A program made the translations under genes and the position numbers. This document shows positions 1-45,002 of a DNA stretch of 45,002 nucleotides, in pieces; position 1 is the stretch's first letter; every line of letters starts with the position of its first letter. The DNA lies in the IMG/VR virus record IMGVR_UViG_3300045988_174610, positions 1 through 45,002 of that record; one strand, 5' to 3'. Source of the stretch: a virus. The notes beneath the pieces were generated by a model. The model was not told where the DNA came from, searched no databases, and saw nothing but the letters and a program-made list of their open reading frames with translations.

Positions 1-55
1 AGCTGAACGTCAGCAGCCAGAGCGGAACCGGCGAAAGCGCCGAGAACTGCAACTG
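1..55. repeat. Terminal overlap copy 1 (identical to 44948..45002)
   Basis: Direct comparison: agctgaacgtcagcagccagagcggaaccggcgaaagcgccgagaactgcaactg occurs at both window ends. It lies inside one continuous porin reading frame. Confidence 0.95.
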
Positions 56-74
56 CAGCCAAAGTCTTTTTCAT
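1..74 (-). CDS. 5' end of the porin gene (signal peptide); continues from 43822..45002 across the circular junction
   Basis: Reverse strand reads ATG AAA AAG ACT TTG GCT GCA GTT GCA GTT CTC GGC GCT TTC GCC GGT TCC GCT CTG GCT GCT GAC GTT CAG, i.e. MKKTLAAVAVLGAFAGSALA/ADVQ. GGAGA Shine-Dalgarno sits 7 nt upstream (nt 82-86). The frame joins exactly with 43822..45002 once the 55-nt overlap is collapsed, giving 1200 nt in total. Confidence 0.85.
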   Translation of the reverse strand, partial: MKKTLAAVAVLGAFAGSALAADVQ

Positions 75-224
75 TTGATTTCTCCAAATCGCAAGAGAGT
101 TTTTGCAAAAACCCACCGGTAAAACAGGGCGCCGTGGACTCTTGCAAAGACACGGTCGCACACCGATGGAACGCATCGATGATGGTTGGAGGAGTTAGAT
201 AAGACAAGAAAACCGTGAAAGAAT

Positions 225-254
225 TTGGCGCGGGGGGGGGGTTAACCCTATGAA
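225..254 (+). promoter_or_regulatory. Candidate sigma70-like promoter whose spacer contains the G10 tract (TTGGCG - 18 nt - TATGAA)
   Basis: TTGGCG at 225-230 and TATGAA at 249-254; the 18-nt spacer is mostly the homopolymer. Pattern match only. Confidence 0.25.
232..241 (+). repeat. G10 homopolymer in the divergent porin/lysis intergenic region
   Basis: Counted directly (c GGGGGGGGGG ttaacc). It lies 158 nt from the porin ATG (74) and 158 nt from the ATG at 399. Confidence 0.95.
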
Positions 255-398
255 AAATTACAACACCCCTCTAAAAGTGTTCATACGCAACCTCCTGACA
301 TATGAGAAAGAGCCCCATTCCTACTATGCGCGTGAGCTGTCCATAAAGGTCGAAACTTCGGCTTGACAATGAGGACATCTGATTTTGAGGAGCACAAC

Positions 399-596
399 AT
401 GACGAAAGCAGAACTGCAGGAGATTCTTGACCGCATCGGCGTCCGCGCTGATCAGGTAGCCGAAGACTTTGAAGAGAAAGTCGACGAATGGAAGAGCGGC
501 CTGGACGCTGAAACACGTCGCGCCGTGCGCCCGTACTGGATCACGATTGCTGTGATTGCCTTCGTGCTCGGCTGCGGTGTTGGCTACCTGTTCTAA
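399..596 (+). CDS. Small tail-anchored membrane protein, first gene of the lysis cluster (function unknown)
   Basis: ATG preceded by GAGGAG. The 65-aa product ends in a hydrophobic segment, WITIAVIAFVLGCGVGYLF. Confidence 0.55.
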   Translation: MTKAELQEILDRIGVRADQVAEDFEEKVDEWKSGLDAETRRAVRPYWITIAVIAFVLGCGVGYLF

Positions 597-606
597 GGCA
601 GCGGCA

Positions 607-1155
607 ATGGTCTATCTGAAGTGGTTTTTACTTCTGCTCGTAGGGGTTCCCTTCGAGCTTTTCGCAAAGCTTTTATCCCCAGTTCTCGCGTGCTTTGTAG
701 GCGAAGACGGATGGCTTCCGGACTGGCTCTGGCTGTTTCAGACGCCCGACAACAGCTGCGATGGCGATGCCGGCCATAGAGCACGCTGGCCGCGCGATGG
801 CGTCTTCTGGACGTGGGCTCGACGAGCGGCTTGGCTCTTCCGAAACTCCGCTTACGGCTTCAATTACTTTGTGCTTGGCGTGCAATTCAAAAAAGGTGAT
901 TTGCACTGGCATGAAGGAGACCCGTCGGTCGGCGACACGTCTGGCATCAGCGGCTTGTGCAAGTGGTACTTGGAGCGCAATGGCAAGCTGATTTGCTTTC
1001 AGATTTACTACGTTCGCCACTACAAAATCTTTGGACACTGGAAATGCGTCCGCGCAGGAATGGGTTGGAAGATGTGGGGCGATGTTGAGTCCGATCCCTA
1101 CTGCCCGCACTGGGTTTACTTCAACCCCTTCAAGGGGTCGGGGCTTGAGAAATGA
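607..1155 (+). CDS. Hypothetical membrane-associated protein (N-terminal TM, Trp-rich, motif LPDWLWLFQTPDN)
   Basis: Long ORF; internal ATG at 607 with an AAGG upstream; stop overlaps the holin start (ATGA). Confidence 0.5.
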   Translation: MVYLKWFLLLLVGVPFELFAKLLSPVLACFVGEDGWLPDWLWLFQTPDNSCDGDAGHRARWPRDGVFWTWARRAAWLFRNSAYGFNYFVLGVQFKKGDLHWHEGDPSVGDTSGISGLCKWYLERNGKLICFQIYYVRHYKIFGHWKCVRAGMGWKMWGDVESDPYCPHWVYFNPFKGSGLEK

Positions 1156-1646
1156 TCCAGAGGCTTGCGGATTTTGCAGCCGTTCTGCCCCAAGGTTTTG
1201 AACGAGCCATGATGATTGTGGGCGGAAGCATGGGCGGCATTTTCACTTTCCTATATGGGGACGCGGGTCCGCTGCTGATCTGGCTGGTGGTTTTTGTAAT
1301 CCTCGACTTTGTGACGGGGACGCTGGCGGCTGTCTTGACAGGCACGTGGACGAGCAAGCGCAACATGCTCGGCGTCCTGAAGAAAATTTTGGCCTTCTGC
1401 ATCGTGGCCTTGGCTCACGGATTGGACGTTGCTTTTAACGAGTTATTGCCTTTTCAGATCATTGAATCAATCACGATTTGCGCGTACATGGCTGGCGAGT
1501 TTGGCTCGATCATCGAGAACCTGGACAAGATGGGGTTGCGGGTGGTCCCGCCTGTCGTGAGAAAGCTCATTGATGCGCTCAATGCCAAGCTTGACCGAAC
1601 CGTGGACAAGGTTGCTGAATCAGACATAAAGGAGACAGGTAAATGA
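1152..1646 (+). CDS. Holin (phage_holin_4_1 / LL-H-TcdE type)
   Basis: Multiple TM segments and the motif LDFVTGTLAA...KKILAFCIVALAHGLD. Sits immediately upstream of the endolysin and is translationally coupled on both sides. Confidence 0.7.
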   Translation: MIQRLADFAAVLPQGFERAMMIVGGSMGGIFTFLYGDAGPLLIWLVVFVILDFVTGTLAAVLTGTWTSKRNMLGVLKKILAFCIVALAHGLDVAFNELLPFQIIESITICAYMAGEFGSIIENLDKMGLRVVPPVVRKLIDALNAKLDRTVDKVAESDIKETGK

Positions 1647-2011
1647 AGATCGGACATTTCGACACGAAAGAGTTTGAATCCAAGGATGGCGCTAAGTCTC
1701 CGTTTGGTGAAACGGTGGTGCGCAAAGAGCTTGTGCATCTTCTGAACCGCATTCGAGAGAAGTGGGGTAAGCCGATCATCATCAACTGTGCTTACCGCTC
1801 GCCCGAGCATAACAAGGCTGTGGGCGGCGTGGAGAACTCGTATCACGTGCAAGGCTTAGCAGCAGACATTCGTCCTGAAAACTTGGAGGAGTTGCCAGAA
1901 CTTCAGGATTTGTGCTTGGACATGGTTACTGATGGCGGCGTTGGCGTTTACAACACGTTCGTGCACGTGGATGCACGCGGGCGTCGGGCGCGATGGGACA
2001 ACCGGAGTTAA
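1643..2011 (+). CDS. Endolysin, peptidase M15A-type (zinc D-Ala-D-Ala/L-Ala-D-Glu peptidase fold)
   Basis: CAYRSPEHNKAVGGVENSYHVQGLAADI ... VHVDAR gives the H-D-H zinc ligand pattern of M15 peptidases. ATGA overlap with the holin. Confidence 0.8.
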   Translation: MKIGHFDTKEFESKDGAKSPFGETVVRKELVHLLNRIREKWGKPIIINCAYRSPEHNKAVGGVENSYHVQGLAADIRPENLEELPELQDLCLDMVTDGGVGVYNTFVHVDARGRRARWDNRS

Positions 2012-2013
2012 AA

Positions 2014-2229
2014 ATGTGCGAGATCGACAACTTCTATAGCCGGGTCAATTCACTGCGCGATATCTATGGCCGCCTGATTAAACCTGAAGGCGTCCTAGAT
2101 GCCGACGAGCAATCAGAGATCGAAGAGCTTGAGCGTCTTCGCAAAGAGGTAGCGCGGAAACGCCGCCGTGAAGAGATCGAAGCGCTACGCCGCGAATTGA
2201 CGCGAGCGCCGTGTGCAGTGCGACTTTAA
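2014..2229 (+). CDS. Hypothetical small charged coiled-coil protein
   Basis: ATG at 2014 with GGAG 7 nt upstream. Lies between the endolysin and the spanins. Confidence 0.45.
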   Translation: MCEIDNFYSRVNSLRDIYGRLIKPEGVLDADEQSEIEELERLRKEVARKRRREEIEALRRELTRAPCAVRL

Positions 2230-2268
2230 CCATTTTCGTGACGCTACGGAAATGGTTGGAGGCAATTT

Positions 2269-2736
2269 TTGTCAGAGCGTGTTATGGGTGTATGGCTAAA
2301 GGTTGGAGGTGCGCTGATTGCAGCGGTCGTTCTTTTTGTCAGCGGATACAAATACGCATCCGCGCTCTATGAGGCTGACATTGCCGACATGCAGGCTCAA
2401 CACGCCTTGGCCCTGAAGGATAAAACAGATGAGTACCGAGCAAAAGAACAATCGCAAGCCCAACAGCTTGCGGACGCATGGGATGCGCTTGAACGCGCTC
2501 GTGCTGAGTCTGTCGATCTTCGGGCTGATGTTGACCGGGTGCGCAAGCTCGCCGATAACTATCGCTCCAGACTGTCCGCAGCCGGCACCGATTCCTGCGA
2601 CGCTATCCGAGAGCGACTCGCCAGCTGCACAAAACTTCTCGAAGAAGGTGCAAGCCTATCTGCTGAAGGTTCAGACTTGGCTGAAAGAGTAGCCGCACGA
2701 AAAGATGCGGTGGTGAAGATTTATGGTGGAAAATGA
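2269..2736 (+). CDS. i-spanin (Rz-like)
   Basis: TTG start 6 nt after GGAGG. N-terminal TM (WLKVGGALIAAVVLFVSGY) followed by a long charged coiled coil. Contains an embedded lipoprotein ORF in the +1 frame. Confidence 0.75.
   Translation: MSERVMGVWLKVGGALIAAVVLFVSGYKYASALYEADIADMQAQHALALKDKTDEYRAKEQSQAQQLADAWDALERARAESVDLRADVDRVRKLADNYRSRLSAAGTDSCDAIRERLASCTKLLEEGASLSAEGSDLAERVAARKDAVVKIYGGK
2483..2692 (+). CDS. o-spanin (Rz1-like lipoprotein), fully embedded in the Rz gene
   Basis: MRLNALVLSLSIFGLMLTG/C lipobox followed by a Pro-rich mature part. Entirely inside 2269..2736 in another frame. Confidence 0.7.
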   Translation: MRLNALVLSLSIFGLMLTGCASSPITIAPDCPQPAPIPATLSESDSPAAQNFSKKVQAYLLKVQTWLKE

Positions 2737-3005
2737 GAAGAGGGGTGGCCGTTGAGTCGCTCCTTTTTTAATAAGCTTCTTTTATAATCGGAGCCGAATT
2801 TGATCAATATCAACACTTGATAAATTCAGAGCTTCCAGACTGATGGTGGTTTTTAGGTGGCAGGAATCGTGTTAGTCGTTGTTATATAACGATAAAACGA
2901 TGCACGCTTCGGGCACCATCTACATTCGGTATAGTCTGGTATGGCACGGTTTTATTGACTGTTTCGTTTTTTTGATCGGCATATTTCGGCATAATTTGAT
3001 GCGAA

Positions 3006-3036
3006 TGGTGGCCTTTTGGTGGCCCTCGTGGTGGCT
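3006..3036 (+). repeat. Three phased TGGTGGC(C/T) direct repeats just upstream of int
   Basis: Copies start at 3006, 3017 and 3029 (spacing 11 and 12 nt). A TCGGCATA(T/A)T x2 repeat sits at about 2978-2997. Possible arm-type or regulatory sites. Confidence 0.4.
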
Positions 3037-3062
3037 CTCACTACGATGATCAAAGGTGAACT

Positions 3063-4142
3063 ATGGCATCAGTATCTAAAACCCGAAATGGCTACTGGCG
3101 AGTTCTGTGGCGTGACGATCAAAAAGTTAAGCGGCAGAAAAATTTCAGAACAGCTGCGGAAGCTAGAAAATTCGCAGCCGCTCTGGAGCTCTCGCCGGAA
3201 AGACGGTCTAGCACGATAACGGTGAGTGACTGGCTTGTCTCTTATCGCGACAATGAGTCACAAAAGAAGCGCGGCGCGAAGCAAGAGGTTTTGCGCATCA
3301 ATCGCTTTCTGCAGAGGCCTTTTGCTTCTATGAAGCTGGGAGAACTCTCCTTCAGAGATTTGCAAAAGTATTTTGATGATCGTCTGAAAGAGCCTTCCCA
3401 AAAGTACATCGGGACGTTGGCTCCGGCAACGGCACACAAAGAACTCAAGACCCTGTCAGCGGCTTTCAACGCCGCGGTCAAATCCGGCCTCATCCCCAAA
3501 AATCCTTGTGTCGGCGTTGTGCTCCCAAAGCCGGCAGAACATCGCGAGCGAACGGCCTCGGATGAAGACATTGAAGCCCTGCTCGTCGCCAGCGGTTGGG
3601 ATGGGAAGTCTGTGCCTTTAGACAAGCTGCAACTGACGATGGCAGCTTTCTTGCTGGCTTGCAAGACAGGAATGCGTTCCGGGGAAATTCTTCGCATTGA
3701 AGAGGCGTGGATCGATGGGGCGGTGATTCATCTGCCGCATGAGGTGACGAAGACTGATAGCCGTCGAGACGTTGCCTTGAGCTCAGAGGCTCTGAGAATT
3801 CTGAATCTTGTTCGCGAACTGGGAGACAAGCCACAAATCTTCGGGGCTTTGAGCGATGCCACGAGAGACGCGCTCTGGCGCAAGATTCGCGACAGGGCAG
3901 GGCTTGGTCCCGAGCTCGACTCGCAGGGCCGAGTCATCCGAGAAGGACTGAATTTCCACGACTCTCGCGCGACTTTTGCGACGTGGGCGGCGAGTCCTGA
4001 TCCGAAGACGGGGGCGCCGCGCCTTGATCTTCTGTCCCTCGCTCGCCAGACCGGGCACAAAAATCTGAAGATGCTGCAGCGCTACTACCGTCCGAAGTCG
4101 GAGGACATTGCCAAGCGACTTGACAGCATGGTGGAAAGGTAG
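3063..4142 (+). CDS. int: Tyrosine site-specific integrase
   Basis: N-terminal SAM-like domain. Catalytic boxes TGMRSGEIL (Arg), HDSRATFATW (H-x-x-R) and GHKNLKMLQRYYRP (Tyr). Confidence 0.9.
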   Translation: MASVSKTRNGYWRVLWRDDQKVKRQKNFRTAAEARKFAAALELSPERRSSTITVSDWLVSYRDNESQKKRGAKQEVLRINRFLQRPFASMKLGELSFRDLQKYFDDRLKEPSQKYIGTLAPATAHKELKTLSAAFNAAVKSGLIPKNPCVGVVLPKPAEHRERTASDEDIEALLVASGWDGKSVPLDKLQLTMAAFLLACKTGMRSGEILRIEEAWIDGAVIHLPHEVTKTDSRRDVALSSEALRILNLVRELGDKPQIFGALSDATRDALWRKIRDRAGLGPELDSQGRVIREGLNFHDSRATFATWAASPDPKTGAPRLDLLSLARQTGHKNLKMLQRYYRPKSEDIAKRLDSMVER

Positions 4143-4304
4143 GGGTCTGTGTAGAATCTTAAGAATTGTCTGTCCGAGGTTCGTTCCATTACTCGGCAAG
4201 CATTGGGTGGTTTTGCTGCGGTAGCCATCCAGTCATCGGGACAAAACCGTAGCAAAACGGCTCAGGTGTTGGTAGCACCGAGCCGCTTAAAGGAAGATTG
4301 ATAA

Positions 4305-4388
4305 ATGGAACACAAATCTTCTTCCGCTAGTATAGCAAGGCGGGTCTTGAAAATCCTGATTTTCTTGATCCTGTTCTTACTCTGCTAG
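4305..4388 (+). CDS. Possible 27-aa hydrophobic peptide (MEHKSSSASIARRVLKILIFLILFLLC)
   Basis: ATG with AAGGA 10 nt upstream. Too short for the ORF track, so coding status is uncertain. Confidence 0.2.
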   Translation: MEHKSSSASIARRVLKILIFLILFLLC

Positions 4389-4446
4389 GCGCGTAAGTGA
4401 AAGGCCTCGGACGCCTCGGCTTCCGGGGCCTGCGTGCATTTGAGGA

Positions 4447-4480
4447 CAAAAAAATTTTACCCCCGGATTGCTCCGGGGGT
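4447..4480 (-). terminator. Rho-independent terminator closing the early-left operon
   Basis: Reverse strand: ACCCCCGGA-GCAA-TCCGGGGGT followed by AAAATTTTTTT. Confidence 0.7.
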
Positions 4481-4485
4481 TCTGT

Positions 4486-4722
4486 TCAGGCCTGTTGGGT
4501 TTGATTGTCTGCCTCGATTAGCGCGTCATTGATAGCCGCCTGAAGTGCGAGCGCTTCCTGGTCAGTCATGTCGGACAGCCAGATCGTCTTGTACGAGGTG
4601 TGACAAGTGAGCCGTATGCGGCCGTTTCGAAGGGGACGGAGTTTGACGGTCATCTTTGGGTAACTCACCGGCACGATCCGTGTTTTCGCATCACTTGTTT
4701 TGGTTGAGGATGGCTCTTGCAT
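4486..4722 (-). CDS. Hypothetical protein (78 aa)
   Basis: ATG at 4722 with AAGGAA 8 nt upstream. The longer ORF-track version has an implausible N-terminus overlapping the upstream gene. Confidence 0.45.
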   Translation of the reverse strand: MQEPSSTKTSDAKTRIVPVSYPKMTVKLRPLRNGRIRLTCHTSYKTIWLSDMTDQEALALQAAINDALIEADNQTQQA

Positions 4723-5419
4723 GACTCGGTTCCTTTTCAAAGAGCAAAACCAAAGTTGGTTTCTCCAGTCGGATGAAAGTTTGTTTGTCAGGGATGCACC
4801 AGAAGATGGCGCCTTCGTCTTCTTCGAGGTAGCCGATCTCGCAGCGTCTGTGGACGTAGGCGATGCCAACCTTGCCTAGGTTGTCCATTCCATTTTGGGC
4901 GGTGTCTTTGGGATCAACGATCCAGCAGCCGCCATTTCCGACTTCCATGATTGCTTTGGTGAGGCTCATCCGGCGAGCTTCGCGTCTGGCCGTTTCGTGC
5001 TCACTTCGATAGCACTCGCGCATCATGAGTGAGTACGTAGCGAGAGCGTGCGCAAGCGGCTCAAACATCGCCTCGACGTAAGACGGCTTGGCAGGTTTGC
5101 CGGTCTTGTAAGCCTCTTCGGAGAGTCCCAAAAGGCACTGCGTTGCGGCCGTCCCCATCGTCGCAAGCAGCTCATTTTCGTCTGAGCCGTTGAATCGTTT
5201 GGAGAAGGCGTAGAACTGCTTGAGAGCGAAAAGGATGTCTTTGTACCGTTCCGGATCGTATGTTCCCAGACGGATCAAGTTGAGATCGACATTGACCACG
5301 TCGTCGATGCGCTTGATGTCGGACTCAGTCAGTTGCCCCCAGGCGTCGTACGCCCAAGCGGGAATCTTCGGCCTGCCGGGTTGGTACTTCTTGGTGCGCT
5401 TTTTCTTTGGTTTGCTCAT
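4691..5419 (-). CDS. Hypothetical protein (242 aa, basic N-terminus MSKPKKKRTKK)
   Basis: The ATG at 5419 lies just downstream of a terminator hairpin, and the ORF extension upstream would read through that hairpin. Confidence 0.55.
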   Translation of the reverse strand: MSKPKKKRTKKYQPGRPKIPAWAYDAWGQLTESDIKRIDDVVNVDLNLIRLGTYDPERYKDILFALKQFYAFSKRFNGSDENELLATMGTAATQCLLGLSEEAYKTGKPAKPSYVEAMFEPLAHALATYSLMMRECYRSEHETARREARRMSLTKAIMEVGNGGCWIVDPKDTAQNGMDNLGKVGIAYVHRRCEIGYLEEDEGAIFWCIPDKQTFIRLEKPTLVLLFEKEPSHARAILNQNK

Positions 5420-5425
5420 GGCAAT

Positions 5426-5448
5426 AAAAAAGCCGCCTGAAGGCGGCT
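5426..5448 (-). terminator. Rho-independent terminator (internal to the early-left operon)
   Basis: Reverse strand: AGCCGCC-TTCA-GGCGGCT followed by TTTTTT. Confidence 0.7.
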
Positions 5449-5510
5449 GAGGTTGGCCGCGCACCGGCTGGAAAAGCCTGCGGGAGGAACCGGCGGGCGG
5501 CCGAAGATGG

Positions 5511-5795
5511 TTAGTCGGGTTTGTAAGGCTCTGGGAGCTCTGCCCAAGCGATGACTCTGTCGTCGAATTCGTCAAACCAACTCAGGCCATCATCGCGAAT
5601 CAGACACGAGATTCCGACGCCACAGCCGCCGTCGTGTCTCCAGAAAGAGACAAGCACAATGACATTCTCTTCGGGGAGGTCACCTTCCCACACGAGGTGC
5701 AGGTAATCATCGAAAAGATCAAAGTGGTTTGAATGCTTTGATCGTTCGTAAGGAACAACCTTGACAGGATGCCACACGGTTTTGGTCTCGCTCAT
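5511..5795 (-). CDS. DUF551-like small phage protein
   Basis: W..(D)LPEENVIVLV ... VIAWAELPEPYKP pattern typical of DUF551. Start overlaps the stop of the upstream gene. Confidence 0.5.
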   Translation of the reverse strand: MSETKTVWHPVKVVPYERSKHSNHFDLFDDYLHLVWEGDLPEENVIVLVSFWRHDGGCGVGISCLIRDDGLSWFDEFDDRVIAWAELPEPYKPD

Positions 5796-6118
5796 GACTT
5801 CTTCCTCCAAGGCAAATTGATGTTTGTCGGCCGCCAGAGGTGCAGGCAGTTTTTGTGCACATCGATGTACTCCGACTGAGGCGGAAAGAACTGGATCACT
5901 TCGTCTTCCGGATCCCAGAAGAGCATCTTGATGAACTTCAGCTCTTGCCAGGTAGGAATTCGGTGCTTGAGAGAGACGCTTACGTGCTCCCAAGTTATGC
6001 CGTTGTCGTCCGTGTCCAGCGTCGCTATGACGGTGAGCTTTATGCCATCAAAGAGGATTCGGTACAAACGCCTGGTCATAAACTGCACGTGCTCATATTG
6101 TTCGGGGAATCGAAGCAT
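5792..6118 (-). CDS. Conserved hypothetical phage protein (motifs WEHVSVSL..R.PTWQEL, LHLW)
   Basis: Uninterrupted ORF, translationally coupled to its neighbours. Confidence 0.55.
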   Translation of the reverse strand: MLRFPEQYEHVQFMTRRLYRILFDGIKLTVIATLDTDDNGITWEHVSVSLKHRIPTWQELKFIKMLFWDPEDEVIQFFPPQSEYIDVHKNCLHLWRPTNINLPWRKKS

Positions 6119-6121
6119 GGC

Positions 6122-6571
6122 TCACTCCCATGTGCGGTACTCGACTGTGCTGCCTTCGCAAAGGCTTCCATACCCAAAGAATTGCCAGCGTCGTCCATCC
6201 CAAACTCCTGAAGTGCGTGCGCAAATCTTCGGAAGCTCAGGCTCAGGTCCATCCAGATTTCTGCCAGGCGTCTTGATAATGCACCGCATCATTACGCCTT
6301 CCGGCGGCGTGACGTTCGGAAAGACATTCCAATCGTGCGGGTCGTACTCTTCGAAGACTTCGATTTCGTGCTCGTAAAGAAGCATCGAGAACCGATTCAC
6401 AATTTCGTATCGACCAGGCAGTTCGCCAAAAAAGAGCCTGTAGTCTGCGTCAGTCGTCCCACGGCCTTTGATGTTTTGAAGGTTGCCTTCAATCTGACGG
6501 GAAAAGTCACCATCGCTTATCTCGTCAAGCTTCTTCTGAAGCTCCTGATCTTTGAGTCTGTACTTGGTCAT
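6122..6571 (-). CDS. Hypothetical protein (149 aa)
   Basis: Uninterrupted ORF; ATGA-type overlap with the upstream gene at 6568-6571. Confidence 0.55.
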   Translation of the reverse strand: MTKYRLKDQELQKKLDEISDGDFSRQIEGNLQNIKGRGTTDADYRLFFGELPGRYEIVNRFSMLLYEHEIEVFEEYDPHDWNVFPNVTPPEGVMMRCIIKTPGRNLDGPEPELPKICARTSGVWDGRRWQFFGYGSLCEGSTVEYRTWE

Positions 6572-7107
6572 GCGTCCTCCTCAAACTCAATACGCTGGAG
6601 AGTGCGTTTGATCTTGAATTCGATTTCGGGGGCTGTCAGCAAGTCACAATCGTCAGGTACATCCTTGTCGTTCAAGTAGATCAGCTGGTCGATCATGATC
6701 TTCACGTCAGCCAATTCCTCAATGTAGTTCAGGAAGTAGTCAGCTTCGTTGCCATCGTTCTTTTTGAGGTTTTTGATGGCAACTATTAGCTCAGCCATTT
6801 CTTCAATGGCTTTTTCTGTCTGAGCATCAAATCCAAAGTGATCTGCTATTGCTTTTAGACGAGGATCAATGCCAACCAGATGGGCTTTGCGTTGTCGGAT
6901 AGCAAATTGAGCTTTTTCGACCGCTTCGTTGCATTCGTCAAGCAAGCTTTGAACCTTGTTTTGTTCGTAATCCGTCTCGAACTCGCCTTCGGTCAAGTCC
7001 ACAAAAAGAAGTTGCACGATTGACTGAAGCGTCTCAAGTTTGATCGGCACCATGACCGGCTGTTCGCCGTTAAGTGTGAAGTCATTCATGTATGAAAAAG
7101 GCCGCAT
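6568..7107 (-). CDS. Hypothetical protein with MazG-like (all-alpha NTP pyrophosphohydrolase) C-terminal half
   Basis: EKAIEEMAELIVAI ... YIEELADVKIMIDQLIYL resembles the paired EExxE/ExxD helices of MazG-like proteins. An alternative start at 7089 is possible because the ATG at 7107 lies inside the upstream terminator hairpin. Confidence 0.4.
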   Translation of the reverse strand: MRPFSYMNDFTLNGEQPVMVPIKLETLQSIVQLLFVDLTEGEFETDYEQNKVQSLLDECNEAVEKAQFAIRQRKAHLVGIDPRLKAIADHFGFDAQTEKAIEEMAELIVAIKNLKKNDGNEADYFLNYIEELADVKIMIDQLIYLNDKDVPDDCDLLTAPEIEFKIKRTLQRIEFEEDA

Positions 7108-7117
7108 TACTGCGGCC
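7095..7117 (-). terminator. Rho-independent terminator (internal to the early-left operon)
   Basis: Reverse strand: GGCCGCA-GTAA-TGCGGCC followed by TTTTT. Confidence 0.65.
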
Positions 7118-7122
7118 GCTCC

Positions 7123-7395
7123 TTATGCTCGAAAGGTCTGCAGGGCAAGCCTGCTTTCGTCTTGGAACTTTCTCTCGATCCATCTTTCCACGTCCTTGCG
7201 AAGGTAGCGGCGGGTGCCGCCTTCGACCAGAGAGACGCAGGGCGGAAAAGTCGGGTCTGCGAGCATGTCGCGCACTGGCTTGCTGTCAGGGGCATACGCG
7301 CACATGAGCGCGATGTCCGACGCCGTGACGACTATGGACTGCCCGCGCTTGAGTTCCTTGACGACTTCTTTGGCGATTGCTTTGACGTCTGTCAT
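7123..7395 (-). CDS. AlpA/excisionase-like small DNA-binding protein (possible Xis)
   Basis: 90 aa ending ...GGTRRYLRKDVERWIERK, like excisionase-family winged helices. Position next to the recombination genes. Weak call. Confidence 0.35.
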   Translation of the reverse strand: MTDVKAIAKEVVKELKRGQSIVVTASDIALMCAYAPDSKPVRDMLADPTFPPCVSLVEGGTRRYLRKDVERWIERKFQDESRLALQTFRA

Positions 7396-8339
7396 GGTGT
7401 GTCAGTTCCTTGCTCGTAAGCCTTGACCCAGGACTCGTCCGGGATGTCCGGTCGTGCCTGGGCAGGGGCTGGTTCCGGTTCGGTTTGCTCGATTACTTCG
7501 GGTTCTTCTTGCGGCGTGACGGGATCAATCTCTTGTCCCTTATCGACAAACGTCGTGTCAATGAAGTCGGTTTCAGTAACGGCTTCGCCACGGTCAGACT
7601 TTTCGTCGATCTCGACGGCGCGCACGGCTTCGATGCTCACGGGCAGGTACTTGAAGAGCTTGCGCACAACCGTCTTGCGAGCCATCTCTTCCCAGTGCGT
7701 AACCCAAGGACCGGACTTGCCGGCTTTTGACTGCACGCGCACCGCTTCTATCTCAGCACGGCTCATGACTTCGAACTGCACGCCGCCGCCTTTGAGGACG
7801 GCCACGGCATAGACGTATGTCACGGGGCCGCGTTCTGCGAGCGGAGACGGGCGATGATGAATGTCCGGGTGAAGACCGAGTTCATACTCGAATTCGTCGG
7901 CTTCGTGTACGCAGTAGGCGTTGATCGAAACGATTTGGCCGGAGCGGCGAGCGAGATCGATCATGCCGCGGTAGCCGATGATGAGCTGGCAGTTCGGACG
8001 GCCATCGCGCGACTTGCCATTGCCGAAGGGCAGCAGGTAGCAGTGCCCCAGGGCGCTGCCGGGTTCCAGTCCAAGCTGTGCGCACTGCAGCACCGCGCCG
8101 AAGAACGATTCCTGATTGCACTGCATCAGCGCAGGAACCTTGCGGCATTCGGTCATCACGATACGTGTCAGTCGTTCGGCCGTCATGCTCTTGGGCAGAG
8201 CAAGCGCCATTTGCGCCTGGAAGGACTTGCTGCGCACGATGTCGAGCATGGTGCCGGTTTTGGCGGTTGTAGCCGCGGTTGCGGCTGCGCGTGCTTTTGC
8301 CGGAGCAACGGTTCTTTTAAGTTGTTCGGTGGTGCTCAT
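7392..8339 (-). CDS. recT: RecT-family single-strand annealing protein
   Basis: CYLLPFGN...QLIIGYRGMIDLARRSGQI and downstream motifs typical of RecT. Paired with an exonuclease gene. Confidence 0.85.
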   Translation of the reverse strand: MSTTEQLKRTVAPAKARAAATAATTAKTGTMLDIVRSKSFQAQMALALPKSMTAERLTRIVMTECRKVPALMQCNQESFFGAVLQCAQLGLEPGSALGHCYLLPFGNGKSRDGRPNCQLIIGYRGMIDLARRSGQIVSINAYCVHEADEFEYELGLHPDIHHRPSPLAERGPVTYVYAVAVLKGGGVQFEVMSRAEIEAVRVQSKAGKSGPWVTHWEEMARKTVVRKLFKYLPVSIEAVRAVEIDEKSDRGEAVTETDFIDTTFVDKGQEIDPVTPQEEPEVIEQTEPEPAPAQARPDIPDESWVKAYEQGTDTP

Positions 8340-8357
8340 GTTTGTGTCTCCAATGTA

Positions 8358-9362
8358 TTAAGCCGAGAGTCGGAACACGCGGGATTCAGAAGTTTTGACG
8401 TATGCCGCATAAGTCTCCGGCTGCTCTTTCTTGAATCGGGTGGAGTCGAATCGATTTGCTTTCTGATACTTGAAAGTGCAGGCCTTCTCGCCAGCGATGG
8501 TGAAGCCCGTCTTTTCTCCGAGGGCTGCGCAGATTCGATCCTTGACAACCTTTTGTTCACCTTCGAGTTCCTTGATTCGCTCAGTGATGGTTCGCAGTTC
8601 TCCGATGTCGGCAGCCACTTCATTGGTTGCCTCGATCATCTCGCCGTCATCCTGAGCGAAAAGCTTCTGCACCTCCTCCTGGGTGGCGGGAGCCGGCGGC
8701 ACCTGCGCGAGGACGTTTTGGTACCAGAACTCGCGGCACTGCGACTGCAGGGCGTCGATCACGTCGTTGTCACGAGCGACGCAGTAAATGCGGAAGTCCT
8801 GGCCTCCGAGTAGTGCGGCCACATAGCAGCGCTTGGCGCCAGTCACCCCCATGTACCACTGAACCTGCGTCTCGTAGTAGATGGGGATTTTGTGCTCGGT
8901 TACGATCTTGCCTGCCACGATCTCGGCCTCTTGGCTCGGCCCCCACTGATCGGCGATAAAGCTTGACGCTGTTTTGCACTCGAGGATCGCGTCGGTTGTG
9001 AGGAGGCGCCCGGTCTCTGCCTGCTTGTCTTCGTCCAAGACTCGGACGTTGCCCGAGAGTTCGGGGTTCACAACGGCTCGGTCGATGTTGGCGTGCATCC
9101 AACCGTCGAGCGAGAGCTGCGAGTTGACCTTCTGCACTTTCATGCCGGTTCGCTTTTGGAACTCTTTGGACACGATGTCTTCGAGCTGAGTTCCCCAGTA
9201 GGCAACCTGGCTCTGCTCTGAGTCGGAAACTTCTCCGACCTTGTCGTTGTAAACGTCAAGTGCCGACTTGTATCGGCTAAGTCCGAGGATTGCGGCGACG
9301 TCGCTGCCGCCGATGCCTGTTTGTCGTGTCTTGAGCCATTCAAGGCGTTCTGCTGATGTCAT
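8358..9362 (-). CDS. YqaJ-type (lambda Exo-like) recombination exonuclease
   Basis: N-terminal WLKTRQTGIGGSDVAAILGLSRYKSALDVY is the YqaJ signature. Immediately upstream of recT. Confidence 0.8.
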   Translation of the reverse strand: MTSAERLEWLKTRQTGIGGSDVAAILGLSRYKSALDVYNDKVGEVSDSEQSQVAYWGTQLEDIVSKEFQKRTGMKVQKVNSQLSLDGWMHANIDRAVVNPELSGNVRVLDEDKQAETGRLLTTDAILECKTASSFIADQWGPSQEAEIVAGKIVTEHKIPIYYETQVQWYMGVTGAKRCYVAALLGGQDFRIYCVARDNDVIDALQSQCREFWYQNVLAQVPPAPATQEEVQKLFAQDDGEMIEATNEVAADIGELRTITERIKELEGEQKVVKDRICAALGEKTGFTIAGEKACTFKYQKANRFDSTRFKKEQPETYAAYVKTSESRVFRLSA

Positions 9363-9372
9363 GGTTGTGTCC

Positions 9373-9552
9373 CTAGATGAACGGTGCGAGTTTCCAAAAA
9401 AGAAGCGCAGCGACTCCGGCGAAGGAGACTGCGCTGCTGGCGATGAGAACTCGGTACTTTTTGACGAGTGCTCGGCGCGCCTGCCATTTGTGGATAAGCG
9501 CCTGGCGCTCTTTGTGCTTCTGCAGTGCTGGGTCGAAGTAAGCCTCTGTCAT
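9373..9552 (-). CDS. Small membrane protein (59 aa, below the ORF-track cut-off)
   Basis: Own translation: MTEAYFDPALQKHKERQALIHKWQARRALVKKYRVLIASSAVSFAGVAALLFWKLAPFI. Ends 10 nt before the exonuclease start. Confidence 0.4.
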   Translation of the reverse strand: MTEAYFDPALQKHKERQALIHKWQARRALVKKYRVLIASSAVSFAGVAALLFWKLAPFI

Positions 9553-9605
9553 GTCGGCTCCGGAAAAAGAAAAAGCCCCGCGGATGCGAGGCTTGGTGTG
9601 GGTAC

Positions 9606-9629
9606 AAAAAAAGCCGCCCTGAGGCGGCT
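9606..9629 (-). terminator. Rho-independent terminator (one of a cluster of hairpins at 9565-9776)
   Basis: Reverse strand: AGCCGCC-TCAG-GGCGGCT followed by TTTTTTT. Further hairpins at about 9570-9592, 9652-9690 and 9755-9776. Confidence 0.65.
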
Positions 9630-9789
9630 CATAGAATTTGGTGCATAAGGCAAAGCCCCGAAGGCTTGCGCCTACGGGGCCGTAAATGTCGCTGCGGGCG
9701 ATTGCCGTCTCGACTCCGCAGAGGCCTGACTTTTTTAGGGACAGGACTTAATACAAGCATGGGCTCCCCCATGCTGTGCCAAGTTGAAT

Positions 9790-10266
9790 TTACCACGGGC
9801 AGGAATCTACTTCAAGCGGCAGGTTGAAAACTTTGTAAGTGTCGTTTTCGTACTTAATTGATCCCTCTACGCCCATCCCTGCGAGTACGCCAGTGAGAAT
9901 CTCACACATCGTGCCTGGAGGAAGAATTATTGAGTTGTATTGTCTTTTTCCCTGATACTTCCCTAGGCGAGGGGCGTTCAACCGAGAATAGCTGAGAGTG
10001 TAGAGCATATCGCACTTGGCCCAGCAACGTAACTCTGGATAATCAGGACTTATTTGTTGATTCAATAAAACCTCTACGTTAAAGCCAGCAGGGTGTGCAG
10101 GCTGTGTGGTGCTGAGAGGGACAACTGAAGCTACGCCAAATCTGTTTCTGTATTTCGGAGAGATGCATACGACAGGTCTCCTTTTGACCATCTCCGGCGG
10201 GGCAAATTCTTTCGGGAAGTCACAAATAAGAATCTGTCCGAAGGTAGGTTGGAAATGTAATGCCAT
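9790..10266 (-). CDS. PemK/MazF-superfamily (YifN-like) toxin-fold protein, AT-rich moron
   Basis: MALHFQPTFGQILICDF..EFAPPEMVKRRPVVCISP......VASVVPLSTT matches the SH3-like barrel signature of MazF/PemK (G.I...DF...E..K.RP.vv.s....v.vvPlsT). ATG at 10266. Visibly lower GC than its neighbours. Confidence 0.6.
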   Translation of the reverse strand: MALHFQPTFGQILICDFPKEFAPPEMVKRRPVVCISPKYRNRFGVASVVPLSTTQPAHPAGFNVEVLLNQQISPDYPELRCWAKCDMLYTLSYSRLNAPRLGKYQGKRQYNSIILPPGTMCEILTGVLAGMGVEGSIKYENDTYKVFNLPLEVDSCPW

Positions 10267-10338
10267 GAAGTTTTTGGGAGCGTTAACAGAAACTTTCCTA
10301 AGAATACGCTCAAAGGGTGTAAAACACCACGTCAACCC

Positions 10339-10619
10339 GCTCAGCCCTTCGGAAATTCCGAATACCTGAGCGGCCTCACGTGGCTCCTCTCTTGCGAAAG
10401 GAGCTTGGCCTGACGGGGCGGCTGCACCCCCGCTAACGGTCTACGGTTGACTACGTAGCCGTGCCGCGCTCGGCTCCACTCTTGCCAAAGAGCTTCATAG
10501 CGTCCGGGGACTCACACCCCTAGTCGTCTCTTTTATTGAGTTGCGTCCTTTTGTCTGCCGCCCCGGGGTCTTTCGTATCGAGCAGGAGAGAACTCGATCA
10601 GGGCGGCAGACAGAAGGAC
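10339..10619 (-). other. Structured non-coding region: two repeated two-hairpin modules plus a 19-bp-stem long hairpin, upstream of the MazF-like gene
   Basis: GGCTCCtCTCTTGCgAAAGgAGCTT...CGGGG(8 nt)CCCC at 10381-10430 is repeated as GGCTCCaCTCTTGCcAAAGAGCTT...CGGGG(7 nt)CCCC at 10462-10520. Hairpin GTCCTTTTGTCTGCCGCCC...GGGCGGCAGACAGAAGGAC at 10546-10619. Hairpin CTCAG..TTCGGAAATTCCGAA..CTGAG at 10340-10370. No ORF of 60 aa or more on the minus (locally transcribed) strand; only short plus-strand ORFs clip the two edges. Confidence 0.5.
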
Positions 10620-10635
10620 GTGCCTTCTGGTTTGG

Positions 10636-10758
10636 TTAGTCAGGTATTGATCCGATCACGCTCATGCACGCGAGGAACGTGCCGACAGCAACGATCAGTC
10701 CGATGGGCGAATCGCCGTGCTCGTCAGCGGTGAGCATCCAGTCAAGCAGCTTGCGCAT
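10636..10758 (-). CDS. Possible 40-aa membrane peptide
   Basis: Own translation: MRKLLDWMLTADEHGDSPIGLIVAVGTFLACMSVIGSIPD. Overlaps the stop of the upstream gene. Uncertain. Confidence 0.25.
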   Translation of the reverse strand: MRKLLDWMLTADEHGDSPIGLIVAVGTFLACMSVIGSIPD

Positions 10759-11128
10759 CGATCTGCTCCTTCACTTCGTTGATGAAGCCTTCGGCATACT
10801 CGACCAAGGACAGGGCGCCGGCGTGGCCTGTGGAAACGTCGATCTGTCCGCCCTTGTAGGCGAGGACAAGGCCGCAGTCTGTGAGCGACCACTCGGCTAC
10901 GAACTGACAGCGAACCGCGTTGATCGTTCCTTCTGTGTTGGCCTTGAGGTTTCGGGTGCCTGTGCAGAAGTCCTCGAACGGAACGTCCATCAGCCAAGCT
11001 TTGAATCCGTCGTAGCAAGAGACGCTGATGTCAACCGTCTTGCCGTTGCGGCAACGCAGGTGGCAGTAGACGCCTCGTGCAATGCAGTGCTCGTACTTGC
11101 CGTCGATGGGTTTGAAGTGTGTCGTCAT
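10742..11128 (-). CDS. Hypothetical Cys-rich protein (128 aa)
   Basis: ATG at 11128 with GAGGAGA upstream. The ORF-track N-terminal extension (MRGGPPPP..) is unlikely. Confidence 0.55.
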   Translation of the reverse strand: MTTHFKPIDGKYEHCIARGVYCHLRCRNGKTVDISVSCYDGFKAWLMDVPFEDFCTGTRNLKANTEGTINAVRCQFVAEWSLTDCGLVLAYKGGQIDVSTGHAGALSLVEYAEGFINEVKEQIDAQAA

Positions 11129-11139
11129 TGCTGTTCTCC

Positions 11140-11439
11140 TCACCAAGGGTGGCGGCGGACCGCCTCGCACTCTTCTTCATCGGTCAGCGCGTCCTGGTAG
11201 GCAACGCGCTCTTCTCTGCGAAGCGTGTCGGCGTCATCGGTGGCACCGAAGGCGTCTTCCAGGAAGTCCGCGAAGTAGTCGGCGAGGATGATCCGGGCGC
11301 GCCCCTTGGCACTTTCGAGGCTCTTGTAGATCAGCTCGTCGACGTCGTTGCGGAACTTGGCCTGGATCTCAGCAGCAGATCTCATGTCCCTGGCGGACTG
11401 TGCGAGGCCGAAGGTGTCGATGGTTGGAGTGCGAAGCAT
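11140..11439 (-). CDS. First gene of the early-left operon, hypothetical acidic protein (99 aa)
   Basis: Uninterrupted ORF directly downstream of the operator-rich region. Confidence 0.5.
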   Translation of the reverse strand: MLRTPTIDTFGLAQSARDMRSAAEIQAKFRNDVDELIYKSLESAKGRARIILADYFADFLEDAFGATDDADTLRREERVAYQDALTDEEECEAVRRHPW

Positions 11440-11440
11440 G

Positions 11441-11575
11441 GTGTTTTCTTCGAAAGTAAATAGTGTTGTTTGGTGTTGTGAATTTCACCACAAATAACAC
11501 CAAAAATCAACACCAAGAGAACACCAGTTAGGTGAGGAAAATAGTTGTTGTTTGACTTAAGTCAAAATTTGGGCG
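11441..11575. promoter_or_regulatory. OL/PL-like control region with repeated AACACC/GGTGTT half-sites
   Basis: GTGTTGTTTGGTGTTG at 11463-11478 (near-identical copy at 13579). AACACCA x3 at 11496-11527. Perfect 14-bp palindrome TTGACTTAAGTCAA at 11553-11566. Confidence 0.55.
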
Positions 11576-11601
11576 CAAAAAAACCGCCCCGAAGGGCGGT
11601 T
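11575..11601 (-). terminator. Rho-independent terminator of the repressor operon
   Basis: Reverse strand: AACCGCCC-TTCG-GGGCGGTT followed by TTTTTTT. Confidence 0.75.
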
Positions 11602-11622
11602 CATTTGTGGATAACAAACGGT

Positions 11623-12372
11623 TTAGGCAATTAGATCTGACTGCATCGCGTTTTTCTCAAGGTTAGAGATCAAAATAATGTTGGCATGGCTTGTCAGAAT
11701 ATTTTTTTCTCTGTTTGCAGCCTCTTTTGATAGGCGGTCATCGATAACAGCGATGGTCTGTACAGAATTACGAATGTTCTCAGGAATGGCAAGAACTTTT
11801 CGCAAGAACCCTGCGCTAGCGTTAGCAGTAGGGGTAATCGCATCCACGTATTTGTCGTCGATCTTAAAGTCAAACTCAAGTTGCATCCCGGAGATGCCTG
11901 CAATTTTTGGTCTATCGACTAATTCTTTTGTTGGCCACCAGCGCTTGAACAGTTTTTTTGATTCTTCTACAAGGTTCTTTTTGGCTCTGGATTCAAATGC
12001 GTGCTCTGTCAGCCAGTCATCAATAGCAAACATCGTACGTAGATAATTTGCCACAGCCGTTTCTGCGTTCGTGAATGATGTGTAAACCTCAAAAACGCCA
12101 GACCGGCTTAGATTGACATTCCTCATGCTGGCAATCTTACGAAGCGCTGCCCATCTGTGATGGCTTGACATGTTGATGCCGCACGAAACAATCTCGTGCA
12201 TGGTGAGGCCATCATCAAAGATGTGGAACGATGTACCTACTTTTTCAACGAACACGTCGAACGGAGCTCCGTTCAACATTCTGAACGGAGAGCTCAGTGC
12301 AAAAAGTTCTGAATCATCCCGAGTTTCTTCGGGGTAGAGACCGAAACCTAGGTTTTCGATTGAAATGCTCAT
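11623..12372 (-). CDS. DUF1828/DUF1829-like two-domain protein, distal gene of the repressor operon
   Basis: 249-aa ORF in an AT-rich segment. The family assignment is from memory of the architecture only (N-terminal F.IFDDG.T..E.. region, C-terminal F.FDF.I.. region). ATGA coupling to the upstream gene. Confidence 0.5.
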   Translation of the reverse strand: MSISIENLGFGLYPEETRDDSELFALSSPFRMLNGAPFDVFVEKVGTSFHIFDDGLTMHEIVSCGINMSSHHRWAALRKIASMRNVNLSRSGVFEVYTSFTNAETAVANYLRTMFAIDDWLTEHAFESRAKKNLVEESKKLFKRWWPTKELVDRPKIAGISGMQLEFDFKIDDKYVDAITPTANASAGFLRKVLAIPENIRNSVQTIAVIDDRLSKEAANREKNILTSHANIILISNLEKNAMQSDLIA

Positions 12373-12878
12373 GGCAACAGCACTAATATCTTTGGATCCT
12401 GCAGTTCAGGATCAAATGAAATGTTCGATTTTTTCCCGAACATTTTAGCGGCACGAGCGACATCGACTGTCGCTCCAAGTTCTGATTCGTCGATAGTGGT
12501 ACGTTCTTTGCCAAAGTGAATGTGTGGCCAGTTTGGATCTGTTTGTTTGCCTTTCTTGTTTAGCGGTCGTCTGGATTCAAGCTGAACAACTCTGTCTCTG
12601 GACTGAGTTGCTTTGTCATTCTGCCAAAGAGTCAGCGTGATCTTTTCGTGTTTTGTTCTCATGCCAAACGTGTAGGTGCCTTCGACAAGTAACCCTTTGG
12701 TCGTCATTCCGAATTCATCTTCAGGCGCACTGTAACAGGTAAAAGTTTGTTGAGTGTGGTCACCTCTTGACGAACGAGACATCTCCCAAGAGGCATCCCG
12801 ACAAATTCTGTGTTCGGCCGTAATTTCTTTGGCTTCTTCGGTTGTTACCAGCGAGCTCTCTCCGTTAGATTTTCGCAT
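12369..12878 (-). CDS. Hypothetical protein (169 aa; contains NWPHIHFG), middle gene of the repressor operon
   Basis: AT-rich ORF starting 9 nt after the repressor stop and translationally coupled to 11623..12372. Confidence 0.55.
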   Translation of the reverse strand: MRKSNGESSLVTTEEAKEITAEHRICRDASWEMSRSSRGDHTQQTFTCYSAPEDEFGMTTKGLLVEGTYTFGMRTKHEKITLTLWQNDKATQSRDRVVQLESRRPLNKKGKQTDPNWPHIHFGKERTTIDESELGATVDVARAAKMFGKKSNISFDPELQDPKILVLLP

Positions 12879-12886
12879 GGTTTCTC

Positions 12887-13528
12887 CTATCTCATCTTGA
12901 TTCGTTTCTCGACAACAACACCAAGAAGGTCAATCTCAAATTCCTTGGAAGACAGTGTTGGAAATAGAGGATTCAGTGGGCGCAGCTCGAACGTTTCCAC
13001 GCCGTTGCGGTCAATGCCGGTAACAGCGTATTGCTTGATGGTTGCCTCGTTGTCAGGAGAGTTGGCTACTCTGGCAACAACATAATCGCCTGGGTTTGCG
13101 GACAATGTCGGATCGACGATGACAATTTCGCCCTGGTAAAAGGCGGGCTCCATAGATTTGCCTCGGATTTTTAGGCCGTAAGACCCGTCAGGCATATCTT
13201 CAGGAACATCAATCCACTCATCAAAAGAGTCATCCCCTGTGTTGGTCCAGTTGCCTGCCTGGACGAAAGAGAGAATGGGTATTTTCTTGCCGAAGCGCGT
13301 CGGTACCTGTTCGATCTCGTGTGGCTCGTCCAGATAGCCGCGAGGCAATTTCAGCTTTTCTTCAATTGCACGGGCAACTTTTGGACCGAAGGATTTGGTG
13401 CCCGTAAGCATGTCATTGACCTGTGAAGATGCTCGTTCAATGGCGCGAGCGAGTTCAGCGTTAGACGTGAAGCGCTTATCCCGAATCTTCTGAAGGTTTT
13501 CTCTGCGTGTTGCAGGTAAATCGATCAT
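12887..13528 (-). CDS. cI: CI/LexA-like repressor (HTH_XRE + S24 autopeptidase)
   Basis: N-terminal HTH (NAELARAIERASSQVNDMLTG). C-terminal S24 domain with catalytic GKSMEP Ser and the downstream Lys in TIKQY. Divergent from the cro-like gene. Confidence 0.85.
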   Translation of the reverse strand: MIDLPATRRENLQKIRDKRFTSNAELARAIERASSQVNDMLTGTKSFGPKVARAIEEKLKLPRGYLDEPHEIEQVPTRFGKKIPILSFVQAGNWTNTGDDSFDEWIDVPEDMPDGSYGLKIRGKSMEPAFYQGEIVIVDPTLSANPGDYVVARVANSPDNEATIKQYAVTGIDRNGVETFELRPLNPLFPTLSSKEFEIDLLGVVVEKRIKMR

Positions 13529-13660
13529 GGTTTTCTCCCAAGATATACAGCATGTTAACCAAAATAATCACCTTTGAAGTGTTGTTTGGGGTTGCGTCAT
13601 AACACCAAATCAGTGTATCATGCAGTGTGATTTTCGAACACTTACAAGGTGTTGACATCC
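13529..13660. promoter_or_regulatory. OR-like divergent control region (PRM/PR) sharing operator motifs with 11441-11575
   Basis: GTGTTGTTTGGGGTTG at 13579-13594, AACACCA at 13601, GGTGTT at 13648, AACACT at 13637. Confidence 0.55.
13592..13621 (+). promoter_or_regulatory. Candidate PR promoter (TTGCGT - 18 nt - TATCAT)
   Basis: Hexamers at 13592-13597 and 13616-13621, about 40 nt upstream of the cro-like ATG, overlapping an AACACC half-site. Confidence 0.35.
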
Positions 13661-13891
13661 ATGAATGAACACGCTACGGCTTTTTTCAAATCGCTCAAAC
13701 CTGCTGAACGGCGAGCCATTGCCACTCGGTGCGGCATCAAGCGCACATACCTGACGAATCTGATTTCGAGCAAGGAAAGGCATCCAGGCGTTGCCTTGGC
13801 TGCAAAGATCGAGACCGTTACTAACGGTCGGATAACGCGCTGGGAGTTGCGCCCCGACATTGACTGGAAACTCTTCGAAGGTTTGTGCTGA
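13661..13891 (+). CDS. cro: Cro/YdaS-like HTH regulator
   Basis: 76 aa, AIATRCGIKRTYLTNLIS HTH. First rightward gene, opposite the repressor. Confidence 0.6.
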   Translation: MNEHATAFFKSLKPAERRAIATRCGIKRTYLTNLISSKERHPGVALAAKIETVTNGRITRWELRPDIDWKLFEGLC

Positions 13892-13905
13892 CTGCGAGGA
13901 TCGAA

Positions 13906-14757
13906 ATGGCAAGCGGCTTCGATCATTTCGCGTTCTTGCGCGCCATTCGCGACGACAAAAGGCTTGGCGTAGTCGAAAAGGCGGTTGCCGGCATTTCGTT
14001 GCTTGGACGCCGCAACCAGGATACTGCTCAGTGTGACCCGAGTCTGGCGACCATTTGCGCTGATGCCGGTGTGAAGGATGAACGCACGGTCGTGAAGGCA
14101 ATCGAGGCGCTTGTTCAATTCGGTCATGTCCAGGTCGTCAAAGCCCGAGGTCAACGGAACAAGTACGTTCTTATTAATCAAGAAGTGCCTGCATCTGATG
14201 TACCCGCATCAAAAGTACCTACATCCAATGTACCTACATTTGATGCACCTACATCCAATGCCACTAGAGTACCTACATCAGATGTGGGTACACCACCTAC
14301 ATCAGATGTAGGTCGAAGAAACCAAATAAGAAACCAAATAAGAAACAATAAGCGCGCGACCAAGGTCGCTCTGAATTTTTACGGCGTTTCAGAACAGATT
14401 GTTGAGGACTGGAAAGCCAACCGAAAAGCCAAGAGAGCAGTCATCAGCCAGTCGGTGATCGATGGCCTGAAGAAGAAAGCGGATGAAGCTCGCAGGCTTG
14501 GACACCCCGAGTGGGACCTTGAAGCCATTATGCGCGAACAGGTTGCAAGGGCTTGGCAAGGGTTCGAACTCTCTTGGGTGCTCAAGAAGGACGAGAAGCC
14601 GAAGCTGCCTCCGCTTGAACTCACTCCGGAAGCCAAGGCCAGAAGAAGAGCCGAGACGTTGCGTGCTCAAAGGCAGGACGAGGAAGACGATCAGCCAGGT
14701 GTTTTTGAAGACCTCGTTGGTCAAGTCTGGGAGGAGGTGAGACGTGCTCCCGGATAA
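13906..14757 (+). CDS. Replication initiator (lambda O-like role) with winged-helix N-terminus and internal iteron-encoded repeat
   Basis: GAGGA-ATG at 13906. N-terminal HTH-like region, a central VP(A/T)S(D/N) peptide repeat encoded by DNA iterons, and a basic C-terminus. Followed by the helicase gene. Confidence 0.6.
   Translation: MASGFDHFAFLRAIRDDKRLGVVEKAVAGISLLGRRNQDTAQCDPSLATICADAGVKDERTVVKAIEALVQFGHVQVVKARGQRNKYVLINQEVPASDVPASKVPTSNVPTFDAPTSNATRVPTSDVGTPPTSDVGRRNQIRNQIRNNKRATKVALNFYGVSEQIVEDWKANRKAKRAVISQSVIDGLKKKADEARRLGHPEWDLEAIMREQVARAWQGFELSWVLKKDEKPKLPPLELTPEAKARRRAETLRAQRQDEEDDQPGVFEDLVGQVWEEVRRAPG
14185..14350. repeat. Putative origin of replication: about 7 iterons of 15 bp (GTACCTACATC[CA][AG]AT) plus an A-rich AGAAACCAAATA repeat
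   Basis: 15-bp periodic units from 14185. Perfect palindrome CCTACATCAGATGTAGG at 14296-14312. AGAAACCAAATA x2 plus a partial copy at 14317-14350. Confidence 0.65.
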
Positions 14758-15115
14758 GAAGCTGATCGACAAGCTCAACTCGTTTGGCGGTTTCAGTTCC
14801 GTTCGCTTTGTGGTGCCGGAGAACCCGAAGGCGCATCAGCACGAGCTGGACTACCCACTGGCGGGCGACTGTCTGACGGTGGTGATCGAGAACAACGACG
14901 TGCTCCAGAGGGCAGACCTCGAGTTCTGCAAGAACCGAATCGTTTGGATCGATTGCGACGAAGTCAGACGCAGAAGAGCAAACGTGATCTTCGAGGAACT
15001 TCAGAGGTTCCAAAACCGGCCCCGGTTGATCTTTACCGATTTCCCAGACGGCCTTCAGGTCTTCAATCCGAAGACGCAAGGCCACAGAGACTTTTTCAAA
15101 GAGGCAGCAGCATGA
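14744..15115 (+). CDS. Hypothetical protein (possible helicase loader by position)
   Basis: GTG start 6 nt after GAGGAGG. Coupled (ATGA) to the helicase gene. No recognisable motif. Confidence 0.45.
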   Translation: MLPDKKLIDKLNSFGGFSSVRFVVPENPKAHQHELDYPLAGDCLTVVIENNDVLQRADLEFCKNRIVWIDCDEVRRRRANVIFEELQRFQNRPRLIFTDFPDGLQVFNPKTQGHRDFFKEAAA

Positions 15116-16023
15116 ATGAAATGCCCTACGACGAGCAAGCGCTCATAGACGAGTGGGAGACGCTACCCACGAATTTCATCTTTCGTACAGCCGACGAGTA
15201 CGAAGACGAGACGATGTGCATCTTCGAAGGCCTGCAGTCAGGCGTGCAGTGTCCATTCGCTCCGAACCTGTACTTCCGCGAAGGCGAAGTGACGCTTTGG
15301 GGTGGCATCAACGGACACGGCAAGAGCCTGCTTACAGGGCAGCTCGCCCTGCAACTCGCTGATGCCGGTGAGCGCGTGGCCATCATGTCCTTCGAAATGC
15401 TCCCAAAGTTCACATGGGCTCGCATGATCCGCCAGTGGCTCGGAGGTAAGACAAAGGATGTGACAGAGGTCCGCCGCTTCTATGCGCAGTACCGACAGAA
15501 GCTCTTCATCCTTGATCACGTCGGCGCCATTGATCCTCGCGCAGTGCTTGGTGCCGGCGTTGTAGCTTCTACTCAGTACAAGTGCAAGCACCTGCTGATC
15601 GACAACCTCGCCAAGATCGTTGCGGGCGAAGACGATCTCAATGCCCAAAAGAACACGGTGCAGATGATCTGCGATTTGGCGCATCGCATGAACGTCCATG
15701 TACACCTGATCCACCATGTTCGAAAGGGCAAATCCGAATCAGACGAGCTCGGCAAGTTTGACTTCAAAGGGTCTGGCGCAATCGGGGATCAGGTCGATAA
15801 CCAGGTGATCGTGCAGCGCAATCGTGACAAGGAAAAACGCCGGCAGGAAAACCTCCTCACGCGCGTCGAGGACGCAGACAGTCCCGACACATTTATCCGG
15901 GTATGCAAACAGCGTAACGGCGATTGGGAAGGAAGCCTCGGGTTGTGGTTCAACCGTAAGGCAACGGCTTTCTGCGTTGATTCAAACCGCATTACTCCGT
16001 GGGGTGGCCATGACTACGACTGA
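15112..16023 (+). CDS. DnaB-like replicative helicase (RecA-fold C-terminal domain only)
   Basis: Walker A GGINGHGKS, Walker B KHLLIDNL, later HLIHHVRKG and KQRNG motifs. ATG at 15112 overlaps the upstream stop. Confidence 0.75.
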   Translation: MNEMPYDEQALIDEWETLPTNFIFRTADEYEDETMCIFEGLQSGVQCPFAPNLYFREGEVTLWGGINGHGKSLLTGQLALQLADAGERVAIMSFEMLPKFTWARMIRQWLGGKTKDVTEVRRFYAQYRQKLFILDHVGAIDPRAVLGAGVVASTQYKCKHLLIDNLAKIVAGEDDLNAQKNTVQMICDLAHRMNVHVHLIHHVRKGKSESDELGKFDFKGSGAIGDQVDNQVIVQRNRDKEKRRQENLLTRVEDADSPDTFIRVCKQRNGDWEGSLGLWFNRKATAFCVDSNRITPWGGHDYD

Positions 16024-16276
16024 AATCTTTGAGAAGTTCTCGGCGATTGACGATGGGCACCGCCTGCTGCGTCTTTCATTCGAAGACCACATGCACGCAA
16101 TCGAGTCCGCAAAGATGGGAATCGTCGATTCCCTTCGCTGGATGGCCGAAAACAAGGCAGACATGATCGTGCGGCTTCAGCGATTCGAGGAAGTCGTCTT
16201 TCAAGCGCAGGCCGAAAAGGAAGCGCTGGCAATGATGGATGCCGCGCACATTCGACCGGCAGGGGAGGCGGCATGA
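16010..16276 (+). CDS. Hypothetical protein (88 aa)
   Basis: ATG at 16010 overlapping the helicase 3' end. The upstream part of the ORF-track frame is inside the helicase. Confidence 0.45.
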   Translation: MTTTEIFEKFSAIDDGHRLLRLSFEDHMHAIESAKMGIVDSLRWMAENKADMIVRLQRFEEVVFQAQAEKEALAMMDAAHIRPAGEAA

Positions 16277-16587
16277 TCAAGTGTTTTGAGATGACCGACG
16301 CCAAGCGCGAAGAGCTGAATAAATCGAACATCTATGGCTATGACCATTTGGCTTACACGTTGCTTCCGGAATACGTGGATAAGGCAAGGGCCAATGGCTG
16401 GCTAATCCATACGGAGATCCAAGAGGACTACTACGAGTGGATCAATGAGTTTTGCGCCATTCGTTTGTCTGATAAGGCTGCTGTCTGGGGCGATTTCGAG
16501 GACAAAGTTTTTGCCAGCTCGCAGGAAGCTTTTGACGAGTTTATGAAGCTTTTCCCTCCGGAAGTTTGGGATTACTGGGACATTTGA
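16273..16587 (+). CDS. Hypothetical acidic protein (104 aa)
   Basis: ATGA coupling to the upstream gene; uninterrupted ORF. Confidence 0.5.
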   Translation: MIKCFEMTDAKREELNKSNIYGYDHLAYTLLPEYVDKARANGWLIHTEIQEDYYEWINEFCAIRLSDKAAVWGDFEDKVFASSQEAFDEFMKLFPPEVWDYWDI

Positions 16588-16596
16588 GAGAGAGTC

Positions 16597-16794
16597 ATGA
16601 AAGGGATTGACAGAGAACAAGACGCATACAACGAGGGTAGGAGCGCGGCTATGCGCGGCGAGGCGCTCAACCAATACCAACCTAGCTACAAGCGTCGTCC
16701 CGAGCTCTGGACGCGTTTTCAGCTCGGTTATCTCGATGCTGTTCGAGACATGAGACGGGCCAAACTGCGGGAGCCGAAGAAAAATGTTCGCTGA
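16597..16794 (+). CDS. Hypothetical protein (65 aa)
   Basis: ATG preceded by GAGAG; uninterrupted ORF. Confidence 0.4.
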   Translation: MKGIDREQDAYNEGRSAAMRGEALNQYQPSYKRRPELWTRFQLGYLDAVRDMRRAKLREPKKNVR

Positions 16795-17158
16795 AGGTTA
16801 TGCCAAGGCCCGGCTCTACGCCAAGGGACGGCTCAAGTCCGGGCAGATGAATCGCACAGAAAAGGCCTACGCCAATTTCCTCGAAAGCGAGAAGCATGCC
16901 GGCAGGATCACGGCCTACTGGTTCGAAGCGCTCAAGCTGAAGATTGCTGAAGGGGCTTGCTTCTATACGCCTGACTTTCTCGTCCTGCGCCCGGACGGCA
17001 CGCTAGAGATCCACGAAGTCAAGGGCTCACCGGCCATATTCGCAGACGATGCAAAGGTGAAGGTCAAGGCTTGCGCGACTATGTATCCGTTCGCGGTCAA
17101 GATTGTTTTTCCTAAACCGAAAAAGTCTGGTGGAGGTTGGGATGTCTGGGAATACTGA
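16784..17158 (+). CDS. DUF1064-like PD-(D/E)xK nuclease (putative Holliday-junction resolvase)
   Basis: NRTEKAYANFLE...YTPDFLVL...LEIHEVKG matches the DUF1064 pattern (E..Y...L, YtPDF, E.KG). Confidence 0.6.
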   Translation: MFAEGYAKARLYAKGRLKSGQMNRTEKAYANFLESEKHAGRITAYWFEALKLKIAEGACFYTPDFLVLRPDGTLEIHEVKGSPAIFADDAKVKVKACATMYPFAVKIVFPKPKKSGGGWDVWEY

Positions 17159-17169
17159 GGATATTTTTG

Positions 17170-17586
17170 ATGGCCTCGGACAAGAAAAAATCGGAGTCGC
17201 AAAAGTGCTGCCCGCAGTGGTCGCAGCTCGACTTGTTTCCGCAGCTGCTGCAGCAAGAGCGTTGCCGGCTGAATCGCTTGAGAGAAAGCAAGAGATTGAA
17301 AAAGCGATCTACTTCGCGCGCACACAGTGTCCACAAGCCTTCCGTGACCGTGGAGAAAATCGTAGGAGTTAGCAGGCACGGAATCCGCTTGGGAGAGGAC
17401 AGCCCGCACGCTAAGTACACGGACGTCGAAATCGATGCGGTCTTCAACCTCTTTGACGAAGGTTACAGCTTCGCGGCGATTGCTCGAATGCTCGACATGC
17501 CCAAGTCAACAGCTTGGGCAATTGCGACCGGAAGAATGAGATCAACGGTGGTAGACAGATGGGTAAAGCGAAAATTGAAAATCTAA
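17170..17586 (+). CDS. Basic protein with C-terminal HTH (possible late-gene regulator or terminase accessory)
   Basis: GAGGA 9 nt before the ATG at 17170. C-terminus GEDSPHAKYTDVEIDAVFNLFDEGYSFAAIARMLDMPKSTAWAIATG is a resolvase/HTH_23-like helix-turn-helix. Third-codon positions are G/C-rich, like neighbouring genes. Competes with an overlapping ORF at 17142..17372. Confidence 0.45.
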   Translation: MASDKKKSESQKCCPQWSQLDLFPQLLQQERCRLNRLRESKRLKKRSTSRAHSVHKPSVTVEKIVGVSRHGIRLGEDSPHAKYTDVEIDAVFNLFDEGYSFAAIARMLDMPKSTAWAIATGRMRSTVVDRWVKRKLKI

Positions 17587-17897
17587 AACCTTTCGGCACT
17601 CGAACTGAGGAAGAAGAGAGGGAAATGCGTCGTAGAGGCGGCATTAGGTCCGGGCAAACTCGGGCACGAAACAAGTTGCTCAAGGACATCCTTGCAATGC
17701 TCCTCGCGAAGAAAACGCCAGATCAGGACATCACGAACGAGGAAGCGATTTGCCTTGCTCTGATTCAGCGCGCCATCGAGCAGGGCGACCCCAAAGCTTT
17801 CGAGACGATCCGCGACACGCTCGGCCAGAAGCCGACGGAAAACGTACGCAGCGAGATCGAGGGCGGCGTGGTCTTTGAGTGGGGTAGCAGCAAGTGA
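17559..17897 (+). CDS. terS: Terminase small subunit (putative)
   Basis: Directly upstream of and overlapping terL. Has an RRRGGIRSGQTRARNK motif like DUF5681-type small terminases. Confidence 0.5.
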   Translation: MGKAKIENLKPFGTRTEEEEREMRRRGGIRSGQTRARNKLLKDILAMLLAKKTPDQDITNEEAICLALIQRAIEQGDPKAFETIRDTLGQKPTENVRSEIEGGVVFEWGSSK

Positions 17898-19237
17898 AGA
17901 AGAAGGTTTTGATTCCGTACACGCCGCGCTATCCGCAGACCGAGATCCATCAGCAGCTCGAGGCGCATCGTTTCTCCGTTCTCGTTGCGCACCGACGCAT
18001 GGGCAAGACAGTGCTCGCAGTCAATCATCTGATCAAGCGCGCAATCTGCGACCACAAGGATCGTGGCTTTTATGCCTATATCGCACCTTTCCGAATTCAA
18101 GCAAAAGCGATTGCGTGGGCGTACTTGAAGCATTACACGGCGCCGATTCCCGACCTAAAGGTCAACGAAGGGGAGCTCTCGATCAGGCTGCCGAATGGCT
18201 CGACGATTCGAATTTTTGGTGCCGATAACCCCGATGCGCTCCGTGGCCTGTACTTTGACGGCGTAGTGATGGACGAAGTCGCCCAGATGAAGCCCGAGGT
18301 GTGGGGCGAGATCCTTCGTCCTGCGCTTGCCGACCGCAATGGCTGGGCCGTATTCATCGGCACGCCAAAGGGAGTCAACCTCTTTTCGCAGACATACGAC
18401 AAGGCGCTTGAACTTATGAGCAGAGGCGACGATGACTGGATCGCCATGCTTTACAGCGTTGACCAGACCAAGGTCATCCCCGAAAAGGAATTGGAATCGC
18501 TCAAGAACGAAATGTCAGAAAACGAATTCCGTCAGGAGTTCTTGTGCGATTTCAATGCAGCCGCAGACAACGCACTCATCCCCATTGACCTTGTGCGAGA
18601 AGCCGCAACCCGCCAGTACCGCGAGCATCAGTACGCTTCGGCTCCTCGAATCATGGGCGTGGACGTGGCCCGTTTTGGTTCTGACAGTTCCGTTATTTTC
18701 AAGCGCCAAGGACTTGTGGCTTTTGAGCCGATCATCATTCGCAAGTTTGACAATGTGGCCGTGGCGCAGCAGGTAGCCATGCAAATCGTTGACTTCAAGC
18801 CGGATGCGGTTTTCATTGATATTGGCGAAGGTGCCGGCGTTGTTGACACGCTGAGGGATCTCGGTTTTGTCATTAACGAAGTCGCCTTTGGTGGCGGCGC
18901 GAATGAGCCGGACAAGTTTGCAAACCGCCGCATCGAAATGTGGTGGAACATGGCCGAATGGCTACGCTCAGGCGGCGCAATTCCGCCGAACACGTTGCTT
19001 CAGGCCGACCTTTCGGCGCCAACCTATGGCTTCAACAACAAGGGCTTGAAGATCCTTGAGGCAAAGGACAAGATCAAAGAACGTCTGGGCAGATCAACTG
19101 ACCTCGCAGACGCTCTTGCGCTCACGTTTGCTTCTCCTGTCATGCCCAAGATCGACAGGCACTTTGCCAAGCAGATCTACGGCAATCAGGAACAGTACGA
19201 CCCAGATGCTGAGTTTGATCGGGCGTGGAGGCATTAA
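17894..19237 (+). CDS. terL: Terminase large subunit
   Basis: Walker A-like VAHRRMGKT, Walker B GVVMDEV, and a C-terminal RNaseH-like nuclease region (GVDVARFGSD...). Confidence 0.85.
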   Translation: MKKKVLIPYTPRYPQTEIHQQLEAHRFSVLVAHRRMGKTVLAVNHLIKRAICDHKDRGFYAYIAPFRIQAKAIAWAYLKHYTAPIPDLKVNEGELSIRLPNGSTIRIFGADNPDALRGLYFDGVVMDEVAQMKPEVWGEILRPALADRNGWAVFIGTPKGVNLFSQTYDKALELMSRGDDDWIAMLYSVDQTKVIPEKELESLKNEMSENEFRQEFLCDFNAAADNALIPIDLVREAATRQYREHQYASAPRIMGVDVARFGSDSSVIFKRQGLVAFEPIIIRKFDNVAVAQQVAMQIVDFKPDAVFIDIGEGAGVVDTLRDLGFVINEVAFGGGANEPDKFANRRIEMWWNMAEWLRSGGAIPPNTLLQADLSAPTYGFNNKGLKILEAKDKIKERLGRSTDLADALALTFASPVMPKIDRHFAKQIYGNQEQYDPDAEFDRAWRH

Positions 19238-19858
19238 TCAATCAGGGTCGAACTTGATTTTGCTCAGTTCCACAAGGTTGCATTTTGCAAACTCAGCGGG
19301 GATCAGCGGGTGGAGCCGGGCTCGATAATTGATTTTGGTAATGTTTTTGTATGCAGCATCGAGTGTCTTGTCGGCAACCAGGTTGAATTTCGCGTTGAGG
19401 TGCTCGCAGGTGGCTTCGAAAATCCCTGCTCCGAACTCTGCCAACTCTTTGGCCAACTGGCTTCTCTCCAACAAGAAATCCCTTGTCGAGGCATGGGCGC
19501 CCGCTTGTAAGCACACATACTGCTGAAAAACCAGGGTTTCGCAGAGGCAATATAGTACGTGTGGATCCCCACTACTGGCAGAAACGTTGAACATCAACCT
19601 TTTGAATGTGAGACCTTTCAGCGTGTCGTACATAACGCCCTTGAGAGTATCGAGTGTCTCGCCGCTTGAATTCGAGCCTATGTGTTTCAGGATCGTGCGA
19701 ATTGGCTCCAAAGCCGCCCACGACAACCTGCCTTCGACAATGAACTTACCATCCCTAAGCGCGAAGTAACTCTTCGACAAGTGGATCATTGTATCGCCGT
19801 CTTCGAGCATGTCTCTGCGTCCATAAACCCCGAATCCTCGCGGCAAAAATGCCTGCAT
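19238..19858 (-). CDS. Reverse-oriented hypothetical protein (moron) between terL and the GNAT gene
   Basis: The only minus-strand ORF in the late region that is not inside another gene. Its stop abuts the terL stop. Start is uncertain (ATG at 19858 or 19810). Confidence 0.45.
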   Translation of the reverse strand: MQAFLPRGFGVYGRRDMLEDGDTMIHLSKSYFALRDGKFIVEGRLSWAALEPIRTILKHIGSNSSGETLDTLKGVMYDTLKGLTFKRLMFNVSASSGDPHVLYCLCETLVFQQYVCLQAGAHASTRDFLLERSQLAKELAEFGAGIFEATCEHLNAKFNLVADKTLDAAYKNITKINYRARLHPLIPAEFAKCNLVELSKIKFDPD

Positions 19859-20312
19859 GAGATTCGAGACAGTTACTCCATTGGAATTTCTCAAGCGGTG
19901 CCGGCATTTGTTCGACCAGACCTATGCCGAGGCCGCCATTCTCGGGCAGGGCTTTGACCTTTCGGAAGAAGCGTACGCCCTCTACGAAGAGCATACGCCC
20001 TCGTTCGCGATCATCGCTTACGACGGCGACGATGTCGTCGGATACGTGTCGGTTTTTATGAACATTCATCAGCACACAAAAGTGCCGATGGCCACGAACG
20101 ACGTCATCTACGTGCTGCCGAAGTTTCGCGGCGGTGTCCTCGCGGGAAAGCTCTTTTTCCGTGCAGAACGGGAGGCACGAGCCCGCGGAGCCAAGGCTTT
20201 TCAGTGGATTGTTCCTGTCCGATCTCCTCTCTACAAAGCACTACTGGCCAGAACTCCAGTCGAGGAAAGGCCGTGGTGTCAGGTTGCTTTTTTGAGGAAC
20301 TTCCATGACTGA
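19857..20312 (+). CDS. GNAT-family N-acetyltransferase
   Basis: IYVLPKFRGGVLAGKLFFRAEREARARGA is the acetyl-CoA binding motif A (V.p..RG.G....L). Confidence 0.65.
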   Translation: MRFETVTPLEFLKRCRHLFDQTYAEAAILGQGFDLSEEAYALYEEHTPSFAIIAYDGDDVVGYVSVFMNIHQHTKVPMATNDVIYVLPKFRGGVLAGKLFFRAEREARARGAKAFQWIVPVRSPLYKALLARTPVEERPWCQVAFLRNFHD

Positions 20313-20388
20313 ACGGAGGCCGATAGACGCGGATCTTGCGCGTCGTCATCTTAAGAAGCGTCGCATCAACGGCACCAAGGAGTCCTAA

Positions 20389-20697
20389 ATGGGCGGTTTC
20401 GTATCTTCACTTGTTAATCCCTTTAAGGCTGTCAAAAAGGTTTTCGGCGGTAAGTCCAGTGCAGAAAAGCGCGCGGAGGAACAGCGAAAGCAGTACGAGG
20501 CGCAGGCTAAGCGTGACGAAGCAAATCGCTCGCAGTCTCAGCGCAAGGAACACGGAACCGATGCCGATATTTCCGACCTGCCCGGAATGGGCGGCGATGT
20601 CGAAGGCGGCATGGGCTTGGATACCGGACTCACAGGGCTCGGCGGCGTACCCGAAGAGGAACTTAAGCTTCACAAGCGCAAGCCTCTGGGAGGTTAA
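20389..20697 (+). CDS. Hypothetical Gly/charged-rich small virion-module protein
   Basis: AAGGAG-ATG; uninterrupted ORF upstream of the portal. Confidence 0.5.
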   Translation: MGGFVSSLVNPFKAVKKVFGGKSSAEKRAEEQRKQYEAQAKRDEANRSQSQRKEHGTDADISDLPGMGGDVEGGMGLDTGLTGLGGVPEEELKLHKRKPLGG

Positions 20698-20701
20698 TGC
20701 T

Positions 20702-21016
20702 ATGGGACAGACAATCGCGGGAGGAATCGTCGGCGGACTGACGGGCATTTTGAACTACTTCACGCAGCAGAAGTCGCTCAAGGCGCAGTCTGAACTCGCG
20801 GAACGCCAGTACCAGGCAAGCAAGCAGGCTTACGAGCTCGAACAGCAGGAGCGCAACAAGGTCAATGGCAAGACGCCAGACCTTGACGCATTGCTTGATG
20901 CAAACACGGGCTCGAGCCGTGCTCCCACTGATTTGACCGGCGGACGGGTTAAGCGCAACAAACTTTTCAACGCGGGCACAGGCACGCTCGGAGTGACCAA
21001 TGCCGGTCGATCTTAA
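20702..21016 (+). CDS. Hypothetical small protein with N-terminal glycine-zipper TM
   Basis: ATG at 20702 (MGQTIAGGIVGGLTGILNYF...). The upstream part of the ORF-track frame overlaps the previous gene. Confidence 0.45.
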   Translation: MGQTIAGGIVGGLTGILNYFTQQKSLKAQSELAERQYQASKQAYELEQQERNKVNGKTPDLDALLDANTGSSRAPTDLTGGRVKRNKLFNAGTGTLGVTNAGRS

Positions 21017-22649
21017 GCAGCTCAATCAGATCTTTGTCGGACTGAAAAAAGAACGGTCCGGTTGGGAAACCTTGTGGCGCGACATTCGCGACTACGAGGT
21101 TCCTGACCTTGGTTGTTTCGAGGGCGAAGCTCCGTGGGATGGCGGCAAGCGCTATCAGCGTCTGTACGATGCAGAAGCGGCAGAAGCCGCAGACATCATG
21201 GCCGCGGGATTGTTGTCCGGTCTGTCTTCACCTTCGCGTCCATGGCTTCGCTTAACCACGATGGATCCGGAACTCGATGCGCAGCCGGATGTGGAGCTTT
21301 GGCTTTCGGATCTGCAACAACGATTCCTGATGCGCTTTGCAAAGAGCGAGGTCTACAACTCTCTGCACCGCTCCTACCTTGAGCTCACAACTTTTGGGAC
21401 GGCGTGCTCGATCATCCAGGGACATCCTGACAATGTGATCGATATGCTGAACCTGTCGTGCGGCGAATATTGGCTCGGATCTGACCCGTATGGTCGCGTC
21501 GATACCTTGTTCCGTAAGTTCTCAATGACTGCGAAACAGATGGTTCAGCGCTTCGGTTATGACCGTGTGAGCAACGACGTTCGCTCTTGCATGCGCACGA
21601 ATCCCTTTGAGCGCAAAACCGTGATCCAGGCTATCGTGCCGCGGATTGAGCGTGACATCTTCAAACGCGACAAATTCAACAAGCCGTATGCAAGCGTTTA
21701 CTGGGAGGAAGGCCGCGATAGTGATCCTCCTCTCGAAGAGTCAGGCTTTGACGAATTTCCCGCTCTTTGTCCGCGTTGGCTTGTGACGGGCGGCTCTGTC
21801 TACGGACGTGGTCCGGGCGCCAAGGCGCTGTCTGCCAGCAAGAGCCTGCAGCGATTGCACAATCGCTTGGCGACAATGACGGATTACATCACTAATCCTC
21901 CCGTTCAGTTCCCGACAAAGCACCGCGCTTTCTTGGATATGTATCGTCCGGGCGGACGTATCCCTGTGGATCCCGGTGACAACGAAAGCATCCGCACAGC
22001 GTGGGAGGTTAAAGCTGATCCCGCATTGATCGACGCGCTGATCGAGCGCCGCCGGCAGGAGATTCAGCGATACTTCAAGGTCAACATCTTCCAGATGATT
22101 GAGGCCACGCAGGTAGCAGACCGCACGGCCACTGAGATCGAAGCACTCAACCAAGAAAAGATCATGGTCATGGGGCCGATCCTTGAGCGCCTGCACACAG
22201 AACTCCTGGATCCGCTTGTGAGCAACGCGTTTGCGTTGATGGTTGAAAAGAATCAGGTTCCGCCGGCACCGGAAGCGCTGCACGGAAAGCCTCTTAGCAT
22301 TGAGTACATCTCCGTGCTTGCTGAACAGCAGAAGGCATCGTCTGTGAACGGCATTCTCAACACGGTGCAGCAAATCGGGGTCATCGCCCAGCTGAAACCG
22401 GACGTGCTCGACAAGCTTGACGCGGACAAGGCAGTGGATCTTCTTGCCGACATGAACAACGTCCCGCCTTCGATGATTGTCAGCGGTCAGCAGATTGCGC
22501 TGATCCGCCAGCAACGCGCCGAAGATCAGGCCGCCATGCAGCAGCAGGCCATGGCAGCACAGAGCGCAACAACCCTTAAGGATCTCGGACAGGCGGCAGA
22601 TTCCGCCGGCTTGCGAGAGATCGATAACGGACAGGACATCACCGTATGA
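21000..22649 (+). CDS. Portal protein (podovirus head-to-tail connector type)
   Basis: 549 aa, positioned between terL and the scaffold/capsid genes. The N-terminal region resembles T7 gp8-type connectors. Confidence 0.75.
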   Translation: MPVDLKQLNQIFVGLKKERSGWETLWRDIRDYEVPDLGCFEGEAPWDGGKRYQRLYDAEAAEAADIMAAGLLSGLSSPSRPWLRLTTMDPELDAQPDVELWLSDLQQRFLMRFAKSEVYNSLHRSYLELTTFGTACSIIQGHPDNVIDMLNLSCGEYWLGSDPYGRVDTLFRKFSMTAKQMVQRFGYDRVSNDVRSCMRTNPFERKTVIQAIVPRIERDIFKRDKFNKPYASVYWEEGRDSDPPLEESGFDEFPALCPRWLVTGGSVYGRGPGAKALSASKSLQRLHNRLATMTDYITNPPVQFPTKHRAFLDMYRPGGRIPVDPGDNESIRTAWEVKADPALIDALIERRRQEIQRYFKVNIFQMIEATQVADRTATEIEALNQEKIMVMGPILERLHTELLDPLVSNAFALMVEKNQVPPAPEALHGKPLSIEYISVLAEQQKASSVNGILNTVQQIGVIAQLKPDVLDKLDADKAVDLLADMNNVPPSMIVSGQQIALIRQQRAEDQAAMQQQAMAAQSATTLKDLGQAADSAGLREIDNGQDITV

Positions 22650-22978
22650 AGCCTTCCGTCCATAAACCCGAAGGCTTCGATGAAACACTTTCTGCAAACG
22701 TAGGCATCTACGACGAAATTGCGGAGGCAGAAGAGCGTGATCGAGAACGAGAGCTTGAAGCAAAGCGCATCGACAACGCTCTGGTGACCATCGCAAAAAC
22801 AGAGTCGGGTAAGACAGTTATCAACTGGATTCTTGAGCTCTGCGGCGTGGATGAATCCTGCACCTCGACCGACGGCATGACCATGATGGCCATGTCTGCG
22901 CGCCGGGACATTGGACTGCAGATTAAAGCTCGCATAAAAGCCGCAAAGCTTTCCGAGCACTTTGAGGACCACGAATGA
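22646..22978 (+). CDS. Hypothetical protein (110 aa)
   Basis: ATGA coupling on both sides. Confidence 0.5.
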   Translation: MKPSVHKPEGFDETLSANVGIYDEIAEAEERDRERELEAKRIDNALVTIAKTESGKTVINWILELCGVDESCTSTDGMTMMAMSARRDIGLQIKARIKAAKLSEHFEDHE

Positions 22979-23637
22979 CCGAAGCAGTAGATACGGGCAC
23001 TCCCGCTGCAAGCGAACCGACGCCGGCAGCAGCTGATGTTAATCCGGCATCGCAGGATGCGAATCCTGTGGACACACCTCCGAGCATGGGCGATCCTGCT
23101 TCGGCTGAACAGACCACGCAGGTTGCCACGGAAGACAAGCAGCCTGAGCAGGCCAATGAGTGGCTCGGTGCTCCCGAAAAGGGCTACAGCGATCAGGGCT
23201 TTGAATTGCCTGAGGGCTACGAGGTTGACGAGACAACCGCCGAAGGTTTGGCCGGCGTATGCAAGGATCTTGGATTAAGCCAGAAGGCCTTTGCCACGAT
23301 CATCAACCGTATGACTCCCGTGCTTGAAGAGGCTCAGAACAAGCAAATTCAGGCGCTCAAGCAGGAAAACCTCAAGGCATTCGTGGCCGACAAAGAGCTC
23401 GGCGGCGTGCGGGCCAAGCAGACGATTGCGCAGGCCAAGCTTGCCTACGAAAAGTACTGCCCGGCTGAATGCCGTGAAGTGCTCAACCGACTTGGGCTCG
23501 ATGCTCATCCGGGCATGATCCGGATGTTCTATCAGCTCTCGCAGATGCTCTCGGACGACATCTCTCCTCGCTCGAGCGGCGCATCAGGCAACGGGTACGA
23601 CCTTGCCAAATTCTTCAACAACTCCAAGATGAACTGA
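22975..23637 (+). CDS. Scaffolding protein
   Basis: Acidic Pro/Ala-rich N-terminus followed by a helical region. Located directly upstream of the capsid gene. Confidence 0.65.
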   Translation: MTEAVDTGTPAASEPTPAAADVNPASQDANPVDTPPSMGDPASAEQTTQVATEDKQPEQANEWLGAPEKGYSDQGFELPEGYEVDETTAEGLAGVCKDLGLSQKAFATIINRMTPVLEEAQNKQIQALKQENLKAFVADKELGGVRAKQTIAQAKLAYEKYCPAECREVLNRLGLDAHPGMIRMFYQLSQMLSDDISPRSSGASGNGYDLAKFFNNSKMN

Positions 23638-23644
23638 GGTAAAT

Positions 23645-24646
23645 ATGGCAGTTATTGGACAGAACCCCACCTTGGTCGACGTCGCCTCTCGCCTCGACGC
23701 CAATGGTGATATCGCTCCGATTGCAGAAGTTCTTGCTCAGAACAACGCAATTTTGAAGCACCTTCGCTGGAAGGAATGCAACATGACCGAAGGCTATAAG
23801 CATTCGATCAGAACCGGCATTCCCGAGCCGACGTGGCGCGGCCTCTACGAAGGCGTTCAGCCGACGAAGAGCACGACCGCTTCTGTGGTTGACGTGACTT
23901 CAAACGTGGAAATGTACGCCGACGTTGACGTCGATCTTGCGAACCTGAACGGCAACACCTATGCATTCCGCCTGTCTGAACAGCAGGGCTCTCTGCAGGG
24001 TATGGCCAATTCTGTGGCCGCCGCCTTCTACTACGGCGACAACGACAAGGAAATTCGCAAGTTCACGGGTCTGGCAACACGTTACAACACGCTTGCCAAG
24101 AAGGTGCCGTGCTCGCGCAATTGCATCAGCGCAATCGACTCGACCTACGCCAACACCCCCGACGGCTATACGTCGATCTTTATCGTGAACCTGGATCAGT
24201 TCGTCGGTCTGTATCCGAAGGGCAGCCGCTACGGCTTGACCCACACGGATAAGGGGCAGGTGACGATTGAAGCCCCTGATGGCAAGGGCTACATGGAAGC
24301 CTACCGTGACCACTACAAGTGGATGCCGGGTGCTGCTCTGATCGATTGGCGCGCTTGCGCTCGCATTTGCAACATCCCGATCAAGGACGGCGAAGTTGAC
24401 CTGACGGGCGACGGTCTTTTGAAGCGGATGATCGTTGCGAAGAACCGCATCCCTGCCAACCTGCGCAAGAACCTTGTGATGCTCATGCCGACCGAAGTCT
24501 TTACGGCTCTCGAAACCATCGCTCTCGACAAGAGCTCCAATGCTGTGAAGATCGTCGAAGCCGCCGAGCAGTTCAAGACCCACTTCTTCCAGATCCCGAT
24601 GGAAGCCGACGACGCCATTTCGCTTACCGAAGCGAAGGTCGCCTAA
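23645..24646 (+). CDS. Major capsid protein (HK97-fold type)
   Basis: 333 aa, follows the scaffold gene. The strong terminator after the next gene suggests high expression. Confidence 0.75.
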   Translation: MAVIGQNPTLVDVASRLDANGDIAPIAEVLAQNNAILKHLRWKECNMTEGYKHSIRTGIPEPTWRGLYEGVQPTKSTTASVVDVTSNVEMYADVDVDLANLNGNTYAFRLSEQQGSLQGMANSVAAAFYYGDNDKEIRKFTGLATRYNTLAKKVPCSRNCISAIDSTYANTPDGYTSIFIVNLDQFVGLYPKGSRYGLTHTDKGQVTIEAPDGKGYMEAYRDHYKWMPGAALIDWRACARICNIPIKDGEVDLTGDGLLKRMIVAKNRIPANLRKNLVMLMPTEVFTALETIALDKSSNAVKIVEAAEQFKTHFFQIPMEADDAISLTEAKVA

Positions 24647-24660
24647 GGAGGAAAAGACAA

Positions 24661-25080
24661 ATGCGTGTTGATCATCTTTCGATGTTTTCCAAGTCTCAGG
24701 TTCTGAGCGGCGCCTCTGCCGACTCGGAGGTCCTGGACATCAAGAAAGCCGGCATCGCTGAGGGCATCGGCTATATCTTCGTGCGCAACGAAACCGCTGT
24801 GACGAACCTTGCAACCGTGACGCTGCAGGGATCCGACGACAACGGTGAAGACGACGACTGGGCGGACATCGTAACCTATCCGGTGACGGATCTCACGATT
24901 GGCGGCGGTGTGAACATCGCCGTACCGCAGGGCCTGCCGCAGTATCTGAAGCTTGTGTATAAGGCAACCTCGAGCGCCACGCTCTCGGGTACCGTCAACG
25001 CCGGCTTCACGCTGCAGGTTGATTCGCCGCGCGGCAAGCGTATTGGTGACTACGAAGCCAATCCGAACTTTGCCGCCTAA
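24661..25080 (+). CDS. Putative capsid decoration/cement protein
   Basis: 139-aa beta-rich ORF directly after the capsid gene (GGAGG SD). Confidence 0.4.
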   Translation: MRVDHLSMFSKSQVLSGASADSEVLDIKKAGIAEGIGYIFVRNETAVTNLATVTLQGSDDNGEDDDWADIVTYPVTDLTIGGGVNIAVPQGLPQYLKLVYKATSSATLSGTVNAGFTLQVDSPRGKRIGDYEANPNFAA

Positions 25081-25132
25081 GAGAAGGAGGTGATCCCTCA
25101 TTTCGCCGCAGGGCTTTGGCTCTGCGGTGCCA

Positions 25133-25160
25133 CGGGAATCCTGAGGGGTTCCCGTTTTTT
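25133..25160 (+). terminator. Rho-independent terminator/attenuator after the capsid genes
   Basis: CGGGAA-(10 nt)-TTCCCG followed by TTTTTT. A second hairpin CCGCAG...CTGCGG lies at 25105-25127. Confidence 0.7.
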
Positions 25161-25174
25161 GTAGGAGAAAAAGG

Positions 25175-25807
25175 ATGGCCACAGCCGTCGACATCTGCAA
25201 CAAGGCGCTTGCTTACCTCGGTGACCGAGCGACCGTAACTTCGATTGATCCGCCCGAAGGATCACCCCAGGCCGATCATTGCGCGCGTTTCTATCCGATT
25301 GCGCTCGGTCAGATTTTGCGTGCCTATGCCTGGACGTTTGCGACGATCCGAAAAGAGGTAGCAAAGCTTGCGGACAAGCCTCTTGGATTCCGCAATGCGT
25401 ACGCCGTGCCTTCCGATTGCGCGGAACTGCACAGCGTACACGACGAAGGCGGGCACCGACTTCGGTCCTATCAAGTGATGCGCGTGGGAAAGATCATGGC
25501 CATCTGCACGGATGTGCCATTGTCGTGGATCGAGTACACGTCCACGGAAACCGACGCCGAGCTTTTGCCGTCCGACTTTGCCGATGCTCTGGCGCATCTG
25601 CTTGCCTCAAAGCTTGCGGGCGCCATGATCACGGGATCGAGCGGTGCGCAGATGGCCGAGGAACATCTGAAGATCTACCTCACGCTTCTGAAGGATTGCA
25701 TGCAGCGTGACGCAATCCAGAGCGATCAAATGAAAAGTTATCGCAGCGACCTGTTGGGCGACGCCAGAATTCCGAACGACTTGGGGGTGACCTATGGCAT
25801 TGACTAA
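25175..25807 (+). CDS. Head-tail adaptor (T7 gp11-like)
   Basis: N-terminus ICNKALAYLGDRATVTSID..S..A..C..FY...LGQILRAYAWTFA is typical of podovirus adaptor proteins. Size is about 200 aa and it precedes the nozzle gene. Confidence 0.6.
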   Translation: MATAVDICNKALAYLGDRATVTSIDPPEGSPQADHCARFYPIALGQILRAYAWTFATIRKEVAKLADKPLGFRNAYAVPSDCAELHSVHDEGGHRLRSYQVMRVGKIMAICTDVPLSWIEYTSTETDAELLPSDFADALAHLLASKLAGAMITGSSGAQMAEEHLKIYLTLLKDCMQRDAIQSDQMKSYRSDLLGDARIPNDLGVTYGID

Positions 25808-27854
25808 GGTTGTGCAGCTCTCTTATGCAGGCGGAGAAATCAGCCCCGATATGTACGGGCGAAAGGATGACACGCGCTATCAGAACGGTCTTGCGAAATG
25901 CCAGAACTTTTTGTGCTTGCCGCAGGGGCCAATTCGAAATCGTCCCGGCTTCGAGTTCGTAAGCGAATGCGAAATTGAAGACAAGCCCGTGCGTCTGATT
26001 CCGTTTACTTACTCTGCCGGTCAAACCATGATTGTGGAGCTTGGCGATAAGTATGCGAAGTTTCACAGCTACGGCGCGACACTCGTCAACGACGATGAGA
26101 CGCACTACAAGATCGAAACGCCTTGGGCGGCAGAAGATCTTTTTGACCTTGTCTATGTTCAGTCAGGAGACATCGTAACCTTCTGTTCGGAAAAGTATCC
26201 GCCGACAGAACTGCGTCGATACGGTGCCCGCGACTGGCGCATTCAGACGGTGCAAATCAACACGAAGCTCACCACGCCGACAGGAGTTAAAGCCGAGCGC
26301 GTCACGACGGCGGCAGACGATCCGAATGCCGACAAGTACACGATGAAGTACCGTGTTTCGTGCCTCAATGAGGACAAGTCCGAGGAAAGCGAGGCAAGCG
26401 AAGCTGTTGAGGTTGTGGCCAATCTTTACAGCTACGGCACCACGGTCAAGATTTCGTGCAACGCGGTCGAAGGCGCTGCGTTCTATCGCTTCTACAAATG
26501 TCAGGGCGGTTTGTACGGGTACATTGGTGACAGCGAAACGCCGGAGATCATCGATGACAACATCACTCCGAAAACAGATGTAACGATTCGCCGTTTTGAT
26601 GAACCTTTTGGCGAAAGCAACTGGCCGCGTGCCGTTGGCTACTATGAACAGCGCCGCATTTTTGCCGGGCTTGCAGAGGATCCGCAGCGTGTCTTGATGA
26701 CCAAGAGCGGAACGGAAAGCGACATGTCCTACAGCCTTCCGTACAGGTCGGACGACCGCATCAGCTTCCAGATTGCAAGTCGTGAATTCAATGCTATTCA
26801 ACATGTCGTGAGCCTTTCGAATCTGCTCCTTTTGACAGTCGGAATGGGATTTCGCATTAGCCCGCAGGACGGCTCTGTCATCACGCCGGACTCAATTACC
26901 GCGAAGCCCCAGAGTAACGAAGGCGCCTCTCGAGTTATGCCGCAGATCCTCAATAACTCTGCGATCTACTGCGCGGCTCGCGGCGGACATGTGCGAGAGC
27001 TTGCCTATCAGTACGCGGCCGGCGGCTATGTTTCTAGCGACTTGTGCCTGCGTTCTTCGCACCTTTTTGACTTCAAGACGATCAAGGATTCGGCATTGTC
27101 GCGCGCGCCGATTCCGATTGTCTGGTTCGTGAGCTCGGATGGGTCGCTCTTGGCACAAACCTATATCCCTGAGCAGGAAGTCAACGCATGGTCTCAGCTT
27201 GTCACAGATGGCGTCTTCGAATCTGTGGCGTCTGTTGAAGAGGGCGACGAGGATCACCTGTACGTCGTTGTGCGCCGCGAAGTCAACGGACAGACGCGCC
27301 GCTATGTCGAGCGCATGGCCACGCAGTCCGTGCAGGAAATTGAAGATTCTTTCTATGTCGATTCCGGTGCGGTCTACGAAGGCGACCCAGCGACGACGAT
27401 TTCAGGGCTTGACTGGCTTGAGGGCAAGACGGTATCGATTCTTGCCGATGGCGCCGTAATGCCTCAGCAGGTTGTGACCGATGGCAAAGTTGTGCTTGAC
27501 GTTGCCGCAAGCAAAGTAGCAGTGGGACTTCCGTACACATCGGATGCGCAGACTTTGCCTGTGATTATGCAGGACACTGGAATGGGCAGCGGTCGCATGA
27601 AAAATGTCACGCAGATGTACCTTCGCGTCCATAAGAGCTCAGGCATCTTTGCGGGGCCGTCTTTCGACGAATCCGACCTTGCGGAGTACAAGCAGCGCAC
27701 GACCGAGGCGCCCGGCAGTCCGCCGGCTCTCTTCACGGGAGAGCTTGAGCTTAGGCTCTTTCCCGCGTGGCAGGATAGCGGAACAATCTGCGTGCGCCAG
27801 CGCGATCCTCTGCCTTTGACCATCCAAAGCGCCGTGCTTACCGTGAGCACTTAG
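25794..27854 (+). CDS. Tail nozzle (T7 gp12-like tubular protein B)
   Basis: 686 aa. N-terminus GGEISPDMYGRKDDTRYQNGL...NRPGFEFV is characteristic of this family. Confidence 0.65.
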   Translation: MALTKVVQLSYAGGEISPDMYGRKDDTRYQNGLAKCQNFLCLPQGPIRNRPGFEFVSECEIEDKPVRLIPFTYSAGQTMIVELGDKYAKFHSYGATLVNDDETHYKIETPWAAEDLFDLVYVQSGDIVTFCSEKYPPTELRRYGARDWRIQTVQINTKLTTPTGVKAERVTTAADDPNADKYTMKYRVSCLNEDKSEESEASEAVEVVANLYSYGTTVKISCNAVEGAAFYRFYKCQGGLYGYIGDSETPEIIDDNITPKTDVTIRRFDEPFGESNWPRAVGYYEQRRIFAGLAEDPQRVLMTKSGTESDMSYSLPYRSDDRISFQIASREFNAIQHVVSLSNLLLLTVGMGFRISPQDGSVITPDSITAKPQSNEGASRVMPQILNNSAIYCAARGGHVRELAYQYAAGGYVSSDLCLRSSHLFDFKTIKDSALSRAPIPIVWFVSSDGSLLAQTYIPEQEVNAWSQLVTDGVFESVASVEEGDEDHLYVVVRREVNGQTRRYVERMATQSVQEIEDSFYVDSGAVYEGDPATTISGLDWLEGKTVSILADGAVMPQQVVTDGKVVLDVAASKVAVGLPYTSDAQTLPVIMQDTGMGSGRMKNVTQMYLRVHKSSGIFAGPSFDESDLAEYKQRTTEAPGSPPALFTGELELRLFPAWQDSGTICVRQRDPLPLTIQSAVLTVST

Positions 27855-27890
27855 TGCGTCCATAAAGCCTCGAATCTGCAGGATACCCTC

Positions 27891-28694
27891 ATGCCAAGAT
27901 CTATGAGGGTGTCCGCAGAAATGGCGAGCAATCAATTCTTTTATCCATCAAGCTACGCGCAGACACAGGGCCAAGCCACGGGTACGGGCAACACGTCTGA
28001 CGCAATCGAAGCAAACGCTGAAGGGATGAGCATGATCCCCGGCGGCTTTGGCACGGGCTTCAAGGTGGGGTACTCGGCAGTCAATACGACGCTTGGCCCA
28101 TTTCTTGCCTACCGTCAAGCTCGAAACGAAAAGCGCTCGCTTCAGATGCAGGCCGACATCATGCGCCTGCAGTCCCAGAGCTACCACTCTGCGGCTGACG
28201 ACGCAAAGCGGGCTGGACTCAACCAAGCGGCCGCCATCGGTTACCAAGCAGGACAAACGAAGTCCGCAGCTCGCGTGCGGCAGGCTGCAGGGGGAGTTCG
28301 TGTCGGAGGTTCCGGCTCTTCAGCCGAGGTGCTTGCGTCGATTGACATCTCAAAAGAGATGCAGATCAATCAGGTAATCGCAAATTCTGTGGCGCAATCG
28401 TGGGGCTATCGGCGCTCTGCAGTTGACTATTCCAACAAGGCGCTGAGCTATGACGTCGCAGCCAAAGGCATCAGCCCGTGGGCGGCAGCCATTACGAATT
28501 TGGTTGGATCACTCACGTCAATGGGGAAGGCCGATACCGGCAAAAGTGAAGGGGCGACAGCAAGCCCACAGGACTACGCGGAATTCGGCAGCAGCCTCAA
28601 GAACCTGTTCGGCAGCGGATCGGCCACGTCAGGAATGGGCGGCGGCAGCGACTTTAGCTCCTTTAGCACGGCATTCAGCAATTCGGGGTTCTAA
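27891..28694 (+). CDS. Internal virion/ejection protein (gp14-like position)
   Basis: Gly/Ala/Ser-rich 267-aa ORF after the nozzle gene. Alternative ATG at 27921. Confidence 0.45.
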   Translation: MPRSMRVSAEMASNQFFYPSSYAQTQGQATGTGNTSDAIEANAEGMSMIPGGFGTGFKVGYSAVNTTLGPFLAYRQARNEKRSLQMQADIMRLQSQSYHSAADDAKRAGLNQAAAIGYQAGQTKSAARVRQAAGGVRVGGSGSSAEVLASIDISKEMQINQVIANSVAQSWGYRRSAVDYSNKALSYDVAAKGISPWAAAITNLVGSLTSMGKADTGKSEGATASPQDYAEFGSSLKNLFGSGSATSGMGGGSDFSSFSTAFSNSGF

Positions 28695-30437
28695 ATGGCA
28701 GGAATCACAGTACCGAATCCGTATGGCCAGAAGGTAGCCATCGGTCCAACGAACGGCCTTGGTGGGCTTCACGAAGCGCCCGAAACGCAGTACGGCCTCG
28801 ACAAAGTTGTCGGCGGCATGACCAAGGAGGTGACTGGTTTTATTGACCAATGGCAAGACGAGATAGATCGTACCAACGCAAAGGACGCGATCAACAAGAC
28901 GCGCCAACAGCTTTCCGATCTTGAGACCAACCAGGAGAGCGGCTGGGGAAATCTCTTGGGCGAAAACGCGTTGAACCGACCCGACGGCAAGAGTCTTGTA
29001 GACGAATATCAGCTTAAGGCCAAAGAGGTTATTGACGGCCAGCGCAGTGCCTTGAAAACCGCCGCCGCGCGCAAGTACTACGAGCAGTTTGCCGAGGTTG
29101 CATATCAGCAAAACGGAGCACGCCTGCAGACGCACATGATCAATCAGCAAAAGGTGCGAGACAAGGCTGTAAGCGCTTCGACGATCAAGATGGCGCAGGA
29201 TGACATTCAGTCAGGCGATCTTGAACGCATGCAGTCGGGCTTTGCCGTTTTGCGATCTGAACTCCAAAACCTTGCGAACAAAAGCGGGCTGCCCGTTGAT
29301 AAATTCGAGACGGTCGGCAAGATGCATCAGATTGCCATCGAGGGATACATCGACAGAGGCAGTCCTGATGCTGCGGCGCAGTGGCTCGCTGCCAACAGGG
29401 ACGAAATGAGCTCTGAGCAGATTGCAAAGGCCAAGGACTTGATCAAAGCCGGCAAGACCACGCAGAGAGCTGACGATCTGGCGCCGAAGATGCTCAACGC
29501 CTACAAAGACCGATCCGATCTCATGAAGCACGTCTATGCGATTGAGGACGAAGATCTGCGCGAAAAGGTCGAGACCCGCATCAACAAGCTCACGGCGCAG
29601 CAGGACCGCATCCGTAGCGCAGAAAAGAAAGAGGCCCTCAAACAGTACTGGGACTGCGTTGACAACGAAGAAGAGCCGCCCGACACGCTGATGGCACAGC
29701 TCAAAGAGCTGGATCCTGCGCTTTATCAGCGACTCAAGAAACCTCGTCGTCGAACGGAGTCTGACGAGAAGGTTTTGGCAGATCTGACGGACATGATGCT
29801 GAGGAATCCGACCCAGTTCGCCGAACTTGACCTTAACGAATACGCGTCGAGCCTGACGAAGAAAGATCAAAACGACCTGGTGAAGCTTCAGGGAAAAATG
29901 GGGGACGCCTCGTGGGAAGCTTTCGAAAAAGACCTCAAGCTCCGCATTGATGCCGATAAGTCACTCAGGAAGCACAGAAAAGAAATCATCTCGGCGGCCA
30001 CGACGCTATGGGATGAGGCGAAGCTTTCTCGGCCCAAGGGCTTTATTGACAAAGCAACGTCCGACATGCTCATCGACCGCGTGCTCGGTTACGACGAGTT
30101 CTCCATGAATAACTGGAGCCGTGAGCGCGGCTACGAAATCATCAATCAGCGAGACAGAGGCGTGTCTGCGAGCGAGGCACTCGCAAGCTTTGACTTCGAG
30201 GGTGACGCCACGGACGAAGAGCTCAACGAAATCCTGCGCCGCAACGGTATCACGCAGAAGGTTACGCAAAGGCAAGCCATGTTTGCTCGACAGATCGCAA
30301 ATGGCTACGGCTTGCCGCCCGACATCATGCGCCAGGCTGAGGGGCACGCACGAGAAGCTTGCCGTCAAACGGGCGCAAAGCTCACGCAAGAACTCATCAA
30401 CCGCACCGCAGAAAAGATCGCTTTCGGACAGAAGTAA
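28695..30437 (+). CDS. Internal virion/ejection protein (gp15-like position)
   Basis: 580-aa helical, charged ORF, abutting both neighbours (TAAATG junctions). Confidence 0.5.
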   Translation: MAGITVPNPYGQKVAIGPTNGLGGLHEAPETQYGLDKVVGGMTKEVTGFIDQWQDEIDRTNAKDAINKTRQQLSDLETNQESGWGNLLGENALNRPDGKSLVDEYQLKAKEVIDGQRSALKTAAARKYYEQFAEVAYQQNGARLQTHMINQQKVRDKAVSASTIKMAQDDIQSGDLERMQSGFAVLRSELQNLANKSGLPVDKFETVGKMHQIAIEGYIDRGSPDAAAQWLAANRDEMSSEQIAKAKDLIKAGKTTQRADDLAPKMLNAYKDRSDLMKHVYAIEDEDLREKVETRINKLTAQQDRIRSAEKKEALKQYWDCVDNEEEPPDTLMAQLKELDPALYQRLKKPRRRTESDEKVLADLTDMMLRNPTQFAELDLNEYASSLTKKDQNDLVKLQGKMGDASWEAFEKDLKLRIDADKSLRKHRKEIISAATTLWDEAKLSRPKGFIDKATSDMLIDRVLGYDEFSMNNWSRERGYEIINQRDRGVSASEALASFDFEGDATDEELNEILRRNGITQKVTQRQAMFARQIANGYGLPPDIMRQAEGHAREACRQTGAKLTQELINRTAEKIAFGQK

Positions 30438-33400
30438 ATGAAAGAGAACCTGAACCCCGCCTTTGAGGCCATCGACGAACTCGCGGCAGAGCAGAAACAG
30501 CGCCAGGAGCAAACTGGCGCACAGATGCAGGCGTACACAAAGCAACTCGAATCAGTTCAGCAAGAGGCAGAAACCAACAGCAATCCTGCCTTTGCGGTGA
30601 TTGATGAAATGCAGGCCGAGCGGCGTCGCTCCGCGGGTGCGCTTGTTAGCGGTGATGCTATGAAGGCGGCCAAAGTGCGAGATCTTTCCGAACGCTACGG
30701 AACTACGCGCACGGCCGCAGAGATCAACTACGACACGCTCTTTGCCCAGGCAAACCGTGACGATGCGGACGAAGCTCTGACGCAGGCACCTTCACTGGCC
30801 AAATATTTCGCCGAAAACCAAAAAGATGCGCCGATCTTCAAGGATGATCTTGGGGTGCTTTCGCGCATTGAGGAAGGGTTCCGCAAGATCGGTTCTCGCT
30901 ACTCTTCAAATTCGAATGAACCTGTTGATGCCCAACCCAATGCGAAGTACTGGGACACGGAAGAAACTACGGGAGACGCTGCGCTTGACGAACGCATTCG
31001 CCCGATGGTGAATTCCTCGCAGATCGGGCGCGGCGCACAGGCAGGATGGCTCATCGGACAGCAAGGCTTGATGTGGGCTGAGGCCGGCAACAACAAGGCT
31101 CGGCTTAATGACGAATTCAAGAAGCGTGATAAAGAGATCGACAAGGATCTCGAACAGCTTGCGGGTGACGACTCGGATGCGGCTTTCTACAACGCCGCGC
31201 AGATTGTCGGCACGATGCTTTCGACTATGCTCGGCGGTTCAGAAGGTGCGGTTGCCGGCGGTGCATTGGCCACGGGTGCTATGGCTGTCGGTGCGGCTCC
31301 TGCCTCAGTGCCCATTCTTTTGGGCGGCATGGCGCTTGGCATGGGCACTGAAGGAACGCGAAAAGTCGAAGGCGGCCTTTCTTTGAAGACCCTCATTGAT
31401 CAAGGCGTGCCGTATGAAAAAGCCGTACAGATTGCAGGATCCGTGGGCGCAGTCAATGCCTTGATCGAAATGGGCGGCGTGAGTGTGCTCGGCAAGGCCT
31501 TCAGCCCAATTGCCAAATCATTGAATTCTCTTTTTACCAGCAAGTCCGTAAAAGCCCTTGAGAGTCCGACGTTGCGCGGTGCGTTCATGGACGTCGCCCG
31601 CTTGTACACAATGGGCGTCGGGCAGGAAGTCATCACCGAGGCCGCGCAGGAAGTGACCTCAATGGTAGGCGAAGAGGTCGGCCGCCTTTGGGGTGAAACG
31701 GGCGCCAAAGGCATTTCGATGGACGAGGCCATTGACCGCATTCTTGATGTCGGAGAGATGACACTGAAGGGCTCTGCCGTGCTTGGTGCGCTGAGTACGG
31801 GTCCGGTCATGGTCAACCATGCTGCCAAGATAAACCGCGCGAATCAGACGAAGGAATTTTTTGAAAACCTCACACAGGATGTGGCGCAGATGAAAGGTGC
31901 AAACCTTTCTCCGGGTGCCACCAAGGAAGTAATTGATGGCGTGGCACAGGATGCCGGCGCGGGAACGATTTATGTCGACGGTTATGCGTTCCGACAGGTA
32001 ATGGTTGAAGCCGGCGTACGGCCTGAAGATCTTGAGCAGGTGGTCCCCGGCTTGTCTCAGCAGGTGGATGCGGCAGCTGTAAACGGCACCGATGTGACGA
32101 TGAGCACAGGCGACTTTGCGGCACGTCTCGCGGCTTCTCCATTTGGGCAAAAGCTCGTGCCCCACATGCGCCTTAACGAAAACGACCTTTCTCAAGTTGA
32201 AGCTGATAACCTCGAAAAGTCCGTTAAGCAAATGCGCCGCGCAGCCGTTCGGTACGCGATCAACCCCGACGAGCAGATTGTTGATCCCGACGAGCTCAAA
32301 GTTGAAAACGATGCAACGCTCACACCCGAACAAAAGAAAGAGCAGCGAAAGGCCATACGTACCGGTCGCGAACAGAGACGCCAAGCGGACAAAGACGCAC
32401 GCGACGCGTACGTCACTGGTATTACAAACAGTCTGACGCAAGCCGGATTCTCGTCGCGAGAGGCTCGCACACAGGCTCGATTTGCCGGCGCTGTGATGAG
32501 CAACCTTGCCAAACGTCTGGAAATACCTGTGCAAGAAGCGGTCGATCGCTATGGGGTGAATGTTTCTGTGAGTGACGACAGTCCCTCGGGAAACAGATTC
32601 AACATGCCCATCACTCAGGGGATTGAGTGGCCTATGGGGCCGTCCAAGACAATCAAGCCTGATGACACTTTGACGGTTATTCGTGTCACAAATGCCCCTG
32701 TGAGTCGGAAAGAAGCTGTTGCGCAAGCCGCAGATGTTTTTAGCCGTGGTGTTACCAATAAGAGTACCGGATTTGTTTTGACTGCTTCTCGCAGTGACAT
32801 GAAAAAGGCCGCAGGTGGTATCGGCTCGTTAAAAGAACGGGTGTTCACAGCTGTGGCTATGGATATTGCCAGAATCGCAGAAGAATCGATTTTGGTTGAA
32901 AGCCACGTAGATGTACAGCACCGAAACCCCAAGGTTCAGGGTGTTCATCACTTCATTGCCCCTGTTGAATTTGGCGGCAAACTTTGGAGGGTGCAGCTCT
33001 TAGTGCGGGATATTGTCGAGCCGAAAAATGACCGAGCGATTGTTCACTCGGTTGATGGTATCGATATCCAGGAAATGGAAACCCCGCCCGGTGGTATTAG
33101 CCAATCGGAGAGCGGGGCTTCTTACGTCAATGGGGTCGCGGCCGCAGACAACCGACTAGTCCGCCTTGACACCGATAGTGGGCCCACTGACCGTACTCTT
33201 AGTTTAACAGACTTGATTGGAGGTCGCGTTCCTTACGAGCGCGCAGATGGTCGAGGTTTGTTTGATGCGGTAGAAGAATCTTCTTTCGCCGAAAACGGTG
33301 TCTATTACGAGGCTCCTGTATTCAATCAGACAGCTTGGCACGGGTCGCCGCATCAGTTCGATCGATTCTCAACCGAACACATCGGCTCTGGCGAAGGTGC

Positions 33401-36400
33401 TCAGATGCACGGCTGGGGGCTGTATTTTGCAGATGACCAGGCAGTTGCAGATCGGTATCGCGGGAGCCTTGTGATCGGACGAGGAGGAAACGAATACTCG
33501 ATTGCATACAAGGGGGCTCGACCGGAGGAACTTCCTCAATCTTTGCGCGTCGGGTTAGAAAGGCTGAAGGGCAATGTTCTGCACATCGATAGCGATATCC
33601 GGAGAGAGTATGAATCGCTTGTTTATTCGTTGAATGAACGATTCGAGGCTGCCGATCGGATTGCGAAAGTTTACGAAGGACTGATCGCTCAGATTGACGA
33701 AAATCCCAAACAGTCAATTTCGTCGTTTTTGGCACGCGTTCCGGAAGATGAAAAATACCGAGCCGATCTTGCGGTGAAAAGTGCCCGTGCTGCTGCTAAG
33801 AACGAAGGTAGAAGAGCTTCTGTCCATGATGTTCGTACACAGCTAAACGACTCGCTTGCAGCAGTAGATCAGCAAAGGCGTGAGAACAAAGAGCCACTGG
33901 ACGCTTTAAGACAAATTGATCCGGATGACTTGACGGTTGAATACGACTCCGGACGTGTTTTCAAAGTTGACATTCCTGACCCCGACAAAATGCTTGACGA
34001 ACAAAAGCTCTGGGGAGCCGGCAGCAATTTTGAGTTGAAGGCAAAAATTCGCGGGATGATTAGCGAATGGAATGGTGACCATTTGGACACGGAACAAATG
34101 ATCTATGTTCCAGATAGGCCGACAGGACGCGATGTTTATCAGGCTATCTCAAAAGCAATGGGCGGTCCTAAACAGGCGTCTTTGTGGCTGAAAGACCGAG
34201 GGATCGAGGGCATTACCTATGTGGGCGGAACTGACGGACGATGCTACGTTGTCTTTGACGACCAGGCTATTGAAGTCCTCGACTTCTATCAGCGTCAAGG
34301 CGGCGAATCTTTGGGATCCTACTCCCCGACCGAAAACCGCATCACGCTGACGCCGAATGCCGACCTTTCGACCTTCTCTCACGAGATGGGCCATTGGTAC
34401 CTGAACACGTTATTTGCCGTTGCTCGCGCCGGTGATGCCACACCTTCCATCCTTGAAGACGTCAACGCCGTCATGAAGGAGTTCGGCCTTTCGGGGATTG
34501 CCGAGTGGGATGCCTTGGGCTTTGAAGGCCAGCGCAAGTACCACGAGCGCTTTGCATCTTGGACGGAGCAGTATCTCGCCGAAGCCAAGGCTCCTGTCGG
34601 CTTAAAGAAGTTCTTCCGCACTCTGGGCAAGTTCATCCGCGACGCCTACCGCACTTTTATGGCCGGCGTTGTTGAAGGTACGCAGACTCGCTACCGTCAG
34701 GAAACAGGCGAAGAGCTCCCGATGTTCTCCGAAGAAGTCCGACGCGTGCTTGACCGCATGGTTGCGGGCGAAGCAGCCGTTGAGCAGAACGAACAGGCCC
34801 AGAGCCTGACGCCGCTTTTCGAAACAAAGCCTGATGGCATGAGCGACGAAGAATGGCGGGAATACGCAGCAGAGCACGACGATGCGGTTCAGTCCGGCGC
34901 AGAACTGCTTGCAAAAGCACAGGCAAAAGACGAGCGCTGGTACTCGAACGCACGAAGCAAGATCCTCAAGGAGATGCAGGCTCGTGCCGAAGAGATTCGC
35001 AAGAATACGCGCGAACGCGTGGAAGCCAGACTCATGAAAAGCCGCGAATTCACGGCTCTCAACATTCTGCAATCTTCAGATCGTCCTGGTATTGCGTTTG
35101 ATGCCCGCATCGATCCGAAATCGCTCGATGGCTTGCTTGAAGCCGGGCAGATCGAAATTCTACGAAAGGCAGGTATGCTCAAAGACGGCGGGGTTGATGT
35201 GAAGGTCTCCCGCGAACTGCTTCGTCCGTTTGCCAACTTCCGCTCCGATCGGACGTTCCTTAATGGCCTTCTGCGTGTTGCCGATAAGGAAAGAGTCATT
35301 GAAGAGCAGACAACGGCTGAATGTTTGAAGAAGTACGGCGAGCTCTTTGATCCCGTCAAGCGCGACAAGACCGTATCGAAGGCGCTTCACAACGAAGCCC
35401 GAGGCCGCATGGTTGCCACCGAGCTCAAGTACCTGATCAACGACAAGGAGGCGCGTTCGCGCGTTTACCTGGCCGCGGCACGGCAGGCGGCAATGGCTCT
35501 CGTGGACCGCACGAGAATCGGCAAAGCGAAGGTCGCGACTTTCCTTTCTGCGGAAGGGCGTGCTGCACGCCGTGCTCTGGAGGCGTTCCGCAAGGGAGAT
35601 CTTGAGGCCGCCGCCAACTTCAAGCGGCAGCAGATTGTTAACCATGAAGCCGCGCGCCTTGTGTCCGAGGCTGAAGATAAGCGCGAACGCCTCAAGGAGC
35701 TGCGCAACCTTGTATTCAAGTCCGACAAGAAGCTTGCCGCTAGATACGACACGAATATCATGGCCGTTGCTCGCGCGGTGCTCACGAATCGCAACATGGG
35801 CAAGGCGACAGAGAACGTAGACGATGCCGTCGAGGAAATCCTGAAGAAGGTCAAGCAGTACGATCCGGAAATCTTCGAGGGCCTGAAGTCGTTCATGGAT
35901 CGGCATCCTTACAGCCCTGGGCGCGATCCGTCGATGCTGACTGTCGCGGGATTCATCGGCGTGGTTGATGACGTACAGGCGCTTGTCAAACTGGCTCGAG
36001 ACGCGCGCCAAATCACTCTTGACGGAAAGAAGCAGGACCTCGACCAAGCTATCGAAGCACTCAAGAAAGCGATCTTGTCCGCGGACAACACTCGCTTTCG
36101 CCCCGGACAGGAACGTGCTTCCACCAAAAAGGAAGAGAACCGCAAGCTCTACTTTACGGCTCGGGCTTTTGTCATGCGCGTGGAAAACTGGTGCCGGGCC
36201 ATGGACAACGGGCAGGACTTGGGGCCGTTTACGCGCTACATATTCCGCCCCGTTGCCGACGCCGCAGCCAAATACCGCGTCAAGAACGCTGAAATCCAGG
36301 AACGATTTGCAGCTCTCATCAAGCCCATGGAAGAGAAATGGGAAGAGGTTGGAGAGATTGAGGCGCCGGAGCTTGGCTACACGTTCGAGCGCAAGTCCGA

Positions 36401-38261
36401 ACTCATCGGCGCATTGATGCACATCGGCAACGAGTCGAACAAGTCGAAGATGCTCATTGGTGGACGCGGTGAAGATGCTTCGTGGGCGGATCGTGTCGTA
36501 CTGGCAAACGGCGAAGTGATCTACTCCTATGCGCGTTGGGACCGCTTCTTTGCTCGGGCCATGCGCGAAGGCATCATCACAAAAGACGACATGGACTTTG
36601 TACAAGCCGTTTGGGATCTGCTCGAAGAAACCAAGGGCATGTCTCAGAAGGCTTTCAAGGAGTACTACGGCTTCTACTTCGACGAAGTGCAGGCTTCGCC
36701 CGTTGTAACTCCATGGGGCATCTACCGTGGCGGCTACGTTCCCGCAGCCACTGATCCGATGCTTGTAGCCGGGCGCGACAAGCAGATCGAACAGGATCTT
36801 TTTGAGTCGCAGAGCGAATACCAAGACATGATGCCTGTGACGCAGCCCGGTTGGTCGAAGGCACGTGAGAAGAAGTACTACAAGCCGTTAGTACTCAACG
36901 TCGGCATGCTTGGTGCACACATCCAGAGCGTCGTGAAGTTCGCGATGATGGCGCCGGCGGTGAAGAACGTACAGCGCATCGTCAAAGATCGCCGCTTTGC
37001 GGACCTGATGAACGACATCGATCCCAAGGTCATCAGTGACATGCTTACGCCTTGGCTGCGTCGCTCTGCCACGCAGACAATATCAACTCCCACGAATGCC
37101 TTCGGGCGAATTCTCAATCAGGTTCGCGGCCTTGCCGGCATGAGCCTGATGGCGGGCAACGTGGCAAACGTGCTGCAGCAGTACACAGGATTCAGCATCG
37201 CCATGTCGGAAGTAGGCGCCAGAAACACTGCTCAAGGCCTGAAGGAATACTTGCGCGATACGAAGTCTGCATATGCCCGAGTGACGGAAGCATCGACCTT
37301 CATGAAGGGCCGACTCGAAGACTTCTGTTTTGAGTACCAAAACGAAGTCAACCGAATTGCCTCCTCTCGCGCTCCGACAAAGGTTGAAGAAGTGCGCGAC
37401 TGGACGCAGCGGAAGGCTTACATTCTGCAGACTCTTGCGCAGCGGACCATCGACATCCCCGTGTGGCTTGCGGCCTACAACCAGGCAATTACGGAAAAAG
37501 GCATGGCTGACGCGGATGCGGTGTTCTACGCCGACAGCGTAGTGCGACGCACGCAGTCCTCTTTTGCCCCTGAGTCCGTGTCCAGGGTGGAAACAGGCGA
37601 CCCGCTTCAGCGCAGCATTCTTGTGTTCTACAACTACTTCAACATGCAGCTGAACCTGCTTCGCGAGAGTTACACGAGAGCTAAGACAACAGGGAAATAC
37701 GGTCGCTTTACTTTGGACTTCGCGATGATTGTGGCCATTCCCGCAATCCTTTCCGAAGTGATTGCACAGGCATTCAGCGGGTTTGATACGGGCGACGACG
37801 ATGATTGGGACGCAGTCGACGGGCTTCAGCTTGCGATCACATCGGTCAACAAAAACATGGTGGCCATGCTTCCGTTCTTTGGAAACGTCATCAATATGAC
37901 AGGCACGAAGATGTCTAGAGGCGACTATGGCGCCGTGAGCGACGTCTCAAAGATGCTCTTCGGCAACGATCCGTACAACGACAAACTTGTAAGTGTGCCG
38001 GTCATGTCGTTGTTCGAGAACTCAGCCGAGGGCGCTAAGAACCTACTTCTTCTGCTCTTTAGCGAAGAGTACGATCCGGATCCCCGACGCGCAGCACGCA
38101 ACACGCTTGACCTATTGACCTTGATGACAGGTATTCCGTTCAGCGGCGTAAAGAAGCCTGTTGGATATTTGGCCGGTGTTGCGGGTGACGAATACAGCGT
38201 TGACAACCCGGTTGATTTCACGCGCGGATTTATCAGCGGCAAAGATCCGAACGCTGAGTAG
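30438..38261 (+). CDS. Giant (2607 aa) internal virion / polyvalent ejection protein with HExxH metallopeptidase motif
   Basis: Single uninterrupted 7.8-kb ORF. Glycine-zipper hydrophobic segments near aa 250-330 and near the C-terminus. WHGSPHQFDRF..IGSGEGAQMHGWGLYFA motif at about nt 33336-33440. FSHEMGHWY (HEMGH at nt 34380-34394). Confidence 0.8.
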   Translation: MKENLNPAFEAIDELAAEQKQRQEQTGAQMQAYTKQLESVQQEAETNSNPAFAVIDEMQAERRRSAGALVSGDAMKAAKVRDLSERYGTTRTAAEINYDTLFAQANRDDADEALTQAPSLAKYFAENQKDAPIFKDDLGVLSRIEEGFRKIGSRYSSNSNEPVDAQPNAKYWDTEETTGDAALDERIRPMVNSSQIGRGAQAGWLIGQQGLMWAEAGNNKARLNDEFKKRDKEIDKDLEQLAGDDSDAAFYNAAQIVGTMLSTMLGGSEGAVAGGALATGAMAVGAAPASVPILLGGMALGMGTEGTRKVEGGLSLKTLIDQGVPYEKAVQIAGSVGAVNALIEMGGVSVLGKAFSPIAKSLNSLFTSKSVKALESPTLRGAFMDVARLYTMGVGQEVITEAAQEVTSMVGEEVGRLWGETGAKGISMDEAIDRILDVGEMTLKGSAVLGALSTGPVMVNHAAKINRANQTKEFFENLTQDVAQMKGANLSPGATKEVIDGVAQDAGAGTIYVDGYAFRQVMVEAGVRPEDLEQVVPGLSQQVDAAAVNGTDVTMSTGDFAARLAASPFGQKLVPHMRLNENDLSQVEADNLEKSVKQMRRAAVRYAINPDEQIVDPDELKVENDATLTPEQKKEQRKAIRTGREQRRQADKDARDAYVTGITNSLTQAGFSSREARTQARFAGAVMSNLAKRLEIPVQEAVDRYGVNVSVSDDSPSGNRFNMPITQGIEWPMGPSKTIKPDDTLTVIRVTNAPVSRKEAVAQAADVFSRGVTNKSTGFVLTASRSDMKKAAGGIGSLKERVFTAVAMDIARIAEESILVESHVDVQHRNPKVQGVHHFIAPVEFGGKLWRVQLLVRDIVEPKNDRAIVHSVDGIDIQEMETPPGGISQSESGASYVNGVAAADNRLVRLDTDSGPTDRTLSLTDLIGGRVPYERADGRGLFDAVEESSFAENGVYYEAPVFNQTAWHGSPHQFDRFSTEHIGSGEGAQMHGWGLYFADDQAVADRYRGSLVIGRGGNEYSIAYKGARPEELPQSLRVGLERLKGNVLHIDSDIRREYESLVYSLNERFEAADRIAKVYEGLIAQIDENPKQSISSFLARVPEDEKYRADLAVKSARAAAKNEGRRASVHDVRTQLNDSLAAVDQQRRENKEPLDALRQIDPDDLTVEYDSGRVFKVDIPDPDKMLDEQKLWGAGSNFELKAKIRGMISEWNGDHLDTEQMIYVPDRPTGRDVYQAISKAMGGPKQASLWLKDRGIEGITYVGGTDGRCYVVFDDQAIEVLDFYQRQGGESLGSYSPTENRITLTPNADLSTFSHEMGHWYLNTLFAVARAGDATPSILEDVNAVMKEFGLSGIAEWDALGFEGQRKYHERFASWTEQYLAEAKAPVGLKKFFRTLGKFIRDAYRTFMAGVVEGTQTRYRQETGEELPMFSEEVRRVLDRMVAGEAAVEQNEQAQSLTPLFETKPDGMSDEEWREYAAEHDDAVQSGAELLAKAQAKDERWYSNARSKILKEMQARAEEIRKNTRERVEARLMKSREFTALNILQSSDRPGIAFDARIDPKSLDGLLEAGQIEILRKAGMLKDGGVDVKVSRELLRPFANFRSDRTFLNGLLRVADKERVIEEQTTAECLKKYGELFDPVKRDKTVSKALHNEARGRMVATELKYLINDKEARSRVYLAAARQAAMALVDRTRIGKAKVATFLSAEGRAARRALEAFRKGDLEAAANFKRQQIVNHEAARLVSEAEDKRERLKELRNLVFKSDKKLAARYDTNIMAVARAVLTNRNMGKATENVDDAVEEILKKVKQYDPEIFEGLKSFMDRHPYSPGRDPSMLTVAGFIGVVDDVQALVKLARDARQITLDGKKQDLDQAIEALKKAILSADNTRFRPGQERASTKKEENRKLYFTARAFVMRVENWCRAMDNGQDLGPFTRYIFRPVADAAAKYRVKNAEIQERFAALIKPMEEKWEEVGEIEAPELGYTFERKSELIGALMHIGNESNKSKMLIGGRGEDASWADRVVLANGEVIYSYARWDRFFARAMREGIITKDDMDFVQAVWDLLEETKGMSQKAFKEYYGFYFDEVQASPVVTPWGIYRGGYVPAATDPMLVAGRDKQIEQDLFESQSEYQDMMPVTQPGWSKAREKKYYKPLVLNVGMLGAHIQSVVKFAMMAPAVKNVQRIVKDRRFADLMNDIDPKVISDMLTPWLRRSATQTISTPTNAFGRILNQVRGLAGMSLMAGNVANVLQQYTGFSIAMSEVGARNTAQGLKEYLRDTKSAYARVTEASTFMKGRLEDFCFEYQNEVNRIASSRAPTKVEEVRDWTQRKAYILQTLAQRTIDIPVWLAAYNQAITEKGMADADAVFYADSVVRRTQSSFAPESVSRVETGDPLQRSILVFYNYFNMQLNLLRESYTRAKTTGKYGRFTLDFAMIVAIPAILSEVIAQAFSGFDTGDDDDWDAVDGLQLAITSVNKNMVAMLPFFGNVINMTGTKMSRGDYGAVSDVSKMLFGNDPYNDKLVSVPVMSLFENSAEGAKNLLLLLFSEEYDPDPRRAARNTLDLLTLMTGIPFSGVKKPVGYLAGVAGDEYSVDNPVDFTRGFISGKDPNAE

Positions 38262-38318
38262 CGTCCATAAACTCTTGAGTGCCGATGCGAGACTTCCAAC
38301 AAATGATTGGGGTCTCGC

Positions 38319-40634
38319 ATGGCACTTGCTTCTGAAACCAGACGGTCTCCTCGATACGTTGGAACCGGCACCGAAAAAACTTTCACGTTCGCCTTCAAGC
38401 TTCTCAAGCCTGAAGACGTTGACGTGCGCGTAGCTTTGAGCGGAGAGGATGAGGCGTCGCTTGCGACAAGCGAATACTCCGTCACGCTCAACGCAAACCA
38501 GGACAACAATCCGGGCGGCACGGTAACCCTTGTCTCTCCTCTGGCGCAGGGCGCGGTGCTGGTCATCGTGTCCGCGACGCCTTACTTGCAACCGTCCGTT
38601 TACACAAACCGCGGTGGCTTCTATCCGGAGCAGCTCAACACAAACTTGGATCGCCTCACGATCCTCACGCAACAGCTCAAGGAACAATCCGAACGCGCTC
38701 TGATCGTTCCGGTTACGTCCGAAAAGACGCCGGAAGAGACGATGACGGAAATTCTGGACGTGGCAGACAAGGCCAACGAGTACGCCCAGAAAGCCGAAGA
38801 GACTTATCAGGAAGTGCTCGAGACGCAAGAAGAAATTCTCGAGACTCAAAATCAAGTCGATGCAGCTCTGGCGGAAGTTGAGTCGGATCGTCAAGAAGTC
38901 GCGGAGAACACGCAAAGCGTTTCCGAGATGCTCCAGCGAGCAGAAGAAATCGATGCGGGCGTTCAGGAAGTTCTCCCGGTTGTCGATGATATTGCTTCCA
39001 TTGGCGATCACATGGAGAGCGTCATCACTGTTGCTGATGATCTCCAGGGGTATCCGATTGCCTCCATGGACTTCGGCTCCATTACTGATCCGTCTGAACC
39101 TACTACGGTTGTTGACGGAGGCAATATCAAGGCTGTTGCTGACAACATTGCGGACGTTTCGAACGTTGCCGAAAACGTCGATGATGTTGTCCAGGCGGTG
39201 GGGAAAGCTGAGGAGGCCATTGCTTCTGCAAGTGCAGCTGCTGCGTCAGCTTCTGCTGCGGATGCTTCAGCGAAGGCAGCCGCCGCGTCCGCAGCTACAG
39301 CGCAAGCCGGAAGCGAAGCTGTCGAAGAGGGGTTGCAGGATGCACTGACGGCGATCGATACCGCGGCGCAATCGCAGGTGTCGAACCTTCAGTCTAAGGG
39401 GGCTGAACAGATTTCGGCGATCGGGAACGCTGGGGCGACACAGGTAGCAGCAATTGAGTCCGCGGGTCAGACTTACGCCGACCTTGCTGAGGCCTGGGCT
39501 CAGAAGATGGATGGTAAGGTCGAGGAGGATGCGTCAGACGCAGATGCTGGGTACTCGTCACGGTACTACGCAGGCCTTGCGCAAGACGCTGCAGATAGCG
39601 CCGCCTCGAATGCGACGCTCGTCTCTCAGAGCGTATCTACCGCCGTAACCAAAGCACAAGAGGCAGAAGCCTCGGCAACCTCAGCAGCAGGAAGCGCGGG
39701 GCAGGCGGCCTCGTCGGCGAGCGATGCCGATGCTTCGGCACAGACGGCCACTACGAAGGCGAGCGAAGCCTCCGCATCCGCAACCGCCGCAAAGGGTTCA
39801 GAAACTGCGGCTGCAGGTAGTGCCACGTCGGCGTCGAATTCGGCCGGTGCCGCGGCAACGTCGGAAACCAACGCGAAGGCGTCGGAGGCTGCGGCAGCAC
39901 AGAGTGCCTCTGCAGCATCCACTTCAGAGACCAATGCGAGAACTTCGGAAACGAACTCAAAAGCTTCCGAAACGAATGCCAAAGGCTCGGAAACCGCTGC
40001 GGCTAGTAGTGCTTCGTCTGCTGGAAGTTCTGCAACAGCAGCTCAACGTGCTCAGACAGCGTCGGAAACAGCGAAAGGCCAGGCAGAAACTGCCCGTGAT
40101 GCGGCGATTGCCGCACAAACTGCGGCTGAAAATGCGAAGGCGGCGGCTGAAGCGGCACGCGACGAGGCACAAGAAATTTCCGGCTCCATCGGCGATCCTC
40201 TAGGAAAGGCAGAGGCGGAGACGCTTTACGCGAAGATTGCTCACGTACATGCGTTAAGCGTTGGCGGAGATGCAACAGGTTCTGCTTCCCTTGGCAAAGA
40301 GACCGCAACAATGACGTTGACCCTAACGAATAGCGGCGCGACGGCAGGGGCGTACGGACCAGAGGCTGACAGTCCTATTGCTTTCGGAGGAACGATCCTT
40401 GTCCCTAGCGTAACGGTCGATGCGAAAGGTCGCGTCACGTCGATTGTTTCTCGGACGCTCACGATGCCAGCGGAGATCACTTGGGCAATCATCCAGGGGA
40501 AACCGTCGGCGTTCACTCCAGCAGAGCACTCGCACACAATGGATCAAGTCACGGGCTTGGGGACACTTGCCTCAAAGAATGCTGTCGGAGCGGCGGACCT
40601 GGCTGACACACTGGATTTTGGAGGATTGGCGTAA
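38319..40634 (+). CDS. Tail fibre (long Ala/Ser/Thr/Glu-rich shaft, HxH-containing C-terminal repeats)
   Basis: N-terminal beta domain, coiled shaft with SETN(A/S)K heptad-like repeats, and C-terminal AHVH / PAEHSHTMDQVTGL fibre-repeat motifs. Confidence 0.75.
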   Translation: MALASETRRSPRYVGTGTEKTFTFAFKLLKPEDVDVRVALSGEDEASLATSEYSVTLNANQDNNPGGTVTLVSPLAQGAVLVIVSATPYLQPSVYTNRGGFYPEQLNTNLDRLTILTQQLKEQSERALIVPVTSEKTPEETMTEILDVADKANEYAQKAEETYQEVLETQEEILETQNQVDAALAEVESDRQEVAENTQSVSEMLQRAEEIDAGVQEVLPVVDDIASIGDHMESVITVADDLQGYPIASMDFGSITDPSEPTTVVDGGNIKAVADNIADVSNVAENVDDVVQAVGKAEEAIASASAAAASASAADASAKAAAASAATAQAGSEAVEEGLQDALTAIDTAAQSQVSNLQSKGAEQISAIGNAGATQVAAIESAGQTYADLAEAWAQKMDGKVEEDASDADAGYSSRYYAGLAQDAADSAASNATLVSQSVSTAVTKAQEAEASATSAAGSAGQAASSASDADASAQTATTKASEASASATAAKGSETAAAGSATSASNSAGAAATSETNAKASEAAAAQSASAASTSETNARTSETNSKASETNAKGSETAAASSASSAGSSATAAQRAQTASETAKGQAETARDAAIAAQTAAENAKAAAEAARDEAQEISGSIGDPLGKAEAETLYAKIAHVHALSVGGDATGSASLGKETATMTLTLTNSGATAGAYGPEADSPIAFGGTILVPSVTVDAKGRVTSIVSRTLTMPAEITWAIIQGKPSAFTPAEHSHTMDQVTGLGTLASKNAVGAADLADTLDFGGLA

Positions 40635-41044
40635 TGGCGAAAACAGTGCAGTGGCGAGGAGGAACCGCCGCAGAGCACGGAAATTTCACGGGTGCAGCTC
40701 GTGAGGTGACGGTGGAGACCGATACCGGAGCTCTGCGCGTACATGACGGTTCGACAGTCGGAGGGACTCGTATCGCAACCGAGGCAGAGCTTAAGCAGTG
40801 GGTCACGAGACAGCTTGATATCCAGACTCACGAGATAGCAGATATCACCGGATTGCAGGCGGCGCTCGACGCCACTGTGAAGACGACGGGCGACCAAACG
40901 ATCGAAGGCACCAAAACCTTCTCGGCCAAGATCGTGGCTTCTGCCGGCGTTCAAGGGAAAGCCGATTCGGCAGCTACCTCCGACGACGCTCAGTCCATGC
41001 TGGCCGCATTCCAAGAATTCGCACAGGAGAACGGAATTGTCTGA
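40634..41044 (+). CDS. Short tail-fibre stem with Mtd-like N-terminal domain; no receptor-binding domain
   Basis: MAKTVQWRGGTAAEHGNFTGAAREVTVETDTGALRVHDGSTVGG closely resembles my recollection of the Bordetella phage BPP-1 Mtd N-terminus (MSTAVQFRGGTTAQHATFTGAAREITVDTD...VHDGATAGG). It is followed by HEIADITGLQAALD...GDQTIEGTKTF fibre repeats and then stops at 136 aa. Confidence 0.7.
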   Translation: MAKTVQWRGGTAAEHGNFTGAAREVTVETDTGALRVHDGSTVGGTRIATEAELKQWVTRQLDIQTHEIADITGLQAALDATVKTTGDQTIEGTKTFSAKIVASAGVQGKADSAATSDDAQSMLAAFQEFAQENGIV

Positions 41045-41426
41045 CGATCTGAAAACTCTAGTCGCCCAGGAAGTCGCCAAACAGCTGGCGGCCATCGCGG
41101 CCGACCAAACAACGAAGAAGGTTCTCGAGTTTTTGAAGAACCGGAACTCGGCGCTTGCATACGTTGTCGATAAAGGCGAGTCCGGAGGAATCAGTTGGCG
41201 AATTTGGAGTGATGGATTGATCGAACAGTGGATGTCAGATCATTCCAAAAACAAAGCTTATACATTTCCAAAGCCATTCTCGTCAGATAGTTATTGTGTG
41301 ATAGGGATTGGTTTTCTGGTAGATGAAGTTGCGCAACAGTTTATCTATAAGAGCGCTACGGGATTCCAAACTGATTCCGCCGGGCATGCAACAGCAACAG
41401 ATTCGTGGTACGCAATCGGATATTGA
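41037..41426 (+). CDS. Tip cassette C1 (gp53-like C-terminal tail-fibre tip fold), no homopolymer (locked ON)
   Basis: TTG start 7 nt after AGGAGA, overlapping the stem-gene stop. Contains KKVLEFLKN helix, GESGG (GGA GGA at 41184-41189), ISWRIWSDGLIEQW core, and ends SWYAIGY. Confidence 0.65.
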   Translation: MSDDLKTLVAQEVAKQLAAIAADQTTKKVLEFLKNRNSALAYVVDKGESGGISWRIWSDGLIEQWMSDHSKNKAYTFPKPFSSDSYCVIGIGFLVDEVAQQFIYKSATGFQTDSAGHATATDSWYAIGY

Positions 41427-41435
41427 GGATTAGGT

Positions 41436-41796
41436 ATGGCAACAGCAGATCAAATCGTGAAGAAAGTCCTCACAGAGTTAAACAAAAAGATTGATTCAGT
41501 GGGGGGGGGTAGTCGATAGTTGGACGGACGGTCAAGGTAACTTTTGGCGGAAGTATTCTGACGGTTTCATTGTGCAAGGCGGAACAGAACCCTATACAGC
41601 GAAGTCAGGAGTCGTGACGTTTCACATTCCGTTTTCAACTGCTAATTGCGTAGTTGTAGCGCCGACAGCCGAAGTCACTTCAACTGATAGTGATGGTGTT
41701 GATATGGCAACTATGGTTTCTGACTTTACAGCTAGCTCTTTTAGATACTCCCGCAGTAGTGGAAGAACAGTCCCTTGGGTGGCGTATGGATACTAG
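41436..41796 (+). CDS. Tip cassette C2, phase-OFF in this assembly (G9; G8 gives a 119-aa protein)
   Basis: ATG at 41436 after GAGGA. MATADQIVKKVLTELNKKIDSVGG, then the G tract, then in the -1-shifted frame VVDSWTDGQGNFWRKYSDGFIVQGG...VPWVAYGY. The current frame stops at TAG 41517-41519. Confidence 0.7.
41501..41509 (+). repeat. G9 homopolymer in C2
   Basis: Counted directly: cagt GGGGGGGGG tagtcgatag. Confidence 0.95.
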
Positions 41797-41809
41797 AAAG
41801 GAAATCGAA

Positions 41810-42192
41810 ATGACAGAAGTAATTCCCCAGGTGGGGGGGTATCTGAAAACCCCACGACTAAAGCGGTTTTGTCTTGGTTCAAGACACAAATCGGAAAAGC
41901 CGACCAGGTTGTCGAGGAGTGGCACGAGGGTTCGGAATGGTACATAAAGCACTCGAATGGATTCATCGAACAGGGTGGGATTTATTCAACCTCAGATTCA
42001 GGCATAACAACAATATCTTTTATCGCCCCATTTTCAGAGGTTGAGACCGTGAGAGTGTTCGCCCACAGCGATAAGGCGCGTGATTCTGGGGATGAGTGGC
42101 ACAGCCACTTCCTACCGTACAACATTACTACAAATACTTTCACTCTTAGATCGGCAAATCCAGAACGGCGATGGTATGCCTGCGGCTATTAA
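41810..42192 (+). CDS. Tip cassette C3, phase-OFF in this assembly (G7; G8 gives a 127-aa protein)
   Basis: ATG at 41810 after AAGGA. MTEVIPQVGG, tract, then VSENPTTKAVLSWFKTQIGKADQVVEEWHEGSEWYIKHSNGFIEQGG...RRWYACGY in the other frame. The current frame runs to a stop at 41947. Confidence 0.7.
41833..41839 (+). repeat. G7 homopolymer in C3
   Basis: Counted directly: cag gt GGGGGGG tatctg. Confidence 0.95.
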
Positions 42193-42204
42193 ATGAGGTT
42201 AAAA

Positions 42205-42579
42205 ATGGCAGAAACAGACTTTTATATCGGACAAATCTTTGAGGAAACCTATCCTCCCGAGGCTGCGGTGTGGTGCAACAGCCACGGCGACCGCTACATC
42301 ACAGAGCTTGAAAAGGAAGGAGCCAAGCGCCGCTTCCAGATCGTGGCGGTGCCGGAGCCGACAACCGAGGAGATCGCCGCACAGGTGCGAGCAAAGCGCG
42401 ATGCCTTGCTGGCGGAGACGGACTTCCTGATGATGCCGGACTACCCGCTCGGCGAAGAAGACGCGACCGCCTTGAAGACCTATCGCCAGGGGCTGCGCGA
42501 CGTACCGACCCAGGAGGGCTTCCCGACCGAAATCACGTGGCCTGATTTTCCCGCAACGCTTTCCAAGAAGGTGGCTTAA
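42205..42579 (+). CDS. Tail-fibre assembly chaperone (Tfa-like)
   Basis: C-terminal pattern RAKRDALLAETDFLMMPDYPL......LKTYRQGLRDVPTQEGFPTEITWPDFP is the classic tail-fibre-assembly/DUF4376-type motif. Same TGAGGTTAAAAATGGCAGAA start context as C5. Confidence 0.7.
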   Translation: MAETDFYIGQIFEETYPPEAAVWCNSHGDRYITELEKEGAKRRFQIVAVPEPTTEEIAAQVRAKRDALLAETDFLMMPDYPLGEEDATALKTYRQGLRDVPTQEGFPTEITWPDFPATLSKKVA

Positions 42580-42948
42580 ATGGCAACAGCTGATTCGACC
42601 ATAAAAGCGGTCTTAAACCACCTCCTTCAGAATGGGGGGGGTAATCATAAAGTTATTGAAGAATGGCACAGTGAATCAGGAGGCCAGTGGTGGAGGAAGT
42701 GGTCTGATGGATATTTAGAGCAAGGCGGATTGTGGAATGAAGCTGGCCCTGCTGAAGGATATACAAACAGGACTATCACTCTTCCAGTCAGTTTTGGAAC
42801 AGTGAATTATGTCGTGGTTGTTCAGTCAGGTTTTCGAGAAAACTCTGGATTGGGAACTTACGTCTCGGAAAAAGATACTTCTTTTTTTAAAGCAAAAAGT
42901 GCATCTAATCCACCGAATGCTGCTACATGGTACGCTTGCGGATATTGA
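42580..42948 (+). CDS. Tip cassette C4, phase-ON (G8)
   Basis: MATADSTIKAVLNHLLQNGGGNHKVIEEWHSESGGQWWRKWSDGYLEQGG...ATWYACGY. Intact 122-aa ORF through the tract. Confidence 0.75.
   Translation: MATADSTIKAVLNHLLQNGGGNHKVIEEWHSESGGQWWRKWSDGYLEQGGLWNEAGPAEGYTNRTITLPVSFGTVNYVVVVQSGFRENSGLGTYVSEKDTSFFKAKSASNPPNAATWYACGY
42634..42641 (+). repeat. G8 homopolymer in C4
   Basis: Counted directly: cagaat GGGGGGGG taatcat. Confidence 0.95.
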
Positions 42949-42957
42949 GGTTTAAAA

Positions 42958-43325
42958 ATGGCAGAAGCGAATCAAACGATTAAGAAAGTTTTGAACCACC
43001 TGAATTCCAAGATCGGAACGGGGGGGTAGTCGATAGTTGGAGCGATGGGCAGGGGAACTTTTGGCGGAAGTACGCCGATGGGTGGATTGAACAGGGTGGC
43101 ATTATTGTGGATCAAAGCGAATCGAAAATCGAAACATTAACTTTCCACACCAGTTTTTCAAACACGAGCTATTCTCTTTTCCTAAGCAAACAAATTTCGT
43201 CGACTGACACATCGTTTTCTGCTAGGGCAATTGGTGATATGTATTCCGATAAGCAGGTGTCCAGTGTAAAGATTTTTCATTGGGGCTTGGCAACTAATTT
43301 GACTTGGTTTGCCTGCGGATATTAA
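42958..43325 (+). CDS. Tip cassette C5, phase-OFF in this assembly (G7; G8 gives a 122-aa protein)
   Basis: ATG at 42958 after GAGG. MAEANQTIKKVLNHLNSKIGTGG then an immediate TAG. The other frame continues VVDSWSDGQGNFWRKYADGWIEQGG...TWFACGY. Confidence 0.7.
43020..43026 (+). repeat. G7 homopolymer in C5
   Basis: Counted directly: ggaac GGGGGGG tagtcgatag. Confidence 0.95.
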
Positions 43326-43336
43326 AGGAAATAGAC

Positions 43337-43720
43337 ATGGATAAAGTTTCACGAGTGGGGGGGGTAGCCTCTCCTGATGTTTTGAAGGTTTTGGAGTGGT
43401 TCAAAAATCAGATCAAATCCAACAAAGGAATTGTCGAAGAGTATCACGACGATTTAGGTTTTTACGTTAAATTCGCAGGCGGCCTGATTGTGCAAGGCGG
43501 AGCGCTTACAGTGGTATCTACCCAGACCATCACTTTTCGCACTCCTTTTTCGGGTATCGCATACTCGTTAGCCTTACTTCCAATCCTTATTAAAACTGGT
43601 GAGTCTTGGGGAGAAGCACCGCGAGAAATGAGTGGAACAAGAACTACCTCAAGCGTCAGCATCTGGATGAACGGCACTGCACAAGATCGAACAGGTTCTT
43701 GGATTGCCATCGGCTACTGA
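43337..43720 (+). CDS. Tip cassette C6, phase-ON (G8)
   Basis: ATG at 43337 after AAGGA. MDKVSRVGGVASPDVLKVLEWFKNQIKSNKGIVEEYHDDLGFYVKFAGGLIVQGG...GSWIAIGY, intact through the tract. Confidence 0.75.
   Translation: MDKVSRVGGVASPDVLKVLEWFKNQIKSNKGIVEEYHDDLGFYVKFAGGLIVQGGALTVVSTQTITFRTPFSGIAYSLALLPILIKTGESWGEAPREMSGTRTTSSVSIWMNGTAQDRTGSWIAIGY
43357..43364 (+). repeat. G8 homopolymer in C6
   Basis: Counted directly: cgagt GGGGGGGG tagcc. Confidence 0.95.
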
Positions 43721-43726
43721 CTCTTC

Positions 43727-43746
43727 GCCCTCTTCGGAGGGCTTTT
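43727..43746 (+). terminator. Rho-independent terminator of the late/tail-fibre operon
   Basis: GCCCTC-TTCG-GAGGGC followed by TTTT, 7 nt after the C6 stop. Confidence 0.75.
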
Positions 43747-43756
43747 CAGAAAAGTA

Positions 43757-43788
43757 AAACCCGCCTCAGTCAAAACCGAAGCGGGTTT
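43757..43788 (-). terminator. Hairpin downstream of the porin gene (probable terminator)
   Basis: AAACCCGC-(16 nt)-GCGGGTTT; on the reverse strand it is followed by TACTTTTC. Confidence 0.45.
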
Positions 43789-43821
43789 AAGTCTTAATCA
43801 GAATCTCAAGAAAAGATCAGA

Positions 43822-45002
43822 TTAGAACTTGTGACGGATACCGATCATAGCACCGAAGACGGTGGGGTCTTCGTCTTCTACACCAGAGGTGTTGTGGTCA
43901 AAGCTATCCTGGTTATACGTAACAACACCATAGATGTTGGTGCGCTTGGAGAGCGGATAATCGTAACCGGCAGACACGATCCAACGGTTCAAATCGACAC
44001 CCCCGAGCCAACCACCCATGCGGTCATCCATGCTGTCGGCGGATTCGGCGTCCATGTAAGAAGCGCCGAGCAGAACGTTACCACCTGCCGCGGGAATGGC
44101 AGCGGAAATGCCAAGGCTCCAGCCTTTCACATAAACGTACTTAGAGCCGTCCTCGACGTTCAACATGTTTTCGGCAGCCAGATCAACCAGATCCGTTGCT
44201 GCGCCAGAGAAGCTAGACAGGCGAACTTCGTCAAAATAGGCGGCGCCAGCAAAGAGCTTCACGACCTCAAAGTCGTAGTTACCGCCGAAACGAACTGTCA
44301 GGCTGTCGTCGATGTCGTCGGCGGCACCCTCAGCAGCCGTAAGGCCGGCAGTCTTATAGTTGATTGAGTCGACGGCGAAGTAGAGGTTAAGAGGACCATT
44401 AGCGTAGGTTGCGCCGATGGCGTAGTAACGATCGCTGCCAGATTCGTTTTCATAGTCGTTGGAACCCATGCCGTACTGGGCGAACACTGTGAAGCCGGCG
44501 AAGTTCGGGGTTTCGTAGGCAATCATGTTGTCCCATTTGCCGGAACCACCAAAGACCGTATCGGCTTGAGCAGCGTAGCCACCCCAAGACGTACCAAAGG
44601 CGGACATCATACCCTGCTTACCCCAGGAAGACACGCCACCATTAATGGAACCGATGCGGCCCATGGCCAACTTACCAAAACCGCCCTGGATAAAGAGGCT
44701 CGATTCACGATCAAACATCTGGTCTTTTTCAGCGCCAGTGTCAGAGGCAAAGCCGTCTTCAAGGATGAAGCCCACCGTCAAACCGTTGCCGAGGTCTTCA
44801 GTACCCTTCAAGCCCCAACGAGAGCCGGACTGCATGCCGGATTCCATAGAGAAGGTGTCTGTCGCGTCATAGCCGTTCGGGGCTTCTGCGCTGGTTGCAT
44901 CCAAATCGCTGTGTAGATAACGGAGGCCCGTATCAACGATACCGTACAGCTGAACGTCAGCAGCCAGAGCGGAACCGGCGAAAGCGCCGAGAACTGCAAC
45001 TG
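43822..45002 (-). CDS. Phage-borne general porin (Gram-negative trimeric porin; OmpC/PorB-like), body of the gene; 5' end at nt 56-74 across the junction
   Basis: Mature N-terminus ADVQLYGIVDTGLRY, alternating beta-strand pattern, GSRWGLKG, and C-terminal ...GAMIGIRHKF with terminal Phe. The frame is open from 44904 to the window end and joins the signal peptide at nt 1-74. Confidence 0.85.
   Translation of the reverse strand, partial: VAVLGAFAGSALAADVQLYGIVDTGLRYLHSDLDATSAEAPNGYDATDTFSMESGMQSGSRWGLKGTEDLGNGLTVGFILEDGFASDTGAEKDQMFDRESSLFIQGGFGKLAMGRIGSINGGVSSWGKQGMMSAFGTSWGGYAAQADTVFGGSGKWDNMIAYETPNFAGFTVFAQYGMGSNDYENESGSDRYYAIGATYANGPLNLYFAVDSINYKTAGLTAAEGAADDIDDSLTVRFGGNYDFEVVKLFAGAAYFDEVRLSSFSGAATDLVDLAAENMLNVEDGSKYVYVKGWSLGISAAIPAAGGNVLLGASYMDAESADSMDDRMGGWLGGVDLNRWIVSAGYDYPLSKRTNIYGVVTYNQDSFDHNTSGVEDEDPTVFGAMIGIRHKF
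44948..45002. repeat. Terminal overlap copy 2 (identical to 1..55)
   Basis: Same 55-nt string as nt 1-55. It ends exactly at the window edge. Confidence 0.95.

Follow-up and report, generated by a model that had tools for sequence, protein, structure and literature searches.

The 136-aa product of the ORF that follows the tail fibre gene is likely an adaptor with two binding ends. It would be the middle part of a tail fibre made of three, between a long proximal fibre and six small, separately encoded tips. The domain identities, the synteny with phage BPP-1, the absence of a DGR, the states of poly-G tracts in five of the tips and the polymorphism of these tracts between relatives are shown below, while both joints of the adaptor, its trimeric state and the switching of tips are inferred.

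The window, i.e. the whole stretch of 45,002 nucleotides that was analysed, has bases 1-55 identical to bases 44948-45002 and is thus a closed circular contig of 44,947 bp. It represents a complete temperate podophage. The host is probably a member of gut Sutterellaceae, as inferred from a porin carried by the phage.

Domain structure of the stem protein

The stem, or adaptor, ORF (40634..41044, + strand) begins with ATG at 40634 and ends with TGA at 41042-41044. Residues 5-41 (40646..40756, + strand) match Pfam Mtd_N (PF18454) over the entire model (positions 1-37 of 37) with 57.9 bits against a cut-off of 26.3 (E=9.5e-16), which is above the curated gathering score and places the stem in the Mtd_N family. 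Residues 1-50 align with solved Mtd structures 1yu0-1yu4 and 2iou (E=1.3e-11, given by 1yu0), and BLASTP against BPP-1 Mtd shows 54% identity in residues 1-54 (E=6e-16). Past residue 54, no similarity to Mtd was detected in this comparison, in which other segments gave only E>5. The BLASTP alignment being limited to residues 1-54, the intermediate beta-sandwich domain of Mtd is absent from the stem. The variable domain of C-type-lectin fold is also absent, as the stem stops at residue 136 and only Mtd_N and BppL_N pass Pfam thresholds. Attachment of Mtd_N to the end of the fibre is inferred.

Between the two ends of the stem, residues 63-97 (40820..40924, + strand) comprise a fibre repeat, HEIADITGLQAALDATV, and then a BppL_N-like motif, TGDQTIEGTKTFSAKIV. 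In the former, HEIADITGL is one weak unit of the “phage tail repeat” (PTR, E=0.093), and the same motif sits inside a strong PTR array (E=6e-20) in the fibre of a relative. In the latter, GDQTIEGTKTF matches BppL_N (PF18338) at residues 81-97 with 27.4 bits, just over the cut-off of 25.8 (E=2.3e-6). This segment weakly resembles Tuc2009 baseplate protein 5e7f, and its equivalent in the relative L025 runs continuously with the fibre shaft. In NCBIfam the stem had no match, and neither had C1, the fibre or the chaperone; a scan of GTDB genomes with the stem alignment returned only the generic motif GDQTIxGxKTF and no full-length relative. The AF2 monomer model of the stem, built on a 7-sequence alignment, is poor (pLDDT 39.7) and gives just a secondary-structure hint of a C-terminal helix.

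An earlier note, made from sequence alone, had described this gene as a truncated Mtd-like fibre gene with an Mtd-like N-terminus, two fibre repeats and no C-type-lectin variable domain. The likeness of the N-terminus held, being significant in Pfam, in PDB matches and in BLASTP (E=9.5e-16 against Mtd_N and 6e-16 against Mtd itself); both quoted repeats, H-E-I-A-D-I-T-G-L and G-D-Q-T-I-E-G-T-K-T-F, are real, as the weak PTR unit and the BppL_N match, respectively; and the lack of the variable domain was confirmed. The wording “truncated” failed as an evolutionary picture, because Mtd_N is a widespread attachment domain that is common in phages without a DGR, and because the remainder of the stem is unrelated to Mtd.

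A related explanation would be that the stem is a dead remnant of an Mtd-like gene which lost its variable domain along with the DGR. In its favour, the likeness to Mtd is limited to the first ~ 54 residues and the gene occupies the mtd position. Against it, length (135-138 aa) and sequence are kept across six clusters, down to 46% identity, one cluster alone having 60 member sequences. The gene also shows translational coupling on both sides (TAATG upstream and an 8-nt overlap downstream), its C-terminal half is found as a module on other fibres, and Mtd_N is common in DGR-less phages. We consider this explanation virtually ruled out.

The upstream fibre and its proposed junction with Mtd_N

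The gene directly upstream (38307..40634, + strand) encodes a proximal tail fibre of 775 aa with an Ala/Ser-rich shaft (phrog_1640, E=1.3e-17). Its N-terminus is homologous to bbp9 of BPP-1 (32% identity over about 295 aa, E=2e-25) and to the N-termini of T7-type fibres, and Phage_T7_tail was found in the fibre of relatives. The stop codon TAA of the fibre overlaps the ATG of the stem.

The extreme C-terminal peptide of the fibre, TLDFGGLA-stop (40608..40631, + strand), is a candidate partner of Mtd_N. Eight fibre genes from unrelated phages that immediately precede an Mtd_N gene were compared, and seven of the products end with [D/N]-hydrophobic-G-x-hydrophobic(-A)-stop or a close variant. 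Such ends are DLGGIA in BPP-1, NLGGLA in AH02, DFGTL in S-TIP37, DFGSI in CRP-3, DLGELA in L002 and DYGRVGT in L003, and the fibre end of Vibrio K437b (..TATGLA) fits the motif loosely. The motif was judged by eye on eight fibre/Mtd_N pairs, representing eight phage lineages, without a control set.

Tip genes and the chaperone

Downstream of the stem, six tip genes and a gene for a tail-fibre assembly chaperone follow on the + strand. The first, C1 (41037..41426), is a constitutive tip of 129 aa without a poly-G tract. It starts at TTG 41037 and shares 8 nt with the end of the stem gene, an overlap kept in relatives; AGGAGA is located 6 nt upstream. C1 consists of a 35-residue N-terminal helix and a foot domain; in the AF2 model (pLDDT 86) the helix spans residues 2-36 and the beta domain residues 42-127. 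Foldseek matched this model with probability 1.0 to solved fibre C-termini, those of the R2 and R1 pyocin fibres 6ct8, 6cl6 and 6cxb.

The remaining tips are T2 (41436..41796, G9 tract at 41501-41509), T3 (41810..42192, G7 at 41833-41839), T4 (42580..42948, G8 at 42634-42641), T5 (42958..43325, G7 at 43020-43026) and T6 (43337..43720, G8 at 43357-43364). T4 (122 aa) and T6 (127 aa) are ON in the window. T2, T3 and T5 are OFF, with products of 27 aa in T2 and 23 aa in T5, and at G8 they would encode 119, 127 and 122 aa, respectively. The chaperone gene lies between T3 and T4 (42205..42579, + strand); it codes for 124 aa from ATG 42205, in a frame open from 42193, and matches Phage_tail_APC (E=7.7e-24) and phrog_4912 (E=2.5e-27). 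A stem-loop with a 14-pair stem, scored on the - strand (43757..43788), is situated between the end of the tip array and a convergent porin gene, and is probably the terminator closing the late operon.

Each tip is built of an N-terminal helix and a foot domain similar to that of R-pyocin fibres. Matches to Gp53-like_C (PF21882, cut-off 24.9) are above the threshold for C1 (30.5 bits), T2 (36.6) and T6 (31.8) and just below it for T3 (24.2) and T4 (24.4). Helices of the tips carry a common motif, (T/A)xxx(V/I)KKVLxxL. C1-type tips have an N-terminal extension of 22 residues which is absent in T2-T6, and given this extension the two types may possibly attach in different ways. For a pattern scan C1 alone was used, since the alignment of all six tips was too divergent. 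Among homologues of the tips, the best 120 of 171 hits are all 103-147 aa long. In the GenBank phage collection the module has no relative at the DNA level, and just two weak protein matches were found for a tip.

T2-T6 each have their own Shine-Dalgarno sequence and ATG. Promoter-like sites were not found in 38000..45002, tip array included, and no sigma-70 consensus was recognised in the array or near the tract that precedes the porin gene.

The C-terminal peptide of the stem as a portable module

The proposed dock for the tips is the C-terminal peptide of the stem, residues 109-136 (KADSAATSDDAQSMLAAFQEFAQENGIV; 40958..41041, + strand); its conservation and its recurrence on other scaffolds are observed, and docking is inferred. 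The last ~ 30 residues (..SDDAQSxLAAFQEFxxxNxI-stop) are the best-conserved portion of the stem, and D117, D118, A119, S121, L123, A125, F126, Q127, F129, N133 and I135 are invariant in homologues down to 46% overall identity. At least five more fibre scaffolds, of 721, 403, 225, 125 and 66 aa, also end in this peptide. The 721-aa scaffold is a T7-type fibre without Mtd_N (L025), the one of 403 aa is an unrelated fibre (L087 and L088), and that of 225 aa is a collagen-like protein. Downstream of the peptide, each context inspected has an overlapping C1-like gene together with more Gp53-like_C tips and a chaperone, and poly-G tracts accompany these loci in all but two of those scanned. By blastn, the DNA block common to otherwise different phages is composed of the stem C-terminus and the first ~ 33 codons of C1. 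Co-inheritance of the peptide with tip arrays is observed.

A continuous stem-tip polypeptide and a fusion by programmed frameshift were both rejected, because a chimeric stem-plus-C1 query returned 75 homologues, none of them a stem-tip fusion. Comparison of the stem/C1 junctions of the window and L003 by eye also gave no conserved slippery site.

Docking of tips on the peptide is supported by co-occurrence only, and no complex has been shown. It could alternatively be proposed that tips are independent small receptor-binding proteins attached elsewhere, e.g. on the fibre shaft or the tail, and that the stem C-terminus has a different role, for instance in chaperone binding or capping of the fibre, or owes its conservation to the overlapping ribosome binding site and start of C1. 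Besides the lack of demonstrated docking, this is favoured by conservation of ..ENGI(V/E)-stop, which partly coincides with the C1 Shine-Dalgarno sequence (GGAGA) and the ATTG start overlap. In addition, helix plus foot align over the full N-truncated R1 pyocin fibre 6cxb, and the shared tip helix could possibly be no more than a trimerisation neck, as in R1/R2 pyocin fibres. However, the nucleotide constraint covers only the last ~ 6 codons and not the invariant DDAxSxLAAFQxF, and on all six different scaffolds that carry it the peptide forms the extreme C-terminus, with a tip array immediately after it in every context inspected. Furthermore, Pfam and phrog matches disclosed no other recognisable attachment domain in the 120-aa tip. 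Attachment elsewhere is therefore considered unlikely, and docking on the peptide remains the preferred interpretation.

Poly-G tracts and their variation

In all five tips T2-T6, a tract of G7-G9 is positioned near the 5' end, within codons 7-24. All five are full-length at G8 (119-127 aa, no internal stop), and nearly all tracts in relatives likewise give an intact ORF at this length. The window contains 13 matches to GGGGGGG, compared with 2.8 +/- 2.0 in shuffled sequences, and every run of at least seven G is in a tip, except one upstream of a porin gene. Tracts at equivalent positions recur in phages with 46-67% identical adaptor and on unrelated fibre scaffolds.

Tract length varies among near-identical contigs. 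At one tract, L003, L004 and L005 have G9, G8 and G8, respectively; at another, L003-L005 have G9 and L007 has G8; and L093 and L094 differ as G8 and G7. A survey of 15 loci gave 50 tracts, of which 29 are G9 and only 11 G8; 39 of the 50 are out of frame, and in L024 all five tracts are G9. It must be noted that homopolymer lengths in short-read assemblies can be wrong, and that the polymorphism is observed between contigs and not among reads within one population. T2-T6 satisfy sequence criteria of a contingency locus, namely the tract, ORF restoration by +/-1 and polymorphism; reversible switching itself is inferred.

Two other explanations of the tracts were considered. According to the first, G tracts tune expression, RNA polymerase slippage or ribosomal frameshifting giving a low level of every tip, while length differences are neutral or assembly noise. 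Long homopolymers are sites of transcriptional slippage, and 39 of 50 tracts out of frame would be wasteful if OFF were absolute. Against this are the +/-1 differences between near-identical contigs from different samples, the in-frame length of G8 for nearly all cassettes, and the experimental precedent for poly-G phase variation in Campylobacter phages (Sorensen 2021, cited in PMC10579305). We find expression tuning very unlikely as the sole explanation, although tuning and heritable switching are not mutually exclusive.

According to the second, function is limited to the stem and C1; T2-T6 would be paralogues in decay, and the differences in tracts errors of sequencing or assembly. This is favoured by three of five tips being out of frame in the window, by the uniform G9 of L024, and by miscalling of G homopolymers on short-read platforms. 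On the other hand, a correction of 1 nt turns every cassette into an intact ORF of 119-127 aa without internal stops, each cassette has retained its Shine-Dalgarno sequence and ATG, tracts recur at equivalent positions in distant phages, and such tracts are missing from the other genes of the 45 kb. Decay is less credible still than expression tuning. Phase-variable tips remain the preferred reading.

Absence of a DGR and of an invertible segment

Search for a reverse transcriptase gave no match in any ORF of at least 250 aa throughout the closed genome. YxDD-like strings are present only in the integrase, a 2607-aa protein, a 134-aa ORF and an antisense ORF, without RT-like context. A TR/VR pair is also absent, since direct repeats of at least 40 nt in the fibre region are tip paralogues only and their mismatches are not adenine-specific. 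No avd was found, and the slot it has in BPP-1 holds the tip array. Because the window is a closed contig, the absence of a DGR holds for the complete phage genome.

Concerning inversion, no inverted-repeat arm lies within the tip array, and every cassette is on the + strand. Of the two inverted repeats found, I1 is contained in the fibre gene and I2 (18 nt) spans from the fibre gene to the stem gene, with an arm in each. The sole recombinase found is the integrase at 3063-4142. An invertible switch of Mu G, P1 C or shufflon type was rejected in the absence of flanking inverted repeats or oppositely oriented cassettes.

These results also bear on the rest of the earlier note. Its claims that the 45 kb contain neither a reverse transcriptase nor a template/variable repeat pair, that the gene occupies the site at which BPP-1 diversifies its receptor-binding domain (by homology and synteny), that separately encoded, poly-G-gated tips follow the stem (all five tracts being real), and that C1 starts at TTG 41037 in overlap with the stem stop at 41042-41044 (by 8 nt) all held. 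The stem-plus-exchangeable-tip design it suggested has gained strong comparative support, with physical docking still inferred.

Proposed mechanism

In the proposed mechanism, the 775-aa fibre of T7/BPP-1 type would be anchored to the tail and end in ..DFGGLA, and Mtd_N of the adaptor, a domain located at the trimer apex in BPP-1 Mtd, would join this end. The last ~ 30 residues of the adaptor, a predicted amphipathic helix (..SDDAQSMLAAFQEFAQENGIV), would hold one of the six tips by its N-terminal helix, which is followed by the foot domain that would bind the receptor. The chaperone probably aids folding of the tips. C1 would be made by translational coupling to the adaptor and so be always available. 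In other tips, slipped-strand mispairing in replication would change tracts, in this scheme located among the first 10-24 codons, by +/-1 G, and only G8 would read through. Each genome would express its own subset of tips (here T4 and T6), and a population could contain up to 32 heritable and reversible combinations. Flexibility of tropism of the kind provided by the BPP-1 DGR would in this way be drawn from a fixed library of tips.

A bolder reading, for which we see slightly less reason for belief than for doubt, is a plug-and-socket code of fibres with two portable joints. In the first joint, the ..D-hydrophobic-G-G-hydrophobic-A tail would plug into Mtd_N, and in the second the 30-residue peptide would take any tip of the library, giving DGR-independent, library-based switching of tropism in the exact slot of the BPP-1 DGR, with up to 32 heritable repertoires from one genome, the five tract-bearing tips being contingency loci, and mosaic virions. 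G tracts would also be recombination joints that shuffle heads and bodies of cassettes. As part of this reading, the code would extend to BPP-1-like and other phages of gut Sutterellaceae, and the fibre-tail/Mtd_N joint would be common to BPP-1 and to marine and Pseudomonas podophages.

Comparison with known systems

Known fast routes of variation in receptor-binding proteins are DGR mutagenesis, invertible fibre segments and poly-G phase variation, with experimental proof of the poly-G route limited to Campylobacter phages. The locus places this route, as inferred from its tracts, in a phage related to the one that serves as the DGR model, and in the same genomic slot. The system is a variant of already known phase-variable phage receptor-binding proteins. 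A small two-ended adaptor with an array of separately encoded, individually switchable tips is undescribed in the literature searched, in which no such system was found for Sutterella phages. If the joints are real, the docking peptide and tip helix would offer a natural means of exchanging receptor-binding domains in engineered phages, uncultured gut phages keeping pace with phase-variable host surfaces would be explained, and the widespread Mtd_N domain would obtain a concrete role in fibre-end attachment.

The closest parallel in gene order is BPP-1 (Liu 2002; 1yu0-1yu4). Both phages have Mtd_N (54% identity over 54 aa) in the gene directly after the tail fibre, within a homologous syntenic order of giant protein, fibre and Mtd_N gene (bbp10, bbp9 and mtd; E=3e-93, 2e-25 and 6e-16). 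Both are temperate, with a Burkholderiales host, and face the same problem, a change of receptor specificity at the fibre tip. They differ downstream, where BPP-1 has avd-TR-brt and the phage studied here six small tip genes and a tail-fibre chaperone. One domain is mutagenised in BPP-1, whereas here the choice would be among pre-made, separate tip polypeptides.

Hypermutable G tracts in several receptor-binding-protein genes of one phage are shared with Campylobacter Fletchervirus, in which ON/OFF states and mixed populations are described (Sorensen et al. 2021, Cell Rep 35:109214; cited in PMC10579305 and PMC10877375) and a phage carries up to four of these proteins (PMC10877375). Fletchervirus are lytic myophages of an epsilonproteobacterium. 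The present locus belongs to a temperate podophage, probably of gut Sutterellaceae, and differs in that the tips are preceded by an adaptor of their own, whose C-terminal peptide is portable. No description of an array of small tips with a common N-terminal helix was found for Fletchervirus in PMC10579305 and PMC10877375.

With Mu (G segment, Gin) and P1 (C segment, Cin), the locus shares the principle of a constant proximal fibre with alternative distal parts and chaperones (PMC10579305). In these phages the parts are joined covalently by site-specific DNA inversion in two states, whereas here a protein-protein junction with up to 32 states is proposed. R-type pyocin fibres (PA0620 with chaperone PA0621; 6ct8, 6cl6 and 6cxb) and AP22 gp53 (4mtm) have the same tip fold, Gp53-like_C and a nearby chaperone, but in those proteins the foot closes a single long fibre polypeptide at its C-terminus, and here it is a free-standing protein of ~ 120 aa. 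Finally, trimeric pieces joined end to end non-covalently, with a short adaptor carrying the receptor-binding piece, are found in T4 gp34-gp37, S16/T2 gp38 on gp37, and lactococcal TP901-1/Tuc2009 BppU-BppL, and the stem has a BppL_N-like motif. Those systems have one fixed partner per joint, in contrast to apparently six alternatives here, five of them gated by contingency tracts.

Features of the stem protein

The ORF at 40634..41044 (+ strand) encodes a 136-aa product, the stem, in which the Pfam Mtd_N model aligns over its full length with residues 5-41 (57.9 bits, gathering score 26.3, E=9.5e-16). Solved structures of BPP-1 Mtd (1yu0-1yu4, 2iou) match residues 1-50 (E=1.3e-11), and direct BLASTP against BPP-1 Mtd gave 54% identity over residues 1-54 and no match beyond. 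The domain is followed by a single fibre repeat, HEIADITGLQAALDATV, recognized as a weak PTR match, and then by a BppL_N-like motif, GDQTIEGTKTF (27.4 bits vs 25.8). The C-terminus is reached without any lectin-type domain. The earlier note, which had described an Mtd-like N-terminus, fibre repeats and no lectin-type domain, was right in every particular concerning this ORF. It was also right in placing the start of the first tip gene, C1 (TTG, 41037), over the stem stop; the overlap is 8 nt. Six clusters retain the stem length (135-138 aa), even where identity drops to 46%. The gene is translationally coupled at both ends, through TAATG upstream and an overlap of 8 nt or 4 nt downstream.

Phage genome and synteny with BPP-1

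Bases 1-55 are identical to 44948-45002, so that the contig closes into a circle of 44,947 bp, which reflects either a full phage genome or overlap in the assembly. The porin gene and other features near the ends run across the junction. The gene content is that of a temperate podophage: integrase, RecT/YqaJ, S24 repressor, DnaB-like helicase, terminase, portal (T7-type), capsid protein (GP7-type) and a polyvalent virion protein of 2607 aa. A DUF1828/DUF1829 gene on the minus strand (11623-12372), which adjoins the S24 repressor region, could be an accessory prophage gene (moron or defence).

The structural module is homologous to and collinear with that of BPP-1. The polyvalent protein (30438-38261; LPD3 and LPD22 domains and a sub-threshold match to ART-PolyVal, an ADP-ribosyltransferase) matches bbp10 (E=3e-93), the homology spanning about 1250 residues. 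Over the first ~295 residues, the 775-aa fibre shares 32% identity with bbp9 (E=2e-25). The match of the stem to mtd completes the order bbp10-bbp9-mtd. Downstream of mtd, BPP-1 carries avd, TR and brt, whereas here tips and a chaperone come after the stem.

The earlier claim that this phage has no DGR held. No reverse-transcriptase domain was detected in any ORF of 250 aa or more in the closed genome, and YxDD-like strings are confined to the integrase, the polyvalent protein, a 134-aa ORF and an antisense ORF. No TR/VR-like repeats occur near the fibre, where long direct repeats are tip paralogues only, with differences that are not adenine-specific. Furthermore, the sequence has no invertible segment; the tip array contains no inverted-repeat arm.

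Proposed junction of the fibre and Mtd_N

Mtd_N forms the apex of the BPP-1 Mtd trimer, and Mtd is located at fibre ends, as known from the Mtd structure and BPP-1 cryo-EM. A gene encoding Mtd_N lies directly 3' of the fibre gene in eight lineages: this phage, its relatives L002 and L003, BPP-1, Pseudomonas AH02, Synechococcus S-TIP37, Vibrio K437b and Roseobacter CRP-3. Fibre tails are similar in seven of the eight (DFGGLA, DLGELA, DYGRVGT, DLGGIA, NLGGLA, DFGTL, DFGSI; at 40608-40631 in this phage), and the fibre end of Vibrio K437b (..TATGLA) fits only loosely. The pattern, [D/N]-hydrophobic-G-x-hydrophobic(-A)-stop, was judged by eye on eight pairs without a control set (bbp9 of BPP-1, L009; comparison sequences L089-L092). 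We interpret it as a conserved joint between fibre tail and Mtd_N, perhaps a general one.

Mtd_N also occurs in phages without a DGR, as a general attachment domain, so that 'truncated Mtd' is the wrong description of the stem. On this point the picture proposed in the earlier note failed, and that candidate was rejected. The related explanation, that the stem is a dead remnant of Mtd, is highly improbable considering its conserved length and coupling.

Tip array

The region 41037..43720 is filled by six small genes (C1 and T2-T6) and one tail-fibre assembly chaperone, which matches Phage_tail_APC (E=7.7e-24). Every one of the six tips matches Gp53-like_C; the score exceeds the Pfam cut-off in three of them and narrowly misses it in T3 and T4. 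Searched against PDB, a six-tip profile retrieves AP22 gp53 as well as the R2 pyocin fibre. The AF2 model of C1 (79 homologues), which is confident (pLDDT 86), predicts an N-terminal helix of 35 residues leading into a beta domain. In Foldseek it retrieved the C-termini of R2 and R1 pyocin fibres with probability 1.0, indicating the same fold, and its helix-plus-foot unit aligned along the full length of 6cxb. The best 120 listed of 171 tip homologues are all 103-147 aa long. Because of these fold and family matches, inferred from sequence and predicted structure, we interpret the tips as the receptor-binding end of the fibre in the form of free-standing proteins of ~120 aa.

GC content is 0.54-0.60 over fibre and stem and declines to 0.46-0.50 over the tip array (41001-44000), in line with horizontal exchange of cassettes among phages.

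Stem C-terminal peptide

The most invariant part of the stem is not Mtd_N but its last ~30 residues (..DDAxSxLAAFQxFxxxNxI-stop). This peptide is portable, and on other scaffolds is always found at the extreme C-terminus. It ends a 721-aa T7-type fibre without Mtd_N (L025), which shares 89% identity with stem residues 64-136, an unrelated 403-aa fibre (L087, L088), and proteins of 225 aa (collagen-like), 125 aa (with a different N-terminus) and 66 aa. In every inspectable context, the next gene overlaps the stop and starts with the C1 helix (LSDDLKTLVAQEV...KKVL), and this C1-like gene is followed by more Gp53-like_C tips and a chaperone. The helix motif (T/A)xxx(V/I)KKVLxxL is common to all tips, with a DVLKAL variant in the L002 lineage. 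The DNA block common to otherwise different phages consists of the stem C-terminus and the first ~33 codons of C1. A chimeric stem-plus-C1 query revealed no natural stem-tip fusion among 75 homologues, and the split is therefore regarded as a maintained feature.

Conservation, portability, co-occurrence, the shared DNA block, the lack of fusions and the common helix motif together lead us to infer that the stem C-terminal peptide docks the N-terminal helices of tips, although the physical joint has not been shown. Attachment of tips elsewhere is an alternative that we consider unlikely in view of the same observations.

G tracts

Six runs of 7 or more G residues exist in the sequence, and no such C runs; overlapping G7 matches number 13, vs 2.8 +/- 2.0 in shuffles. 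Five of the six runs fall within codons 7-24 of T2-T6, each of which has a Shine-Dalgarno sequence and an ATG and an ORF (119-127 aa) intact at exactly G8. In the assembly, T4 and T6 carry G8 (ON), T2 carries G9, and T3 and T5 carry G7 (OFF). Decay of T2-T6 as paralogues is hardly compatible with this regularity and is very unlikely.

Relatives show a matching arrangement, with poly-G tracts in all scanned loci except L006 and L008; 50 tracts in 15 loci comprise G9 (29), G8 (11), G7 (9) and G10 (1). Among near-identical contigs from different samples, one tract is G9 in L003 and G8 in L004 and L005. Another tract distinguishes L007 from these three, and the comparison contigs L093 and L094 also differ at one tract. 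The tract pattern and the length differences between contigs are inferred to be the signature of contingency loci, in the absence of read-level heterogeneity data. Tuning of expression by transcriptional slippage is unlikely to be the explanation, given lengths that differ between assembled genomes.

Even in the OFF state, short products carrying the shared ..KKVLxxL.. helix motif are predicted from T2 (41436-41519; 27 aa) and T5 (42958-43029; 23 aa). Such peptides, if made, might compete at the proposed docking site.

In addition, recombination breakpoints coincide with G tracts (41501-41511 and 41819-41839; 10803-11230 in the relative L001; 7289-7735 in L087). Between this sequence and L001, homology extends through the T2 tract, breaks off there and starts again within T3, ~14 nt upstream of the T3 tract. 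Because of this switch, the L001 tip is a hybrid of T2 head and T3 body and contains a tandem pair of helix motifs; one L087 tip similarly joins a T5 head and a T6 body.

Phage-borne porin and probable host

A Porin_4-type porin of 399 aa is encoded on the minus strand at 43822-45002, continuing across the contig junction to about 56-75. Its closest counterparts, with 64-90% identity, are porins from MAGs of Sutterella and Duodenibacillus; a weaker match (44%) is in one bin labelled Oscillospiraceae. Based on the closest porins, the host is probably a gut member of Sutterellaceae (Burkholderiales). A G10 tract (232-241) lies in the divergent intergenic region ~160 nt upstream of the porin gene, and corresponds to G9 in L003, G8 in L004 and G10 in L005. 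A promoter scan of this region disclosed no consensus site. The tract might represent a phase-variable promoter of a phage-borne outer-membrane moron.

Proposed mechanism and comparison with known systems

We propose a tail fibre that would consist of three joined parts: fibre proper, adaptor (stem) and a single tip. C1 would be made constantly, because it is coupled to the adaptor, and T2-T6 would be produced only by genomes with a G8 tract. Since replication slippage would alter the tracts, progeny would differ heritably and reversibly in mountable tips, in up to 2^5 combinations, and virions of one cell may be mosaics. By analogy with pyocins and Mu-/P2-type fibres, the chaperone probably helps tip folding.

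We found no account of this system in the searchable literature, and the GenBank phage collection contains no relative of the module at the DNA level and only two weak protein matches for a tip. It is established that Fletchervirus phages of Campylobacter switch their receptor-binding proteins by poly-G phase variation (Sorensen 2021; cited in PMC10579305); they have up to four RBPs (PMC10877375). A recent claim extends contingency loci to phages T2 and T4 (bioRxiv 10.1101/2025.10.21.683753). Other known routes are DGRs and invertible segments (PMC10579305). Poly-G phase variation of these proteins is already known, but its adaptor-plus-tip-array form apparently is not; the features that appear to be new are the adaptor, whose terminal peptide is portable, the free-standing tips arranged as an array, and their location in the slot occupied by the DGR in BPP-1.

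Follow-up and report, generated by a model that had tools for sequence, protein, structure and literature searches.

The 45,002-nucleotide stretch of viral DNA analysed here (the window) carries, at 41037-43720, six paralogous tail-fibre tip genes and one fibre chaperone gene, and this array is probably a bank of contingency loci for alternative receptor-binding tips, which would dock on the conserved end of the fibre. The first-pass annotation had proposed that slippage-prone G tracts gate alternative, independently switching tips, and this mechanistic core is supported, since related genomes keep the tracts at varying lengths, the OFF genes are intact apart from the tract, and the tips have a predicted receptor-binding fold. 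The source is a temperate podovirus of the human gut. Its genome had been taken for a prophage; given the identity of the first 55 nt of the window with the last 55 nt, it is instead a complete circular phage genome without flanking host DNA. The likely host, judged from one MAG contig and porin homology, is a gut member of the Sutterellaceae. No sequence relative was found among 50,697 phage records, Campylobacter phages included.

The fibre genes and the array, with the tip gene starts as corrected in this analysis, are arranged as follows:

38307..40634, forward strand: tail fibre (shaft), 775 aa, of a T7/BPP-1-like podovirus tail module (PHROG phrog_1640, 1.3e-17; phrog_3279, 2e-11)
40634..41044, forward strand: fibre stem, 136 aa, Mtd_N + BppL_N (Pfam, 9.5e-16 and 2.3e-6)
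41037..41426, forward strand: g1, tract-less tip, 129 aa, intact (PF21882, 5.4e-7)
41436..41796, forward strand: g2, class A tip (helix, then tract), OFF, 119 aa at G8 (frame check, PF21882)
41810..42192, forward strand: g3, class B tip (short leader, tract, then helix), OFF, 127 aa at G8 (frame check, PF21882)
42205..42579, forward strand: tail fibre assembly chaperone, 124 aa (PF16778 Phage_tail_APC, 7.7e-24; phrog_4912, 2.5e-27)
42580..42948, forward strand: g4, class A tip, ON, 122 aa (frame check, PF21882)
42958..43325, forward strand: g5, class A tip, OFF, 122 aa at G8 (frame check, PF21882)
43337..43720, forward strand: g6, class B tip, ON, 127 aa (frame check, PF21882)
43727..43788, no strand assigned: terminator hairpins ending the late operon and the convergent porin gene (sequence read, GCCCTCTTCGGAGGGCTTTT; terminator scan, stem 43757-43788)

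Genes for tail tubular proteins A/B and internal virion proteins neighbour the 775-aa fibre gene. The stem has no receptor-binding head. Its C-terminal module of about 30 aa (40955-41041, ending ...TSDDAQSMLAAFQEFAQENGIV) was found terminating three different fibre backbones and is 67-90% identical across 17 related loci, always directly upstream of the array; these loci include a 721-aa fibre (L003) and a 402-aa myovirus fibre (L052). The arrangement is modular, as podovirus and myovirus backbones share the stem C-terminus, the first tip without a tract and the gated tips. The first tip gene, g1, begins at a TTG that overlaps the stop codon of the stem (ATTGTCTGA) and encodes its Gly-Gly as GGA GGA. 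Across 15 related loci, its N-terminal 33 aa show 68-100% identity and always adjoin the stem C-terminus. The module is a candidate socket for the tips, and the co-conserved termini suggest that the tips may dock on the stem.

Six tip paralogs, five of them with a 5' G tract and each with its own Shine-Dalgarno sequence, had been described before, and our analysis confirmed them, with tracts of G7-G9 and spacers of 0-13 nt. The six genes do not form an uninterrupted run, however, as the array is split by the chaperone gene (PF16778), which starts at an ATG with a Shine-Dalgarno sequence and has a GC content of 59.5% compared with 44-48% in the tips; its exact product is present in 7 contigs. 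No sigma-70-like promoter was found within the array.

The G tracts located by a run scan, those of the tips also by a frame check, are:

41501..41509, forward strand: G9 tract of g2, ON length 8
41833..41839, forward strand: G7 tract of g3, ON length 8
42634..42641, forward strand: G8 tract of g4, ON
43020..43026, forward strand: G7 tract of g5, ON length 8
43357..43364, forward strand: G8 tract of g6, ON
232..241, forward strand: G10 tract upstream of a phage-borne porin gene at a distance of about 160 nt; C10 on the strand of that gene

These six were said to be the only G or C runs of at least 7 in the window, which holds even at a threshold of at least 6: runs of exactly 6 are absent, and G5 runs number only nine. 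Scanning for GGGGGGG gave 13 overlapping matches at 6 sites compared with 2.8 expected, and 0 of 100 shuffles reached 13. With all five tip tracts set to G8, complete ORFs of 119-127 aa are obtained, ending in W-x-A-x-G-Y and without further lesion; as sequenced, g2-g6 are OFF, OFF, ON, OFF and ON, and a TAG stop lies immediately 3' of the G7 of g5. The tracts had been assigned to one homologous codon position, which is imprecise, because they fall into two positional classes, after the N-terminal helix in g2, g4 and g5 (codons about 19-23) and before it in g3 and g6 (codons 8-10), and into two codon phases (AAT GGG GGG GGT in g4, compared with GTG GGG GGG GTA). Such a distribution makes a stronger case for selection at the DNA level. 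In addition, GGG is the least used of the Gly codons in the rest of the genome (14%), therefore the tracts are selected at the DNA level. None of the 46 Gly-Gly pairs in 13 other genes is encoded as GGG-GGG, and the GC content of the tips is low, as given above.

The G10 at 232-241 is an element of the same kind lying outside the tip array. It is conserved in L059, and the homologous region upstream of chromosomal porins carries C9.

The tips were compared with known fibre tip domains by profile and by structure, a check proposed with the original annotation. PF21882 (Gp53-like_C) matched all six, four above the gathering score and two 0.5-0.9 bit below it, and a profile search returned the AP22 gp53 fibre (4mtm, 3.5e-5) and the R1/R2 pyocin fibres (1e-4 to 7e-4). 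In the AlphaFold2 model of g4 (pLDDT 79.7), a helix at residues 6-17 is followed by a beta-sandwich; the top Foldseek matches of this model were the C-termini of R1/R2 pyocin fibres (E 5e-5 to 1e-4), and TM values for the same fibre structures (4mtm, R1/R2 pyocin) were 0.55-0.62. The profiles and the model thus support a receptor-binding tail-fibre fold, that of Gp53-like_C and the R-pyocin fibre foot, and the presence of a fibre chaperone gene in the array agrees with a receptor-binding identity. Identity among the heads is only 36-50%, whereas up to the tract the N-terminal regions of the tips hardly vary (MATADxTVKAVLNHLLQNGGG).

A further proposed check concerned related contigs with other tract lengths, and such contigs exist: in relatives from the human gut, the same tracts are kept at the same sites with differing lengths. 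Contigs L076, L077, L078 and L079, from four different samples, have 0 mismatches over 855-1187 nt, and their three adjacent tips read 8/8/8, -/8/9, 8/9/9 and 9/9/9, respectively. L003 and L004 differ over 8408 nt by 4 mismatches and 3 indels, two of the latter in tip tracts, and a tract is the sole difference, with 0 mismatches, between L003 and L006 and between L003 and L010. The window and its L001 homologues carry G9/G6, G7/G9, G8/G8, G7/G9 and G8/G9. The site homologous to the g4 tract is G7, G8 or G9 in 12 other contigs, and the close homologues of g2 form one 90% protein cluster in which ON (119 aa) and OFF (101 aa) alleles have identical bodies. Among 79 complete tip genes, picked without regard to state, G6 occurred in 3, G7 in 12, G8 in 12, G9 in 48 and G10 in 4; hence 13 (16%) were ON and 66 (84%) OFF, with G9 as the mode (61%).

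That G9 is the mode could also mean that G9 (or G7) is the working state and that recoding at the RNA level, by stuttering of RNA polymerase or +1/-1 slippage of the ribosome, provides a fraction of in-frame product, in which case every virion would display all tips at low levels tuned by tract length and no heritable switching would be involved. In several complete arrays (L059, L055, L061), all gated tips are at G9 or G10 and yet remain intact under purifying selection, and g5-type G7 alleles (ACG GGG GGG TAG) contain a G_GGG_GGG slippery heptamer followed by a stop codon; after a shift within the G run, tRNA-Gly could re-pair perfectly. We nevertheless regard this explanation as unlikely, as the tracts of contigs that are otherwise identical differ in length in the DNA itself, with the in-frame G8 among the lengths reached, and no conserved stimulatory structure was found downstream of the tracts. 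Moreover, the accessible part of PMC3401435 describes G9 as an attractor of C. jejuni polyG tracts, with insertions prevailing at G8 and deletions at G11, so that mutational bias by itself would lead to a G9 mode. Recoding and DNA-level switching are not mutually exclusive.

The tracts might instead serve mainly as recombination junctions, giving micro-homology between the constant N-terminal adaptor and the variable head for cassette exchange or array remodelling, with frameshifting as a side effect. In four independent chimeras (L013@9175; L052@8426; L062 and L063@4231; L076@5191), a class A N-terminus passes into a class B body precisely at the tract, the contrast of near-invariant N-termini and divergent heads fits as well, and the window array resembles a duplicated pair of class A and class B genes with a spacing of about 1520 nt. 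However, recombination does not need 8-9 identical G's against the codon bias, leaves the one-base length differences in identical backgrounds unexplained, and would be better served by the longer conserved 5' coding sequence than by the tract. We consider it improbable as the main role and treat recombination at the tracts as secondary to switching, not as its replacement.

Less probable still is an artefact of sequencing or assembly, with all tips truly in frame, even though homopolymers are generally error-prone and contigs L004 and L006 end inside or beside a tract. Seven assemblies of the window strain, which may share one study or subject, all read G9, G7, G8, G7, G8, indicating reproducible length calls and a consensus state that can remain stable. 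Judging by the k=55 overlap and the SPAdes/MEGAHIT-style names, the contigs were assembled from short reads, lengths span 6 to 10 with consistent per-strain patterns, and five codon-biased G tracts would have to be explained even if their lengths were miscalled.

The OFF genes are maintained. Downstream frames are intact in 65 of 66 OFF alleles, the exception being an extra nonsense codon in L063, so that the search for other disabling lesions, also suggested earlier, yielded practically none (one exception among about 80). For 12 homologue pairs, some with both alleles OFF, dN/dS was 0.18-0.44, showing that the tip genes are under purifying selection. Decay of redundant tip duplicates into pseudogenes by frameshifts at mutational hot spots is hardly credible given these values, the intact frames, the ON alleles of the same genes and the conservation of the tracts across divergent paralogues and phage backbones, despite the 84% of alleles out of frame, the L063 nonsense codon and a second frameshift at a T run in variant P0003.

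Returning to the bank of switchable tips, a mechanism may be proposed. Each of the six tips is probably an N-terminal helix with a lectin-like Gp53/R-pyocin-foot beta-sandwich; g1, having no tract, would always be made, while the other five would be gated by their 5' G tracts. Slipped-strand mispairing in DNA replication would add or remove G's, and as the frame is kept only at G8 (or 8 plus or minus 3), each tip gene would flip ON or OFF heritably, reversibly and independently of its neighbours. With the commonest length, G9, one step from ON, most tips would be OFF in most genomes, and a sparse, lineage-specific subset would be shown. Expressed tips would dock through the conserved helix on the stem C-terminal module, and the tract states would then determine which surface glycans or receptors the virions bind, and so affect host range. 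Tract lengths may also be heterogeneous within a population. Early termination in an OFF gene could couple the expression of neighbouring genes by Rho-dependent polarity, and the tips may then not be strictly independent in their expression.

Parts of this system are found elsewhere. Bordetella phage BPP-1 is also a temperate podovirus with a T7-like tail module, Mtd_N in its fibre-distal protein and receptor binding that is diversified, but it mutagenises one head by Mtd/DGR, whereas here the choice is among pre-made heads and there is no C-type-lectin Mtd body; no reverse transcriptase signal was found in the part of the window's ORFs that was scanned, and no TR/VR repeats in the window. Invertible fibre segments (Mu Gin, P1 Cin) and shufflons likewise store alternative fibre C-termini in the genome for stochastic choice. 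In contrast, all genes here lie on one strand and every alternative has a whole gene to itself instead of a 3' end that is exchanged; the window contains no inverted repeats of at least 45 nt and no invertase was seen in it, and within 40600-43760 the only inverted pairs are two weak ones of 15-16 nt, which do not flank any tip gene. In T2/S16-type phages, gp38, a small adhesin whose gene lies beside that of the fibre, caps the tip of the fibre and sets the receptor. The tips are similarly small, separately encoded and next to a fibre gene, but gp38 has an unrelated fold, is a single gene and is without homopolymer gating. Separately encoded fibre-tip adhesins of this kind are covered in the accessible part of PMC12892980. 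The tip body resembles the R-type pyocin fibre foot/Gp53 domain in fold and profile (PF21882; 4mtm, 6cxb, 6ct8, 6cl5, 6cl6), and the 4mtm neck aligns with the helix preceding the head; in the solved proteins, however, the domain forms the C-terminal end of a long fibre polypeptide, while here it stands alone as a protein of about 120 aa.

As regards gating, bacterial contingency loci (polyG/C of Campylobacter jejuni, Neisseria and Haemophilus) share with the tips the 5' intragenic homopolymer, ON/OFF control by frame, combinatorial independent loci and, according to the available portion of PMC3401435, a modal G9 and a length-dependent insertion/deletion bias, but they gate genes for cell-surface modification, whereas here virus-borne tracts gate virion proteins. 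The contingency loci of coliphages T2/T4 (Gomez, Barrick and Waters, bioRxiv 10.1101/2025.10.21.683753) also combine short homopolymers, reversible frameshifts and bet-hedging; SSRs are under-represented in their tail fibre genes (0.77x), while the coding homopolymers here are exclusively in tip genes and are longer (7-10). We cannot uphold the earlier view that no described phage has homopolymer-gated receptor-binding protein (RBP) genes, because in Campylobacter Fletchervirus phages RBP expression is phase-variable through hypermutable polyG (Sørensen et al. 2021, Cell Rep 35:109214; as given in the accessible parts of PMC8713573, PMC10579305 and bioRxiv 10.1101/2025.10.21.683753). As far as these texts go, Fletchervirus likewise has hypermutable tracts (7-11 G) inside RBP genes and several RBPs per phage, some ON or OFF, giving diverse progeny for a variable host surface, but its members are large, virulent myoviruses that infect an epsilonproteobacterium and have at most four RBPs, two of them phase-variable. 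Here, temperate podovirus and myovirus backbones of probable gut Sutterellaceae carry 4-6 small paralogous tip cassettes in tandem, each gated one with its own tract, together with a tract-less default tip and a shared candidate adaptor/socket. The tip array would thus extend the polyG principle of Campylobacter phages to a larger, modular gene bank.

Nucleotides 1-55 of the window are identical to nucleotides 44948-45002, which shows the window to be a short-read contig closed into a circle, with a complete genome of 44,947 bp. The prophage assumed in the first-pass annotation is therefore a complete circular temperate podovirus genome without host flanks. The same sequence is found as ENA ERZ28624547 (MEHT18-1_SAMN06165053 scaffold_189), which originates from a human-gut metagenome. 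Judged by gene content, PHROG matches show a temperate podovirus:

3063-4142, integrase
CI/LexA-like repressor, RecE, RecT, O-like replication initiator and DnaB-like helicase
large terminase, portal/connector protein (PHROG label 'head-tail adaptor') and major head protein
tail tubular proteins A and B, and internal virion proteins, one of 2607 aa
holin, endolysin and spanin

The tRNA scan of the window found none, and a search against Rfam gave no match. The 2607-aa virion protein (30438-38261, matching phrog_9880) lies directly 5' of the fibre gene and is very large for a 45-kb podovirus; its homologue in the related contig L001 is annotated MuF_C. The host is probably a member of the Sutterellaceae, the clue being tail tubular protein B, which is 91% identical to its counterpart on a contig of a Candidatus Duodenibacillus MAG.

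To the 3' side of the tail module lie the fibre gene, the stem gene and an array of six paralogous tail-fibre tip genes (g1-g6):

38307-40634, 775-aa fibre
40634-41044, 136-aa stem, Mtd_N + BppL_N, without a head domain
41037-41426, +, g1, without a tract
41436-41796, +, g2, tract 41501-41509 (G9)
41810-42192, +, g3, tract 41833-41839 (G7)
42205-42579, tail-fibre assembly chaperone between g3 and g4 (PF16778, 7.7e-24)
42580-42948, +, g4, tract 42634-42641 (G8)
42958-43325, +, g5, tract 43020-43026 (G7)
43337-43720, +, g6, tract 43357-43364 (G8)

Together with a G10 run at 232-241, the five tracts make up the complete list of G or C runs of at least 6 in the window, where the next longest are nine G5 runs; none of the dinucleotide-preserving shuffles attained the observed G-run count. 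Each of the six tip genes is preceded by a Shine-Dalgarno sequence, with spacers of 0-13 nt, and the chaperone was matched by exact protein look-up from the Shine-Dalgarno-proximal ATG at 42205, not from the first ATG. Terminators lie directly 3' of the array, and promoter scans found no promoter-like site inside it or around the G10 tract. Read as sequenced, g2, g3 and g5 reach a stop after 27, 45 and 23 codons, respectively, and g4 and g6 are open. Setting all tracts to G8 restores all five gated tips to complete proteins of 119-127 aa that end in W-x-A-x-G-Y and have no other lesion, so the further lesions in out-of-frame (OFF) genes that the first-pass annotation named as a refutation are absent here. 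In all five, a homopolymer of at least 7 in the 5' coding region sets the frame of an otherwise intact gene, as in a contingency locus; the polyG-gated tip array of the window is real. The first-pass description of the array was correct apart from tract position: the single homologous position that it proposed resolves into two, after the N-terminal helix in g2, g4 and g5 (class A) and before the helix in g3 and g6 (class B), and into two codon phases, g4 differing from the rest. Fusion of the stem to g1 by programmed frameshifting was considered and set aside as unlikely, as ATTGTCTGA holds no slippery site and a Shine-Dalgarno sequence precedes the TTG.

The tips were compared with known proteins by family, profile and fold. 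The gathering score of the Gp53-like_C family (PF21882, 24.9 bits) is exceeded by g1 (30.5), g2 (36.3), g5 (26.7) and g6 (32.2 bits); g3 (24.0) and g4 (24.4 bits) fall just below it, and both are clear paralogues of the other tips. Searched against the PDB, the tip-family profile matched the AP22 gp53 fibre fragment (4mtm, 3.5e-5), in an alignment that takes in the helix preceding the head, and the R1/R2 pyocin fibre C-termini (1e-4 to 7e-4; 6cxb 1.3e-4). The AlphaFold2 model of g4 (mean pLDDT 79.7) consists of a helix at residues 6-17 and then an eight-stranded sandwich. Its best Foldseek matches were pyocin fibre feet (6cxb, 6ct8, 6cl5 and 6cl6; E 5e-5 to 1e-4, TM 0.55-0.62), with tailspike receptor-binding domains and Helix pomatia-type lectins ranking lower. 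All three approaches agree with the resemblance to gp53-like fibre-tip domains noticed earlier, and hence the tips are free-standing neck-plus-head modules of a known receptor-binding fold. Their context, with fibre genes just 5', a fibre chaperone inside the array and conserved adaptor termini, supports a putative role as trimeric, virion-attached, receptor-binding proteins. Within g4, a T7 run is found at 42882-42888, where P0003, a protein relative 94% identical to g4, is frameshifted and reads past the normal stop. P0003 is called from an ATG that arises where AAT meets the first G of the tract (AAT+G); because of this ATG, a G9 allele of a g4-type gene creates an overlapping stop/start (ATGGGGGGGGGTAA), which could in principle yield a head without the adaptor helix.

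GGG is the rarest Gly codon (14%) in 13 other genes of the window phage, and none of the 46 Gly-Gly dipeptides in these genes is encoded GGG-GGG; the Gly-Gly of g1, which has no tract, is encoded GGA GGA. The GC content is 44-48% in the tip genes, 59.5% in the embedded chaperone, 58% in the fibre and stem and 54% in the genome, a contrast consistent with the tips being horizontally exchanged cassettes. The rarity of GGG, the GGA GGA of g1, the low GC of the tips and the two positions and codon phases rule out a protein-level explanation of the tracts, and the need for a Gly-Gly hinge was rejected on the first two of these grounds. The G tracts are also conserved across phage backbones, and they are kept by selection, neither by chance nor by protein need.

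Related contigs (numbered with L, as in L003) were gathered by protein search, exact-protein look-ups and scans of viral and metagenome collections. All relatives in the clade (GC 0.48-0.57) have G tracts at the same tip-gene sites; the Gp53-like tips of phages from other clades are without G tracts. A more distant phage (L038, GC 0.57) carries at 7939-9200 two tip genes with differing leaders and with G7 and G9 near the 5' end, so the gating may extend past the clade studied. The GTDB species representatives, searched by the N-terminal-conserved tip alignment, gave 83 pattern matches, 0 of them confirmed, and thus no prophage with the array was found there. A tally of 79 complete tip genes, picked irrespective of state, gave G6 in 3, G7 in 12, G8 in 12, G9 in 48 and G10 in 4; 13 of the 79 were in frame (ON), the ON length being 8 for most genes and 7 or 9 when the flanking base differs. 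ON tips numbered 2 of 5 in the window, 0 of 6 in L059 and 4 of 5 in L076. The G9 mode is also the modal polyG length in C. jejuni, which PMC3401435 explains by an insertion bias at G8 and a deletion bias in longer tracts.

The tracts differ even between nearly identical contigs. L076, L077, L078 and L079, from four samples, have 0 substitutions over 855-1187 nt, and their three adjacent tips have tracts of 8/8/8, -/8/9, 8/9/9 and 9/9/9, respectively. Comparison of L003 with L004 over 8.4 kb shows 4 substitutions and 3 indels, two of the three indels being in tip tracts, and a tract is the sole difference between L003 and L006 and between L003 and L010. A 119-aa (ON) and a 101-aa (OFF) form with identical bodies fall into one 90% protein cluster. 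As the first-pass annotation anticipated, related contigs keep the tracts at different lengths, with ON and OFF alleles both present. Phase variation is well supported by this comparative evidence; for reads and phenotype it is inferred. The 721-aa fibre gene of L003 is interrupted in L004 by a 1-base indel at an A3/A4 run (column 4216 of their alignment), and the gene called there instead encodes 446 aa; either a genuine frameshift or an error of assembly may account for this.

Other processes may also act at the tracts. Slippage at the RNA level on G9 or G7 alleles may add leaky expression, and g5-type G7 alleles show a G_GGG_GGG heptamer followed by TAG. The tracts also act as recombination or deletion junctions, a role that we take to be secondary. 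A class A N-terminus is joined to a class B body exactly at the tract in four chimeras:

L013, 9113-9550, chimeric tip
L052, 8359-8820, chimeric tip
L062 and L063, around 4231, chimeric tip
L076, around 5191, chimeric tip

They seem to have arisen by deletion from one tract to the tract of a neighbouring gene. Sequencing artefact is an unlikely source of the tract lengths: seven assemblies of the window strain are concordant at all five tracts, so the assembled lengths are not noise, and the consensus tract state can be stable within a strain. Among the OFF genes, a further lesion was found in L063 (5001-5385), where an OFF tip has an added nonsense change, CAG to TAG in the invariant EQGG motif, that the near-identical sister L062 is without. 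It is the sole secondary lesion among the OFF alleles, and dN/dS was 0.18-0.44 in 12 homologue pairs, both-OFF pairs included, with dS saturated in the more distant pairs. Decay into pseudogenes is therefore unlikely, and the intact frames and dN/dS values indicate functional genes caught in the OFF phase. A DGR of the BPP-1 type was rejected, as the long direct repeats of the window are only paralogue-to-paralogue and the terminal overlap, with no TR/VR pair, the ORFs that were scanned gave no reverse transcriptase signal, and the Mtd_N domain is the sole feature shared with BPP-1. An invertible fibre segment or shufflon was rejected as well, because all tip genes lie on the + strand and the window has no inverted repeat of at least 45 nt; between 40600 and 43760 there are only two weak 15-16-nt inverted pairs, neither flanking a tip gene.

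The layout is constant in all loci with enough sequence: a fibre or stem C-terminal module, a tract-less first tip and then the gated tips. The end module of the stem or fibre (...TSDDAQSML-AF-EFA-EN...) has its stop codon overlapped by the first tip, which over its 33 N-terminal residues is conserved at 68-100%. This module of about 30 residues (window 40955-41041, L003 5654-5740, L052 6032-6112) is common to three unrelated shafts, namely the 136-aa Mtd_N stem, the 721-aa fibre of L003 and a 402-aa myovirus-type fibre of L052, which suggests that the tips dock on a module able to move between backbones. Up to the tract, the gated tips have almost invariant N-termini (MATADxTVKAVLNHLLQNGGG), and the heads are 36-50% identical. 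From these features a plug-and-socket arrangement may be proposed: the N-terminal helices of tip trimers would plug into the conserved end of the shaft. Candidate docking parts are the T-x-K-x-V-L helix on the tip side and, on the stem side, the C-terminus (residues about 100-136, TSDDAQSMLAAFQEFAQEN). g1 would serve as the default tip, and the tract states, changed by replication slippage, would decide which further tips compete for the sockets. With a resting length of G9, one deletion from ON, for most tips, few tips would be shown per genome. Early termination in OFF genes might also lower downstream expression by polarity, in which case the expression states would perhaps not be fully independent.

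The sixth run, G10 at 232-241, is found near a moron that has the tip array on one side and the lysis genes on the other:

43822-45002 continuing to 1-73, minus strand, Porin_4/Porin_1 outer-membrane porin

On the porin strand the run is a C10 about 160 nt upstream of the porin start, and L059 has the same porin with the same tract (G10). Chromosomal porin homologues (67% identity), found as tandem pairs on contigs of up to 2.2 Mb, have a homologous upstream region with C9. No length variation was seen in this tract, which is C9 in four chromosomal copies and C10 in two phage copies. The phage seems to have taken up a host porin and, with it, the upstream region that bears the homopolymer. A small ORF that follows the G10 tract on the + strand was rejected, as it is not conserved in L059.

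Joined into one reading, to which we give somewhat less than an even chance, these results would describe a portable module for host range, built as plug and socket, that unrelated temperate podo- and myoviruses of gut Sutterellaceae have in common. Its components would be a socket conserved at the fibre end, a single default tip and a bank holding as many as six lectin-like tips, each with its own polyG tract resting at G9, one step from the G8 ON state. About one extra tip would be displayed per genome on average, amounting to sparse combinatorial bet-hedging, and fusion and deletion of cassettes would likewise take place at the tracts. In the host lineage, porins would be preceded by a tract of the same kind, and the phage would have captured one such copy.

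If confirmed, homopolymer phase variation of receptor-binding proteins (RBPs) would not be peculiar to Campylobacter phages, and temperate human-gut phages would use a more elaborate form of it, in which small interchangeable tips, encoded in tandem, share one adaptor. It would also be relevant to how a single prophage lineage can keep pace with hosts of varying surface. Tract lengths would offer a sequence-readable marker for phage host-range states in metagenomes, where 84% of tips are out of frame at any moment and most would be missed by gene callers. Socket, adaptor helix and head could form a natural modular scaffold for engineering phage or tailocin specificity.

A blastn search of the array against 50,697 phage records gave no match, and tblastn of g4 against the same records gave only a weak human-faecal contig and one Salmonella phage, both uninformative; no description of such an array was found in the literature searched. 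PolyG-driven phase-variable receptor-binding protein expression was reportedly described in Campylobacter Fletchervirus phages by Sørensen in 2021. PMC8713573, PMC10579305 and bioRxiv 10.1101/2025.10.21.683753 describe up to four RBPs in these phages, two of them phase-variable by polyG, and the first-pass claim of novelty, that no phage system with an array of homopolymer-gated receptor-binding protein genes was known to it, does not hold against this published precedent. The last of these sources also reports contingency loci in T2/T4 and an under-representation of SSRs in tail fibre genes. Like the Fletchervirus genes, the tips carry polyG tracts inside phage receptor-binding protein genes, and the window array works alike, but the two share no lineage, the window backbone being that of a temperate podovirus. 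Unlike Fletchervirus, the present system is found in temperate phages with podovirus and myovirus backbones, probably of Sutterellaceae, and consists of a tandem bank of small paralogous tips with a shared adaptor and more gated genes.

Follow-up and report, generated by a model that had tools for sequence, protein, structure and literature searches.

The window, by which we mean the whole stretch of 45,002 nucleotides that was analysed, holds the circular 44.9-kb genome of a temperate, podovirus-like gut phage, whose host is probably a gut betaproteobacterium, judging from the porin type, the G+C content and the study codes. We also searched the host-like locus for tRNA and tmRNA and found none. 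The porin genes of the phage and of the host are preceded by a poly-C tract. The features of interest are collected in Table 1. Two fibre genes are followed by six genes for small fibre-tip proteins, C1 to C6, with the gene for a tail-fibre assembly chaperone lying inside the array. Every cassette has its own Shine-Dalgarno sequence and start codon (ATG, or TTG in C1), and between the cassettes we found no promoter-like site and no other convincing terminator-like site than the hairpin that closes the operon. The chaperone gene has the G+C content of the phage backbone, and the tip genes lie lower, at 42–47% G+C. As sequenced, C1 is on, C2 off (G9), C3 off (G7), C4 on (G8), C5 off (G7) and C6 on (G8).

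Table 1. Features of the fibre and tip gene locus, in window coordinates
Feature	Position	Strand	Description
Tail fibre/tail protein gene	38307..40634	+	775 aa by the ORF list, 771 aa as called; PHROGs tail protein and tail fibre families; directly 5' of the fibre-tip locus
136-aa fibre protein gene	40634..41044	+	Pfam Mtd_N 9.5e-16, BppL_N 2.3e-6
C1 tip gene	41037..41426	+	129 aa, tract-free; TTG start; 8-nt overlap with upstream stop; two N-terminal helices and Gp53-like_C foot domain; PF21882 5.4e-7
C1 N37-Y42	41145-41162	+	tract/hinge-homologous codons AAC TCG GCG CTT GCA TAC (Asn-Ser-Ala-Leu-Ala-Tyr) by codon and family alignment and BLASTP
C1 G47-G51	41175..41189	+	G50-G51 predicted as beta1-beta2 hairpin turn of foot domain; homologous to C4 GGA GGC
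C2 tip gene	41436..41796	+	G9 at 41501-41509; off as sequenced, with a 27-aa product; on at G8 or G11; PF21882 8.3e-9 for the G8 version
C3 tip gene	41810..42192	+	G7 at 41833-41839, codons 8-10, 5' of helix; off; on at G8 or G5
Tail-fibre assembly chaperone gene	42193..42579	+	within array; Pfam Phage_tail_APC 7.7e-24; PHROGs tail fibre assembly 2.5e-27
C4 tip gene	42580..42948	+	G8 at 42634-42641, in frame; own SESGG (GGA GGC) 12 codons 3' of tract
C5 tip gene	42958..43325	+	G7 at 43020-43026; off, with a 23-aa product and a TAG abutting the tract; on at G8
C6 tip gene	43337..43720	+	G8 at 43357-43364, codons 8-10; in frame
GC-rich terminator-like hairpin	43757..43788	.	closes fibre/tip operon; 7178-7209 of locus L001 (window = L001 + 36579)

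The last ~25 residues of the 136-aa fibre protein (..TSDDAQSMLAAFQEFAQENGIV) are kept on otherwise unrelated fibres, and this C-terminus, together with the 8-nt overlap junction, recurs on fibres of 136, 398–403 and 724 aa. From its sequence conservation, it may be a docking helix or mark a module boundary. We also considered whether the fibre gene and C1, whose frame is open for 52 codons upstream, could be fused by a frameshift, and dropped the idea as unsupported; the overlap and the Shine-Dalgarno sequence, kept on unrelated fibres, instead fit translational coupling.

All six tip proteins match the Pfam family PF21882 (Gp53-like_C), with bit scores of 30.5 for C1, 36.3 for C2, 26.7 for C5 and 32.2 for C6; C3 (24.0 bits) and C4 (24.4 bits) fall just under the gathering score of 24.9 bits, with E-values of about 5e-5, and are clear paralogs. 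A profile of the family matches AP22 gp53 (4MTM, 1.4e-6) and the C-termini of the R2 and R1 pyocin fibres (6CT8, 5.5e-5; 6CL6, 8e-5; also 6CXB). Foldseek searches with the AlphaFold2 model of C4 (pLDDT 84) returned the R2 and R1 pyocin fibre structures 6CT8, 6CXB, 6CL6 and 6CL5 on top (E 4e-5 to 3e-4, TM about 0.55). By profile and predicted fold, the domain is thus the same as the foot of the R-type pyocin fibre and the C-terminal domain of AP22 gp53, and all six proteins are predicted to consist of a stand-alone short N-terminal helix and a lectin-like β-sandwich foot domain. R-type pyocins and AP22 gp53 also share with the array the short helix before the β-sandwich and a fibre chaperone gene nearby. 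In these proteins and in most of 9,445 library relatives, however, the foot is the C-terminus of a long fibre, whereas here it is a separate protein of 115–130 aa with its own start. The pyocin foot domain has been proposed to be a sugar-binding adhesin (PMC6363177).

The glycine pair of C1

The initial annotation had read the codons GGC GAG TCC GGA GGA of C1 as the same Gly-Gly hinge that the other tip genes encode with a run of G, in a non-slippery form that would amount to a synonymous, locked-on tract. The codons are indeed present and in frame with C1, as G47 E48 S49 G50 G51, and C1 is free of homopolymers, with no run of five or more G. The two are also alike in being Gly-Gly dipeptides that, along the chain, come after the helix and before the W-R-x-W core. 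The common order of helix, hinge and core applies to C2, C4 and C5 only, as the tracts of C3 and C6 precede the helix.

The homology itself fared otherwise. We aligned the sequences with MAFFT in three modes, by codon and within a family set of 79 sequences, ran BLASTP and compared two AlphaFold models. All agree on the placement, and the six sequence-based analyses among them put the C1 GGA GGA off the tract columns. In all alignments GESGG is matched with SESGG in C4 (AGT GAA TCA GGA GGC), TDGQG in C2 and SDGQG in C5, at a position 8–12 codons 3' of the tracts in these three genes; the codons opposite GGA GGA are GGA GGC in C4, CAA GGT in C2 and CAG GGG in C5. A codon-level alignment of the hinges was the check that the annotation had itself proposed, with a non-homologous position of GGA GGA as the outcome that would speak against it, and this is the outcome obtained. 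C4 moreover has both a tract and an ESGG motif.

The codons of C1 that do correspond to the tract are those for N37–Y42, directly 5' of a shared anchor (GTT GTC GAT, or GTA GTC GAT in C2 and C5). Since the tract-homologous columns of C1 read NSALAY, glycines are not conserved there, and the notion that the amino acids are conserved while the homopolymer is a synonymous choice does not follow from C1. In P0006, a relative of the C1 type, the tract columns read NSAEAY and the turn reads DG-A. The structural models give the same picture: G50-G51 of C1 form a turn between strands 43–49 and 52–57 (model numbering +1; AlphaFold2 mean pLDDT 83), whereas the tract-encoded G19–G21 of C4 lie in a coil between helix 6–17 and strand 25–30, and it is E32–G35 of C4 that make the turn between strands 25–30 and 36–41. 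We therefore consider it extremely unlikely that the C1 dipeptide is the hinge in other codons. The codon pair GGA GGA is unremarkable in this phage, where nine long genes use it for 4 of their 41 Gly-Gly pairs. It plays no part in the proposed tract switch, and alignments and models predict that it encodes the first β-hairpin turn of the foot domain. The lesson is that a Gly-Gly in a like linear neighbourhood need not be a homologous Gly-Gly.

G tracts in this phage and its relatives

In the 45-kb window, the only runs of at least six G or C are a G10 at 232–241 and the tracts of the five tip genes C2 to C6. The heptamer GGGGGGG occurs 13 times (overlapping occurrences included), compared to 2.8 ± 2.0 times in dinucleotide-preserving shuffles, none of 100 of which reached 13. 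The five tracts, G7 to G9, lie within codons 8–24; those of C2, C4 and C5 are in the linker between the helix and the domain. When products were computed for every tract length, G8 was in frame for all five genes, and G7 and G9 gave products of 23–45 aa.

The tracts are apparently not present for coding, a proposal of the initial annotation that survives on evidence other than C1. Elsewhere in the phage, GGG GGG is used at 0 of 41 Gly-Gly pairs (nine long genes), and GGG makes up 14% of glycine codons. The QGG motif, invariant in the five tract-bearing paralogs, is written GGC GGA, GGT GGG or GGT GGC. There are two different tract sites, and the residues in the tract columns are not conserved: besides NSALAY in C1, we find KADQ in C3 and SNKG in C6, and where the tract of a family member is interrupted, VEGV, VRGV or NEGG is found. 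For the tract codons, the valid internal controls are QGG and the Gly-Gly codon pairs across the genome.

A search of 50,697 deposited phage genomes, by blastn with the locus and tblastn with a tip protein, gave nothing relevant and no cultured relative. Searches for proteins identical to C4, to C1 and to the Mtd_N protein led to the same few contigs, with tract lengths all identical, and a contig scan with the Mtd_N protein gave only two weak, irrelevant matches. A metagenome pattern scan returned 13 loci, 8 of which were chance matches in G-rich contigs. Altogether, 16 related loci contained 58 pure G tracts (one G6, seven G7, 12 G8, 36 G9 and two G10), so that G9 accounts for 62%. These tracts are almost always in frame at G8, and we count 43 off and 10 on, with only about three on alleles among cassettes that were not themselves look-up queries. 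The tract is followed by TA in 54 of the 58 cases and by a stop triplet in 41. In L042 (GGGGAGGGG), the sole cassette whose tract is interrupted, there is an in-frame stop as well. The arrays comprise two to six tandem tip genes and occur with tail modules of the podovirus as well as the myovirus type. The first cassette is tract-free in all 12 related arrays in which it was captured intact, which bears out the view of C1 as the tract-free member; in a thirteenth array (L028) a stop at codon 88 truncates the first cassette, which is of the C1 type. The latter case bears on the prediction of the initial annotation that each virion would have at least the C1 tip.

A trivial explanation would be that the runs are sequencing or assembly errors, or that the broken cassettes are pseudogenes. 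Poly-G is error-prone, and three contigs end exactly at a tract, as poly-G sequencing trouble could also bring about. However, six assemblies of the same phage have identical tract lengths (9/7/8/7/8), although these samples are perhaps not independent, and in the 16 loci, which come from many studies, the tract positions are conserved. As for decay, the bodies of the cassettes are intact, and in 28 orthologue pairs with both members out of frame the median dN/dS is 0.12, at dS of up to 0.7. The out-of-frame cassettes are thus, by these substitution patterns, under purifying selection and not decaying, and we find artefact or decay very improbable as an account of the array.

The tract lengths do vary between relatives. 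The C4-type tract is G8 in this phage, G9 in L009 and L023, and G7 in L028, and L009 and L047 have G9 and G10, respectively, on 100% identical 300-nt flanks. Another tract is G9 in one and G10 in the other of two samples of one phage, with an N-gap beside the tract. This gap and the three contigs that end at a tract are indirect hints that lengths may also vary within a population. When all comparisons with identical flanks are considered, the length is the same in six of seven and different in one, which, together with the six assemblies, indicates that the tracts are fairly stable at the consensus level.

The dominance of G9 and the small number of on alleles mean that G9 itself could be the selected state. 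Programmed recoding would give such a pattern if G9 were the resting length and tips were made from off alleles at a constitutive low level, by RNA-polymerase slippage or +1 ribosomal frameshifting, with G8 alleles as up-mutants. The run is as long as an RNA:DNA hybrid, its G9 form persists across lineages at dS of 0.2–0.7, the consensus lengths are reproducible across assemblies, and the purifying selection on out-of-frame bodies also fits; in the G7 state of C5, the stop abutting the tract has the layout of a classical 'shifty stop'. A programmed site would have a fixed slippery length and a stimulatory element, but orthologous sites show every length from 6 to 10, G7 and G9 require opposite shifts, and we found no conserved RNA structure 3' of the tracts (z-scores from −0.2 to −2.0, with differing folds). 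In bacteria, A/T runs are well-known sites of transcriptional slippage, which is much weaker at G/C runs. A mode of nine is, furthermore, already explained in Campylobacter jejuni by the mutational pattern (PMC3401435). We thus consider recoding an unlikely main explanation of the tracts, but it and contingency switching are not mutually exclusive.

Recombination offers another account, in which the C1 position is the sole expression site and the downstream cassettes are silent donors, like Neisseria pilS, that recombine through the leader/helix region, the tracts being incidental or serving as joints. Hybrids of leader and body joined exactly at the tract do exist, with a C4-type leader and a C5-type body in L024, L025 and L026, and a C5 leader and a C6 body in P0054. 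The DNA of C2 and C5 around the tract is 76–79% identical, and the G+C content of the tip genes below the backbone would also suit such a store. Yet each cassette has retained a Shine-Dalgarno sequence and an ATG of its own, intact in-frame alleles exist, and silent donors would have no need for a strict G8 frame rule. Hybrids with a C1 leader were not seen, and the C1-type leader, with two helices and no tract, is unlike the others. On this evidence a silent store seems quite improbable.

Probable contingency gating of receptor-binding tips

We think that the array is probably a polyG contingency locus, in which C1 is the default and the other receptor-binding tips are gated alternatives. The anatomy of the locus, the frames, the homology of the tips, the length polymorphism between relatives and the purifying selection are observed; from them we infer that tract lengths switch within populations, that virions take up the tips and that host range is affected. 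C1 would be made whenever the operon is expressed, as it is the first gene, overlaps the fibre stop and has no homopolymer. In the five tract genes, only G8 (or G5 or G11) would join the start codon to the foot domain, and at G7 or G9 translation would end within a few codons, usually at the stop triplet abutting the tract. Slipped-strand mispairing at replication would add or remove one G, so each tip could switch independently and reversibly. A population would then consist of genomes with the default C1 tip and a minority with extra or alternative tips, and in this way hedge its host range. In C. jejuni contingency tracts, the modal length is nine and G8 mutates mostly by insertion (PMC3401435); nine is also the mode here. 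The C. jejuni polyG/C loci likewise turn genes on and off by ±1 G, and their mode is ascribed to the mutational pattern. They control bacterial surface structures, whereas the locus here lies in a phage genome and the gated products are predicted virion proteins.

The closest precedent is found in Campylobacter Fletchervirus phages, whose genes for receptor-binding proteins carry hypermutable polyG tracts (Sorensen et al. 2021, Cell Rep 35:109214, as cited in PMC12823448, PMC10579305 and bioRxiv 10.1101/2025.10.21.683753). These tracts of about 7–11 G cause frame-dependent on/off switching and subpopulations that differ in receptor use. Here, too, runs of at least seven G lie inside putative receptor-binding reading frames, and a change of ±1 toggles between full-length and truncated products, in silico and at the 58 sites in relatives. 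The array differs from the Fletchervirus system in that the phages are temperate, the proteins are unrelated and the tips are tandem, stand-alone and gated near codons 8–24, and in that a tract-free default tip comes first, a chaperone gene lies inside the array, and both podovirus- and myovirus-type tails carry it. The array would be a new variation on the Campylobacter-phage polyG system. Homopolymers that give reversible frameshifts, and thereby bet-hedging, are also described for contingency loci of T2/T4 and other phages (Gomez, Barrick and Waters 2025, bioRxiv 10.1101/2025.10.21.683753). In the coliphages surveyed in that study, homopolymers of at least 6 bp are under-represented in tail-fibre genes, while here they are concentrated in fibre-tip genes.

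The invertible segments of Mu and P1 (Gin/Cin) and the diversity-generating retroelement of BPP-1, which acts on Mtd, are likewise phage-encoded means of switching the distal part of a fibre, and the constant fibre protein here even has an Mtd_N domain. Our array differs in that the switch would be one of reading frame, with states that combine freely (2^5). At the window locus, we found no inverted repeats flanking the cassettes, no invertible segment and no long template/variable repeat pair beyond the similarity of the paralogs, and the only recombinases in ten scanned ORFs are a tyrosine integrase and RecT/YqaJ, with no invertase. In T2/T6-type phages, a small separate fibre-tip protein, gp38, sets the receptor; we take its fold to be unrelated, and it is presumably a single gene with neither a paralog array nor homopolymer gating.

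A more far-reaching reading, which we offer tentatively and on balance doubt, is that the locus is a horizontally mobile plug-in module for host range, made up of the ~25-residue docking C-terminus, a default tip, two to six gated tips and a chaperone. Such a module would sit on unrelated podovirus- and myovirus-type fibres of phages from one gut host clade and allow up to 2^5 tip combinations per genome, with the in-register GT-G8-TA tracts acting also as joints for shuffling leaders and bodies, and with low-level tips from G9 by RNA slippage as a further possibility.

If polyG switching of the tips is true, temperate gut phages would have a compact and combinatorial way of varying their receptor-binding tips, beside DNA inversion and diversity-generating retroelements, and this would help to explain broad or shifting host ranges in metagenomes. 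For annotation, it would mean that out-of-frame tip genes in assemblies are not to be taken for pseudogenes. Lastly, the helix-plus-foot format and the conserved fibre C-terminus suggest a plug-and-play interface that may be of use in engineering the specificity of phages and tailocins.

The GGA GGA codons of C1

The sequence GGC GAG TCC GGA GGA (41175-41189) lies in frame in C1, the first of six small paralogous tail-fibre tip genes (C1-C6), where it encodes G47 E48 S49 G50 G51, and runs of five or more G are absent from C1; sequence and run scan confirm the initial annotation on both points. That annotation had also taken GGA GGA to be the Gly-Gly hinge encoded by the G tracts of C2-C6, written in non-slippery codons. 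This second claim is refuted, as every alignment that we compared (MAFFT in three modes, the tool's own, a codon-level alignment, a 79-sequence family alignment, and BLASTP of C1 against C4, pairwise E 2e-13) gives a non-homologous position. Opposite G-E-S-G-G of C1, all of them place S-E-S-G-G in C4 (AGT GAA TCA GGA GGC), T-D-G-Q-G in C2 and S-D-G-Q-G in C5. Indeed, C4 carries both elements, a tract of eight uninterrupted G (G8) and, 12 codons downstream, the GGA GGC that is the true counterpart of GGA GGA in C1. The alignments are anchored by a common V-V-D/E motif (GTT GTC GAT in C1, GTA GTC GAT in C2 and C5), which in C2 and C5 stands directly 3' of the tract. The six C1 codons 5' of this motif, N37-Y42 (41145-41162; AAC TCG GCG CTT GCA TAC), hold no glycine, and the C1-type relative P0006 has NSAEAY at the same columns of the 79-sequence alignment; the argument of one hinge in synonymous codons is therefore wrong. 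In C3 and C6 the tract site differs, falling at codons 8-10, 5' of the helix.

AlphaFold models were built on the family alignment. The C4 model (pLDDT 84) has a helix at 6-17, a coil with the tract-encoded G19-G21, a strand at 25-30, a turn at E32-G35 and a strand at 36-41, and the C1 model (pLDDT 83) has helices at 3-19 and 24-37 followed by a short linker. Because the latter places G50-G51 as a turn between strands 43-49 and 52-57, GGA GGA in C1 is predicted to code for a beta-hairpin turn within the folded domain, not for a helix-to-domain hinge.

C1 nevertheless stands as the member without a tract. In the related loci the first cassette is always C1-type (MSDDLKTLVAQEV... leader) and overlaps the fibre gene, and the tract is absent from it in all 12 arrays in which it was captured intact; C1 is presumably a constitutive tip. 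By the prediction of the initial annotation, every virion would carry C1; in one relative, the C1-type gene is truncated.

Tract length, reading frame and coding

The window holds six runs of at least six G or C, five of them near the 5' ends of C1 paralogs, and GGGGGGG is matched 13 times when overlaps are counted, dinucleotide-preserving shuffles giving 2.8 +/- 2.0. All five tip-gene tracts are in frame at G8 (likewise at G5 and G11), and the off-state products are 23-45 aa long.

Features of the window and of related loci (Gn, run of n G; on, tip gene in frame across the tract; off, out of frame)
Feature	Position	Run (start)	State	Remarks
2,607-aa protein	30438-38261			directly 5' of fibre genes; Pfam LPD22/LPD3 (LPD-type) matches, phrog_9880
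775-aa tail fibre gene	upstream of C1			
136-aa protein	upstream of C1			Mtd_N and BppL_N motifs
Conserved fibre C-terminus/junction	40970-41044; L023 ~6930-7008; L024 ~6930-7008; L033 ~2825-2900			
C1	41037-41426 (+)			129 codons; TTG start; AGGAGA before start; 8-nt overlap with upstream gene's stop codon
C2	41436-41796 (+)	G9 (41501)	off	
C3	41810-42192 (+)	G7 (41833)	off	
Tail-fibre assembly chaperone	between C3 and C4			
C4	42580-42948 (+)	G8 (42634)	on	
C5	42958-43325 (+)	G7 (43020)	off	
C6	43337-43720 (+)	G8 (43357)	on	
GC-rich hairpin	43757-43788			end of operon
Phage porin gene	43822-45002 + 1-19 (-)			399 aa; Porin_4/Porin_1
G10 run	232-241	G10 (232)		
Tandem repeat	14183-14292			~7 copies of a 15-nt unit, consensus near TGTACCTACATCNAA
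Tract of 101-aa gene	L024 4575-4584; L025 4576-4584			

Exact-protein look-ups, a scan of IMG/VR and one pattern scan of metagenomes supplied the related loci, in which a family HMM located every cassette. The 58 tracts in 16 loci are all pure G (one G6, seven G7, 12 G8, 36 G9 and two G10), and the in-frame length is 8 nearly everywhere. The exceptions are a cassette of locus L042 (1004-1378, reversed sequence), where ACA replaces ACG 5' of the run and G7 is in frame, and a hybrid of C4-type leader and C5-type body, in frame at G7 or G10. Script scoring gave 43 tracts off, five unscored and 10 on; five in-frame cassettes came from queries with their own in-frame product. TA lies directly 3' of the tract in 54 of the 58, and TAG, TAA or TGA in 41; with a stop triplet abutting the tract, one off frame terminates at once.

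In C4-type cassettes, an AAT 5' of the tract makes ATG-G(n) (window 42632-42641; L009 8028-8038). A G9 run puts this internal ATG in the reading frame of the domain, predicting a helix-less product MGGGNHKV..., and gene callers have annotated such products (proteins P0043, P0096 and P0097).

That the tracts are not maintained for coding, as had been proposed, holds on codon-usage controls rather than on C1. Across nine long genes of the phage, GGG accounts for 14% of Gly codons and GGG GGG for none of 41 Gly-Gly pairs, while the invariant Q-G-G motif of the five tract-bearing paralogs is written GGC GGA, GGT GGG or GGT GGC. Residues at the tract columns differ among paralogs, and point-interrupted tracts in database members read VEGV, VRGV, NEGG or VVWGGV. 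Out-of-frame cassettes are not dead, because 28 orthologue pairs, each with both members out of frame, give a median dN/dS of 0.12 (dS up to about 0.7). Only one cassette (L042 1390-1792, reverse-complemented coordinates) is clearly decayed: its tract is interrupted, reading GGGGAGGGG, and its helix contains an in-frame stop, as expected of a copy that has lost the ability to switch back.

The phage and its tip proteins

The exact 55-nt terminal overlap (1-55 = 44948-45002) closes the contig into a circle of about 44,947 bp, which places the porin gene regarded as host flank within the phage itself. Rotation of the public scaffold MEHT18-1_SAMN06165053_scaffold_189 yields the window. The genome, with T7-type portal, GP7-type capsid protein, integrase, RecT/YqaJ, holin and endolysin genes, is that of a temperate, podovirus-like phage, of whose virion the LPD protein is presumably an internal or ejection protein. 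The 15-nt tandem units could be iterons or an intragenic repeat. The G10 run, the only long run in the window besides the tip-gene tracts, reads C10 on the porin coding strand, about 160 nt 5' of the porin ATG. The homologous site (L051 9807-9815) upstream of a chromosomal porin of 67% identity carries C9, which likewise follows the motif GTGTTGTAATTTTTCnTAGGGTnnA and has TTGACT on its 3' side; the phage run is a candidate promoter-level variable tract captured with the gene.

The neighbourhood of the cassettes fits a fibre-tip locus, and no promoter-like sites were found between them. Fibres of different sizes (136, 398-403 and 724 aa), in podovirus-type and myovirus-type (baseplate) contexts, share the last ~25 residues encoded by the 136-aa upstream gene (..TSDDAQSMLAAFQEFAQENGIV) and the 8-nt overlap junction. 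From this we infer the boundary of a mobile tip-array module and a helix that is a candidate for docking the tip helices.

All six tip proteins match Pfam Gp53-like_C. Among solved structures, the family profile matches AP22 gp53 (4MTM) and C-terminal parts of R2/R1 pyocin fibres (6CT8, 6CL6, 6CXB, 6CL5), and the same pyocin entries are the best Foldseek matches of the C4 model. The 'foot' of R-pyocin fibres, a trimeric beta-sandwich of lectin-like type with a short helix before it, is a proposed subtype-specific sugar-binding adhesin; truncated fibre constructs were soluble only when the fibre chaperone was co-expressed (PMC6363177). An exhaustive profile search found 9,445 relatives of the tip domain, the majority being C-termini of long fibres; the stand-alone 103-147-aa form is a distinct subgroup in which the profile match begins at residue 1. 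A tblastn search of deposited phage genomes with a tip protein gave no matches. G+C is 42-47% in the tip cassettes (41100-43750) versus 54-60% in the backbone and the embedded chaperone gene, which suggests a different origin or turnover of the tips.

PolyG-gated receptor-binding genes are established in Campylobacter Fletchervirus phages (Sorensen 2021, cited in PMC12823448, PMC10579305 and bioRxiv 10.1101/2025.10.21.683753). The present system would operate in the same way, but it differs in its protein family, in arraying stand-alone tips, among them a default member that lacks a tract, with a chaperone embedded between them, and in its occurrence in temperate phages of two tail architectures. 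Contingency loci have been proposed for phages more generally (T2/T4), in a study that found homopolymers under-represented in coliphage tail-fibre genes (bioRxiv 10.1101/2025.10.21.683753). Our literature search did not find a description of the present tip-array system.

Length variation, hybrid cassettes and the excess of G9

The C4-type tract varies by lineage, being G8 here, G9 in L009, L023, L033 and L047, and G7 in L028. Identical backgrounds give only thin evidence of variation. Of seven site pairs whose flanks are at least 95% identical, one differs (L009 G9, L047 G10; 300/300 flanking bases identical), and the present phage reads 9/7/8/7/8 in each of six assemblies, all of which may stem from a single cohort or individual. 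The ends of three contigs fall exactly on a tract (L031, 887-893; L026, 1-10; L034, 1-8). A further G tract lies close to the 5' end of a gene for a 101-aa protein that adjoins an antirepressor gene in a related phage; one sample has it as G9, with the ORF intact, and a second as G10 bordering a scaffold gap. These contig ends and this difference are consistent with heterogeneity, but also with poor poly-G sequencing.

Around the cassettes we found no inverted repeats and no long repeat pairs beyond paralog similarity, and no invertase or reverse transcriptase among ten ORFs scanned. Two kinds of hybrid, each joined exactly at the tract, suggest recombination or template switching there: in L024 8195-8549 (the same in L025 and L026; three assemblies) a C4-type leader and G8 run into a C5-type body, and in P0054 the leader is C5-type and the body C6-type. 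Such leader/body hybrids suggest a silent-donor model, in which downstream cassettes act as recombination donors, but no cassette has lost its own Shine-Dalgarno sequence or ATG; this, like the in-frame-at-G8 rule, weakens the model.

The excess of G9 has two competing explanations. G9 may be a selected length, in which case tips would be produced via RNA-level slippage or +1 frameshifting; against such recoding, no shared RNA structure was found 3' of the tracts, and G7 and G9 would require opposite shifts. The G9 mode is the same as that of polyG/C tracts in C. jejuni, where most mutations of G8 are insertions and most of G11 deletions, and where the modal length of nine is attributed to this mutational pattern (PMC3401435). 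Under a mutational pattern of this kind, most extra tips would be off in most genomes, and only a minority of genomes would turn one on.
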